Below are positions 1-64,000 of a stretch of DNA of 64,000 bases, piece by piece (the first letter of the stretch is position 1; each line of letters starts with the position of its first letter). The DNA is from Paragordius varius (Eukaryota; Animalia; Nematomorpha). The DNA is taken from positions 12,214,001-12,278,000 of the forward strand of contig OZ176051.1 of NCBI GenBank assembly GCA_964247055.1. Direction: 5' to 3'. The notes below the pieces were generated by a model. The model was given only the letters and a program-made list of their open reading frames with translations, did no database searches and had not been told where the DNA came from. The position numbers and the translations under genes are program-made.

Positions 1-944
1 TCGTCTGCAAACCTTAAATTATTGATTGTTCTCCCTCCTATTTTTACTCCAATATTTTTACCGTCCAACTTCCTCATTATCATTTCTGTGCACATATTGA
101 ACAGATAAGGGGATAAGCTACACCCTTGTCTGACTCCATTCAAGATAGGTATTTCGTCTGTGTTCCCCGCTGATGTTCTAATAATCGCTCTTTGTTTTAC
201 ATAGAGAGAGCGAATCAATCTTATTAAGTGAGACGATACCCCTAGTAACTTTAATGTTTCCCACAAGGAGTCATAGTTGATTGAATCGAAGGCTTGTCTG
301 TAATCAATAAAACACATGTATAATTCTTTCTAGAACTCTTTTGATGTTTCCATTATCCTTCTCATGTTTGAGATATGGTTTCTTGTGCTTTTTCCCTTCA
401 TAAATCCGGCTTGATTTTCTGGTATTTCTGTCTGTATGATACTGTGCATCCTGTTTTGTATTACATTTAGTAAGACCTTACTAGCGTGGCTAATAAGAGA
501 TATGTTCCGATAGTTCTCGCATTGGAGTACATCCCTTTTTTGTATATTGGGAGATATACAGATGATGTCCAGTCGTTTGGCCACTCACATGTTTCCAACA
601 CCTTTTGACATAACTTGTGTAACGTTTCTACAAAAATAGCTTTTATGAACTCTATTGGGATATTGTCTAATCCCATCGCTTTGTTGTTAGGAATTTGTTT
701 TAAGGCTAATTCAACCTCTTCTCTTAATATATCTGGATCACGTTCTTCTTCTTTAATTGCAACACCTTTGCTTGAGGAACCTGATAGAGTTTTTGGGTGT
801 ATTCCTTCCATCTTCCTCGTACTTCTGTTTGTTTGCACAATATGGTGACATTCTCTGTTTTAATCTTTTGGGATGATATAAAAGGTTTATGAGTCATTTG
901 CTTCAGTTTCTGGAACATTGGTTGCATTAATCATTTTTTGTTAT
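1..944 (-). mobile_element. RTE-clade (BovB-like) non-LTR retrotransposon, outer copy, RT part (continues off the left edge); defective
   Basis: Reverse complement of ~1476-2410. Encodes RT-proximal motifs (NYRNISLISHASKVLL, ENQAGF, ...FADD at the window edge) with frameshifts and a premature TAG. Confidence 0.95.
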
Positions 945-950
945 TTCCAC

Positions 951-3173
951 ACAATAGGAGGTTATACACATGGACCTCTCCATGTGGTAATAAGAATCAA
1001 ATTGATTACATAATATGTTCTCAAAAATGGAAATGCTCTATAATCGATACCAAAACAAGCAAAAGCAGCGATTGCTCTAGCGATCATGAACTTCTAATAA
1101 CTAAAATCAAACTTAAAATAATTAAAAATAAGGTTAAACAGATATACAGATATGACATTCGGAACATTCCAAATAGTTTTAGAACAGAAACCAAAGATAG
1201 ATTAGGAAGATTGGACAATGGATGTAGCTCAGAACAATTATGGGGAACGATAAAAATGTTGCTAATGAAGTGGCAAAAGAAAAAGTGCAGTGAGTAAAGA
1301 GGAAAGATAACAAAATATCTGAAAAGAGTATAGAGATAGCAGAAAAGAGGAGAAAAGCTAAATCAAGGGGTGATAATAAAATGGTAAAATTATATAACAA
1401 AGAATTTCAACGACAAACAAGGAAGGATTATGAAGACTTTCTTAATAAACAATGTCTGGAAGTGGATTTAAATAACAAAAAAGGATTAATGCAACCAATG
1501 TTCCAGAAACTGAAGCAAATGATTCATAAACCTTTTATATCATCACAAAAGATTAAAAAAGAGAATGGCACCATATTGTGCAAACAAACAGAAGTACGAG
1601 GAAGATGGAATACACCCAAAAACTCTATCAGGCTCCTCAAGCAAAGGTGTTGCAATTAACAGAAGAAGAACGTGATCCAGATATATTAAGAGAGGAGGTT
1701 GAATTAGCCTTAAAACAAATTCCAAACAACAAAGCGATGGGGTTAGACAATATCCCAATAGAGTTCATAAAAGCTATTCCTGTAGAAACGTTACACAAGT
1801 TATGTCAAAAGGTGTGGGAAACATGTGAGTGGCCAAACGACTGGACATCATCTGTATATCTCCCAATATACAAAAAAGGAGATGTACTCCAATGCGAGAA
1901 TTATCGGAACATATCTCTTATTAGCCACGCTAGTAAGGTCTTACTAAAAGTAATACAAAACAGAATGCACAGTATCATACAGACAGAAATACCAGAAAAT
2001 CAAGCCGGATTTATGAAGGGAAAAAGCACAAGAGACCATATCTCAAACATGAGAAGGATAATGGAAACATCAAAAGAGTTCCAGAAATAATTATACATGT
2101 GTTTTATTGATTACAGACAAGCATTCGATCCAAACTATGACTCCTTGTGGGAAACATTAAAGTTACTAGGGTTATCGTCTCACTTAATAAGATTGATTAG
2201 CTCTCTGTATGTAAAACAAAGAGCTATTATTATAACTCCAGCGGGGGACACAGACGAAATACCTATCTTGAAAGGAGTCAGACAAGGGTGTTGCTTATCC
2301 CCTTATCTGTTCAATATGTGCACAGAAATGATAATGAGGAAGTTGGATGGTAATAATATTGGAGTAAGAATAGGAGGAAGAACATTCAATAATTTAAGGT
2401 TTGCAGATGATACCACTCTTATAGCTGAAAGTGCAAATGATTTGAAGGAATTGATTGAAGAGATTCCAAAGGAAAGTTTGAGGTATGGTCTTAGGCTTAA
2501 TCCTAACAAAACCAAAATATTATGTACAGGAAAAAAGCCCACAATTATAATAGAAGGAGTACAAATAGAATATTTAAACAGTTGACGTTTTTGGGCGCAA
2601 TAATTTCAGAGGATAGGTCTTCAACTCCTGACATCAGAAAGAGAATAGGATTGGGTAGAGAAGCGATGACCATATTAAAGATTTGGAAAAACAAAAGCGT
2701 AGGAGTTGAAACCAAAAAAAGATTACTCTACTGTTTCGTTCTCCCGGTCAACACATATGGATGTGAAAGTTGGACTCTCAGAAAAAGGGACAAAGAAAGG
2801 CTCATGGCTTTTGAAAGGAGTTGCTGGCGTAGGATGCTAGGATACACCTGGAAGGATAAAATTTAGAATGAAAATCTAATTACAGAAATAAAACCTAAAA
2901 CAAACATCATGGAGATACTAAAAAGAAAGTTAACATATTTTGGTCATGTCATGCGATCGAACTCTCTGGAGAAAGATACAATGTGTGGGAAGGTAGAAGG
3001 GCAAAGGAAACGAGGCCGACCACCGATGAGGTGGTTGGATATGATAAAAGAAGAGACCAAAATGACACTGAAAGAGCTCAATATAGCGGTTATAGAAAAA
3101 AATGGAAAGAAATAGTTAAAACTATATCCAAAAAGTCGTTTACGACTTAGGAAAAACCAACCAACCCAACCAA
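951..3173 (+). mobile_element. 5'-truncated RTE-clade LINE (end of endonuclease, RT, C-terminal domain, 3' tail), inserted antisense into a copy of the same family; defective
   Basis: RT motifs GVRQGCCLSPYLFN, LRFADD, YGCESWT, KLTYFGHVMR and GRPPMRW, with stops and frameshifts. 3' stem-loop AAGTCGtttaCGACTT at 3133-3148 and a (CCAA)n tail. Flanked by the 6-bp TSD TTCCAC (945-950 and 3174-3179). Confidence 0.95.
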
Positions 3174-3179
3174 TTCCAC

Positions 3180-4310
3180 TTCCAGACATTGTTTATTAAG
3201 AAAATCTTCATAATCCTTCCTTGTTTGTCGTTGAAATTCTTTGTTATATAATTTTACCATTTTATTATCATTAATTTAGCTTATGTACTCTTTTCTGCTA
3301 TCTCTATACTCTTTTCTGATATCGATTTGTTATCTTTCCTCTTTATCTTTTGCCACTTCATTAACAACATTTTTATCGTTCCCCATAATTGTTCTGAGCT
3401 ACATCCATTCAATCTTTCTAATCTATCTTTTGTTTCTGTTCTAAAACTATTTGGAATGTTCCGAATGTCATATCTGTATATCTGTTTAACCTTATTTTTA
3501 ATTATTTTAAGTTTGATTTTGGTTATTAGAAGCTCATGATCGCTAGAGCAATCGCTGCCTTTGCTTGTTTTGGTATCGATTATAGAGCTTTTCCATTTTT
3601 GAGGATTATTATGTAATTAATTTGATTTTTATATTTACCACATGGAGAGGTCCATGTGTATAACCTCCTATTGTGTTGTGGAAACCATGTGTTGGTTATT
3701 ATCATCTCATTTATTGATCAGTGCTTCCCCGGCCTCGTTTCGTTCTCCCAATCCATATGGCCCGACTATTGAATCTACTCTACCTCTACCAACTTTGCTG
3801 TTCCAATCCCCTCCTATGATAATCATATCTCCTTACTTCGTTTCATCCAAAACTATTTGCAACGTTGCATAAAAGTCCTCTATGTCTTCTTTGGGAGCGT
3901 TTGACGTAGGAGCATAGAATACTATGTATGTGAATTTAAGTGGCTTGGCATTCAGCCTAATACTCATGATTCTGGTTGTATATGGTGTATAACTAATGAG
4001 ACTTTTATTTAATTTGTTTTTTATTAATACTACAACGCCTTCAGATTTCTGGTCATCTCTCCCCGATCTTAACAATGTATAATTTTCGTTTTGTACTTTC
4101 GCGCTACCTTTTTGCTTGGTTTCCGTTAGACCCAGTATGTCTAAGTTCAATCTTTCCATTTCCTTTTCAATTATCACCTGTTTGGTTTCTGTTAAGGAAC
4201 GTATGTTCCAGGATCCAACTTTGAAAAGTCTTGTTAGGTTTATATAGTAGAACTATTTTTTGGCAGTAATAAACGAGGGTGGTTTGCCATTGCCTTCCCT
4301 CTCACTTACC
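3180..4310 (-). mobile_element. RTE-clade LINE, outer copy, 5' part (5' UTR plus AP endonuclease)
   Basis: APE motifs VGSWNIRSL, LDILGLTETK and YAPTSNA. 3180-3690 is the reverse complement of 951-1466. A Bov-A-like 5' UTR motif GGGAAGGCAATGGCAAACCAC lies at ~4278-4298 on the minus strand. Confidence 0.92.
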
Positions 4311-5860
4311 CTCTTTACAAAAAAAATAAATTTCTAGAATTTTTAAAATTAAAGAGTAATCTTTATAAAGGTTGTTAATTTGGATAAATTATAAATATTA
4401 ATATTTCACTCTGTCTAGCAATCATAAAAGAAAAATATAAAGAAATTATGGCTAGGCTAGTAAAAATAAAATAATTAGGCACCAAGGAGTAGAGAGAAAA
4501 AAGGAGATATGTATAAAATTTTTTATGAATTATGTTATTTAAATTACATACTTGGCATACAAATAAAGAACTCTACAAAACAAAGAAAAAGAGTAATAAT
4601 TACTAAAAGAAAACATATTTTTAATATATTTATAGTATATAATAAAATAATACTCTCCTTGAATTTCTTGCCGCTTTCAATCACATGCATGAAATTATTT
4701 TATTAATGATTTATTGTGCTTCAAAAACATGAAATAATTTAAAAAGCATGCATATTATAAAAATATTTTTTGATGACTTAATCGACCGTATATATCGCAA
4801 AATTTCGGGTTTTTTGAGTTTATTTAAATAATACCCCAGTTAAAAAGGGGTCAAAAATTGACACTTAAAAACCCGGATTTGATTGATAATAGTTAAAAAC
4901 CAAACAAAAAAGTCAAAGAATTAACTTGATATGTTTAAGGAGCAACTTGAGATGTTTAAAGGCAAAGAAGTGTTAAAAGACACTCTTGAACAAATGATAT
5001 ATCAAAATTAAAATAAAAGTGCATATTATCTTCTTATATCACTCGTGGCCAAAAGTAACACGATAATCCTGATTCATCCTTTCAGAATATTTATATATCA
5101 TATGATGTTTGTGCACTGTGTAATATGCGCAAATTTTCATATGGAGTAATCAACACAAAAGAGTTTATATTTCTATATAACTTGAAAGGCCCAAAACTAA
5201 AAAGACCATTTATATATTAGTGCATTCCTGTAGAATGAACATATTTCAACTAAAAAAATTATCCTGCACTGTGTAAGCTAAGTTTTTGTGTTTTCTATGC
5301 ACAGTGCTTAGCGAAAGTAGTGAAATTTTTATGTTAGATACTACTTATATTTGTTGTTTAAAACTTCTATCACCTAAGATTTTATTATATCAGAAATGAT
5401 GCAAAACCCATATACAAAATTTGAAAAAAAATTAAAGACTCAAATTTTACATTATCTTAGACTAAATAGGTTGTAATGCAAAAAACGGATTGTTATGGCG
5501 CATTTACAATATGTACATCAATTTTCGTCACTTCAAATAATTGGCCAATTGACAATGAATATATGGCAAAAAGAACAAATTTCGTGATAACAATTTTTTC
5601 CTACCATGCGATCTAATTATTTAATTAAAAATTTATTTCACATTATATGTTATAATAAATTGACCAACATTAATGTGCATATTTTATTAAATAAAAATAC
5701 GATGGACCACCATCAAATTCGATCTACGGGACAAATAATTATATAATTACGATATTTTTAAGGAAGATAAATGTTGGATAATAATACATGCATATTAATA
5801 TAGTAGGTGTGGTCATTAATGGTGACATTTGTATTCCAACTTAATTGTCACTGAACTAAT

Positions 5861-8800
5861 TTATTTTGTCTTATTAAACAGTTTGATAAAAGCAATCATT
5901 AAAATAAACATGCCAAAAACAGTTGCTAATAGAATCCAAGTCCAAAGGGAATTTGCTTTTTGTTGAGTTGCGTCCATCAAAATATTTGCCGATTGGAGTT
6001 TGTTTATGTTATGAGACTGTTGAAGGCTTGCTTCTTCAAGAACCTTTTTAAATAGATAAATAATTTTGTTTCACGATATTATTTTTATCACTAAAAGCTG
6101 TGGTGGGTTCATATTAAGGTTTTTATGGTTTTTCAAAATGTTTTAGTAATAATATTTAAACATATATAAAATTTGATATGCGAAATAAATCGGTGTAATT
6201 TAACCAACTTTTAGAACAAAAGAGGAATAAAGGTATGGATAAATGGAAAAATATTCTAGGATGTATAAATAAACGTTATAAAGAATTATAATTTGCAGTT
6301 GTTTTCAAAATAACTAAAAAAATGTCTGAAAAAAATCCTAACATCAATGCAATTAGTTTCATTTATGGAAATTTCAAAAATCGATATACAACGAACTAAA
6401 AATTAATTTTTAAAATTTTTTTATGTAATATATCAAAGCTCCAAATGTAGTTCGGGTTATTACATATTATATTAAATTTATCAAATTGTGCGCAAACTTC
6501 ATTTTATAATTTGTTTTTTGCATTTGAGGCTTGACTCAAAAAATTCATTGATTGCAAAGTTTTAGACATTTTCATAGGTAAAAAGTTTATGAGGTTGTGA
6601 AACAAAGTCATAAAATAAAATACATATTTTTGTTTATAATCCCCTATTTACATGTATCTTTCCATTTATACTTGTAAAGCATCATTTTAATAAATTAATA
6701 ATGGGATTTTTATTGTTGTTTTACGTAAACTTTTGCTTTTTCTCAATATATTTTTTCACTAAGTGTTTTAAGATTCGTACAGTAACCGCTATTTGGTGAC
6801 ATTTTTGATACTGATAAAGTGCAAAATAACTATTTGAATACAAGGCATTCAAATGTTTTATTGTCAAAAAAATTTATAAATATAATTTTGAATATACGAT
6901 GGTGGACCTTTATTACAAAAGGCACTTATATATGATTTAAACATATTTTTATCTTCTTAAAAAAAAATAAAATATTGTCTCTAATCCTCACTAAAGAAAT
7001 TTAATTTATTCACTGATTTTTATGAATCCAATATTATTCTGTTTTGTATAATAAGCCTTAGCTTTATATCTCAAATATCAATGGCTGTAATAAATAAATA
7101 TTTATAACCGCAATCCAAATGTCAACTTACGCCTGAGGAGGTAGATGTTAGACCTATAATAGAATGTAATCAATTGCACTGCCAATGAAATTTAATTTAT
7201 GGTATATATGCACATTTTTTCAAATTTCTATTAGTTTCCATAATTAATTTCAACTAGGAGATATGTTGAAAACTTATTTTACCCGCGTATAACTCGCTTA
7301 TAAACATTACAAAATAAAATAAATTAACTAAGATTTCAAATATATAAAGCGATGTTTAGGTCCATATTGTATCAATGATGCAGATATATTTTTGAAATAT
7401 TTAATTTTTCCCTTAATGAAAGAATAAACTTAACCTTTAATTGTAATAAAGTCCTTTTAGCGTCAATAGTTGATAGTGTTCAAATAAAATCGAAAAATTT
7501 CGATCTCAGTCACATTTACAGGCACAGTGTAAAAGCCTGACGTGTCTACAAATCCACTATAGAATTTAGAGAATTAAATAAATTTGTTTTTTAGGTAATA
7601 TATCATTAGTTTCCAGTGGGTATGAAAATAAGGATTTCGGTAATCAATGTGTTAAAACACATTATAATACTTTTCAGATTATGGGTTACCACACCTGTTC
7701 CACCGATTTGTGCAACGATATTGTGGATATCAATTTACTAAATAGAACAATCATTAATTCAAACGCATTATTCACTGACAATCTCCTCCAAGCTGGCCAA
7801 ACAACAACCACACAATTGAACGCTGGAAATGGAAATCAAGCAAGTTTACAAAAAGGTCAGGATGCCTCAAACATAGCTTTAACACCATTTATGCCAACAT
7901 TGGGAAATTATATTGTAATATTTGCTGTGTATTTAATAATGTTTTTAAACTGATTCAATGTTTGAAAAATGAATTTTATCGAAAAAATCAATGATAATTG
8001 TGCTTATAGAAAAATGCAGATTCTCGTTGCTTTAGATTACCGGGCTCATTAATTAAGAAAGAAAGTATTTCACCTTTTATGGTAATTATTGATACATATC
8101 GAAAATATTATATGCTAAATTTTTGGTGAAAGCTAAATTCATCATTGTTAAAAATATCTATATCGTTCTTAGGACGTAATTATTCCAAAAAATCTTAATA
8201 GTGTTTTTTTGTATGATAGACACCCTATTAATTTCCTTTATTTTGAAAAAGGAGGAATACCCTGGGCAGTTAATTCGTTGCTAATATACTTAACTTTGTG
8301 CTGAAATCCCATTAATTTTTATAACACATTTATTTTTTCCATTACACAATTAAATTTATCAATACTTAGGTATGTTAATCAAACACACTCATCATTTATT
8401 ACCTGATTATCTTTGCGAATAAATTGGCCAGCTAAATTAACATTGGATTTAAGATTTCCAACCAGGGTTGACATTTGATCCATAAGATCATCTTGCATCG
8501 TTTTGTGTGAACTTAATAAAATGTTTTTTTCATCACCACCAACATTCTCAATACTCGGGTTAGCTATGGCATTTGGATTTCCATTGGAATAAGATTTAGT
8601 TTTACCTAATATTAATAATTTTATATCGATTTTTTCCCAGTCTCCAATATGGTTTTGAGAATTAAAAATATTTATATTAATATAATCTTTATAATCAAAA
8701 TTATATAATTATAGTCTTTTAATATCATATAATTAGTTATAATAAATCAAATGGGGGTTAATGTTAAAAATAGATAATATTGTATAAATTTACTAAATTC

Positions 8801-10210
8801 TTCCAAAAAATGATTACATGAAGGTTTAGCGAAAATACGTTATGAGCACATATTCAAAAATTTAAATTACTTTAAAATGTGGTATAAAACAATTTTTTAG
8901 TGAATAAATAATCTGTAAGTAACAAATTAAAAAAAGATGGACCCATTTAACTAAATATGGTATTTCTCGATGAAAATTTTTGTTATATTAAATACGAAAA
9001 TTATTTTTTTAAAATATTTAACATTAAATATAAAGTATTTTCTGTTTCACCATTTGAAACTCTATATTTAAGAATTTTTCAATGGTATTGAGGATCAATT
9101 CAATATGCGTTATATAACTTGGTAGCAAATTTTGGCAGTTATTGATATAAAAAATTATCAGTTTGCATTAAATTAAGAAAACTAACCAAAGCTTAAACAG
9201 TAAAAGCTCTGTAAATTGATGATTTTTTCCAGATTCAATATAATATAAAAGCAAATAATTACATATTTTATTATTATAATTATTGGGTCTATTAATAATA
9301 CTACAAATGTAAATATGTTTGTTTATTCCAGATGCAATGATAATTTTTGGTAACGGTAAAAAAATCGACAAAAATTTTTAGCTGAAAAGCATTATAGTAA
9401 ATATACCTTAATGCATATAAGATATTAAGAGTGACCTGCATAAGGTTGATATTAAAAATACATCTAATATTGTAACTTTTGATGTTTATATTTATTGATA
9501 ATAAAAGAGAGTGTTTCAGAATTCCGTTTTAAAAGGTGTTTTCAATTTTGATTTCATTTTAAAATAAATTTTTTAAATTATCGCTTCTATCTTTTTATTA
9601 AATGGGTGTAAAAATATATAATAATAACAAAAAACGGCATATAAAATATGGACAAATTTTTAATAATTATAAAGCCAATTAGTAAAATCTATCGAATATT
9701 TTGCAAAAATTGTAAAAAATTATACTCCAAGTCGTCATAAAAACTTACATTCAAAGAGGCGTTTTCGTAATTCATTGGCCTGATCTTCAATACAACTCCG
9801 ATATAATGTGTTAACTTGTAACGATAAATCATTCGGTGGTTTTTTTAAAACATATTCTACATCAATGTTTGGCTCTTTCTATAATTAATTTATAAATGTA
9901 CATCTATAAAGGGTAGTGGAATAGCATCTGCTTTCAGCAGAGATCGTAAATACTGCAACTTTGTCTTGTATTCTATTAGATTATTGTTTAACGGTTGGCT
10001 GTTTAAAGCATAATTATATTGGTTAAAATACCTACAATGTAGATTGATTGGCCATATCAATTAAATAATTATCCAATGAATGAATATACTTAACTAAATT
10101 TATAAAATTACTGCTTTTAATTTCCAATTTGGATAGTTAGGTTCAGAAACCATATCTTCGCAAATATGACATAAACGCTTAAAATTTATTTCTGATCTTG
10201 ACATGGACAT
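5861..10210 (-). CDS. USE1: Vesicle transport protein USE1 (ER Qc-SNARE), 254 aa. Exons: 10210-10112, 10088-10036, 9998-9902, 9878-9749, 8605-8403, 6043-5861
   Basis: MSMSRSEINFKRLCHICEDM...NWKLKAYIHSLDNYL matches the USE1 N-terminus. SNARE motif LSSHKTMQDDLMDQMSTLVGNLKSNVNLAGQFIRKDNQ, and C-terminal TM WTWILLATVFGMFILMIAFIKLF. All introns are GT-AG with matching phases. AATAAA overlaps the stop codon. None of these exons is in the ORF track. Confidence 0.9.
7595..7953 (+). CDS. Terminal exon of a Ly6/uPAR (three-finger)-like, probably GPI-anchored protein, nested antisense in USE1 intron 5
   Basis: Acceptor TTTTAG at 7594, then an open frame GNISLVSSGY...QCVKT...HTCSTDLCN, a polar linker and a hydrophobic tail YIVIFAVYLIMFLN*. 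No intact upstream exons were located. Confidence 0.55.
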
Positions 10211-10405
10211 AACTCAAATATTTAAAAATAACACATGCCCATATTTGTGTAACAAATAATGCAACATATGCATTATGTTTAAAAATATATTTTTATATGC
10301 AATGCGTCCAAATTTGGGGAGTATAAAAAATAAGATTCGTATTTCGTAAATAATAAATAAAAATAATAATAAATTTGAGTCTTTAATAAATTAGTATACC
10401 CCCAT

Positions 10406-10427
10406 CATATATATATATATATATATA
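10406..10427. repeat. (AT)n microsatellite
   Basis: Direct reading. Confidence 0.9.
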
Positions 10428-12879
10428 CAAACAGAATTATTATGGTGATATGATTTTGCTATTGCTGATTTAAGAAATTATTTTCCATAATTGTAAATGC
10501 TTTCTCTATATTAGAAAATGGCAAAAAACACTTATTTTTGAATAATTTTTTTTGGCGACATTTACTCCATAAATCAATGAAAATATATCAAAACTACATA
10601 AAAAAAACATAACTATATTTTAAAAAATCCAAAATTATATGTGGGCTCCAAAAGTCCCAAATTTTAGCTTTGGAATTTAAAAAGTAAGCGATGCCATGAT
10701 TGCGCGATAAAAATTTTATATATCCTAAATTTTGACATGAATAATATATTTTTAAAAATGTAAAATTTGTTTATAAATTTAATTGATAGGAAAATTTTCG
10801 TACGTACCCACACTATTATAAGGAATTGTAGTAACGGTTATTTCTCACTCTTTGAAGAAAGAAGATATATTATATATAGTGATTTTGCTGTGTATTTACC
10901 AGAGGAATTCTCACCAGATAAGTCAATTGTATAAAAAAATTTATTAGTGTTATAAAGAAAATCAATGGACGCCAAATAACCCCTTTATTTGTTATAAACC
11001 ATTAATTATCCCCTAATTTTAATGTAATGAATGAAATGGCCCCAGAGTTTTTAGAATATCCCATAATATTCTGCACAAAATCAAAGGGTTATTACATGAT
11101 TTGAAATATATACTATGGTTGTATATCATAATTTTCTGTGAGATTTGAATTGTAATATTTTTATATTTTTTAGTAATATGAAATTTTATATTCTTTGTTA
11201 CTCGCAATTTTATTGTTATAATGATTATATACATCTAAAATTAGTATTTATAAAGCACAAAAAATTGAATAAAGATTATTTCACGTTTCTTATATTTTCT
11301 TTTCATTTAAATTAAGGGTTTAAATTCTGTTGAAATATAAATTTTATAATGGCTTTCATTATGTTAATTACATTACACAGGGCACAAATCGAGGGCATTA
11401 TCATGATTTAAATATATTCTAATATTCTTTTGGTTTTGGGTTTACGAGTCTTGTATCTTTTAATGAAGATCAAAAAATCGCATAATCAGCACAAACTTGT
11501 TGGAAAGCTAATGTCAATCCAGAATTATCAATTATATTCCAGTACGATAACTGCTCGATTACAAAAAATTGACTTAAAATATGCATTTTATTGCCTAAAA
11601 TTTAATTCTCAAATATAATATTTTGTATTATTTTAAAAACGGTGCATACAAAATGAAAAACAAATATATTCGAAATTAAGAATTATTATTACAGATTTCT
11701 ATTGCAATTCGTTCACATAAGTTGTTGAAGTTTGTAAAATAGATTTTTTGCTAATCTTTCATATAAGACATAATTTTCAGCCAAAATTGCTTTTATATAT
11801 AAAGTGTTTTAATTTTATAACTTTGAAATCTTAAACATGCATTAAAAAAATTTGCGAAAAAATTTTTTTCTATAGGTTTTTAAAAATAACTTTTGTTCAT
11901 AATCTAACATGTTTATGCGCAAACCAACCCATTTTAGAGAGGGGTCCAAAAGTATGAAACTTTCGGCTTATCTAAAATTTAAATAAATATAGCTTTATAA
12001 TAAATAGATTTTGGGAAAGGTTCTACTTCTCCCAAAACTTATATAAAATAGTTGCCACTTGCGATATAACATTAGTATAAGTATAATATTTCTTAGATGA
12101 CTATTGAATGTTAATCAAAAGCACCTTCCTTATCATAGTTTTCTCGTTGCTTTAAGATTATTTAGATATGCTAGTGTATTTATAGTCAAATAAAAAGAGA
12201 TGGACGGTTTTGGGGAATAGATGCCATATTATTACTGAGGATGAATCCCTATCCAGTTATATTATAAAAAGTGCTGGATTGAAATCTTACAAGATCCTAA
12301 AAACACATTGAACTCATATGGCCTATTTATTTTTAAAATTATTAGCTTCTAAGCTGTGTTATTTTATATGGTGACGTATTTATTGCATGGAGCATTACCA
12401 GCTTATTCAAAAATGCGCCTTATTTTTGTTGAAATGTATTTTCTCAATTAGTCGGTGGCGAAGAAATAGTATTTTTAGAAAAAAAATATTTCAAAAAATA
12501 GTTTAAAAAGCGAAAACACAGTCAAACCTTTTTTTGTGCGGTTTTTTTGGGAGTTGACCTCTATTTACTTTTTACAAAGTGAACCATGGTTTTTCGGTAA
12601 AATTTAGCCAAAAAATTAAGGGAAAACCCGATTTTTACCATTCGTAACAGCTGAAGATAAGGGATATTATAGTTTTTAGTAGAAATAAATTTGGCACATA
12701 ATTAAAAATAATTTTATATTTGATCCATTAAAAACAATGTATATATGTAACACGTTTTTAGCAGTACAGGATTTTATGATTTTTCCTATAAAAACTTTCT
12801 TTTAAGTATTTCGCACAAAAGATTTATTTACGCTAACCAATATTAACTAACTTCCTTTTTATTTTTTGGTCCTAGTTTA

Positions 12880-13355
12880 CCTTTTGGGGTAGTTTTATAT
12901 CCCTGAGCCCAATTTTGTAAAACTACAGTTTTGAAAGCTATTTTAGTTAAAATTTGATTATTAAATATATTCTCATGTGTGGGATTAAAAAGCTTATGTA
13001 CAGTTTTGTGACTTCTAGAGCCTGAAATTGGAACAGCTCCCAAAATGATCGAAACGAGCAGCTGACACAAAATGAAATCTATCAAATTTTTGCTGGCAAA
13101 ATGTAGCCTGAAAACTTTAAATGTGATATGCTTTTTCTAACCATAATATACATTTATTAGCTTATTGCATTAGCGAAAAAATATATATAAAAAATGGCGG
13201 CAAAAAGTTTGAGATAAGGATTATTTTACAATTTTACATTTTTTACAAGATTTTTTGCATAATGCGCCTATCTAAAAAAGTATATTGAAATTATACCAAA
13301 TTACTTTCTGAGATATTCAAATTACAAAATATTTTAGATAAACTACCCCAAAAGG
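12880..13355. mobile_element. ~480-bp MITE (family A), best-preserved copy, Tc1/mariner-like
   Basis: TIR CCTTTTGGGGTAGTTT / AAACTACCCCAAAAGG, flanked by TA on both sides. Internal AAAATGGCGGC and TAATGCGCCTA motifs are shared with other copies. Confidence 0.8.
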
Positions 13356-16035
13356 TAATAGAGTGTTAATATAATCTGAATTTACATAATTTTGTTGTTT
13401 TTTTGTCTGGTCAGTGTATCGTCAAAAAGGAGATTTTATGCACAAATTTAAAGGCCTAATTCTAAAAACATATAAATAACGGTGTCTAAATGCTTGATTA
13501 TTTAGATTAAATTGTTTTTAAAACATTTAATTGTGCCTAAACCGGATAGATAATCAAAACAATTTTTTAACCAATCATTAGCTTTTATTTAATATATAAT
13601 AAAATCATAATTTGACATGATCTATGTTGTGTTGTTTAACTTAAATTTTTTATCTGTATTATTATTTTATTTTAAGATAATATGACCCTGAGATTATTTA
13701 CTTATTACTTCAATTAACGAATTTGATGATAAATGGTATAAAATTAGGCTTAAACGCTCATCGTGAGTAATAAAAAAAGGGCCCTCTCTAAATTACCAAT
13801 CATAAAATATTTTTATCAGCTATCTATACAAGGATGAATATTCGTAAATTCATAATCTTTTTGGGATTAATGGTGATTATGTTGATATTCAAATCGGAAT
13901 CTTAAAGTATAGGTATAATTGACCAAAAATTATTATTTTACACGTTACAATGTCTTTGTTCGTTTTTGACAATTATTATTGAAATATTTTAAACCATATA
14001 TTTGTTTATCTTGTACTATATAGAAAAACGATCCATTACCAAAAGTTGGATAATCCGAATAAAAATCAATAACAATGGAGTTGTTGAAATTACGCTTTAG
14101 ACCCGCATCACCAAATTAATGAGTGAAATAAATCCATTTTACATATTATGATAATTAACAAATGATTTAGTGAAAAAAAGCATACTCTGCTTGATAATAT
14201 ATTTTTTTGCATTATGTAAAGCGTGTATTATAGTGGTTTGTAGCCTAGAAGAAACGATAGAAAGCCTTATTATCCAAAGTTAAATTACCGTTTCCACGAG
14301 ATCTCTTACCAGAAACTGTTAACTGGTAAAATTAAATTTTAACCAAAGGTGTTTAAAATGACTTTTTTATGTCATACTTAATCTAGAATATTTTTTATGT
14401 TTATTCTCTGTTGCTTTTATTACAAAAAAGTAGACAATTTTGAGGGCCAAAAATGCTGGGAGCCATGTCGAAAAAAAGAATATCATTGCTTTTTAGATGT
14501 ATATAAGATTATTTTGATCAATCAACTTTCACTACAAAATTTTCGCATAATATGTGCTACTTTTAACACTTTCGATATGGAATTGGCACAAAAGTGTAAA
14601 TTTTTTTCGTAAATAACGCGTGTCCAAAAACTGTAAGAACCATGAGAATCTGATTCCACCAGAGTAAATATTATTAACAAAATATTTTTATAATTGATTG
14701 TGAACACTGTGTAAAGCCCAAAAACACTCTAATTTATCGTTTATAATATCTGTTAATTATTATCTTTCAAATAATTTTCTATTTTCGATATATCATTATA
14801 TAACGGATTTTACAACTGTTATCTTAATATTTAACTTTGGAGCATTTTTTTAGTAATTAATATTTCCTGTGATAGTATTAATCTATGATAAAAAAAATTT
14901 AGAATAGTCAAGTTGGACATTATTGCTACACAGCTGTTTATCTTTGTTCATGGCCTTACAACCTAATTTTTTTAAGGTTTGAAATCTTATGATTTATTTA
15001 TCAAAAATTTCCAATATTGATATCAGCAAAATATGTTGAATAATAGCTGTAAAACTTTTAAAATTCGTGTTGGATCTTAAACGTTGTATATTTGATTAAT
15101 AATCAAAAGAACGCTAAGGAGCTGATTATTGTTTGGATTTTTAAACCACAAATTACAAGATCATACTAACTGTGTTTAGCTAAAAATATTTATCCCAAAA
15201 CGTAAGATCCTATAACTTGATACATTAAGATGTATGATTCACTATTATACATTCTCAGTTAAATTTCTCGACTACTTATATATTTGTGATGCTAAAAAAA
15301 TATTTTAAGTTCAACTCTAAAAAGGTTTATAAAATTTTTACAATAATAAATTTGTGCCTCAGACACAATCTAATATACAATAAATATTTATATATTTCGA
15401 TCTCTTTATAAATAAGGCTGATATGCCGATATTTCAATAGTTAGGAAAAAGTATTTAGTTAAAAAGGCATTAATTAATTTTAAGCTTTCTTCACCTCGAT
15501 CTCGTATTTTTAATAAGTTAAAAGTTTATTAACCTGGTTGGTTATGCCTTAATAACATATTCCCTATCTTAAATAAAAATATTACAACGCTGGTTTTTTT
15601 CATAAACATTTAGCCTCATGAGAATTTAGATATTTGTATATAAATATTATTCACATATAATTTAGGATTTAAATATTGGACATGATTGAGATTCGGAATG
15701 TTATAATATTATAGTAAGTTTAATGCGTTGTGATATACTTGACAATAATTTAAAAATATTAATATTGTATAAATAAGTTTACTAAATTAAATGTATATCA
15801 ATTATAATGTAGTAGATTAATTTCTATAAAAGTTTGATGATGGATGATTATATTTATAATTGGATACTATATAATATTAAAAAAATAAATACTGATTTAT
15901 GGCAAAAAAGATGAGTTAGGAGTTTGTTAGTTTCTATTAAACCTAATTGAGTTTGTCATTAATATCGGTTTTGGCATATTTTTATTACTTTTAACTTTTT
16001 ATCCATTAACTTAAAATTTCCTTTATTGAGCCTAA

Positions 16036-19000
16036 TTATTTGCAAGCGTATTCTTCTCGTTTCTCGCTACAAGTTCTACATTCAACATAACAACACCAAT
16101 GAAATTTACAATGGCATTGCCATACTCGGTCAGTTTGAAAGGTATTGTAACCGCGGCCACAGCATAATACATCACAACTATCTTTGCCTTGGGAAGTTTT
16201 ATTACAAGATCGTCCATGAGTACCTTTTAGTATCGCAAAAATTTTTTAGTACAAAAAATGAAAATAATATTAGTATTCCTCAAGATTCGGAACGTGTATA
16301 TACCTAATGATCCAAGACTTATATCTTTTTCGCAATAATTGGGCGAGTTTTGAATGTAAACCAAGTGTCCCTTTCGTGGTTTTTTATGGATTCCTTGTAT
16401 ATGATCTGGCTGTTTAAGTTTCAAGAAAACGGGACGTTGTGTTCTATCATGCATTAAAAACAATTAATTCTACTGAGCGCATCGTATAAATGTATATTTA
16501 TATACATGGACTCAAGATTAGGATAAAAAAAGCAAATCATATTGATAACTCAAGATAATCAATTTAGTTTAATTTCATGTCGAGACATCTTATACTTTCG
16601 GTTAGGTAATGTTCAAAAGAAAAACATTCAATTATCAAAAATAAAAGATATTCTATGTTGCTGCATAATAATTTTTGGTCAAATATAAATGCTTTATTAA
16701 TAATATACCACAAACTAAATAAAATAAAAATTTTAATTTTAATGAAATTCGGCATGAGGTTATAGAGTAAACGCAAAAGAGCTGATGTCGGGTTGATAAT
16801 TTTTTTATATGTTAAAAAAGATAAAATAAATTTTTAAGGAAAGACACTGTGCATTATCTATTCTTTCTAAAGGTATTTAAAGCTTGATGTAAACATTATA
16901 AAACACCTTCAGATAATTTAATACCTTTCTTTTTATTTGTTAATGGTGAAAAATTGGTCTATATATTTGTATGTATGATTCAAATTGTAGTGATGCTAGT
17001 ATATTTATAGTCTACACTTATTTTATGATGCAAATAACGTATCTTTAGTTTATATTAGTATTCCTCATGCAAATACCCTCCTGGAATTTATATTTGTGTT
17101 GTTTGAAATAATGTAAATTGCCTTTATAGAAGATTGTATATATCAGGGGTGGCCAACGAGGTGACCGCGGTCACTTTCGTGACCGCGACAACTCAAAAAG
17201 TGACCGCCTGAAAATATTTTTTTTAAAAAATTTTTATTGATTTTATTCGGATAGTTGGCTACTTCTGAGCGAATTTAAATTTAAAATACAAAAAAATACG
17301 GTTTAAATTAAAAAAAACGTCTAAGAAAAGGGTGAAAAAAAAATTCATATGTTTTGGAGCATTTGCATAAAACTTAAAATCAGTCATTTCCTCTGAATAT
17401 ATCAAAACTTTGAGCAAAGCTTATTCATAAATCAGAAGCATAATTGTGAAGTTAGATTTGATTTGATACACCAAAAGTAGGTTTTTAAAACTTATATTTT
17501 AGAATGAGCCAAAAAAAGTTGTACAGATACAAGAAAGATTGGGAGCATAAATACTTTTTTATTATGATAAATGAAACATGCACCTGTCTAATATACAATA
17601 GTACTGTTGCTTTGCCCAAAAAGTCAAATATTGAAAGACATTATAGATCTCTGCATCCACATTACTCCAAAAACTACCCCTTACAAACTCAAGAACGCAA
17701 CATTAAAGTAAAGGAATTAAAAGAACAATTATCCGCCTCACAAAATAGCATACTTAAATACAACAAAGACTATAAAAATGCTACGATTGCTTCATTCAAG
17801 GTAGCGGAAATACTCATTCGGAACAATAAGCCATTCCAAGATGGTGAAATATTTAAAGAAGCCTTTATTAGCGCTTGTGATATTTTATTTGAAAATTTTG
17901 ATAACATAAATAATATTATGACAGCTATTAAAAGCATAAGCTTATCGAGAAATACCGTTATGCGCAGGGCTGAAGATATTAGTAATAATCTTGATGAAAT
18001 TTTACATGAAAATATTAATAACTGTATTTTTTTTCCTTGCAACTCGATGAGTCCACCGATTATGTTGGAATCGCCCAATTATGCATTTTTATTCGTATGA
18101 TATTTAGTGATTTATCTGCAAAGGAGGAATTATTTATAATACCTCTCCACGAACGAACCAGAGGGCAGGATATTTTTGATTCTTTTTATAAATTTATCAC
18201 AGATACGAAACTTCCCATCGTAAAACTCGCATCTATAACTACTGATGAAGCTCCAGCTATGATTGGCGTTAACAACAGCTTTATCGCTTTATGTAAAAAT
18301 CACAGTGCATTTCCCAAGTTCATTGATTACCATTGTATAATCCATAATCAAGTTTTATGTTCAAAAGTTTTAAAATACCATCATGTAATGAACCCCTGTT
18401 TTAAAATTGTTAACGCCATTCGAACAAAAAGCTTGTCCCGCCGCCAATTTCGAATTTTGTTAAATGAGTGCGGCGTGGAATATGGAGAACTTTTATTACA
18501 TACTGATGTAAGGTGGTTGAGTCGTGCCGCATTTTTAATTAAATTTAGGCAACTTTTACCACAAATAGAAATTTTTTTTAGAGAATTCTAAATTTTCATA
18601 CCCTGAATTGAAAGATCAAGATTGGCTGCTTGATCTTGCATTTTTATGCGATATCACGGAAAAATTGCATAAATTAAACATCCAATTACAAGGAAAAGAT
18701 AAAACAATAATAGATATGATGGGTGCTTTACAATCTTTTAAGGAAACACTAACAGTAGTAGAAACACAATTAAAAAACCGAGATTTAAAACATATTTTTA
18801 ATCTGGCAGCGGTGTCTGAAAAAATAGAGAATCTCTCTTTTGAAAAATATGCAGATGATATTGGTCTGCTTATTAATGATTTTGAAAAACGATTTTCATC
18901 TATAACTCTAAGACATCGCTATTTTTTTATCTTGCCCATTTAATAATATTAATAATGTTGAATATATTGCTCAAAAACTCAGCCACTTTCTTGGTGTACC

Positions 19001-22000
19001 AAATTTAGCAGAGTTGGAAGAGGAATTAATAAATGTTGAATGCGATATCCATCTAAAATCATTAGGATCAGATATATATAAATTTATAAATAAAGATAAA
19101 TACCCCCATATTTGGAAAACCGCTGCATTTTTCAATTCTTTTTTTGGCACATATTTATGTGAATCGGCTTTTTCAATTATGAATGCTATTAAAACTAAAC
19201 AGAGGTCACAATTAACTAATAAACATTTAGAATCATGTTTGAGAATTGCTTTGACTTCATTTGAACCTAATTTAGATAAACTTTCTGAATTTTTTCGCAG
19301 TCGGGCGTTTTAAATATTTTTTTCTTTATTAAATATGAATGTTTATCGAGTTGAAATTTCGCTTAGGAAAAAGCCGATTTACTAAAAAATATGTGGATAG
19401 AATTAAAACTGATACAATTTTAATGTACTCTTATTTATGTTCAAATTATGGTTCTAAATTGGAATGCTATTTTTTATTTCTTTTATTTCTTTTATTTTTT
19501 GTATCACAATGTATTATCCCCTGTAATTTCAAATGCATTGTTTAAATTTTTATATTGTAAAATTTCATATGATAGAAATTTAATATATAAATATTTTGAA
19601 GTGTTTTATGTTGGTTAAAAATTTAGGTAGTTAATAACCCGTTGTCTTTTAATTAAAATTATTTTTGTATTTGGTTGAGATAAAAAAACTACAATTTTAA
19701 AATGGTTTAAACAAGTCACTCTAATCTGTAAAGCAGGTATATACATCATTTAAAGTGTTGATTGAGTTTTTTGATAAATATTTCTGGGTGACCGCGAACT
19801 CTTTTTTTAACAAAAAAGCCAAAAAAAAGCTCCAAAAAAAGTGTAGCCACCCCTGGTATATATATATATATATATATCGCTCTATTTTTCGAATAAATGC
19901 ACTATCGTTTGCATACGCTAGTTAATATTAAGTTTGAGGAATACGTTGATTATATGACAATTATAAGAGCTAACGAGATTCCAGTAAGCGACCAAGCCCT
20001 CAGAACAACTCGCTTATGTCGGTCTGTTGGTTGTGGGCAAAAGTCAACGATTGTATACGAAAAAAATAAGGCACAACATGGAGCGATTAAGACAACGGGC
20101 CTAAAAAAAATTTATCCCACAAAATCGAAAAATCGATTTGATTGAGGAACGTGTTCGCAAGGCCTTCGTCATTGGTTTACGGCAACGTCAACCGGAAATC
20201 GATATACATTCGAGGCACCCCGATGCCGAGATCAACGGGCAACCCGCGCCACTAAAAACGATAATGAATCTCGCACTAGCACACGAAGCTAGGGCCGGCC
20301 CTAAAAACAATAATTATAATACCAATCATGGCAATGGTATTAATTTAAATTGATTACAACACAACAATAATATTATGGCCATGCGTTAACGACGGCCAGC
20401 AGCAGCTAACACATTCATGCAATCGTTGTAGGCGTAGCCATGAACCAAACATCTGTCCTGCCCGGAACCGCAAGCAATAAATGCGGAAAACTCAACCACT
20501 TCGCTAAAATATATAGATGAAAAAACGCTGCCATGAGTATGTTCAACCCCCAAAATTATTGAAAGTAATGCTAATGTCACCATGGACATTAAAAATGATG
20601 ATAAACAATACAGAACGAGAATTTATCGACACGGCCTATATCATGGTAATCAACTTTGAGACATGTAGTTAGTTGGTAAGCCAAACCTAAACCCATACCG
20701 CCAGTAAAAGCCTACAATAATTGTATAGTACCACTATTGGGAGTAACAACGGTTACAATGCTAATGAATGAAAACTTGGGGAATGCAGAATTTTGTGTAC
20801 TGAAAGAGTAACAATGCACTCATCTGTAGCTTGGATTGGATCACGAAATTCAACATCGACATTCCTAAAGTACAAATTAATTTTCTTAAATTTGATAACA
20901 TTGATGAAAATATTCCTAATCTATTAAAAAATAGGTTGGCAGTGTGGCGGTAAAAATTGTGTAGCATCCAACGCCTCCACCAAGGTTGTCGACTGGCGCT
21001 TCCCTTAAGAGCAAGAGAGTCGCTAAGACTGCAGAAGTTAGACATTTTGGAAGCAAATTGCAATCTTACACCGCTTACATGGATTACGCAAATCGTCGAC
21101 ATATTGAAAGCGAACGGAGAGCTGAGAATCTGTAACGACTTTAGAGTCACGATCAACAACACGGACTATACCATATCATCCCAACTTTTTATGTTGGTAA
21201 GTACGATTGATGAAAGACAAACTTTCAGTAAGATTAATCCTAAGGCGCCTAACTCCAAATGCCGATAGCTAAATAATCGCAACACCACCTAACGATTTCA
21301 ACGCACAAAGAATTTTTCCGCTATAAAAGGATGCCTTTAGGACAAACAGCACCGATAATATTTTGGCTAGTCATGGATTAGGCTATGACTGTCCCGTGGT
21401 ACTTGTGCATATTGATGATAGCTGGCAAGTCTGAACAGGAACAAAATCTAATGTTTTAAATTGGTTAGAAATGACAGGTTTTAAATCAAGAAAAGATAAA
21501 ATAAAAATTGGTGAATTTTATTAAATTATCTGGGATTTGAAATAAGTAATAAAGGTATAGTACCTTTAATAATAAAGAAAAGCAATTCATGATTTTAACC
21601 AGTGGATTAAAAATCTTTAAGTAGTTTTATAATTTTTAATATTCCATGGAAAATTTATACCCAGGCTTCGATTGCTTTTAGTTGATTATAGTTTAACAAG
21701 TAGGGACTTAAATGGAACTGGTCGGAAAAACACGGGAAAAGTTGAAAAGCAGCAAAGGAATTGTTAAGTTTACAAGTATTTTTATCACCATCCAATCTGG
21801 ATAGAAAAGTAGTAATTGAAATCGAGATGGTGGAAGGAAAACCTATTTATGGTTTCAGAAAGTGACCGCAAAACTGAATTACTTTACAATAGAAAGGGAA
21901 CTCCAGGCTATTGTTTTTGCATTAAAAATAATAACTTCGTATATGGTAGAATTAAAGTTTTGACATCACCACTGTTTAGATTGATCACTAGGGATAAAAT

Positions 22001-25000
22001 TCAGAATGCGAAAGTTAAATATGGGTTAACCGACTGAATGATTATCAATTATAATTAAGTTATCAGGCGAGTCCGAAAAATTAAACCCAATTATTTGTCA
22101 ATAAGCCCCGGGAAATGTTGATACAACTGATATGGTTTACATGGTAACGAAACATATAAGGTTTCTAAATTGTCATAGCGTTTATTTAAATCGAGATGAA
22201 ATCCGGAGAGAGACAGTTAAGGATAAAATCTTGCCAAAGTTATCAAGGCGATTACTAATCAATATTGGAGCGATTTTGAGTTGGTGGTTTATAACAGATA
22301 AGAAGAATTTGCGTCAATACGGTTAAGTTTAAACGATCGAATCATTATTCCGTAAAGTTTACAGGACGTGGTTAATTATTTGCACAGCGGTCATAATAAT
22401 TGAATGCCATGAGAGCGATGGCAGGGTATGCATGGATTTTATTGATCCATCCCATTGCTTGTAGACATTTACTGTTTATAAAACATGTAATGTTTCTGCC
22501 GATTGCCGTTCGTTAAGTTTCATTGGAACACATTCAATAGTTCTGCCTTTTATCGTTTTCGCAATAATATTTATCAGAAGAAAATCTCTTTCACTTTAAA
22601 ATGACAGAAATTTTGGTTTCATGTTCTAATCGATCGAGCATGTTGATTATATGATACTAATACTTATGAATTTTAACAGCCTTTTCCTTCTGATGAAAAA
22701 GTCATACATGCCGAAAATGTTCTTTTTCAAGCATAATTGGACTTGATTACGGATTGATAAAATAGTTAGACACTAGTTTTTGACAGTCAATTTCAAGGTG
22801 TTTCAGATGATTGAAACGTCAGTAATAAATTAATCGCCTGCCTATACTTCCAAGGTTTTCTCGAACCGGTGATGACTTATGATTACACGAAGAAAAATCG
22901 GCCAATATTGGCTCTTCAATTTTAGGAAAAACCCATTTATTGTTATACAAGGTAAAAGATTAATTATTAGATTTTAATTTAGTAAATCATTATAATAAAT
23001 TAGTTTTATTACTTAATACCTTATAACTTTTCGCCTAATAGATTTTCCCCGATTTTGATTTCAATTGGGCCAAATAATAGATAATTTTATATTGTAAATA
23101 TCGCATAATGTTTATTGTATCACTCACTATATAATAAAAATTATAGCTTTAGATCATATTTTATCAGCGAATATTTGATATTTTTTGTTTAATCAGATCT
23201 CGCAGCTATCCCAACTACTCGGGATAAACCGTAAATAGAGACTTAATTATCTATTTTAATATTAAATTTCAACAAAAAACTTTTTGAATATATAACTCAA
23301 TTTAGACTTGCGCTAAATCATATACAGATTGTTATTTTTATACATTTTATTTTTTAACTAATGTATATTGTTCACCAGTTATAAAAATATGTAAACATTG
23401 TTATACCTCAATATAATTTATCATAAATTTGTGTTGTATATTGGTTAAAAATATTTTTTACCAATATTTTCGGATTCCAATATTTAACACTAAATTACAA
23501 TTTCCTGTTCGCGGTGACATTATGGGGTAGTTTTTGAACCAGAGATTATAAACAAACTATTTTGATAGTTGTTTTGGTCAAAAATTTAATTATCAACTCT
23601 CTTCTCCTGTGGGATAAACAAATCTAAATATCTTACAGTTTTTTAACTTCTATATAGTCTCAATTCAAAGCTTTAAACGATTGGAACAAACAGCTGATAA
23701 TATCATAAAATATTAAATGCTGGTAAATTTTAATTTGAAAGCTTACCAAAGTTAATAACTTATACTTTTATACCATAATACATAGTTGTTTGCGTGTTAA
23801 ATAAATACTAAAAAATGGCGGCGAATTCGATATAAATATTTATTAAAATTTTGCATTTATTTGAAAAAAAATGTATCATGCGCCTATTAAAGAAAGCGTA
23901 AATTAAAATTTTACAATAGTAATAATAACTAAATTTTGAATCGTTGGATTATACGGCTAACTTAAAAATTATAAAGTGTTAATAGCACTTAGATCAAATA
24001 GAAAGGCTGATTATATCAAATAATTATTTTAATTTTCCCTCCAAAACTGAAAATATATTTATTTTTCATCGAACATAATATTTGCCGTAAAATTCTAAAA
24101 AAAAATTACAGGCTCAAAATCTGATATGAGCATTTTCTGACGATTTTATATTAAAAGTTATTTTGTTTAATGCGCCTAAAAAACCTTAGATGCTGATTTT
24201 AAAACTAACTTCATATCCAAACCACAATGTGTTGAAATCAATAAAAAAATTATAACCATTTTTTTTATATTTTACACCTTTGCTAATGTATAACAAGAAT
24301 ATTACCCTATAAAAGGCTCACAACAAAAAAAATGTTACTAATTCTAGTAAACGCAACATAATCCAAATAATTAGAATAATCCCGCATTGTCGACAGTATT
24401 TTCTAAAAATTTTCAATAGGAGATAATTTTTTATTAGAAACTAATTATAAATTTAAAATAGTTTTTTATGCTAATATAGACTATAAGTGACGCCTTACAT
24501 TCGAGAACAAGACAAAAATAAATGCAATTCTGATAGGAATTACGACCTTTTTATTATTTTCCTCTAAATATTAACTCTATAATGGGGCAAATATTTTTTG
24601 GTAAAATAAAACATTATAAAAACTTAAGGATCGCAAAAAATAGAAAGCTTATCAAGTTCCATCCTACAGTCGCATACAAATTTACCTTCGATCCTTAATA
24701 GGTTCAACCTGTTTAGCTTGATCGTATTTTTTCTTAAGGACATCCCCTATCCGCCGAAAAGATGGCAAAATTACCCAACAAGTTTTAAGGGTACAAGAGC
24801 CTGAAACTCCGTGACATTTGCAATCCACATCGGCATTTACCCTAAGCGTCTTTAAATAAACAAAATATAAATATTTTAGTTAATAAGGTAAATTATAATC
24901 GGTTGTTTATGTTTAAAATGATGGCAAAAATTAAATAATAAAAGACCTAATGGTAAAATAAAAAAACCTTTCTTCCCACTCGATTATTGTGCAAATTCAT

Positions 25001-28000
25001 TAAGGATCGTTCATCGCCTTCGATTTCTCGAGCATCCACGAAGCGTCGTGAAATTTCATTCCCATATCTGTTTATTTAAATAAATCGTTAATTATAAATA
25101 CCAGGTGGAGTCATAAGTTATTACTGTAATAACTAAAAGAGGACGCAAGTGAAGTATACAGACTTTTAATGATATAGACCTTTTTCGTTCATTTAACAAT
25201 AAATTACAAACACTCATTTGAGTCCGCAAAAACTAGCGCTTTAGATTTATCATAATCATATCGAATTTTGTGCATGGTACCACTTGCCATCAGAAGAAAA
25301 AGACTGTTGATAGTTATCGTTTGCTACCCGAAACATATGGTGAACATCCTCTATCGCAGTGGTGTCCAACACAAATGTTTATGCGATTGCTTGGATTAAG
25401 TTTTTTTTATTTTTAAGCCCAAATTTGGATGATATATTCTAAATAATAGTGATTGAAATCTATTTTTTTATTCTTTTTTAAATTGGAGCACTGTTGTACC
25501 GAAAAAAGCGTGTTGGAAATCTCTGCTGTATCGATATAGAAGATGGTGTCAAACCTTAAGAGTTGAGAAAGAGTGGAGGTGTTCTAGTAAATTACACAAC
25601 TGTGATGACGCTAAGATACAAGAGTATTCAAACGTAACATTAATTGGCAAATGCATTACATATATCACCAAAAACAATCTATAGATGCCTACGAGAATAG
25701 GTACATGGGTCTCACACAGAAGGTATATTAAATTGAAAATCGTAAAGTGACTTCTAATTCTTCAATATCACGACAAGAAAGCATTCATTGTCTTACTTTT
25801 CATATCCAAAGCAGAAAATCGTAACTTTCTTTTTAATCGGTTCACATACCGTCGCATAATTGTTTAGTCTGTGTCTGATGTAAGCGATATTGTGCATTAT
25901 TAACTGAAACTCAGTGAAACCAAAAAATTTTAAACCATTCATGAATCGAAAAACGAATATACCAGGATACATGGCAAAATGATTATGTCACATGCCAATG
26001 CTTCGTCTCTCACAACAAAACCCGTGAAAGAGACCTTAAATTCGCTTCTATAAAAAAATCTATTGCATCTGCTAAACACTCCTGACCTGTTGCCATCTGA
26101 TTAACGACTTCGCAATGGGGTGCGCCCTTGCAAAGCAGCACTACAATAAATTCGACTTTGCAAAATAGCTTGACAAATGGTTTTCCGCAAAAGACGATCA
26201 TTTTTTTGGAACGGCATTCATATATTAACAGAGAGATGGGCATAATGTATGGAAGCCGAAGTTCAATATTTGATTTAAAAATGAGTTATTGATTTTCTCT
26301 CAAAATCACATGTTTTTTTTGCGAAAAAACGGTAAAAACTTTTGGATGTATGAATCGTTTTTATCATGTACTCTAGATTGGATATCTTTTTTTTTGATAT
26401 AATAATATTTTTTAAAATATGTTTTATTAATACAACATTATATCATACAATTATCCCTAATTTAAAACCATTATATTTGTTTAAAAAAACAAATAGAGCT
26501 AAAAAATATTAGAATATCTGCCTGTTAATCAGGGCAAAAATGCAAACCAGTGCGCATTAATTTTATGTAGTTTATTTCTCATACAAAGGATAAAATACAA
26601 ATCAAATCAATTTATATCATTAAAGTATTTGATGAAAACATATTGAGAATTAATTAATGATTCAAACTTACCTATAATCAGCGGAACAGCCACCCCATTT
26701 GTAATCTGAACCAGCCAGTAAACTTCTATTTTTGCCTTTTCCAATCTTCCCCTTATGACGACTTTTGTCACAACCACAGTTGGAAATGTTACCTTTGCTA
26801 CAAGCTTGTATGATTGCGTACATGACGCCTGAAGATGTGGCGGCATACATGAACGCAGCTTCTCTGCTTGCTAATTACAGTATTGTACAATAAGATAAAC
26901 ATATTTTAGGACAAACTCTAATGATATTTTTTCCTGTAGATGTTGATTGGCACAAAATAAATAACAACCTTAAAATAATTTATATTTACAAAGAATGTTA
27001 TCACAGAATTTTTGAATTGGTTTATATGATTTAAAATGGAAACATAATAAATCCAATGTTGAAAACGAGTCAAAAGTAAAATACTGTAAAAACACTATTT
27101 TTTGAAAAATCTTAACTGTAAAATGGGTCTTGATTTTCTTGACCGATCGTGAGTGAGGATAGTAGGTTGGGGTTAAATCATGCCATGCAAAATATTTAAA
27201 CCTGTGTTACTCGATTAATCAAGCTAAAATGCTTAATTTGGTTTATATTTTTACTTTAATAAAAATAAAACAGAAGCGATAACATGGTTAATGTATGATT
27301 TAAATTATAAATTAAAGCCTTAAACACGCTACTTGCATCAATAAATTTTATTAAATCAAAATACCGTATTTTAAGTAGAAATTTTAGTTCCACTTTATGT
27401 TTCCAAAAAATTAAGGATTTATTAATTTTAAGCAGTAATAATGAAAATTATTTATTCCTGTATTAATATATTCAGAACACCATCTATAGTCTTTGAATGC
27501 CAATTTTTAATTATTATATGACTGACATAAATAAATTATAGCCAAAATTATATTTTTTAAAATTTAATAATTTTTATTGTAATCAATAGTATGAGTGTTG
27601 AATTGAAACAAATCTACCTCTAAGAAACACAGGGCCAAACACAAACGGAGATTCCGATGTCGTCGGATTCTGGTAAGAGCTAATTGAACCTATGTTAGAT
27701 CTTTGTTGTTCATGATGAGAGGATGATTGAAAATTATTATATTTCGGCAGATTTATATCATTATGATATTGTGACAATTTATATGTATCCATGTGTTGAT
27801 TTTGATGCAGGACCGTTGATGACATGGTAGGCGAAGTCATTTCGAAATACTTTATGGAGGCTTTGGTAGAGAGTGGTTGTGAGGATGCCATAACAGGGAC
27901 TGTCGTGCAATTCCATCGATGAGATCGAAATTGCCATTTGCATTCAGATTGCCCGAGGCGAGCACCCTGCCAAATAGCTATAATAGCCTCTGGAGTATTT

Positions 28001-28518
28001 TGACACAATAGCCTTTGTTGGGGCGCTAAACCAGGAATTTTGCTGCAAAGTATGTTTGCCCCCAAAGCCACTACGGAAGACAGGGTCCTATCAAATAAAC
28101 ATGATATAGTTAGGATGACAGTTATCAAGGGTACAATGCGAGAAGAATATGCCCTATGGGTGTAATTACAAATACAATGCTTGTTTGTTGGTTTAATACA
28201 TTTTGTGCGGGTTGAGGACGGTTTATTACCTCGTGAAGTAAATATATATTTGTTAAAAAAATTAACATAAATTCGTTGATTACTAAATTGAATTGAATAT
28301 ACAATATATTTATTTAGTTTGTTGCTTAATATATGTATAAAATATAAAAGTAGATCATCTTGGAACTTTATCCGTTTGGTAAAACCGAAAAAACATTTGA
28401 TGACCCAATTTCTATTGTAATAAAATTTTTTGATATTGAGCGAATTTAGCGGTATAACTGATTGACTAATACCATAAAATATATTTAACCAGAAGGAAAC
28501 TGTTAAAAATTTCCACAT
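16036..28518 (-). CDS. wnt7: Wnt7-subfamily ligand. Exons: (28518 or 28087)-27618, 26870-26672, 25067-24968, 24849-24686, 16443-16304, 16223-16036. The 5' end is uncertain.
   Basis: [26 protein letters not shown] is diagnostic of Wnt7. Also [15 protein letters not shown]-like [30 protein letters not shown] (lipidated Ser intact), [11 protein letters not shown] and [11 protein letters not shown]. 24 conserved Cys were counted and splice phases are consistent. AATAAA lies 8 nt after the stop. Confidence 0.95.
17144..19855 (+). mobile_element. Full-length hAT DNA transposon (Buster/Charlie/SPIN, GTF2IRD2-like) in the 8.2-kb Wnt7 intron
   Basis: TIR CAGGGGTGGC(C/T)A at both ends. Perfect 8-bp TSD GTATATAT (17136-17143, 19856-19863). 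Subterminal GTGACCGCG repeats. Confidence 0.95.
17504..19313 (+). pseudogene. hAT transposase with at least three frameshift or stop lesions
   Basis: [52 protein letters not shown] and TYLCESAFS motifs are spread over four ORFs in different frames. Confidence 0.92.
19900..22900 (+). mobile_element. Heavily decayed Ty3/Gypsy LTR retrotransposon (gag-pol), within the Wnt7 intron; boundaries approximate
   Basis: Zinc-knuckle-like [11 protein letters not shown] (~20470), RT-like LQKLDILE...[26 protein letters not shown] (~21030-21160) and integrase-like YLHSGH (~22380). Many stops. No LTRs identified. Confidence 0.8.
23522..23960. mobile_element. Diverged copy of MITE family A
   Basis: GGGGTAGTTTT terminus, AAAATGGCGGC and ATGCGCCTATT motifs; boundaries approximate. 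Confidence 0.6.
25101..26345 (+). mobile_element. Decayed mariner transposon (~1.25 kb) in a Wnt7 intron
   Basis: TA followed by TIR CCAGGTGGAGTCATAAGTTATTAC. Transposase relics [33 protein letters not shown] and [16 protein letters not shown]. Confidence 0.85.
25357..25525. mobile_element. 169-bp hAT-type MITE inserted in the mariner
   Basis: Ends CAGTGGTGTCCAACAC / GTGTTGGAAATCTCTG. TSD CTCTATCG / CTGTATCG (7/8 match). Confidence 0.8.
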
Positions 28519-29388
28519 CCGGCATAGGTGTTTGGAAATATAAAGATAATAATCGATTTAATCAATTTATTTTATAATCATATTTGGATAATTTGTGGTC
28601 TACTTTCAAATAAAATGTCAATAAAATTTTAGGCTTGAAACTTTATAAACGCCAAAAAAGAAGTTATTAACCAAACTTTTAGTAAAAAATTATGAATTTC
28701 TCTCAAGTACTTAATAAACTTTTTCTACCTGCACAAGCACTTATGAGGTTAATAAAGTTTTTTCCTCCTTTTTGCGGTACGTCCCATCCATAATAGTTAC
28801 ATATTGTAAATTATTTTATATATTATGCCTATAAAAACATATTTTTTCATTAAAATGCTACAAAAAATATAAAAACTAATATGTATTGTACTAACTATAT
28901 TTGGATAGGATTATATATATTGTTCTAGACATCAAAAATATAATTTCATTTAACACCGTGTTTAAATTACTTCACTCAAATTTTGTCTCTCCTCGTTTTC
29001 CCATCTTAGGACATTTTAATAGCTTTTCCCATTTCTTTATTAATACTACATAACACTAATATTGTATTTTTCCCCTAAAGTTAATGTTTTAAACTCTAAT
29101 GAATATCACAAAAGATATTTTAAATGTGTCGGCATAAAAAGGTACATTTTATTGGCTTTTAAGAGTTGTTCTTAATGTAGACCAAATATTCTAGTTTTTT
29201 TAGAAATTTGCGACAAATTTAATTGCCATGTCAAAAAGGTAGAGTCTGTTAGCTCATAAAAATATATCCTTATGAAAAATAAATACAACTATTGTTATAT
29301 AATTATTTAATTTTGAATCGATATATAGTACCAAATCACATATGACTAACCTCAATAAGTATAATTCTTTACAACAAAAGGCTACACC

Positions 29389-29392
<4 letters not shown>

Positions 29393-29424
<32 letters not shown>
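29393..29424. repeat. (AT)n microsatellite
   Basis: Direct reading. Confidence 0.9.
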
Positions 29425-29428
<4 letters not shown>

Positions 29429-30972
29429 TACCCCGCAAAATTTAGGTAAACATCAAATCAAATTCATGACATGTTAAAGCAGTTAATTTTTTTACCAATA
29501 TTTGTAAATGTGGTATTATTTAACTGTCTTTAAATCAAAATCATTGACTTCAATTACCCAAAAACCTCAAATGAATATTCTGTTGCTTTGTATATTTTTA
29601 TATGACGAATACATTTTGGGATGTTTTTATTCTAAGCATGAAATATATGAAAACATATAACACTAAAAGTGGCTAAAATATAAAAAATAAAAATCGACAA
29701 TATTATAAACCGACTTTATAGGGTTTTTTAATTACTTTTTATTAAATTAATTTTTATTTAGAATATATTTGTGAATGTGTCAATATTTTTAAGAATAAAA
29801 AAATCTATAAAAAATAGATATTTTGAGAATTCATTCATAAGAGTTATGGTAAAAGTTTATTTTTAGTAACCCGACCCTATAAGTAAGATCTAAGACAACG
29901 ATAATATCAAATTTTTATTAAGTTCAAAACTGTAAATTAGTTCTGTAATTTACTGCTTTAATCTTCTGCTAGATGACAATGCTTGGGCACATTATTGGGT
30001 TTTAATCCATATGTTTAACTATCCATCAAATTTTTAAGGGCTATATTTACATAGAATCCGCTAAGAGATTGACTAATGGCAATTATTGTAATTATATGGT
30101 GTATCTTAATTTTCATTTTTGTGCGTTTCTACCTCTGAGAAATACATTGCTAGTCATTACTAACACCTTGGTCAAATTAAACGGTGGTCATTATTTCATA
30201 GTCCTTTTTTTGGAGAAAGCATTTAAAGGTTTAACTTATAAGTTTTGATATTTGCTACAAAATTAATTTCCCAATTTTTGCGAAAAAATAATTGTTTCAT
30301 TTATTAATTTTATGTTCTATATTTTGGAATATAATTATTATCATTAAAATTAAATTTTTATAGTTTTTTTTTCCAACAAAACACAATTAATTTTTATTAT
30401 ATAATGTTTCATTAAACATATATAATGGAGATAATTGGTCTCTTTGCAATATCATTGGTTTTTCACATATTACATATAATAATTATAAAATTACGATAAT
30501 TATAGAATAATTTTAGTTATATTTTAAGGAAAAAAAGATAATATCACGGATAACTTGTACGCAAAGAAATTTTTTTATGACACCGCCCGACACATCGCAA
30601 AATTGTTTTACAAATAGAGGTATTTAAAAAATTTATGTTTTAGTTATAATTGTTATATAAATATTTACTTATCTATAAAAACATTTTGGGTATTTTACAA
30701 TAAAAAATGCCAAATTTATATTCAGCTCCATATGAATAATAATTGTTTATTATAGCAAAATACCAATCTTGCAAAATCTCTTAAACCTAATAGAAATAAT
30801 ATTTAACTCTATTAAAAATATATATCTTTAAACTCTTATATTAATTGATTTAAATTAAAGAATATTAGTAATTAACTCACATGGTCTATTTAAAATTTAT
30901 TAAAAGGAAAATACTCCAAGACATAATATTAAAATTGTATTAATTCAATATAAGGATTTTATCGTTACATTA

Positions 30973-31903
30973 TCAAGTGTAATCTTAAAAACTTTATCGG
31001 TTTTTTTGGCAAAAAATAGTCGATATATCGGATGCGAAGGTTTTTGATTTTAAAGTGTCTCACACTGTATGCTGTGTTAGACGGAGGTCATCTTGCAAAA
31101 TAATCACTTTGCCATGCATTATGGCCTATTACAGTAATTAATGCCAAGTTAATAATTATTTACAGACGATTGATGTGTCTTAATGGATTCACCGGGTTTT
31201 TCTAAATCTCATTGCATATTACCGTTGTGCCACTAGATAGAGAATATAGTCTCGAGGCGATAGAGCCTTACTGATGATGAACCGGCTTGGCAAGGTAAAA
31301 GTTAATATTTTTCGGCTTTGGATCTACAAAATTAAACCATTTTCCATCAATTGTCATAAGGACATGTAAAAATAAATTTGTTCAGTCAAAGTATGATTCT
31401 CCAATTCACTTTTGACATTTATTTTGTGGGAAACTGATAATTTTATTGATCTTTTTCGTGGACATATATTGACTCTTATTCAACCAATAATTCTGCCGAT
31501 CCGTTGTGTTTGTACTGAGTCATCCTTTAATATTTTGTATCGTCGTCGCAGTTGTGTGGTTTACTCGAGTGTCCAATCTTTTTTAATTTAAATCACAACT
31601 TTTAAATTTTAAAACCTATTTCACATGTTAAATCGATGTAGCATTTCCTCCATCTGTTTCGATATGCAAATGATTATATGCAACAGTCTGTTTCTTCTGA
31701 TGGGACAAAAAACAATGCGTGTCGCAAATGTTTTATATGCACAAAATATTACATTATCAATGATTGAAAAAAAATGAAACGCTAGTTCTTGGTGGATTAA
31801 ACTGTGTGTTTACGGCAGAAGAACAAAGCGGCATCTGTGACAAATAAATCCAGTTAGCTGACATCTTCTCCTAAAACCGGTAATGAATTATGACCACACC
31901 TGG
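30973..31903 (-). mobile_element. Decayed mariner transposon, same family as 25101 and 37384
   Basis: TIR CCAGGTGTGGTCATAATTCATTACCGG at the right end and a degenerate partner at ~30973. Relics MTIDGKWFNFVDPK and HGKVIILQD. Confidence 0.8.
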
Positions 31904-32626
31904 TGAACTTAATTAATCATTTTAAAATTCAAATCATATATAATAAATTTATAAAATAACAAGTATTTGAAGCCGTTTTTTATAATATAAAATAAAAAAA
32001 ATGTTTAATTTATTTATTTTTTGATAGAATTGAAGATAATTTTCGATAAGGGGTAAATTATGTATAAGTTTTTGACAAATCACCGAGTTTTTACATATAG
32101 CTCTTTAATTTCTATTTAAAGCTTTAATTCGATAACAAAATATTACATTCATAAATTTTAAAGAAACATATAATTGTGGAGAAACTTTGGCAAAAGCTTT
32201 TATAATTTCTCAATGTCTAACGAGTTAATCATATGTTTTAATAATAAAAAGGAACTAATGATATCAATATCAAAATTAAGCGTATTAAACAAATGCAGAT
32301 TTTGAATACATATGACCCATAAATAAATTAGATTTTGGCATTTTAGGCGCTTCCCTTTAATAATATCTATAAAAAAATATTTTTGTGATGACTATTTATA
32401 TAAATGTAAATATACGAGTATTTTTTAATAAACCATGACTACTTAAAATCATTTTATTCTTATATGCAACTTCTTTTCGGTAGAATATCCAATAAATTAT
32501 ATTTATTTTTATTTAAAAAGGATATCGAAATTTGGATTGAGAGCTTCGAAATCATCAAACTCATTAAATGCGTATGAATGTGATTAATATCTATGAATAT
32601 GCCGAGCGGCAATTCATATGCTATAT

Positions 32627-32889
32627 CAGGGGTGTCCGACACGAGGCCCGCGGTCCGCATCCTCTGGTAAATTATGTACGGAAATCCATCTATGAAAAAA
32701 TGTGCTATCAAAATCTTGGTAAAATTGGTGATTTTCAAATATTAATTAAATATATCAAAGTGGCCATAGAGTAGAAAATTTTTTATATGGTGGTATTTTA
32801 CAGTCCTATGTCAAAAATCTAATAAAATACTATTGGATGCCCATATATATAAATGCAACCCGCGACGCCATTTGTGTTGCACACCCCTG
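32627..32889. mobile_element. 263-bp hAT-type MITE
   Basis: TIR CAGGGGTGTCCGACAC / GTGTTGCACACCCCTG. TSD TGCTATAT / TGCTTGAT (6/8 match). Confidence 0.85.
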
Positions 32890-33239
32890 TGCTTGATTCC
32901 ATTATTTTCGGAAAAGACTTTTAAAGCGTATATTAATGCATTAATCTTCAAAATTAGATCGCTTCCATTTCAATTTCGATTGAAAGATTATTAAAATAAT
33001 GTTATACCGCGAGTTCACAAAAGGTATATTTATTGTCTACAAATATGAGAAAAAATGGGGTTTTAAGCTTGATTGATGGATTGGAAAATGATAATGGGCT
33101 ATATATTTGCTCGATCTCATTTGTAATTAATATATTTAAAACATTGAATACTAATTCAAAATTGAGGGAAAAAATAATAATTTATGTGATTCCAAATAGA
33201 AAAAATATAAATAAAAATAATTAAAAGGCTTATCCATTA

Positions 33240-33710
33240 CCTTTGGGGGTAGTTTTATATCCGAGAGCGTTTTTTAATTTGAATATCTTAAAAAATAATT
33301 AAGCCAAATTTAAAAATATGTTTTTTTTATTCTTTTAGGCGCATTATACAATTTTTTTTTAAAAAATGTAAAATGTAAATAACCGCATTTCAAACTTGCC
33401 GCCATTTTTTTTATAATTTTTTTTATCCCTAATGCAACAGGCAAATAAATGTATATTATAGTTAAATGTAAAAATTTAATTTTAAAAGGCTTTGAGGCTA
33501 CATTTTATTTGCAAAAAGTTGATATATTTTGGTGTTAATATCAGCTGTTCGTTTCAATTGTGTTTTGGTCCCAATTTTAGGCTCTTGATGTCACAAAACT
33601 GTACAAAATATAAGCTTTATCTATTACGATGAAAACAATGTTTATAATTACTTTCATAACTGTAGTTTATTTGCAAAATGAGCTCTGGGATATATAATCT
33701 CATAACGTAA
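33240..33710. mobile_element. MITE family A copy, opposite orientation to 12880
   Basis: TA-CCTTTGGGGGTAGTTTTATATCC terminus. Interior is reverse-complement similar to 12880-13355. Confidence 0.75.
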
Positions 33711-35375
33711 AATAGGGCAAAAAAGTTAAAAGGCAATGGAGTGTTAATATGGTTATGAAAGAGCAAATGAAATTATTGTGTCGGGTGGAAAAAAGCAAAA
33801 TAAAAAGGGCTTTGTAGCAATGAGGTTAGAAATCAGAAATACTCTTAAGAACACAGAAAAGATGGTTCCTTATGATTAGGATAAAAATTGAATTATCTAT
33901 TAATATAAAGACTGCGCATATGTAACCCAGGGAGTAGAAAATTTTATTACAATAAGAATAGGGGATATATAGATTGTTGTGAATGCAGAATATGAGGTTG
34001 CTGGCCTAAATAAATCTTTGAAAAAGAAAATTAGAATTTTTATTAAATAATCAACCTTATCCATGCCGTTAAAACATTGATTGGCGAGCAGAAAAGGACA
34101 TTTGCTGTGCGGCATTTTTATGGCTATTTAAAAATGATATGATTATGCGTACTATCATATAGGGAAAACTTTAAACAATATTCTATATTTTAAATTAATA
34201 AACATGTATATCATTAGCACTAAGAATGTTATAAGAGCTTTAAAAACGAAAGTTGTATAAACAGTCGACTATTCATCTTAACAAAAACATGGACGTAATC
34301 GCAAAAAAATAAGATAATGTAAATTAGAGGGGTGCGGCACGCAGATGGGGTGAAACGAATCCAAAGTTGATAGGCAAAACGGTTGTTTAAAGAAATCGTA
34401 ATTTTAGAAACAGTGGAATTATAATAATTAACATGCGATATAAAATTACTTTATTAGAATGTAAAAGACAAAGATATTTAAAAGTAAATGGTGTGACTAT
34501 TAGTGGCTTAAATTAGTATTGTTATATGAAAAAAATTTGAGATTTGTTATAAATATAATTCGATACACAAAGATGTTGGTTAATAAATTTAATTGGTAGT
34601 GATATAGTAAAATATGGATGAGTATAAGGTGTAAGGATGATGGAAAGGATAATTTCAAGACTCCGTTAAATGATACAAAATGGACATGGCAAAACAAAAC
34701 TCAAAAAGTGAAAGTGGCTACAGCGTAATATGGTGGTTATAGGGATATGACGGCTTAATACGAGGTAATTATACATGTTATAGTTATTATTCTTATCACT
34801 TGTTTAGTTTTTAATTCACATTTTTCAAAACGATTCAGCAACTAAAACTGTAACTAAAATTATTCATAGAAAATATTACCCAGAGCCACGGAACCGTTAA
34901 ACCCTATTTATAATAAATACCACAGCCATACCCAATTTTAAACAAACTACAAAAAAATACCGTGTTGTTTTTATATTATCAATGACATTTACGGATTATA
35001 TTTTAAAATCTTAACGTAATTGATGATATTTTTAGGGTCTTCATCTACCAGCGCAGAAAGAAAATTATTAACTATTTTTTTCTGTGCATTTTATAGAGCC
35101 AAAAAAGGATTATCTGATAAATATAGAACACATTTTTGCAAAAAACACATAAATATTAATCATATTTTAAACTGAAATGAGTTTACAATTATCAAATATT
35201 ACTATATATTTCATTCATATTTATAATATCCTTTTTTAATGTATAAAGAGTTGTGTAATGTCATTCACAACTGTCATTTTGTGGTTTTATCTGTTTATCA
35301 ATGAAATTCATAAATTTCATATTTTTGATAAATGTAATTGGTTCTATGAAAAATGAGATAATAAAATTAACATAT

Positions 35376-35894
35376 TTACCATATATTATGTGCCGTGCAT
35401 AGATAACTCCAGAACACTAGAGAAAACAGAAATTCGGAATGATACGCTGAATAGGGTCGTCTTCCATGAAATATTTGATATATTTTTTCATTTCGCCGAA
35501 ATTTAAACGATTCGCATACTTTATTATACCCTAAGGGAATTTTATTGTGAATTACTCTTTTTGTTATATGAAAACTTTTAATAACATAATTGCAGTTGAA
35601 AGAACTTATTAAAATGGAAACGTAATATACAATCGACCAACTACAATAAAAATGGTCGCAAAAGTTATCCAGATTAAAATTATGACGTATACTTTTAGAG
35701 CAAACATAGCGTTGAAGCGAAATAAAAGTGCATAGGTAAAATGGAAATAAGGTAAATTCCAATATATTGAAAAAGATGTTTGACCGCAACGATTGAGCTA
35801 AAAGCCCATATATGATGGAAGCAATAAGAATAGTATTGACATAAGCTCGTTGGATTTGATAATCTTTGAGCATATATTCTTCATAATATACTCT
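35376..35894 (-). other. ~170-codon open frame resembling TM2-TM5 of a divergent rhodopsin-family 7TM receptor (exon or pseudogene)
   Basis: Hydrophobic segments, a DRY-like LCTFISLQRYVC motif and a TM4-like W segment. An AG precedes the frame. The canonical TM3 Cys is missing. Confidence 0.35.
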
Positions 35895-37087
35895 CTATTT
35901 CTTGCATTAAAACTCAGTCGAAGTATACATCCATATCACGGATTAGGGATAAATGTCAAAAACATTTTAAAATAATGTAATTTTTATACCAATGAAGAAA
36001 GCTGAAGATTCCCTTTATCTCATGTTATTGATATGTTTGGTTTAATAACCAATACCCAACCGGTCACCAAACTGGTTATAAATTAGCAGAATAATTGGAT
36101 GTCGAAAAAAATGGAATATATTTAAACTTAAATAATAATGGAAAAATTAATTATATTTATTAATTATCATAAAAAATAGATTTAAAAATTTTTTTTATAA
36201 ATTGGTCGTGTAGTAAGTCCATATTTTATGCTGTCCTGTTATTCTACTACTATGTTAATATATAAATACGGTTATATAATAATTAATATATCGTGTCTGT
36301 ACAAAAACTTGTCTTTTAAGGCGCATCTCTTTTATGTGTTTTTATTTGTAAAAAAGTGTTTAAATTCATCAAAATTTTATTTCTATATCTTTAATATAAA
36401 ATATATGTAGGTAATTATATATTTTACAGGTTTAATCACACAAAAATGATTATATTTTAGCCATATATAATTATGAAAATAATGCCAGGCTCTCATTTAA
36501 ATCAGAGAGAATTTTCTCCATAAAAAATATATTAGAAATAAATAATAAATAATTATATCTAAAGTTAAAGGCATATTTTGTTTAAATTTTTTTAAAAAAT
36601 AATTAAATCTTATAAAGATTTTAGCGTAGTTTGATGGACCTAAGTCCCTATATTATTATAATTTGTTTTAAAAAACCTTTGATTTAGCACCACCGTCTGA
36701 GTTTAAAATTGTCATTTATTATAGGTAGTAAGCAGATAAATATACTGTTATAATACCCATCATTATTGTAATAATATTTTACCTTAATATAAACATTTTG
36801 TTTGTTTTATTGCGAACATACTGAGATTTATATACATATAAATTTGAAATTTACCTTTATTTTAAGCATCATTAGTGAAAAAAGTTATTTGACTGACCCC
36901 CATATAAATTGCCGAAAACGAGAAATGTATTGCTGCATACTTTTTAACAATGTTAGCAAATTTGTTACCTTATAAGAGTTTTTCAGTGGTCTAGTCTGTT
37001 TGGGAAAACGGAAATTGGTTTTGTTTTCACGTTGTCGAGACAAAACATTTTTAACATTATGGTTTATAAAAACTTACAACTTTATTA

Positions 37088-37090
<3 letters not shown>

Positions 37091-37142
<52 letters not shown>
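37091..37142. repeat. (AT)n microsatellite
   Basis: Direct reading. Confidence 0.95.
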
Positions 37143-37148
<6 letters not shown>

Positions 37149-37383
37149 GTATTTGACTTTACTTTCAAAAACTTTACCATTGCCCTGCAATATTTAGTGT
37201 TATTGCGTACGTAAATTATGTTAATGAGGTTTTATTTGGATAGTAATGATATAATTAATTCTATGATATTAACCTTTATATGTTATATTTTCGCAAAGAT
37301 AAAGTATGTTTCATTGGTATGAGAAAACTGATCTAAACATTATGGGTTATTTGAAAACTGACAAAAATATACCAAAATTGCTA

Positions 37384-38365
37384 CAAAGCAGTCATAAGTC
37401 TTATCGTTTTTTGGCAAAAAACACGATGATCGTTGGATCTTTTACTTATTTTATTTTAAATATTATTTATCGGCTCTACACACTACTCTCTCGTGTACTA
37501 TATGAAGGCCATACTAGAAAAACTGAATGTATTTTGCGGAAAACCATTTGGATATTTTTTAACGTCTTCCAAAACAGTGAAAAGCTGCTTTGGCGTGCAC
37601 CCCATTGATTTGTAGAGGTAAAAGTCAGATAGCGTGAGTGTAAAGCTAATGCGGAAGAAAGTCAAATCGAAGCGATTTTCTAATGGTTTTGCCGTGTGAG
37701 ACGGATCATCTTCATGTAGTAAAATTATTTTGACATGAATTCTGGCCTATTTTTTATCGTTTTTCGATCAATTTTAATTTAATTTTTGACAATAGCGTTC
37801 TGTGTTAACTGTTACTGAGTTATAAGAGTTAATACCTGAAAAATACCATTTCATACCTTAGACACAGAACATATCTTTTCCGCAGCGATTCCTCCTTGGT
37901 GTAAATGGACCGGCTTGGGGTAAAATCTATGATCCCCATGAGTTACTTCGATTTGATTTCATTCTAATTGGGTGGTTATATTTGGAGGTTTATTGGTTTT
38001 CATTGATTGTCATCTACCGATTTTTTGTGATATATGACATGCTTGCCATTTGCCGTTGTTGGGTCTTCCTCCAATAATTCTACTTTATCACCTTCGCAGT
38101 TGTGTGATAGTTTCGCATATTAATCGATGGAGCATGTGTTAATGCTTCTGCATGCAAAAGATGACTCTCAACAGCCCTTTCCTTTTAATGATAGAAAAAT
38201 GTTCTATTTCAAACACAAAATGATTACTGAATAATAAGAATAAGCGCCACCTTTTGGCGGGATCGAAATGTGTGTGCTTAGAATGTCATATGACAAAATT
38301 GGTATGAATAATCGCGTACGCACTTTTTGCCTCAGAAAACGGTAATAACTTATGACTACACCTGG
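37384..38365 (-). mobile_element. Decayed, internally deleted mariner transposon
   Basis: TIR CCAGGTGTAGTCATAAGTTATTACCG at the right end and degenerate CAAAGCAGTCATAAGTCTTATCG at the left. Relics HVKIILLHEDDPSHTAKP and TLSDFYLYKSM. Confidence 0.85.
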
Positions 38366-40559
38366 TGCTTAAAAAAGTCTAAAAAACTAATCGTATATGT
38401 CATATAATCATGCGGGTGAACTGAATTATGAATAAGTTTTTATTTTCCAATCATAATCATTGTCTTTCCGTTTCCCAAAAACTAAGGATTAAAATAAAAC
38501 ACGGTTAATTTTGTGGTGTAATGGTTTGTAATATTATTTCTACTTTCAAACACATGACATTAAATAAAAGTGTATTTATGATATCTTAAAGTGTTTTTCA
38601 ACCAGTCTCACCATGTTCCAAAATACCATATTTTATTAATAATTAAATTAGGAGAGTGTACAAATATTTAAAAATATTTTGGATATCTTACGCGTATATT
38701 AATTTGCGTTTATTCTAAAAAAATCGTATTGAAGGCTAAATTACTTTCGGAGCCCGTCTAAAATTTAAATTCTTTTGTTTTTGGAATGCATTTACATATC
38801 AACATATGTGTGTAAAAAAAGCATTAAATGTGTCCCACAAAATCGTATTAAAAATAATTTAACCAACAAGCTTAGGTATTTCGTTTATGTGAAGATGGTT
38901 CGACGCTCTTAATATCATAGTTTTACCCTGCTCATAGTGATGCAATGCCTAAAACAAAAAAATGGCTTTGAGGCACTGAGAAGATATCAAAATTTCGAAG
39001 TGTGATTTAAATTGGATTGGAGATAAAGAAATTTGTGAAAAACAGCTCTTAAAAAGTACTGTTAACTGCAGACATCGATTTCAGGCTAAAACCGACACTT
39101 AATTTGGTTATTTATTCAATTAATTAAATCTTTACATTGTAACTATTAATATAATTCCTGGAAAACTTCAAATATTTTTGATTCTAGTGCCAATTACCCT
39201 CTATTTATTTGTTTGCTATCAGTAATGGTTTTACTGCTGTTTGATCATCTGTATTTATAAATTATTCCGTTAGCTATTATAAGTTTTTGTCAAAAAAACT
39301 TTTATTAACTATAAAATTAAACTTAAATTAATATTGCATAAAATCATGGGAAAACACATCCTGGCATTTATATATTCATGCATCGGTATTCTCATGATGC
39401 CTTAAAACCTAGTATTCAAAAATTTATTCACTTTTGTGGCTATTAATAAAGATCGCAAAAGTAGTACGCATTATGCTAAATATTTTTTGAAAAATTCTTA
39501 TTTTTTATCAGATGTAAATCCCAAAAGACTTGCATTTTTGGATTCTTTTATAATGGGCTTTTTTGTTAAATGAACGAATGACGAAATTGAATTTTTTTAA
39601 ATGCATTGAAAACGTATTTTTTGTCGGATGCATGAAAGAAACTTTATGGACAGACTATTTTATATAAAATAATGATATTAAACATTTATTTAAAAATTGT
39701 TAAAAGTTAGCATTAAGCCATCGGATCATTTAAAAAAAATTTCATAATAAAGTTTTTATATTTTAGCTTCAAATATAAAATACGGTTCAACAAAATATAT
39801 CCAATTTTTTTTATTTTTATATCATACTATATATATAAAAGATGTTATCGCGCAATCTCGGCATTTTTGGCTTTATTTGAGAAATACCTATTTTGAAAGA
39901 TACATCCGCATTTCAGAGCCCACATATAAAAGTAAATTTTATTTATAAATATTTCTTTTCGTTTATATTTTACGATCCTTTAATCATATTTTGGACTCTA
40001 GTCATGATCAATAAAATATTTATAATGTCTGCTTTACTGATTTTTTGATATGGAGTAACTATTAACTGCTCATTTTAATGACTTTGCCTTAAACAGACAC
40101 AATGAAATTCTTAATATATTTCAGAAAATATAGGTTTATTAGGAATTTTTCCGGATCTGCATATCTCATTTAATAGGCTTATTAAGAAATAATCAGTACT
40201 TTTGTGGGGATATGCTCCACATCAAAAAAATAAAATAACGGACAATGTATCTATTAATTTTGGAAAGCCTAAAGCCAAATTTTGCTAATTGGAAGAACAC
40301 GTATCAGAATTAATTTTCATGCTGCTGGTTTTGGGGGCTTTTACGTCATTAAAAAATATTTCGTCGTGGTTTGCATCTCGAAAGCAAAATCTCAAAATAA
40401 CGCACACTACTATGCCGAAAATGCGGCAAATATGTTATAAGTAATTCGATCCAATGCCCAATTTAAATTCTGGTTTCATAAAAAAAATACTAATCTTTCA
40501 ACCTTTCCAGAAAATAACGATATATGCCGAAAATGCTTAAGGAAAGAATCTCCGCCTAA

Positions 40560-41118
40560 TTACGTTATCATCAAGTTTGGGATTGAGACAGTTGAGAGCT
40601 TTGTTTATCTGGCAGATAAGATATCAGCAGGTGGATGACTTGAAGAAACTGTGCATCGCATAGCTCAGTTCTGGAACAGATATATTAACCTCGTAACAAT
40701 AACTCAATTATACAATGGATCGGAAACATGGGTACTGACAAACACGCTCGTTAGGTTACTTCAAGCAGAACGTAGAATTTTAAATATAATTTTATATCTG
40801 CACGATCCCAAGCAATTTAATTACACAACGAACCATGACCCCCACACTGTCCTAAAAATAAAATCAATAGCCGTCATTCAAATGGGTGGGTTAAGATGGG
40901 CGGATTACATACATCGTAGAGATCCGTCCCACATACTTAAAACCATGTTACATTGCAAAGAGGACACCGCACCTAAAGCGGGCAGACCCCATAAAACATA
41001 CTGGAAAATAATTCGGGAGGATCTATCTCAACATAAATTAGATATAAACTTAGCTCATAATAGAACTTTATGGAGAAGACAAATACAAGAGACTGGTACA
41101 ACCTCTTCAATGAACTAA
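40560..41118 (+). mobile_element. 3' fragment of an older RTE/RTE-X-like non-LTR retrotransposon
   Basis: YNGSETW, LRWADYIHRR, GRPHKTYW and AHNRTLWR motifs typical of the post-RT domain. Confidence 0.75.
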
Positions 41119-41648
41119 TGTAAAAAGGTTCTATTTATAAAATATAATTAAAATGCAAAAGTTTGGTACTAATAATTTTTAGATGTAAGTTCTGATCTCA
41201 TTTTTAAAGACCCTCCAAAATTGGGCTAGTTTTATTAGTAAAATTGCCGAAAAAAGTTTGAGGTTGCAAGGGGGTTATATGAAAAGATAAAATATAAAAC
41301 GAAAATATATCACATTATTTTATATAAAACGACTAATTAATTAGAGAACTAATCAATTGTATGAATAAATTCGTTATGCTTAGTAAATGAATGTATATAA
41401 TTCGCCTGATCCGCTCTTTAAGAAAAATGGGTTTATTATTTTAAAATGTTAAACATATATATCCCATTTTTATCGTTTGACCATATCTCAAATTTTACCA
41501 ATAAATTTTGCAATCATATTGCTAACTTTTTTAGTAAAATAAGTAATTTATTAGTCATAAAAAAGACATAATGGCTATTAAAACATAATAATAATATATG
41601 TGTTTTATCAACAATTTACAAAACTGTTAAAGATTAGTATCAACTTTA

Positions 41649-44600
41649 TTAAAAAGTTTTTTGGGATTCTGCTGCTTTAGCCTTTTCCTTTTTGAGTTTT
41701 TTCAGATCTGCCGCCATTTTTTCTTCCTCCTTAACAAAACATGCAAAAATTGTTGATAAAACTTTTGTATAGAGTTTATAAAATTATTTTAAAAAAATGG
41801 AACAAAGTGAAAAACCTCTTGAGTATATGGCTTAAGGATTTCCGTTACTATACCAGTACCAATAGTTTTATCTCCGTCTCGCAACGTAAATTGTTTGCCC
41901 GTTTCCAGAACCATTGGTTTAAGCATATTAATTTCTATGACAGCATCTTCTCCAGGCATTATCATATTCTAACATTCGACAAATTTTTACATTAAACAAA
42001 CCTTCAATAAAAATAAATTGGTAATTACATGTAGAACATGTTAGTAATATATAGTGTTGCGTAAAAACGGTTAATAAAAATTAATAAAAACAATTATGCT
42101 TTTTCAAACCTTAGTTTTTATAACCTTTTTGTATTGCAAAATAAGGAGTAAAGGTGTAAATTAAGATTCTTGATTATATATTCCAAAATTTATATGGTTT
42201 ATGTAGGAAGTATCATGATTTACAAAAATATGGTTGTCATATTTAAAAAATATCTTTTAACTTTTACGTTTTGTCTGTAAAATTTTAATTTTTAAAACAG
42301 CTAGTTATATTTTAGAAAAAATACTATGCGTGAAAAAGAACGAGTAAAATATAAATAAAAATAATAAGGTAAATGGCTTCTTATTTGGAATAATAGTTAG
42401 ATTTAATTTTACAACTCCACAAAATTTTATCATAAAAAGGTGGAAATATTCAATTTTTTTTAATTTTTATTTCTAAACATTTCCAATCCTAAATCATTGG
42501 CATAACGTTTATTTTTATAATAAGATCATATAAATATGCAAGTGTATTTAAATTACAATATACGCTTAACAGCTTTTTGTGGTAAAATTTTTTATCATTA
42601 GTAGAAAAATAATAACCTGTCCGGGATTCAAGAAAATATTTCCGACACAATTCCACGTCATACAAAAGAGCATCGGATGGTGATGGTTAAGGATGGGCTT
42701 ATCACGACCCCCTTCAGCTTTGGATAAGAAGTAAACCTTCCATTTAAGATAAAAAATATATAAACGGTGATGAAAAAAAAGCAAAATAAAATTATGAAAA
42801 TATTATTAAAGTATTATTTACTCCATCTTATTCTTCTCACAATAAAAGATTAAAAAAGTAATAATGTTGAGATATGTTATGCTAAAAAAGGAAAAAATTT
42901 AGCCAAAATGATTACTTGTGCCTTAAACCGTTTATGAGTGAAAACAGTTTTGGGTTTGGCTACAACAAAACCGCGTTTAACTTCCTCTCGTTTAATGCCT
43001 CGAACCAATAGGCCGATTTGATCGCCGGCTTCAGCTTTATCAAGGGTTTGTTGGAACGTTTCAACACCTAAGAATCAAAAAAATGGTATTTTAACTTACC
43101 AAACATTAGATTAATATAATATATGAAGCATAAAACCAAGGGCAATTTTATTATCAAAGTCCTATTGCCACCTCCCCGTGGTGTTGGCTGGGGCATGAAA
43201 ATGCGCTAACGGCAAATGCCAGTTTTCTAATGATCTGTAAAATCATTAGTTGTACACAAGGGCATGTGTTACGTAAAAAATTGCTTCACTAAACCATGAA
43301 GTATAATAATATGAATATGAAAGAACACTAAAACCTTACCAACATCTCAAACAATAATATTCCAACTTATAATTATTTTTATAATATATAGATCGTAATT
43401 TATGGAATTAATTACTTCGTGGTCACAAAACTCCGAATATGGAGTCCTAATATTATCCATATATAAAATTCTTATAATAACATGCATCTGCTTAGCACGA
43501 TAGAATTAAAACCAAAATATTTTTAAATATAATATGAAATTATAATCAACAGAAAAATATGTGGAAACTAATAAATTTAGCCTCATGCATATTACCAAAA
43601 TATTATCGCTCATAATACACAAATTTCATTTTATGATTTATCATGATATTATCTGTGATAATAATTTTCGGAATCGATTGATAATACTATGAAAATAAAA
43701 AGATTAATTGATTCTTCTATAATGCAAAAATGTTATAATAAAATTAACATTATAATAAACCAGTTATTGTAGTTTTGATTGGTTTTATACCGGAACCAAC
43801 TATTTCAGCTTCCATGCCTTTATTCAACATTCCGCGATCCAATTTGCCAGTTAATACAGTGCCACGGCCTATAAATATGTTATTTTAAACAAAAATAAAA
43901 ATTAATTATTTTAGAGATTTGAGTACAAAATATCACTAACTTTGCCAAAATGTTGGTTGATATGTAACACAGGAGAGATTAAATGTAAAACTTGTTGGCA
44001 CTTCAAATATTTTTTGAAGCCAGAAATACCCAAAATTATAAAGTAATATTCTTATTATTGAAATTAATTTTTTAGAAAATATTGATTAATGATACATATT
44101 GAAGTTAAAAATATTTTTATCTGTAGAGTGAAAAGCCCCAGTGACCATAATTGCGGAAAAAACAAGGCTGCTCAATATCCGAATCATGACAGTTGATGAG
44201 ACAAGTTCATATTAATTTTAATTATTCAGTTTTTTCTTGTAACAAATAATAATTACATCTTATTTTTAGCTTATTATGATAGCTCCGAAATATTCACAAA
44301 GTTTTTTATTTTAAAAATGAAAAAGGTTAAAATTTCTTCAAGCTAAACCAATTTTGCAATAGAAATATTGTTTGATTTTATAAAATTTCGTATCTAGATA
44401 ATTTTTCAGCCGCAGAAATATTTCGGAGAGCCTCATGTTGGATACCTAAAAGCATCAAACACAACCATACATAATTAATGAAAACTCGATCAGTATAAAA
44501 ATATATGTAAAATAAAAGATATATCATCAGATGGCCCGCTGCTATCAAACATGGAACATTAATGTATTAAAAATGCAAAAATGTTCTATTTCGCAGATCA

Positions 44601-44802
44601 ATTTGTTATCATCATAAGTTGTTTGTAACTTTGTTACATTAACTAAAGAATAAAGCTTATTCTCTTATTAATAAAAAACCAATTATAACAAGAATGTTAA
44701 ATAACAAAATATCAGGATATAGTAAAATAAAATATATCTCATATTCGATTACAAACTTAATTTAATAATTTTTCTCCAATATAAGCCATCTTTTTACTTA
44801 TT

Positions 44803-44858
<56 letters not shown>

Positions 44859-47800
44859 TTTATTATTAACCAGATATGGCGTACACATTTTCGATTGGCA
44901 TCATAAAGGGTTTATCAAGTATGCGTTCCGGAACAGGGATATGGTTATCACAAGCTTCAAGTAATTTAACAATACTTTCTTCACCCAATTTCGGGTTTTT
45001 TTCCTGCAACACACATTATGATAAAAATTATGGCTATATAAGGTATATAAATAACATGAAAAATGAATCAAATTATAACCACTTTGTTATTTCATTTTTT
45101 GATACACTATAATTCGGGGTAATTTTATACCCCAAATCTTAAAATTGTAAATATACTACTGTTTGAAAAGTTGTAATCGTCAAAATTTAATAAAAAATTT
45201 TTTGTAGTGTTTAAAAAATTCTAATTTTTTTTTTGTAATAACTTCTCTAGCGCCATATTTAGATAGCTACAAAAACGAAAAAGAACAGCTGAAATTAAAA
45301 TATATAATCTATGAAAATTAATTTACATTTTTAACCATATACAATTATTTGCCTGTTAAATTAGCGATTTTAAAAAATTTAATTTTATACAATTTCACTT
45401 TGTTAAATTTTTTTGTATCACAGGCTTAAAAGGCCAAAGAAATCAAATTTTAAAATTCCCAATACAAAAATATTTCTATTAATTTTTAAATTTTAAATGA
45501 CTCTGATGTTTAAAACTACACCATAAGGTCATGAAAGGCTAGTGCAAGAAACTTATAATGAACATCCTATTTGCTCTTAACCTAATTTAATAACTAAATG
45601 AAATTTATTCAATCAAGTCAACGGCTTTTAAAAGGAAACGAAGAACTTTTATTTCTGCTATTTTATACCAAAAATAATGTAAAAAATGATGAAAAACGAT
45701 AAAATATTAAACCTCTAATGCCATTAGAGCGGAACCACATACGATAGGAGTATTATCGCCATCATAGCCATAGGTATTGAGTAATTCACGTATTTCCATT
45801 TCCACCTATAAAAAATATGAGAAAAATAGACAATGTTTTAGATCCTACAAATATTAAAAAAAACTAAATTAGGGATATATTTCATGGTCAAAATAAAACA
45901 ATTTAATATGTATAAAACATACCAAATCCAACATTTCTTGATCTGCGGAGTCGGCTTTATTAATGTATACAACTATATTTTTGATTCCAATCTAAAATTT
46001 CAAAAAAATGAGTAAAACGCATTTAATTTAGAAACAAATTATTGTTTTATTTTCGAATAAGCCAATATAGACCAACACAAAGAGATCCAGTTATAAATAA
46101 AAAATTTTTAAGCTATACCATTGCCTCCGAAAACAGTATTGAAAATATTATTAATTCATAAAATCAAAAATTAAGCGTCAAAGATGTGTATATAAAAATT
46201 GGGGAAATAAATATATTAAGTATCAATGAAATTATTACTACCAATAAGTAAGCCATACAAAACAAATAATATGGGTTAATAACAGCTCTTTAAATTAGTA
46301 AACCTTTAAATCTGGAAAATACACCCCTATAAATTGCAAATAAATTTTATAATTGGTCTGTTTGCACTTAAATAATCTAAAAAAACCAGTTACTAATATG
46401 TGATTCAAATTATATATATAATATTTTTAGTTAAATTTATAAAATGATTACAATTTGATCTTTTAACGCTATTTTTATGCTAACACATATAGAAAAATAC
46501 GTCAAAGATTATCTTTCTTCTTAAATATAAAGGCTTAAATTCAATTAAGGGCTTTCTTAATAACAAAAAAAGGTGCGCATAAAGTGTAACCATCAAACCT
46601 AAAAAAAAGTTTTGCACCAAAACAATTATGAGAGAAGGATGAATAAATTCCACAAACAAAATTAATCTGAATCGCAACTAATAAACTGTAACTATAGATA
46701 AGTACTAAAAATTGTTACTTGTTTAGCCAAGAGTAAATGTTCACGAGTTTGAGGCATGGTTCCGTCGGTCGCAGCTACAACCAAGATTGCACCATCCATT
46801 TGAGCAGCACCGGTTATCATATTCTGGATTGTTCGATAAAATTTATAATATACTTCGATTGACTGAGAATACATATTTTTTGGCCAACAAGTATTATATT
46901 TATAGTTAGTTCCAATGATAAAAATATGTAACAAAAATTCCAACATATTCTTATAAAAAATGATAAATCATTTAATATAAAACGGCTAATTTATATTATG
47001 AATAAAAGCATACACATAAATTTGGAAAAAATAAGTTTATGCGGCATTTACAAACTCACTAACTAATTAATAATTTTGCTTAACAAAGATATGACACTTT
47101 ACAACACCAATACTATAATTTCAATTTCAAAATCATATTTAACCCAAATTAAAGCGTTCAAAATTCCAACCATTTGTGATCTCTATAGGCCTGCAACATT
47201 GTTTTAATAATATAATTATTAACAGGATTTTATCTACTGAATATTAGCATTGAACCGTGGAAAACCTGGCGAAAATTTAAGTAAATTTATAGATCCTATA
47301 ATATTCCGTTGTGATACGTGGGTTTAAATTTATAGTGCGCCACTCATTGTTGCCACTCGGTTTAAATCAGGCGCGTTCAAAAAAAAGTTTCAGTCAAATT
47401 TCAAAAGATATAATTTTTCAAACTTATCTATAAATCCTGATTCGACAATCGATTTGCAATTATTAAGAATGAGACAAGAAAACTTTAGGATTAAATTTTT
47501 TAAAAAAACTGGCTCCTTAGCTTAAAACGGTACTCTTTAAGTTTCTTATTGATGTCGCTTATTAGTGTCCCAAAAAAATATTTTAAATTGTTTAACGATC
47601 TGCTCTTAGTATTTTTAAAATATAATAACTAACATATTAACCTTAATATAATCCAAATGACCTGGACAATCTGTGTGTGCATAATGTCTGTTATCCGTAT
47701 AATATTCAAAGTGTGCTGCATTTATAGTTATGCCACGAAGTTTTTCTTCAGGAGCTTTGTCGATTTCATCGTATTTTTTAAAATTGGCCAAATTCTTTTT

Positions 47801-48094
47801 TGCCAACACTAAAATTATTTAACCCAATAAAACCTTTGGTTATTGCAGCGGACAGAGTTGTCTTCCCATGATCGACATGACCAATCGTCCCAATATTTAT
47901 ATGAGGCTTAGTTCTTACAAATGACTTTTTCCCTCCAGCCGGGCTATACTGTGGTGCAGCAACTGCGGCAGATAAGCCTCTATAAATATTACAATATAAA
48001 ATCTTAAATATTAATAAAACATTACTTGATTATATGTTTTTAAGGAGGAAGCTGATATATTTGAAATTAGTTTTAGGTTTGTGGCCATATACAT
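41649..48094 (-). CDS. TUFM: Mitochondrial elongation factor Tu, 472 aa. Exons: 48094-48026, 48002-47834, 47808-47642, 46823-46719, 45991-45923, 45805-45713, 45003-44871, 43868-43761, 43067-42916, 42736-42617, 41968-41816, 41729-41649
   Basis: [35 protein letters not shown] and MPGED motifs. N-terminal transit-like peptide. All junctions are GT-AG with consistent phases. AATAAA overlaps the stop of the last exon. The first and last exons are less certain than the core. Confidence 0.95.
43140..43215 (+). ncRNA. HDV-like self-cleaving ribozyme candidate (nested double pseudoknot)
   Basis: P1 GGGCAAT/GTTGGCT (G1-U wobble, one G-G mismatch); P2 TTGCC/GGCAA; P3 ACC/GGT; L3 TCCCCGT; J1/4 GGG; P4 GCAT-gaaa-ATGC; J4/2 GCTAAC (catalytic C at 43206). 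Confidence 0.7.
44808..44854. repeat. (AT)n microsatellite in a TUFM intron, ~16 nt from a splice donor
   Basis: Direct reading. Confidence 0.95.
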
Positions 48095-48594
48095 GCTGGA
48101 TTATGATAAACGTATTTCTAAAAGTGTATGGGTTGCAAATTTATTATCAGCGGCTATCAGTATTAGTATTCTAGTTTTTTCCCAGAACATTTAAATATTA
48201 TAAATAACTCGATGGCTAGAATTAAAAATATTTTTTTCTGGGTAGCACAGAAAGATTCAAAGAAATTAATTTGCCGCAAATTTTACTTCTAAACAATTAT
48301 TATATTTTTAGTTAATTTTACGGTTAAGTATATAAACTTCTTTGGGGAATTTATTGTCGAAGTTAATATTACTCATAAAAAATTATATTTTAAACAGTGT
48401 GTTAAGCTCAGCTTAAATTTGGGTAGCACGATTAAAAAATAATATTAATGAAAAATACCAATTACATTTTATAATACACCATTAGAATGTATTATTATGC
48501 TGTAAGGACTTATAAAAAATAGTATAATTATTATTTTCATGACCTTTTGTGGTAGTTTTCCAGAGTGATTTGAAATTTGATATCTTAAAAAGCA

Positions 48595-49682
48595 TATAAT
48601 TGCTACATCCCCCAGACTATAGTTATTTACAAAAACTACCTGAAAACACGGCCTATATTTGAATTTATGCTTCTATCCTAATAAAAATTTTATAAATAAG
48701 CCGAAGTATCTAAATAAATAGTTTTAAAACAAATTCCATATCATACTTTGACGCCATTTTTTTACAACATTTTGCAAAATATCTTGTTTATTTTAACACT
48801 TGGATACAACACATTTTCAGTCCTTCGATTCAAATTGGGGTTATTGGACTCCAGGCCTGTCTAAATTAATTAATTCAAAAAATATAGAAGGGATTGAAAC
48901 CGGCAAAAATTTGCACATTTATAACATTAATGAGCCGAAATATATTATTTCATTCAAAAATATTTGATAATACTTATTTTCAAACAAAACCTCAAGGTAA
49001 AAATTTAGTCAACATGACATGTGTGCATTAGTGAAATTAGAAAATAATACAAAATAAACCACTTTTTCTGTTTCTATCAATGTTAGATGAAAAGAAAAAT
49101 CATGTAATTTAAATGAAAAATCAGCTTTTATTTTAATTTTAAAATAAAATAAACACGATATTTTGAATAAATGTTGTAAAATATAAATGGCGTCGAAGTA
49201 GTTTGATATGAAACCTTTTTCTTTCAAAACCAAATTTTATTTAGATATTTTGGCTTATTAATATAATTTTGATTAGGATAGAAGCAAATTGAATTGGGAC
49301 CGTTTCTTTCAGTAGTTTTTTAAAAATTTCAACTTAAATATAGTGTGGGGTATTTAGATACCGCAATTTGAATTGAATTAACGGTGAAATCGAAGCAAAA
49401 TTTTTTATAGAAATTATTTCCAAGATTAATGGAAACTGAAAAAGTCGTTTATTTTGTATCATTTTTAAATTTGGCTACTGCGCACATGTCATGTTGACTA
49501 AATTTTCAACTTTTGATTCTGCCTTAAATTAATTAATAATCTTTTGAAAAAATATTTTTATATATCGGTTTTTCGTTGTTATATATGTGCAAATTTTTGC
49601 AATGGTTTCAATAATTCCTTCCATATTTATTGTGGTATTTAATTTTAAAAAGGCCCGGGTGTCCAACTACCCCAGTTTGAAT
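48595..49682. mobile_element. ~545-bp MITE (48828-49372) nested in an opposite-orientation copy of the same family, giving interleaved inverted repeats
   Basis: 48605-48795 is reverse-complement similar to 49145-49345, and 48828-49100 to 49400-49682. Inner ends TCAAATTGGGGTTAT / ATACCGCAATTTGA. Confidence 0.6.
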
Positions 49683-49799
49683 CAAACGATAAAATGAATA
49701 TGTTGTATCCAGGGGTAAAACCGAATTACTAAATATGCTTTCCTTAGTCTTTTAGGGACATCAAACATTTTTTTTTAAAAAAATATGATTTTAAAAATT

Positions 49800-50090
49800 C
49801 CAATCTCAAATTTTTTCGCCGCCATTTTAAATCATTTATATCCCTGATACAACAGGGAAATAAATGTAAATTATGGTTAATAAATGTCATTAAAACCAGG
49901 TCATATTTTATCTGCAAAAATTTAATTAGCTGTTCGTTTTTATCGTGTTTTAGATCTGTCTCAATTATAGAATATGCTATAAAACTATATTAGCTTTATT
50001 ATCTAAGAGATAAATATTTGATAATTATATATCAACTAAAATACCTTTCAAAACAGTGGCTGTGCTCTGGGATAAAAAAACTACCCCAAT
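49800..50090. mobile_element. Partial MITE family A copy
   Basis: CGCCGCCATTTT core and CTCTGGGAT...AACTACCCC terminus. Confidence 0.6.
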
Positions 50091-50183
50091 ATGTCAGCTA
50101 GCACAAAAAAGTGAAAAGATCATGAGGTTTTAATATTGATTATTACACCATAACCTTTTATTTGATAATATCTTAATTTAAGG

Positions 50184-52234
50184 CAGAGGTACTCACCAAA
50201 AAAATTTGACGGGCCAAATAAAATATATTTTGTTTTCAAGGGCCATGAACCTTATAATGGCAAATATTTTATAGGTATTTGACACAATGCACATATTTAT
50301 ACTCTAAATCAGCACAATGAATTTTTTGCGGATCGCATGTAAACCAGCTAAAAACCGTTTTGCCCATTTAGTTTAAAAATTAAAATATTTTGATAACAAC
50401 ATTTAATATTAACCAATAATTTTGGCAAATTTGGTTTCCCTACATGACAGGCAAATATTAATGCGTCGCCCATATGATCATCGGTTAAACGATTTTTGTA
50501 TGTATTCCTGACATAGTTCATTTTTGAATATGCCGTCTCACACGTGTAAGTTGAGGAGAAAACAGTTAGAATAACTTGAGCACATTTTTTTTAAATTTAT
50601 TTGACACATAGCAAAACTCTACATATCTTTCTTCTCTACGATTCTCCTTAAATATAGCCTCCAAATTGCTATCATTTTTAAAATCTACGAATTCTTCAAT
50701 GATACCTGATCAAAAACAAAATATTTAAGTCGCTTAATATTGGATATGTCCATATGCCATGGATTTTCAACAAATTTTAAGCTATTTTTAATTATTCTTA
50801 AAATCTTAATTTTATATTAGATTAAAATGTTTAATGATTGTCTATTATTAAATTAATCTAAGCGGGGAATTCTATTCTTCATGAATCCTTATAAGTGTAT
50901 AAATCTTGATATATTTAATTTTTCTTAAAAGCAATTATTTGATTAGAAATTGGGTTATTAATTTTCTACCTGAAAGAGTATTTAAAATACTAAGTTTTAT
51001 AAGTAATGTCGCAAAGGTAGGCAAATAAAATCCACCATTTGTCACTATTATTTTCCTCGTCAAACTTTTTGATATATTTATAAATAATAGATTTTCATGT
51101 ATTAAAAGACCATCTCACAGCGGTGTACAAAAGAATATCATCTAACTCACTGTGGATATCTTTAGAAGGTTTTTGAATTTACGGTGGTTGAATTTTCTGC
51201 CACGGATGTGGTTAACTATATTTACAACCGTTATTACTGAATTGTGTGATTCATCTTTTACCCGCGAAACCAAGTTTTGCTGATGACTAAGTTAAAGGAT
51301 AAAATATTTTGCAAATGTTTTTCAAAAGAGGAATAAATCCTTTGTTTATTTCAATATAGAGAGAGCCATCTGTACAGATCTAAACCAATTTTTTCATAGA
51401 TATACCATTATTATAGAAAAAAATGCTGATTATTTTGAACCTAAAATTTAACAAATTCATACGATGCTAATGTTACAGCTTTTTCTTGGGAGAGAGCTAT
51501 GGACATAATAGATTTTTCTTTCTCGTATAATTCCTGATTCTTTTATATTCGTTTCTTTCCTCATTATTTTCTGGTAATTTATGAGAATGATGGATTGTAA
51601 ATCTTTCAATATAGTATTTTTTTATAATTATATTGTCCTGACATATAAGACACAATATTTTTATTTAACAAGAATTTTTCTTCTCATTCTTTTTTTAAGG
51701 AGTGATTTTCTCAGATAATTTACTTTTTAGCATTTGATGTCATCCTAATTTATGTTTAAATATTACGTAATTTTTTTCAAAAAATAGGAATATATTTTGA
51801 ATTATGCTATAAAAAAAGAGGTCAAAATTTAATGATGTTATCTGAAAAATATTTTATGGGAATGAGTTATTAAAACTAATGCAGGATAGCAATGAAAAGA
51901 ATATGTATATGGAAGTTTGGATGAAAGGCTTGATTAAATACAAAAAATGCAAAAATTTCAAGATAGAAAAGAAAATTGAGTAGAAACAACGTGTGTCAAA
52001 ATTTTGGAATCATTTTAATGTAGGGAGATTTTACATTTCAAATTGGGTTAAAAATAAAAATTACCCAAATTAAGTCTACGGAAAATAAATTAATATTAAA
52101 ATAAGCGAAAATTCGTTTATGTGTATAAATTCATCAATAAAAATAATAATATAAGTATCAATATGGACATAGGGCAATTATAAAGCAATCTTAGGGCCGC
52201 ATGCGGCCCGCAGGCCGCGGTTTGAGTACCACTG
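50184..52234 (-). mobile_element. Decayed, internally deleted hAT (Buster/Charlie-type) transposon
   Basis: Termini CAGAGGTACTCA / TGAGTACCACTG with a GGGCCGCATGCGGCCC subterminal palindrome. Minus-strand relics ICTDG, HQQNL, YTAVRW and FSSTYTCETAYSKMN. No clear TSD. Confidence 0.8.
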
Positions 52235-52259
52235 AAAGGTATTACCAATTTTAAAATAT

Positions 52260-52650
52260 GCTTTTTAACCTTTTTACGCGCATGCTTTATAATTTTTTTT
52301 AAAAAAGGTAAAATTGAAAGATCCACATCTCAAACATTTTCGCCGCCATTTTTTTAAATAACATGGTTGATACAACATGCCAATAAATCTATATTATGGT
52401 TAGAGAAGTAAATAATTGTTAAAAAGCTTTCAGGCGACATTTACGAGCAAATACTTGATATTAATTGATATTAAAATAAGATGTTTTTTCAATTTTGTTT
52501 TGGAGCTAGCCCAATTTTATAGTTAGAAAGAACTGCAAAATTTTAAGTTTTTATAATACAGGAGAACAAAGTTTGATAATTAACCAAAACATCTGCCAAA
52601 ACAGTAGTTTACTTAGCAGATTGAACTCTGGGATAAATAATTATCCCAAT
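52260..52650. mobile_element. Diverged MITE family A copy
   Basis: TTCGCCGCCATTTT core and CTCTGGGATAAA terminus-like sequence. Confidence 0.55.
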
Positions 52651-53749
52651 ATGGCATTACCAAAAAATAAAAGGTCATTAAGTGTTAAAGTGCTTTTTAC
52701 ATGCCAAAATTTATTTAAAGATATAATCATATTTATTTTACGCTAAAATTAATTTTACATTGGTGTATATATGAGAATTTTTTTATAACACTGCTGATAA
52801 AAAAGCTTGAGAAAATATTATATATGTTGAAAAAGGTAATAGGATTCTAGCGTTGGTTTTATTTACACTTGATAATTCAAGAAAGTCGCATTTGTGCATA
52901 TAGAGGCAAAATATTGTTTTGCTCAGGATTGTGGCGACAGGTCAAACTAGTCGCGACCACAAAAAATTAAATAAAACTTACAGCATGATGTTCAACTAAC
53001 ATTGGTGAAGGTTAGATAATTATTGTTTGATTTTTTGAATATGTAATGTTAGCAAAAATTAAATTTATGAGTCGATGAGTAGAGCATAAATAAGTATGTG
53101 ATTTTACTAAATTCTATATCAGGTTTTTTTTGCTATTAATAATATCGGTTGTATTTAATATAATAATTAATAACCCAAGTCTTATCTTTTGGCTGTGATT
53201 TTAACTATTTATAAGGCCTTATGTATGATTCGGAAAAATCACTAATTGTAGAATTAATAACTTTTAAATTATTAAAATATATTTTTATATAAAAACCTTT
53301 TGTAAATAATTTATGATATGTGGTATTTACTTTTGACACTGACATTTGGTTTGACATACCCGATTTTTTGAAAAAGGGGGTCAAAATCCCAACCCAATTT
53401 GCCTATTAATATCTAAAAAGGTTATAAGTTTATTTTTTTAATTTATAGATAGCAATTTGTATCACTTTAATCCAATGGTAATCGAATTTCGACCCACGGG
53501 TGGTATGCGGCTAAACCTTGATACAAAATATATCTTATTCGTCCAATAAAAAAATATTGGTTACTATCACTGATCAAGAGAATTGCCGATGTGCCGAAAT
53601 ATTCAAAATGTATCTTTGATTACAATCATTATAATTTTAACAATTGCTTAAAAAAATCTCAATGTTTTGATCACAAGATATGGTAACGTCTATTATATAA
53701 GCCTGGCTAGGACTTATACGCTATGCACAACCATTTAAAAAACCATGCT

Positions 53750-54420
53750 TATTAGTAATATTCGTATGGCCATATTTAATATTGGCTTGCGGTGCTAATA
53801 TTTATATTAGCCGCTGGATACAGCCCCATTTTGTAAAATGCTACCATGTAAAATTAATTCTTTGCCGAGACAATGGAAAATCACTATAGTTTTAGTTCGT
53901 ACAAAAATTCTAGGCGAGCGCTTTTTTCAGCGCTGCTGAGCCCCATCGTCTGTAAAATAGGACATAAATTTGAAATCTAAGCAAATTTTTGAAAATATAT
54001 AAGAATATAAGGTATGATAATGGCTTTTATAATTTTCCATATGAAGACATACGAACGCTTTATCGAAACGGTCGCTTAAAGCCTCCGCCTTTTATGTACA
54101 ATCCTCCAACTGTTAATTATAATCTGGCTTTAAGACACGTTCTGAGTCTATATAAAATCGATATTGGTTTCAGGAAAAATCCTATATGAAAGCAGAATTT
54201 GGTTCTTTTTTGTTATCGGCTATGTAGTGTCCTATCTTCTATTTTCTATACGCTATTATGTAAGCGTGACTTTGAGCAAACTTTTTTTCGGGCAAGTACA
54301 AAATCAGCAATAATTTAAGGTCTCCGTATAAAGAAAACTTTTCGCTTTTTAACAAGCCGTTTGGTAGGGCTCATGTGAGACCACCATTTAAAAATAAAAT
54401 AATCGGAATTTCGTCAGAAA
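53750..54420 (-). pseudogene. Possible decayed DDE transposase of an unassigned DNA-transposon class
   Basis: Degenerate DFS*NQY and YFTDDGAQQ motifs resemble the DFSENY...FSDG..QYKN class of invertebrate transposases. Many stops. Confidence 0.35.
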
Positions 54421-55727
54421 ACATAGAGACCATATGAATTCAAATTTTTGTCTGGTATAAATTCAAACTTCCTCTGAAATTTTCGCTAATAGTTCTTATT
54501 ATATTAACCACTGAAAAGGGTATTTTAAATAAAATGCACCACTATTTAAACTGCTTTAAATATAAATTTGATAGTTTTCTGCACCGATAAAGACAAAAAA
54601 TTATTGGATCCCTTTTTATGTCGGCCGCTATGGCCCGAAGCAATTTAAAATATGAGATCATATGAAAGAATTTAGATATTTTGATTTGAGAGTTCCACGC
54701 CATATAATAAGGTCGCTTTGAAACAGATTGTCCTATTACCATAAGATTAAATAGTTGCATTCATTTCATGTATAAGGGTATTAATTAGAATAGCGTTTTT
54801 CTTGTGTTAACTACTAAGTAGAGCAACATCCTATCTCAAATATCACGCTATATAAATGTTGCGACGTTTTGTGTGAAGTTTATAAGACTAACTGATCAGT
54901 ATTTACCATATTAAAAGCAATTTAGTCAAAGATTTTTAAAATAAAAATTGGTTAGGGCCTTAAAATACACAACCCATAAAAATTAGGTGACCTTAAATTT
55001 AAAAATAAATACTAGTCGGGGTGCTACTCTATGTATAATATGCTTCAAAAGATAAAAATTATGTCTTTTATTAAATATTATTCTATTTTGTAGAAAAATA
55101 TGTTACGATTAACTAATGTACGACCTAGTCAGAAAGCGTAACAGTGAGTGGCTATAAATTATGATATCTTTGAATGGTAAAATATGGGAATTTTATAAGA
55201 TTTCAGAACCTAAAAAATTTACTTAATCAATATTTGTCATTTTTTAGCATCTAAAGTTAAATAAAAGTGCCCAAAGCGGTTTTAATTAATGCTATGAATA
55301 TCCTAATACATGAAATCGTTAATAAATAAAGTTGTTTTGTCATGAGGTAGACATTTGACCTTGAACTGATTTAATATATTCAAAGGTATAACCGTTTCAA
55401 TGAGATAGTAAGCCAAATATTATCAAGTATTATTTTTTTATTTATTCTAATTAAAATAATTTTGTTTATAATCATCTTTCTAATGTCTTTTAACCGATAC
55501 ATATTCATATTTCTCTGTTATAATTTGCCTATGAATACCAATGAATATGGCATAATGTTTGGAAGAAAGAGTAAATTATTTAAAACGAACTATCTGTACA
55601 CTATTCTATGTTGTTATGATTTTAATTATTTTTTGATTTACTTTGAGATTTTATTAATTAATTCAATGCTTTTGCATGTATGCAACTTTTTCAATTATTA
55701 AAGTGGCGAATAAATGAATTTTTTCAG

Positions 55728-56042
55728 CTTTGCAGTGTTCCCGAACATGTCCAAATTATTGCGATACCTTTGATCTTGTGAAATGCGATTGTTCATGCTC
55801 TGCGACCCCTCGTTGCTATGACGCTTTTTGTGACCCTGGTTCCGGTTACAGAATTGACTATACTAATGGATGCTATACCTGCGAAGGTAATATATAATTG
55901 ATTCCAAATTGAAGTCCCACACAATGCCATAAGGGAAGTTAATCTAGATGTATGTTTACAAGAATCCCCCATTGATCAAGATTATGTAATTTATATAAAC
56001 AGTAAAGAGGATGAATGTGCCACCATTGATGAAAATAAATAA
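55728..56042 (+). CDS. Cys-rich exon (55728-55886) of an uncharacterised, probably extracellular protein; possible terminal exon 55915-56042 after a 28-nt intron
   Basis: TTTTCAG acceptor, then LQCSRTCPNYCDTFDLVKCDCSCSATPRCYDAFCDPGSGYRIDYTNGCYTCE (10 Cys), phase-1 GTAATA donor. Higher GC than the flanks. No upstream exon found. Confidence 0.6.
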
Positions 56043-56541
56043 GTAGGATACGGTGTGGTTGGAAACAAAAAATTGCAATTGGAAGAAAATTCAGCTAACG
56101 TTTTTACAATCCATTAATTTTTATCAAAAAATTAATTATAAAAATAAGGCTTATAGAAAATCAGCATCAGTCTCTTTTTTATAATATGCCTAGACGAATG
56201 CAACACGACTACGTTAATTTGATATTAGCCAGGAAGTTGATTAGCGCTGTCAGATGATGCAGCAATCTGATTGTAAAATATTAAAAGGGTAAATTTTTAT
56301 GCAATTTGAACATAAGTTGGATTAAACATATCTGAAAACTACTTACCTGAAAGTTGAACATACTTGTTTAAAGCGATCACAATACACATATTATGGCATG
56401 GGCTATGACTAATTTGGTGATGCATCTTGAAGTGGCTGAAATAGATTAAAGTATAGAAATAAAAATTTTGTTGATAATGTCCATTTCGCCTTTTTGTCCG
56501 TGATGACATACCAGGCTAGTTTTATATCCCAGAACTTAATC

Positions 56542-57193
56542 CAGGGCTTGGAAACCGATTCTAAATTTAAAACCGGTTTTTAAACGGTTAAATTTTAACT
56601 GATTTAGATTCCGGTTGTTTCCATTTTTTGGCTCTAGAATCGGTAAAAAGTGGAACCTGTTCGAAAACGGTTCTTAAAATTAATAAATTGATCCAGTTCC
56701 GGTTTTCGAATTTTTTTGGCAGAACTGGTTATCTGTAGAATAAAACCGGTTAATCATCCGTAAATTTGGAATTTTACCTTAATTAAATTGGTTTTGTATA
56801 ATCCTTTTATTAACGATCCACATTTGGAGCATTTTCTTTTTCTTATACTACAAACTTGCATAATTTTATATCCTTCCTTGCAAAAATAATATGAATGAAA
56901 GGAAAAAAATAAAATAATATATCAGTGTATTTAAAGTTTGTACATAATAGTGTCACTTAAAGTTTAGCCATCATAAAAAGCTTGGTTTCTAATATACAAC
57001 CAGTTCTAAAACGGTTACATTTAAACTGGTTGCGGTTTCTGTTTTTACATTTTTTTCGGTGTCAGAGCTGTTTTTTTAAAAATTGGACATGTTCCAAAAC
57101 GGTTTTTAATTTTTTAAAACTGTTCCAGTACTAGTTCACATTGTGGGACATCGGTTCCACAATAGTTTCTTGCGGTTCTGGTCCCAAGTCCTG
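56542..57193. mobile_element. Non-autonomous hAT-like element with many AACCGG/CCGGTT subterminal repeats
   Basis: Ends CAGGGCTTGG / CCAAGTCCTG. Flanks ACTTAATC / AAATAAAT match only partially. Confidence 0.6.
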
Positions 57194-57369
57194 AAATAAA
57201 TTAATGTCAAACTAGTTATTTTGTTAAAAATTTAATTATCAAACATTGCTCTCCTGCATTAAATGGTATAGTTTATATTTTTTACAGTTCTACTACTAGA
57301 GTCCAAAATTGGGACAGGTTAAAATAAATATATATCGAGTTAAACGCCTAATATTTATTTAATTACATT

Positions 57370-57605
57370 TTTTAACCATAATATACATTTATATACCTAT
57401 TAAAGCGATTAAAAAATTTAAAGAAAAAAATGGCGGAGGAAAGATTTAAGATGAGTATTTACAATTTTACATCTTTAAAAAATTTTTTTTGTATTATGCG
57501 CTTAAAAAAGCCAAAAGAACATATTTATAAATTTAAACCAATAGCTCAAATTCTTTATTAGATAATCATTTCAAATCATTCTGGGATATAAAACTACCCA
57601 AAAAG
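57370..57605. mobile_element. Partial MITE family A copy
   Basis: AAAATGGCGG core, TATGCGC motif and CTGGGATATAAAACTACCCAAAAAG terminus. Confidence 0.65.
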
Positions 57606-58029
57606 CTCATAACTTTTTATGATTTAAGTGTTTTTAGGCTTTTCATTATAAGATGCAAAAGGAAGTTTTTATTATCTTATGGGAATCATCTATTGTAACA
57701 AATAAGTACTTGATTTTAGTGAAATCGATTAAAATTTTAGGTAATTCTCATATAATGATAAAATAATAAGATGTTTTAAAATTTTTTTAGAGGGTCGATT
57801 ATATTCACTTTGAATAATTTTAGTAATATTAATTATCTTTAAGTTTTTCAATAATTATGACATAAAATAGGATTTAAAAACCCTGAGGATTTATTGTAAT
57901 CAATAAGTGATTAGGTTTCCATACATTTTTAAAATCTCTTTATTGAATATTTTATTAGTGTGATAGATTGTGATAATTAGTTTGATTTTCTGTGCATGTT
58001 AGTTAAAAAATTATAAACCCATCGTCTTT

Positions 58030-58219
58030 GGATTAAAATTATTTTTGTATTTTGATGTAATTTTTAAATATTATTATAAAATGGTGTGGACAAAGTGACT
58101 CTATTCGTAAAGCAGGAATATACATCATTTTAAGTGTTGAATAAATCTTTTCACAGCTAATACCTTTGATGACCGCGAAAATTTAATTTTGTAAATCTAT
58201 AAAAGCGTGGACACCTCTG
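58030..58219 (+). mobile_element. 3' end fragment related to the hAT at 17144-19855
   Basis: Similar to 19650-19855 (GTAAAGCAGG.ATATACATCATTT.AAGTGTTGA, TGACCGCGAA). Ends TGGACACCTCTG. Confidence 0.7.
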
Positions 58220-58637
58220 CCAAATAAGGTAATATAGTACTATTGTCTTTTATAATTTATAAGGACAGTTTTTGTTATATAACCAAGAAAATTAATTTAA
58301 GGCTGTTTTATCAAAACCACAGAATATTAATTTTAAACGATCATCGTAAATTGTTAGTCTTTATTTATAAGATTACAAACACTTATGTGATCGATATTTA
58401 AATTAATGTCATAACTAACCTAGTATTAATACGACTTTATTTCCATTTCTCGACGAAATAATTACCAATCTTAAGCGGCAAAATAATAATAATAAATGCT
58501 TGTAATGTATTCGTAACTCTAAATTTTAGTCCCATTCTTTTATGAGGGCGGAATTTTTTGACCTTGAGTGCGTAGCCCTGAAAACATTTGTGTTGAGTAC
58601 AGAATAAATATGGCTTAACTTTATCTTCAACTTCACG

Positions 58638-58641
<4 letters not shown>

Positions 58642-58670
<29 letters not shown>
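58642..58670. repeat. (AT)n microsatellite
   Basis: Direct reading. Confidence 0.9.
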
Positions 58671-58674
<4 letters not shown>

Positions 58675-59087
58675 TTTAATTTTTGTGGCTAGTAGTAAAA
58701 AAATCAACTTTCTTATACTTTTTGAAACTGGTTAATTAACCCAATATTTTAAGTGCATGGAATGTGCAGGTGCGCAGATGCGTGATGCTTTTTTAAAGAA
58801 ATGGATGGATCGATTTCGCATTATTTTGCCCTATGCTATCGTGACCTAAATTTAAACGTCACAAAATTACCTATTTGCAATGAAATAAATTAATGGAGGC
58901 TGTAGAAATCGCAATAAACAATTAAAAAAATATGATCAATCTTTCATATTTTATCAAAAATAAGAAAAAAATTGATATTTTTAAACTCTTGTGTTTCCTA
59001 GGCTAGGCTCATAAATTAGACAATACATTGTGCCAACTCGCCCTAATCCAAAAAAAGCAATATATTAAATAATAATTATGACTATAG

Positions 59088-59580
59088 AAATTCCAACTAC
59101 ACCGACCACACCAACGACACCTTCAACAACCTCAACCTCTAGTCCTACAACGCCGTCAACACCTGCCACACCAAGCCCAACCCCATCTGCTACTCCGGGG
59201 CCTACAAGACCCTCGCTGCCCCCAAATCCGTCCCCTTTGATGGTGACTTTAACTATATTGACTGCACTTACACCAGCTACAAATGCTTTTAGTTTTCAAT
59301 CTAGTCCCGTACCTATAACAATTACTCATTCAGATGCCTATGATAAAAGTATGTGGCCCGATTTCTACTGTTGTAAAAACGGTTTCAAAAAATGTGAAAG
59401 CTATATATCAATCACTAAATATTTGATTCAAAACTTTGATATATTTTTTTAGCCCCGAGGGTAATTAATAGAGCCCGTTTTACGAGATTGTTTACACGTA
59501 CTCGAACTAATAGAGTGACTAGAAAAAACAGTAGGATTACTTTTCGAACAAGTCGTTCAAGAACACCTAAGCTAATGTGA
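59088..59580 (+). CDS. Uncharacterised protein: Thr/Pro-rich mucin-like exon (59088-59348) plus Arg/Thr-rich terminal exon (59453-59580)
   Basis: Phase-1 acceptor TATAG, IPTTPTTPTTPSTTST..., GTATGT donor, 104-nt intron, TTTTTAG acceptor, then an in-phase open exon ending TGA. Confidence 0.65.
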
Positions 59581-62249
59581 CCAGATAGGCTGTTTTTCGC
59601 AGTACAGTACTGGGTTTTCAGAAAAAAACTGCGCCTGTACTGCGCCCACTTTTGTACTGCTTTTTGAAATTAAAAAAATTTAATTTTTTATAATTAAATA
59701 TTAATTACCTTTTATTTATTCAAAAAAATTATCTTAGAATTTAATATAGTACCTCTGCAAAATAACCCCATAATTTGTAAAAAAATGGTTCATTTTTAGG
59801 TAAAAAAACTAAGATTGGCCTGTTTTAAATTGGTTAATATATTTTTCGGCAAGAAATATACATATAATTGGGATTTAAATCGGTAAAACCGCTTATGATT
59901 GCAGCCTTTCGCGCTAGGCGAAACTATATCACAAAGATTCAAACTAATGGATTTTTAATCAGGGCTTCCGCAAAAAGAGGTGCCTCAAAATTTAATACCA
60001 ACATTAATTTATGATATTTTCATAAATGTTTGATCTTTAAAGTTCATTTTTTGATATAATTATCAAACGGAAAATTATATAGAAAATTGTATTCCCATAT
60101 ATTATTTAAAATTTATTATATATGGCACATGATTGCTAAATAATCTGTTTTCGTATTAAAAAGTTAAAGTTTTTTTGAGCTTTCTATACTCATTAGGTGG
60201 AAGTATGATATTTCTTAATTTTTTCCCTAAACTTTAATTTTTTTAGTTATATTATTTTTTTGCATACACAAATTTGAGATATTTTGTTGAAGCGTACTTC
60301 AAACTATTTTGAAGCAGATGGAAACAATATAACGCTTTAAGAAATAATAAAACCCTTTTTAAACGATGTTGAACTACCATTGGAGAAATTTAATTCAAAG
60401 GTTTGTTTGCTTGCAAATTTTGGTGAATTTATGTAAAAAAACACATTAATGCTGAGTGAGAAAAACGTATGGCATTATCGAATTATATATGTGTTAAACG
60501 GCAAAATTTTGATAAAAATTAAATTTTTGAAAGTATGCACTTATTTAGAATATTTAGTTGATATCATTTAGCATATATTTAGAATTATTGCACAATATCG
60601 GAGTTTTTGTGTTTTCTTAAAGAGAACAATCCATTAAGGCCAAAAAAATTTTCTAACAATTTAAAATTTTTACAATTATTATTTTATAGCACCTACCACA
60701 AAAGTGTAAATAACTTTCTTTAAAACTCGTAAAGCTTAAACAAAAACAACATGATAATCCTGATATTTTCCTATCAGAATATAAATTCTTTATCAGGATA
60801 TTTTTTTTGTGAAAACTGTGTAATATTCCACACCGATGGTGTAAAAACGGGAAATGGATGTTTTAATTTTGTACTGCGTCAGAGTTTAAAAAATCTGGTC
60901 ACATTAACCTAAGCGAATAAGTCGCCGAACACCTGCAATTAGACGAACTTTATTTACACACTGTACACGGCTTTTCAGAACTAAAGGTAATATTAAAACG
61001 ATTTCTAAAAAATCCACTCCTAAAACCTCAATAAAGCAAAAAAGAACTGCTCGAGCTGGTAGAAGAACGGCTCGTGCGAAAAATTACGTGTGATATCATA
61101 TATTCTTTAATACATACACAAGTGATTTTTTAGATGATTAACCTTGCGAGCTCCTGAAAGATTTTAAAAAGATAGTAATAAATTGTTTCTATGTGATATC
61201 AGTTAACTTTCATATTTATTTTATTTATATATAATAATAAAAAAATAATATAATATATAAAGATAGCCTAAAATTATTTTTTTAACCAAGCATGTCCAAA
61301 AACGGCTTTTCAACCTAATCCTGCGGACCACACATTAATGTATATCAAAGATATTGATCTCTCAAATTAGAATTGGATGTAATTCTTTATAACATTGAGA
61401 ACAATTTAATATATTTTTTTAATTCTTTTGTTTGTATTTCTATATTACAAATAAATGTTTTCAACAATTTATACTTACAAATATACAATTTAACAACATG
61501 TATCTAAAAAAAATTTTTTTTCTCTGTTTATAGTCACATACCATCAGTTAAGAGATATAACCCTAACTTTAAAATATTATTATCTTACCATACATTAAAT
61601 AATGATAAAGTATCGTTTCATTTTTTTTTCTGACATAGTTTATCATTTTTTCTGTATTATGTTTTCGAACAAAATTTCATTTTTAAAAAATGTGGAAAGT
61701 ATAGGTAATTTTTGATACTCAAAAACACATGATAGGATGGATAGGTGTAAATGTTCCAAAAATTTGAATTCTTAACAAATTTGAACTAAGAATAAATTGT
61801 AGGGGTAAATGTTATATAATTCCGTTATCTTACATGCTTGAAAATTAATCAAATACGCTTCATCAAAATTTTATTATAAATTAAATTTAAAATATGCTGT
61901 TTACAGAAATTTTTTTTGGTATCATATATTAAAAATTGTTATAACCCTATCTCAATAGTTTAGCTTTTTTAAAAATAACTAACCCGTTATGTTTTTTATT
62001 CTTATCTCCATCACCTCTATTTAATGCAAAGTATTAAAAATTATTATCGGTGAGACTACCTCACAGCGAGGCGTGACAGGGCCAGCTAGTAGACTATAAA
62101 ATGTTTTATCAACCATATATTGTAAAAAAATATTTTTACGCTTTATTTCTACTTTAATTGAACCATTAAAAAATAGCGTATTGCAATACAAACGGTTAAA
62201 AACAATTTATTGTTAAAAATTAATTTACATATAATTCAGGACGAACTTT

Positions 62250-62373
62250 TATTTGTTGATTCTCTGCATATTAAGCATAATGCTTTGTTGTAAGTTTTAA
62301 TGAAACAATAATCATATACCCAATTCGCATTAAATTCGCGGTTTCCTTCCTTAATTTTTCTTTTCTTTGACAT
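62250..62373 (-). pseudogene. N-terminal fragment of a second GTF2IRD2-like hAT transposase
   Basis: MSKKRKIKEGNREFNANWVYDYCFIKTYNKALCLICRES, then truncated. Confidence 0.7.
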
Positions 62374-62609
62374 TTTTTTAATAGAAAATATATAAAAATG
62401 ATGGCCTACTTTTTTTAGTAAACAAGTAAAGGGTGTAGCGTCGGAAGATCGTCGGCCACCTGCCGTCAAGGCAATCTCTACCCACCCGTAACGCATTGAG
62501 CTTCAGAGCGGGGAGACACATACGAGGTTGGGTTTGACGTTAGTATCTACATACATAAATAAATGCCTTCATGTTACATGTGTTAATGGGAGTTAGTATA
62601 GTTAAAAAG

Positions 62610-62610
<1 letters not shown>

Positions 62611-62652
<42 letters not shown>
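62611..62652. repeat. (TA)n microsatellite
   Basis: Direct reading. Confidence 0.95.
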
Positions 62653-62658
<6 letters not shown>

Positions 62659-63699
62659 GAAATGTTAATTTTGCCTTGTTAGGTAGGTAAAAGCAATATT
62701 TGAGTTTAAATAATCGTACAGACAGGGTTTGATCCTTACTCCAGAAAGTAATGTCAAAGGTCTATGTCGGGTCAAATGTAGAGCTACTTTTAAGCTCTTA
62801 TCTTTGTGGAATGGGGTTTTCTTTTGCTTCTAAATGAGTGTGGCCTTTAAGGTAGACCAATTTTGGAGATATAGACATTACAAGCGTCAACGTTACCCCT
62901 TCGTGCGACCATGTTTCAGTCATACCTTCAACTGGGACGCTAACCCGGGATAAGTGGTCGTTGACCTTGCTCTGAGCTAAGTCTCAACGCCGACCAACAG
63001 AGATGTCGGAGATTGGTAACCAGCCCTGCTCAAATATCAGCGGCTCCAAAATTGCTTCCCAGGACGTCGTCACCAATGATTCATTCAGTGGTACATTTTG
63101 TTCGTGGGATATCTGTGGGAAGCAGTATATATTATAAACTAACTGTAATATTGGTGTTTACCATTATCAGATTTAGTTGTAAATATTACATCAATACTAA
63201 CTGACTTTAACAGAGCGTTGTAAAATAAAAATTTATACCTTATCCAGCAGTGGGAATTAACCTTAAAATACTACCGACTTCGCAATAGTACCATTCAATC
63301 TGGAGCAAAGTAGTATTGGTAATCAGCCTTCAAATATCAGCGGTTCCGATGTCATCGTCATGGGGAAGTTTTGTATTGGTCTCCAACGGGATAGGATTAG
63401 TAACTCTGGTGCGTTTCCTCGTTGTCAGGAGCTTAAAAATGATAGAGGTGCATAATCCTAATAGCGTTCATTAGCTCAGCTTCAAGAGCCCAGTTGGCCA
63501 CAGTTACTGAAGTTCTTTCGGTAAGTTTTAAAGATCGGGGTCATTGCGGTTGTACAGTCATTCGATTCTAGCCTGGAATGGATTTCGTCATTGTTGCGTC
63601 AGCCGGTGCCACACATCAAAAAGTCGTACTTTTTTTAGTATTCATTCGTGTGTTTATGAGAGCAAAACATCAGCAAACGGTCAAATGAAAGAATGCGTT

Positions 63700-63854
63700 T
63701 TGATCAACCCTTTATACAAAAGGTAATGTTTATTAAATTTGTGTAACAAAATAAGATTTTTGCACATTCAGCAAAAAATTTATTAGTATTTTAAGACTTT
63801 TTGACTATTGGGCCGCATAAAGGTTTCAATTGGGCCGTATATTGGCCACCCCTG
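63700..63854 (-). mobile_element. hAT terminus (CAGGGGTGGCCAA on the minus strand), probably the 5' end of the element whose transposase starts at 62373
   Basis: TIR plus GGGCCG/CGGCCC subterminal motifs. The link to 62373 is inferred. Confidence 0.65.
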
Positions 63855-63862
63855 CTCTAGTG

Positions 63863-64000
63863 CAAGGGTGTGCAACACAAATGGTTAAATTTGCATTAAA
63901 AAATAAACAAATAAGCATCAATAATATTTTATCATAAAATCATGATAATGAAAAAATATACATAATTTTTTTTTTCATTGACAAAATTTGGAATTGCCTA
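63863..64000. mobile_element. Terminus of a hAT MITE of the 32627 family, running off the window edge
   Basis: CAAGGGTGTGCAACACAAATGG matches the reverse complement of the right end of the 32627-32889 element. Confidence 0.7.

Follow-up and report, generated by a model that had tools for sequence, protein, structure and literature searches.

The first three introns of USE1, a membrane-traffic gene, in what is probably a third animal lineage with introns below 30 nt, measure 23, 37 and 23 nt, and on the evidence of the DNA they are very probably genuine spliceosomal introns. They stand at the 5' end of a gene whose other two introns span 1,143 and 2,359 nt. All coordinates below refer to the window, the whole 64,000-nt stretch of DNA that was analysed.

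Boundaries of the three ultra-short introns

The preliminary description of this DNA had held that the USE1 frame can be assembled only by removing GT-AG segments of 23, 37 and 23 nt, and all three lie on the minus strand where it had placed them: intron 1 at 10111-10089 (phase 0), intron 2 at 10035-9999 (phase 2) and intron 3 at 9901-9879 (phase 0). Its claim that every retained version meets a stop also held, as all seven retention combinations terminate at codon 37, 52 or 87. Retention of intron 1 or intron 3 brings in an in-frame TAA and that of intron 2 an immediate in-frame TAG, whereas removal of the tiny introns restores a frame of family length (254 aa).

For intron 1, a single GT lies between the Pfam-anchored end of exon 1 and the stop, and the nearer AG at 10094 leads into the wrong frame. 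Intron 3 has a second in-frame acceptor at 9873, which would give a 29-nt alternative. Acceptor choice generally favours the first AG, and one preceded by T rather than G; the 23-nt form is therefore favoured, its AG coming first and having T, not G, before it. The donors of introns 1 to 3 read GTAATT, GTAGGT and GTACAT.

The two 23-nt introns (10111-10089 and 9901-9879, minus strand) have 17 of 23 letters in common, including a 10-nt core at positions 6-15. Their likeness (interior match P about 0.005, post hoc) could reflect a shared motif, local conversion or chance, and the core is absent from the tiny introns of TUFM, another gene of the window. Inspection of the tiny introns revealed no common branch-point motif, but A-rich middles.

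Structure and identity of the USE1 gene

The spliced USE1 model comprises six exons on the minus strand and 765 nt, encoding 254 aa with one stop, at the end. Exon 1 (10112..10210, 99 nt) begins with an ATG at 10210, followed by a second at 10204, and its residues 5-32 align with positions 1-29 of the Pfam Use1 profile (PF09753, E 9e-4). Exon 2 (10036..10088, 53 nt) and exon 3 (9902..9998, 97 nt, 35% GC) fit in frame and length, and exon 4 (9749..9878, 130 nt) ends at a full-consensus GTAAGT donor. Intron 4 (8606..9748, 1,143 nt, phase 1), whose acceptor was assigned solely from the frame, precedes exon 5 (8403..8605, 203 nt), which encodes the SNARE helix and matches profile positions 144-186 (E 5e-7). 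Beyond intron 5 (6044..8402, 2,359 nt, phase 0), exon 6 (5861..6043, 183 nt including the stop) encodes the end of that helix and a membrane anchor, matching positions 188-243 (E 2e-7). Profile positions 186 and 188 thus stand on either side of intron 5 with no gap. The long introns named in the preliminary description, namely these two and Wnt7 intron 4 of 8,242 nt, are all of the lengths given there.

Three exon matches in profile order, covering an N-terminal Use1 motif, the SNARE helix and a C-terminal anchor, place the gene in the USE1 family. Pfam searches were run exon by exon, and each match lies below the whole-protein cut-off. The order of its domains, its C-terminal anchor and its length of 254 aa resemble those of the known ER Qc-SNARE USE1/p31 (PF09753). 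The present gene is divergent, in that its single exons reach no homologue at E 0.001. Exons 2-4 found no match of their own in the exon-by-exon searches, including Pfam and Atlas; their codon usage leans towards coding, short of significance (P=0.09), and is only suggestive. With the ORFs of exons 5 and 6 as queries, a word search, length-limited and blind to full-length USE1, returned no orthologue, and no homologue emerged from metagenome scans, PDB, Atlas or exact look-ups of ten window ORFs. P0121, the lone HMMER match for exon 5 among the representatives, was rejected, as it has no Use1 domain. In vertebrate USE1, the phases of the three leading coding introns are presumably 0, 2 and 0, near the codons seen here, which would match the present model, and the last coding exon, which we take to be 183 nt, would match exon 6.

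Intron 5 also contains an opposite-strand ORF (7582-7950, plus strand) that resembles the last exon of a nested gene. It encodes a CxxDxCN motif of Ly6/LU-like type and a hydrophobic, GPI-like tail, has no Pfam match, and lies downstream of a signal-peptide-like stretch near 7030-7100.

Other introns of the window

Across USE1, TUFM and Wnt7, 19 introns were annotated, all within the window. In TUFM, whose protein is highly conserved, a 25-nt GT-AG segment lies at 47833-47809 on the minus strand. The exon ending at 47834 matches PDB chain 7a5g_Z to residue 79 and the next full codon corresponds to residue 81, while the same junction falls between residues 34 and 36 of 6i8r_A; both of these solved EF-Tu chains therefore fit without a gap, with one split codon across the intron. 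A further TUFM candidate upstream, at 48025-48003 (minus strand), measures 23 nt, although a different choice of ends would make it 41 nt, and the remaining TUFM introns range from 117 to 1,002 nt.

The 19 lengths comprise 23, 23, 23, 25 and 37 nt, four values of 80-179 nt and ten of 693-8,242 nt, with a median of 693 nt and four introns below 30 nt. None falls between 38 and 79 nt, unless the first TUFM intron is 41 nt. Tiny introns lead in both genes, as the first three of five in USE1 and the leading pair of nine in TUFM, a placement with a post hoc joint probability of 0.003. Short and long introns (five and 14, respectively) are alike in their weak donors and AT-rich acceptors: G occupies position +5 in one of the five short and three of the 14 long introns, hence in 4 of 19, and six of the 19 begin with GTT.

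Alternative gene models and base errors

The frame itself was tested by listing every path that uses at most three GT-AG introns between the start codon and the last base of exon 4. The model with three tiny introns is the longest of 481 open solutions (126 aa), and only 1.2% of 500 ATG-started non-coding controls of 462 nt keep at least 379 nt. Its spacing also agrees with the family, residues 32 to 152 of the model covering 120 aa where profile positions 29 to 144 cover 115. A shorter protein with longer, conventional introns (62-139 nt) could in principle be read from the same DNA, as 156 open solutions use introns of at least 40 nt and exons 2-4 are without database matches of their own. 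However, the best of these reaches 87 aa where the tiny-intron model has 126, and it ends exon 1 at residue 20, whereas the Pfam match extends to residue 32; if the true donor is kept, 81 aa are obtained. With about 81 residues between the Pfam anchors, such a model is about 34 short, whereas family spacing asks for about 120. Longer-intron models were rejected on both counts, too few residues between the anchors and a truncated exon 1 match, and we regard them as very improbable.

The breaks could also be artefacts within otherwise continuous coding DNA, either indels from the assembly or frameshifts in a gene that is decaying. Introns 1 and 2 can each be mimicked by one base error, the frame being opened by one inserted base in the former and by one deleted base in the latter. 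When every single-base indel was tried across intron 3, however, none opened the frame, and a single-indel artefact was therefore rejected as the whole explanation. All three breaks, moreover, fall in low-GC GT-AG segments, GC amounting to 12.7% within the tiny introns and to 32% in exons (P=1.5e-4), and the remainder of USE1 is intact. When an indel is placed at random in real exons, a GT-AG segment of 18-40 nt that restores the frame lies alongside it in 29% of cases, so that three such coincidences together with the GC drop are unlikely. An error reading of the TUFM segment would likewise add about 8 residues where the solved structures allow none. Indels or gene decay thus appear about as improbable as longer introns, and the three segments are very probably excised by the spliceosome.

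Proposed recognition of the tiny introns

The explanation that we consider likely as a whole is that the first three USE1 introns are ordinary U2-type GT-AG introns, shortened by deletion to 23, 37 and 23 nt, and that the major spliceosome would recognise each of them by intron definition. The recognition signals would then amount to little beyond GT(A) and AG, and an A within the AT-rich interior, roughly 10-17 nt from the 5' end, would serve as branch point. Such a tight lariat geometry is possible, since Stentor introns branch at position 10-11 (PMC9505925). In human cells, the distance from donor to branch point must be at least about 46 nt (PMC11291888), and some relaxation of early assembly is for this reason implied, by which this lineage would accept far closer spacing. 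As weak donors are common to long and short introns, this tolerance is probably general to all introns rather than the property of a separate machine.

Transposon insertion may explain, at least in part, the length of the later USE1 introns, in keeping with the transposon remains inside the 8.2-kb Wnt7 intron, and the long introns would probably be spliced by exon definition. An early stop is a well-established trigger of nonsense-mediated decay. Retained tiny introns give early stops, and unspliced USE1 mRNA would therefore probably be removed by this pathway.

The strong form of the inference in the preliminary description, that snRNP or branch-point machinery may be altered, is conceivable though in our judgement unlikely: the introns would be real, but specialised or clearly altered machinery would process the tiny ones apart from the route used by long introns. 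Candidates would include assembly that is U2AF-independent or U1-light, a variant snRNA, and truncation of SF3b or of branching factors. A donor-to-branch distance of at most about 17 nt, compared with a human minimum of about 46 nt (PMC11291888), would suit such a division, as would the gap from 37 to 80 nt among the 19 introns and the post hoc likeness of the two 23-nt introns noted above. There are precedents, too: Stentor has branching factors with a divergent active site (PMC9505925), and a U2AF-independent, RBM17-dependent route is reported for human short introns (PMC8363638). Against this, weak donors and AT-rich acceptors are common to the short and long introns, in myxozoans with introns of 22-27 nt the branch-point region of U2 is conserved and U2AF1/2 are retained (PMC13644364), and no altered components are apparent in the window itself.

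Two further routes concern the chemistry of removal. The introns are not of the U12 type, their donors differing from RTATCCTT and a strong branch consensus being absent. XBP1/HAC1 carries a 23-nt intron in flies and nematodes, and USE1 is an ER protein; removal of the 23-nt pieces by IRE1 cleavage and ligation is nevertheless extremely improbable. Its appeal lies in that length coincidence and in the ER function of USE1 only, whereas no junction bears the CNG-CNG cleavage motif, no two-hairpin structure or significant hairpin was found (z -1.1 to +1.1), and the ends are canonical GT-AG, and this type of removal was rejected. Intron definition by a U2-type spliceosome, probably relaxed for all introns, would best account for the USE1 introns.

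Comparison with known short-intron systems

A survey of 51 animals located introns below 30 nt in myxobolids and one dicyemid only, left the recognition of such introns open and predicted more cases (Hadjez et al. 2026, PMC13644364). USE1 introns 1 and 3 lie under this limit, intron 3 being at most 29 nt, and intron 2, at 37 nt, lies above it. As in the USE1 case, the introns of myxobolids and Dicyema japonicum are GT-AG introns of 22-27 nt with signals of about GTa and AG, weak A runs before the AG, and short introns beside short neighbours, and donors are likewise weak in myxobolids (PMC13644364). In the present small sample (five short, 14 long), splice signals are reduced to GTa and AG. 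Tiny introns are a minority here, with 4 of 19 below 30 nt and a window median of 693 nt, compared with genome-wide medians of 22-27 nt in the myxobolid and Dicyema class, and all sub-30-nt introns of the window lead their genes, unlike those of that class.

What stands of the preliminary description is that the ultra-short introns are very probably real, two of them below 30 nt, and occur beside introns in the kilobase range; its restriction of sub-30-nt introns to compact genomes was overstated. Myxobolid genomes of 188-206 Mb hold long introns together with tiny ones, as seen here (PMC8855578): Thelohanellus kitauei has 188.5 Mb, with a mean intron of 240 bp and a median of 22 bp, and Myxobolus honghuensis has 206 Mb and a mean intron of 507 bp (PMC13644364, PMC8855578). 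Since both myxobolids and flukes mix tiny and long introns, intron and exon definition within one genome are not new either.

Flukes and cestodes provide a second point of comparison. The microintrons of Opisthorchis felineus are adjacent and clustered at the 5' end, lack a polypyrimidine tract and occur beside multi-kb introns, as here, and intron definition has been proposed for them (PMC6530080). Their lengths peak at 37 nt, alongside a 3-kb peak, whereas two of the three USE1 introns have 23 nt, and their splice sites are closer to consensus than those of the window. Default length thresholds in annotation under-call microintrons (PMC6530080), and it is plausible, as had been proposed, that standard predictors would miss the present introns. 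Ciliates use AT-rich GTA...AG introns of about 25 nt in Paramecium (PMC5014332) and of 15-16 nt in Stentor (PMC9505925); ciliate genomes contain almost only tiny introns, whereas an animal with mixed lengths is described here. The USE1 locus resembles both the myxobolid and the fluke classes, being shorter than the latter and, unlike the former, a minority class. It is one more example of the ultra-short class and adds no mechanism.

Host lineage and wider meaning

Indirect evidence makes a myxozoan or Dicyema host unlikely. The window contains an intact Wnt7 ligand and kb introns, and myxozoans mostly lack Wnt ligands (PMC8855578). GC content in the window is 24-37% per 2-kb bin, again with kb introns, as against 36.7% GC and a mean intron of 38 bp in Dicyema (PMC6736024). 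All named matches of Wnt7 are to Wnt-7b or Wnt among the best 120 matches listed, which include no named hairworm, and the top match is a Logan contig of about 63% identity. The horsehair worm Gordionus montsenyensis has 26.93% GC and 63.79% repeats (10.1101/2023.06.26.546503), and the window is similarly low in GC and rich in transposons. The literature that we searched contained no account of short introns in a hairworm, and the Gordionus genome preprint (10.1101/2023.06.26.546503) does not mention introns.

A tentative reading, taken as a whole less likely than not, is that the USE1 host is a third animal lineage, probably a horsehair worm and hence the first ecdysozoan, that splices 23-nt introns. 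It would do so in a transposon-rich genome and exclusively at gene 5' ends, through a recent change in early assembly that shortened the least workable distance between donor and branch point from about 46 nt to about 12 nt, with exon definition of multi-kb introns kept. If this were true, the assembly change could be found through hairworms with longer introns at the same sites. As tiny and multi-kb introns occur in one gene, the limit that the animal spliceosome sets on minimum intron length could be probed on a single transcript. For annotation of this genome, the shortest intron allowed should be set to 20 nt or less; otherwise 5' exons would be lost and genes perhaps counted as missing.

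Further features of the window concern Wnt7 and its repeats. Wnt7 (28087-16036, minus strand) has at least five introns (747, 1,604, 118, 8,242 and 80 nt) and, near 27890-27650, a long insertion rich in S, T, Q and N. Rfam yielded no match within the window. The 8.2-kb Wnt7 intron holds transposon remains on the plus strand (17489-19310 and 20105-22323), comprising a decayed hAT/SPIN-like transposase with a Spin-doc zinc finger (Pfam PF18658) together with remnants of retroelements. Positions 1-4252 carry several decayed LINE copies that are nested, with endonuclease and reverse-transcriptase pieces on both strands.

Follow-up and report, generated by a model that had tools for sequence, protein, structure and literature searches.

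The nuclear gene for mitochondrial EF-Tu in the horsehair worm Paragordius varius raises the question of how short an animal intron can be. On the minus strand of the window, by which we mean the whole 64,000-nucleotide stretch of DNA analyzed here (28% GC), 25 nt interrupt an invariant stretch of the EF-Tu reading frame. A first-pass annotation, made from the letters alone, had read this segment as a phase 1 GT-AG intron and assigned it to a class of tiny introns of 23 to 37 nt. Is the segment an ordinary spliceosomal intron, and does it have companions that would make it one of a class?

The EF-Tu gene and its second intron

We mapped the EF-Tu exons with a bacterial EF-Tu (L014:1396-2583) as guide and then read each boundary individually. 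In tblastn, this query returned collinear EF-Tu pieces spanning residues 3 to 354, and the exon pieces gave ordered Pfam matches to GTP_EFTU, GTP_EFTU_D2, and GTP_EFTU_D3. Searches were run exon by exon; exons 1 and 2 were joined solely for a frame check of the models of intron 1. The gene is intact, with 11 exons (Table 1). Exon pieces of its G domain are 70 to 86% identical to bacterial EF-Tu, and the protein has the three domains, the P-loop, and the DCPGH motif in common with the mitochondrial EF-Tu (TUFM) structures 7a5g_Z, 1xb2_A, and 1d2e_A in the PDB. Compared to TUFM, it is ordinary save for DCPGHLDY (47660-47642), which stands in place of the usual DCPGHADY of the bacterial sequences and the other animal sequences compared. 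The predicted start codon is the first ATG following an in-frame TAA. In the gene model, the size of exon 1 is consistent with a presequence of about 40 to 47 residues before the KKSF..KPH motif; no homology was found for this predicted presequence. Exon 2 corresponds to Pfam GTP_EFTU positions 1 to 24, and EF-Tu chains in the PDB align with it until ..AAITK.

Table 1. Coordinates of the EF-Tu gene and of the short-intron candidates (position 1 is the first letter of the window)
Feature	Position	Strand	Details
Mitochondrial EF-Tu gene (TUFM type, nuclear)	41789-48094	-	11 coding exons, 10 introns
EF-Tu exon 1	48026-48094	-	ATG at 48094, 23 presequence codons; end 48021 in 41-nt model
EF-Tu intron 1, candidate, 23-nt model	48003-48025	-	phase 0, donor GTAATG, acceptor TTTAAG, in frame
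EF-Tu intron 1, rival 41-nt model	47980-48020	-	phase 2, donor GTTTTA, acceptor TTTATAG, in frame
EF-Tu exon 2	47834-48002	-	start 47979 in 41-nt model; presequence end and P-loop GHVDHGKTT
EF-Tu intron 2	47809-47833	-	25 nt, phase 1, GTTTTA...TTTTAG
EF-Tu exon 3 (VLAKK...DYIK)	47642-47808	-	PDB alignment E 5e-23; covered by X7 and X8 transcript contigs
EF-Tu intron 3	46824-47641	-	818 nt, phase 0; same position in L001 and L002
EF-Tu exons 4-7	46823-46719, 45991-45923, 45805-45713, 45003-44871	-	guide alignment and boundary reading
EF-Tu exons 8-11	43868-43761, 43067-42916, 42736-42617, 41968-41789	-	guide alignment and boundary reading
EF-Tu introns 4-10		-	727, 117, 709, 1002, 693, 179, 648 nt
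USE1 intron A, candidate	10089-10111	-	23 nt, phase 0; stop closes the frame unless removed
USE1 intron B, candidate	9999-10035	-	37 nt, phase 2; reading-frame logic
USE1 intron C, candidate	9879-9901	-	23 nt, phase 0; reading-frame logic, 53 open codons upstream, 47 downstream
Probable 28-nt case of the first-pass annotation	55887-55914	+	cysteine-rich gene; 56 open codons upstream, 41 downstream

For intron 2, the first-pass annotation was exact in coordinates, letters, and phase. In the alignment to 6i8r_A, exon 2 ends at residue 34 and exon 3 begins, from 47806, at residue 36. The codon that the intron splits, G|TG, supplies the Val at residue 35 between them, and removal of the intron is therefore gap-free against the EF-Tu structures. 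Excision joins AAITK to VLA, with zero residues gained or lost relative to solved EF-Tu structures, and no other GT/AG pair nearby preserves the invariant stretch. Comparison of orthologous positions also agreed with an intron at this site. An ORF search with exon 3 led to two other animal contigs, L001 and L002, whose introns of 117 nt and 55 nt, respectively, fall at the same codon and likewise in phase 1. Six more animal exon ORFs (P0121, P0122, P0124, P0130, P0132, and P0137) end in AAITKG and then show read-through. A word search for hairworm relatives, using the exon 3 ORF and the stop-free stretch of exon 2, gave no match above 78% identity; it matched other animals and bacteria only. 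Very probably, the 25-nt segment is an ordinary spliceosomal intron (U2-type, GT-AG) that has contracted almost to the smallest size physically possible and that occupies an old intron site of animals. Such an intron would presumably be recognized across its own length (intron definition). The signals used may comprise a weak donor of the form GT(A/T)(A/T), a branch-like TAAT/TAAA motif whose putative branch A lies 6 to 11 nt before the 3′ end, and the AG that comes next; 25 nt would offer no space for a polypyrimidine tract.

We then considered transcripts and placed the contigs of three RNA-type runs (X6 to X8), which share their species label with the best DNA holder. In a transcript contig of 1476 nt from X8, intron 4 (45991|46719, 727 nt) has been spliced out, and so has intron 3, whose joint is given as 46823/47646, with 4 letters replaced. 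The loose end that precedes 45921 in this contig consists of exon 6 residues and reads the exon 5/6 junction (intron 5). The other loose end, behind 47810 on the coding strand, has the exon 2 residues ..AAITK running straight into VL with no insert; these 30 letters stop short of intron 1. The contig is about 82% identical to the window (78 to 85% in exons, below 90%), with differences mostly three bases apart, and so it comes from a divergent relative and not from the window genome. The mature mRNA of this relative thus has the predicted AAAG|TG junction. The differences fall mainly at third codon positions, which indicates that EF-Tu is under purifying selection. On the DNA side, the DNA-like run X4 shows depth throughout the 30 bins, that of the 25-nt intron among them. 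It covers the 25 nt and all flanks, and the segment is therefore present in DNA.

Since the transcript is that of a relative, we infer, rather than observe, cutting at the exact 25-nt site. This leaves some room for the alternative that the 25 nt stay in the RNA, in which case the locus could be a dead gene copy or an assembly error, or the DNA could be cut from somatic chromosomes. Yet each of the 11 exons has an open frame and the set is collinear with EF-Tu, the differences from the relative's mRNA have the codon-position bias given above, and the GT/AG ends lie exactly on an intron site common to other animals. Depth in the intron 2 bin comes from an independent DNA-like run, and the tiny-intron class recurs in USE1 (see below). 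Retention in the RNA is, with all this against it, very improbable.

Two observations on the runs themselves deserve mention. When X6 to X8 are set against X1 to X4, the RNA-type runs show an identity below 90% to the EF-Tu exons of the window (45600-48400), with differences mostly at third positions. It seems that the species label of the runs covers two well-separated species or that one data set is misidentified; a 2026 preprint reports such misidentification for another hairworm genus (10.64898/2026.02.03.703548). In addition, X4 contigs skip 996 nt (46992-47989) and 121 nt (48178-48300); structural variation could account for these skips, as could joins made during assembly of AT-rich sequence. 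The 996-nt skip would delete exon 3 and intron 2 of EF-Tu.

Two models of the first EF-Tu intron

About 70 nt past the EF-Tu ATG there is likely to be another short intron, either 23 or 41 nt long, which makes the short introns of this gene its first two. According to the first-pass annotation, intron 1 is exactly 23 nt, and the next AG downstream is out of phase. The first statement held in part: a GT..AG pair is present at 48025-48003, and its removal restores the frame. The second is true of the donor at 48025, from which both 47980 and 47978 are out of frame in translation; a 48-nt alternative for intron 1, which translates out of frame, was rejected. However, a donor at 48020, missed in the first pass, is in frame with the AG at 47981-47980, and the two delimit an intron of 41 nt. 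With an in-frame rival at hand, a length of exactly 23 nt is not established.

One X4 contig carries a 2-nt deletion allele at 48008-48009 (depth 406 of 731), a case of length polymorphism in a micro-intron. This deletion shows that the stretch of candidate intron 1 is non-coding in either model. In the 23-nt model, the allele would shorten the intron to 21 nt, a multiple of 3 (3n).

The two models can be weighed feature by feature. The donor hexamer of the 41-nt intron, GTTTTA, is identical to that of the confirmed intron 2, but GTAATG of the 23-nt intron is the stronger, classical donor. At the other end, the acceptor TTTATAG of the longer model resembles those of EF-Tu introns 5 and 7; against this, the 23-nt intron is almost a twin of USE1 intron A, and its TAAT has an A at position 15, as do the other introns of 23 to 25 nt. 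The 22 nt in dispute (48002-47981) are 95% AT, a composition found in 0 of 1404 exon windows (EF-Tu and USE1) versus 4.8% of long-intron windows, which favors 41 nt, although DNA coding for a presequence is weakly constrained and could drift toward AT. The 2-nt indel allele falls within the 41-nt intron, which is also in frame. We give the 23-nt intron roughly an even chance. That intron 1 is 41 nt (48020-47980) and not 23 nt is a serious possibility, although we hold it to be below even. What little likelihood remains belongs to use of both models or to another first exon. If intron 1 is 41 nt, the tiny introns lose one 23-nt member and the protein reads ..TYNQ-V-I-GLSAAV.., without ILYCNIYR.

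Candidate short introns in USE1, and the position, motif, and length of the tiny introns

Short introns also occur as candidates in USE1, on the same strand. Exon 1 of this gene (10210-10112) matches Pfam Use1 positions 1 to 29 weakly, and later exons match positions 144 to 243; exons 2 and 3 gave no Pfam match. Downstream of the candidates of 23, 37, and 23 nt are at least two long introns. Both EF-Tu introns and all three USE1 candidates begin with GT and finish with AG. Lengths of 23, 23, 23, 25, 28, and 37 nt had been listed for the window in the first pass. We could verify 23, 25, 23, 37, and 23 nt as stated; the 28-nt case is only probably located, in a gene that gave no Pfam match and has no homology support. 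The tiny lengths in the window are then 25 nt, which is firm, 23 and 23 nt, and an intron of either 23 or 41 nt.

Exon maps of EF-Tu and USE1 confirmed that the tiny introns are the first introns in both housekeeping genes. They are spliceosomal micro-introns at the 5′ side of these genes, before introns of 117 to 1002 nt. In EF-Tu, the two shortest introns hold positions 1 and 2 of 10 (probability 1/45), the other eight accounting for the range just given. In USE1, the three shortest come first among at least 5 introns (probability 1/10). Combined by Fisher's method, the 5′ bias in these two genes has a probability of about 0.016. There is a precedent for a 5′ bias of short introns in Gyrodactylus (PMC4040987). 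The layout is not universal in the window: the first detectable intron of a Wnt gene is about 1 kb. This gene (16039-28557, minus strand) has a long first open stretch and introns of about 1 kb to 8 kb. Its Pfam wnt match begins at residue 174 of a 324-residue frame (27586-28557), and we saw no micro-intron where the gene starts. A coupling of tiny introns to the start of transcription, also proposed in the first pass, is speculation.

A TAA(T/A) element near the AG had been ascribed to all of the tiny introns. It is present in the introns of 23 to 25 nt (4 of 4), with the second A 6 to 12 nt from the 3′ end, but the 37-nt and 28-nt candidates fall outside this range. For background, 25% of the 23-mers drawn from the long introns pass this test. 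The enrichment then has a p of about 0.004 for the four introns of 23 to 25 nt and of about 0.04 for 4 of all 6 candidates. These values lend modest support to the element as a real feature; TAAT/TAAA as branch point would be a guess from the motif.

None of the six candidates is a multiple of 3 in length, in agreement with the first-pass annotation, which had gone on to propose that selection holds the tiny introns at such lengths so that nonsense-mediated decay (NMD) catches retained forms, as in Paramecium. The data of the window do not support this second step. An outcome of 0 of 6 has p = 0.09 by chance and p = 0.07 against the long EF-Tu introns, of which 4 of 8 are 3n; neither value is significant. 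Retention would indeed be conspicuous, since a retained intron 1 leads to a stop inside the intron and a retained intron 2 to a stop 18 codons on, and a precedent has been published for ciliates (PMC5014332). However, sequence that is 85 to 90% AT gives an early stop on retention whatever its length, and the X4 allele would turn the 23-nt intron into one of 21 nt, which is 3n. Selection for visibility to NMD is, on this evidence, unlikely.

Other lineages, gene prediction, and the rest of the window

How does the window compare with known systems of short introns? In a survey of 51 animal genomes, dated September 2026, introns shorter than 30 bp were found only in myxobolid Myxozoa and Dicyema, both of which have compact genomes, and Nematomorpha are absent from its main text (PMC13644364). 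In the literature on Nematomorpha, we found no published report of introns shorter than 30 nt. Like Dicyema japonicum and the myxobolid Myxozoa of that survey, the window has animal GT-AG introns of 20 to 30 nt at positions conserved across animals. Further points of likeness are the weakness of the splice motifs and the small number of A residues before the AG, taken as a putative branch site. The genomes of Dicyema and Myxobolidae are compact, however, and nearly all of their introns are short (medians of 22 to 27 bp), whereas the window belongs to a repeat-rich genome with micro-introns beside introns of 0.1 to 1 kb in one gene. A discrete short mode alongside long introns is a feature that the window appears to share with Gyrodactylus salaris and tapeworms, although the short mode of these flatworms is at about 32 to 36 bp, compared to 23 to 25 nt in the window (PMC4040987). 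Horsehair worms belong to a different phylum, within Ecdysozoa, and so the bimodal pattern would be convergent with that of flatworms. The 25-nt introns of Paramecium and other ciliates resemble those of the window in their length of about 25 nt, in the AT-rich DNA, and in the early stops that result from retention. Ciliates differ in being without a class of kilobase-sized introns, and their 3n depletion was demonstrated genome-wide (PMC5014332), while the sample from the window is 6.

The 25-nt intron of EF-Tu, a conserved housekeeping gene, is firm and extends the list of animal lineages with introns shorter than 30 bp. Its presence in a repeat-rich, hairworm-type genome also means that extreme shortening of introns needs no genome compaction. 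A broader proposal is that horsehair worms are the third animal lineage, and the first among ecdysozoans, with introns of less than 30 nt, kept as a separate and often cap-proximal class beside kilobase-sized introns. We regard this proposal as tentative and, for now, rather doubtful. If true, the spliceosome would be able to operate in two length regimes, and horsehair worms would differ from dicyemids and myxozoans in keeping micro-introns as a class apart.

Such introns also matter for gene prediction. Tools of the STAR, BRAKER, and AUGUSTUS type impose minimum intron lengths. Limits of this kind in gene finders and aligners would break genes with micro-introns, and, if the broader proposal holds, part of the "rampant loss of universal genes" in Nematomorpha, together with low BUSCO scores, could therefore be an annotation artifact. 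Introns of 23 to 25 nt, when overlooked, would frameshift gene models close to their starts. A Gordionus genome, which at 26.9% GC is close to the window in base composition, has a BUSCO completeness of only 71.6%; its annotation relied on STAR, BRAKER, and AUGUSTUS (10.1101/2023.06.26.546503).

Elsewhere in the window, a blind scan for GT..AG pairs of 18 to 45 nt that join open frames gave 829 matches, mostly transposon ORFs and AT-rich noise, and such a scan is useless without homology. Rfam gave no match at the gathering threshold in the whole window. Positions 1-4250 hold a non-LTR retrotransposon ORF twice, as near-duplicates in inverted orientation, with reverse-transcriptase-like translations on both strands. 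A candidate GT-AG intron of 26 nt lies on the plus strand at 17477-17502, just before an open frame of 198 codons with a match to a Spin-doc/C2H2 zinc finger, a type derived from transposons. The gene could be a domesticated or a mobile one, and the candidate a micro-intron within it.
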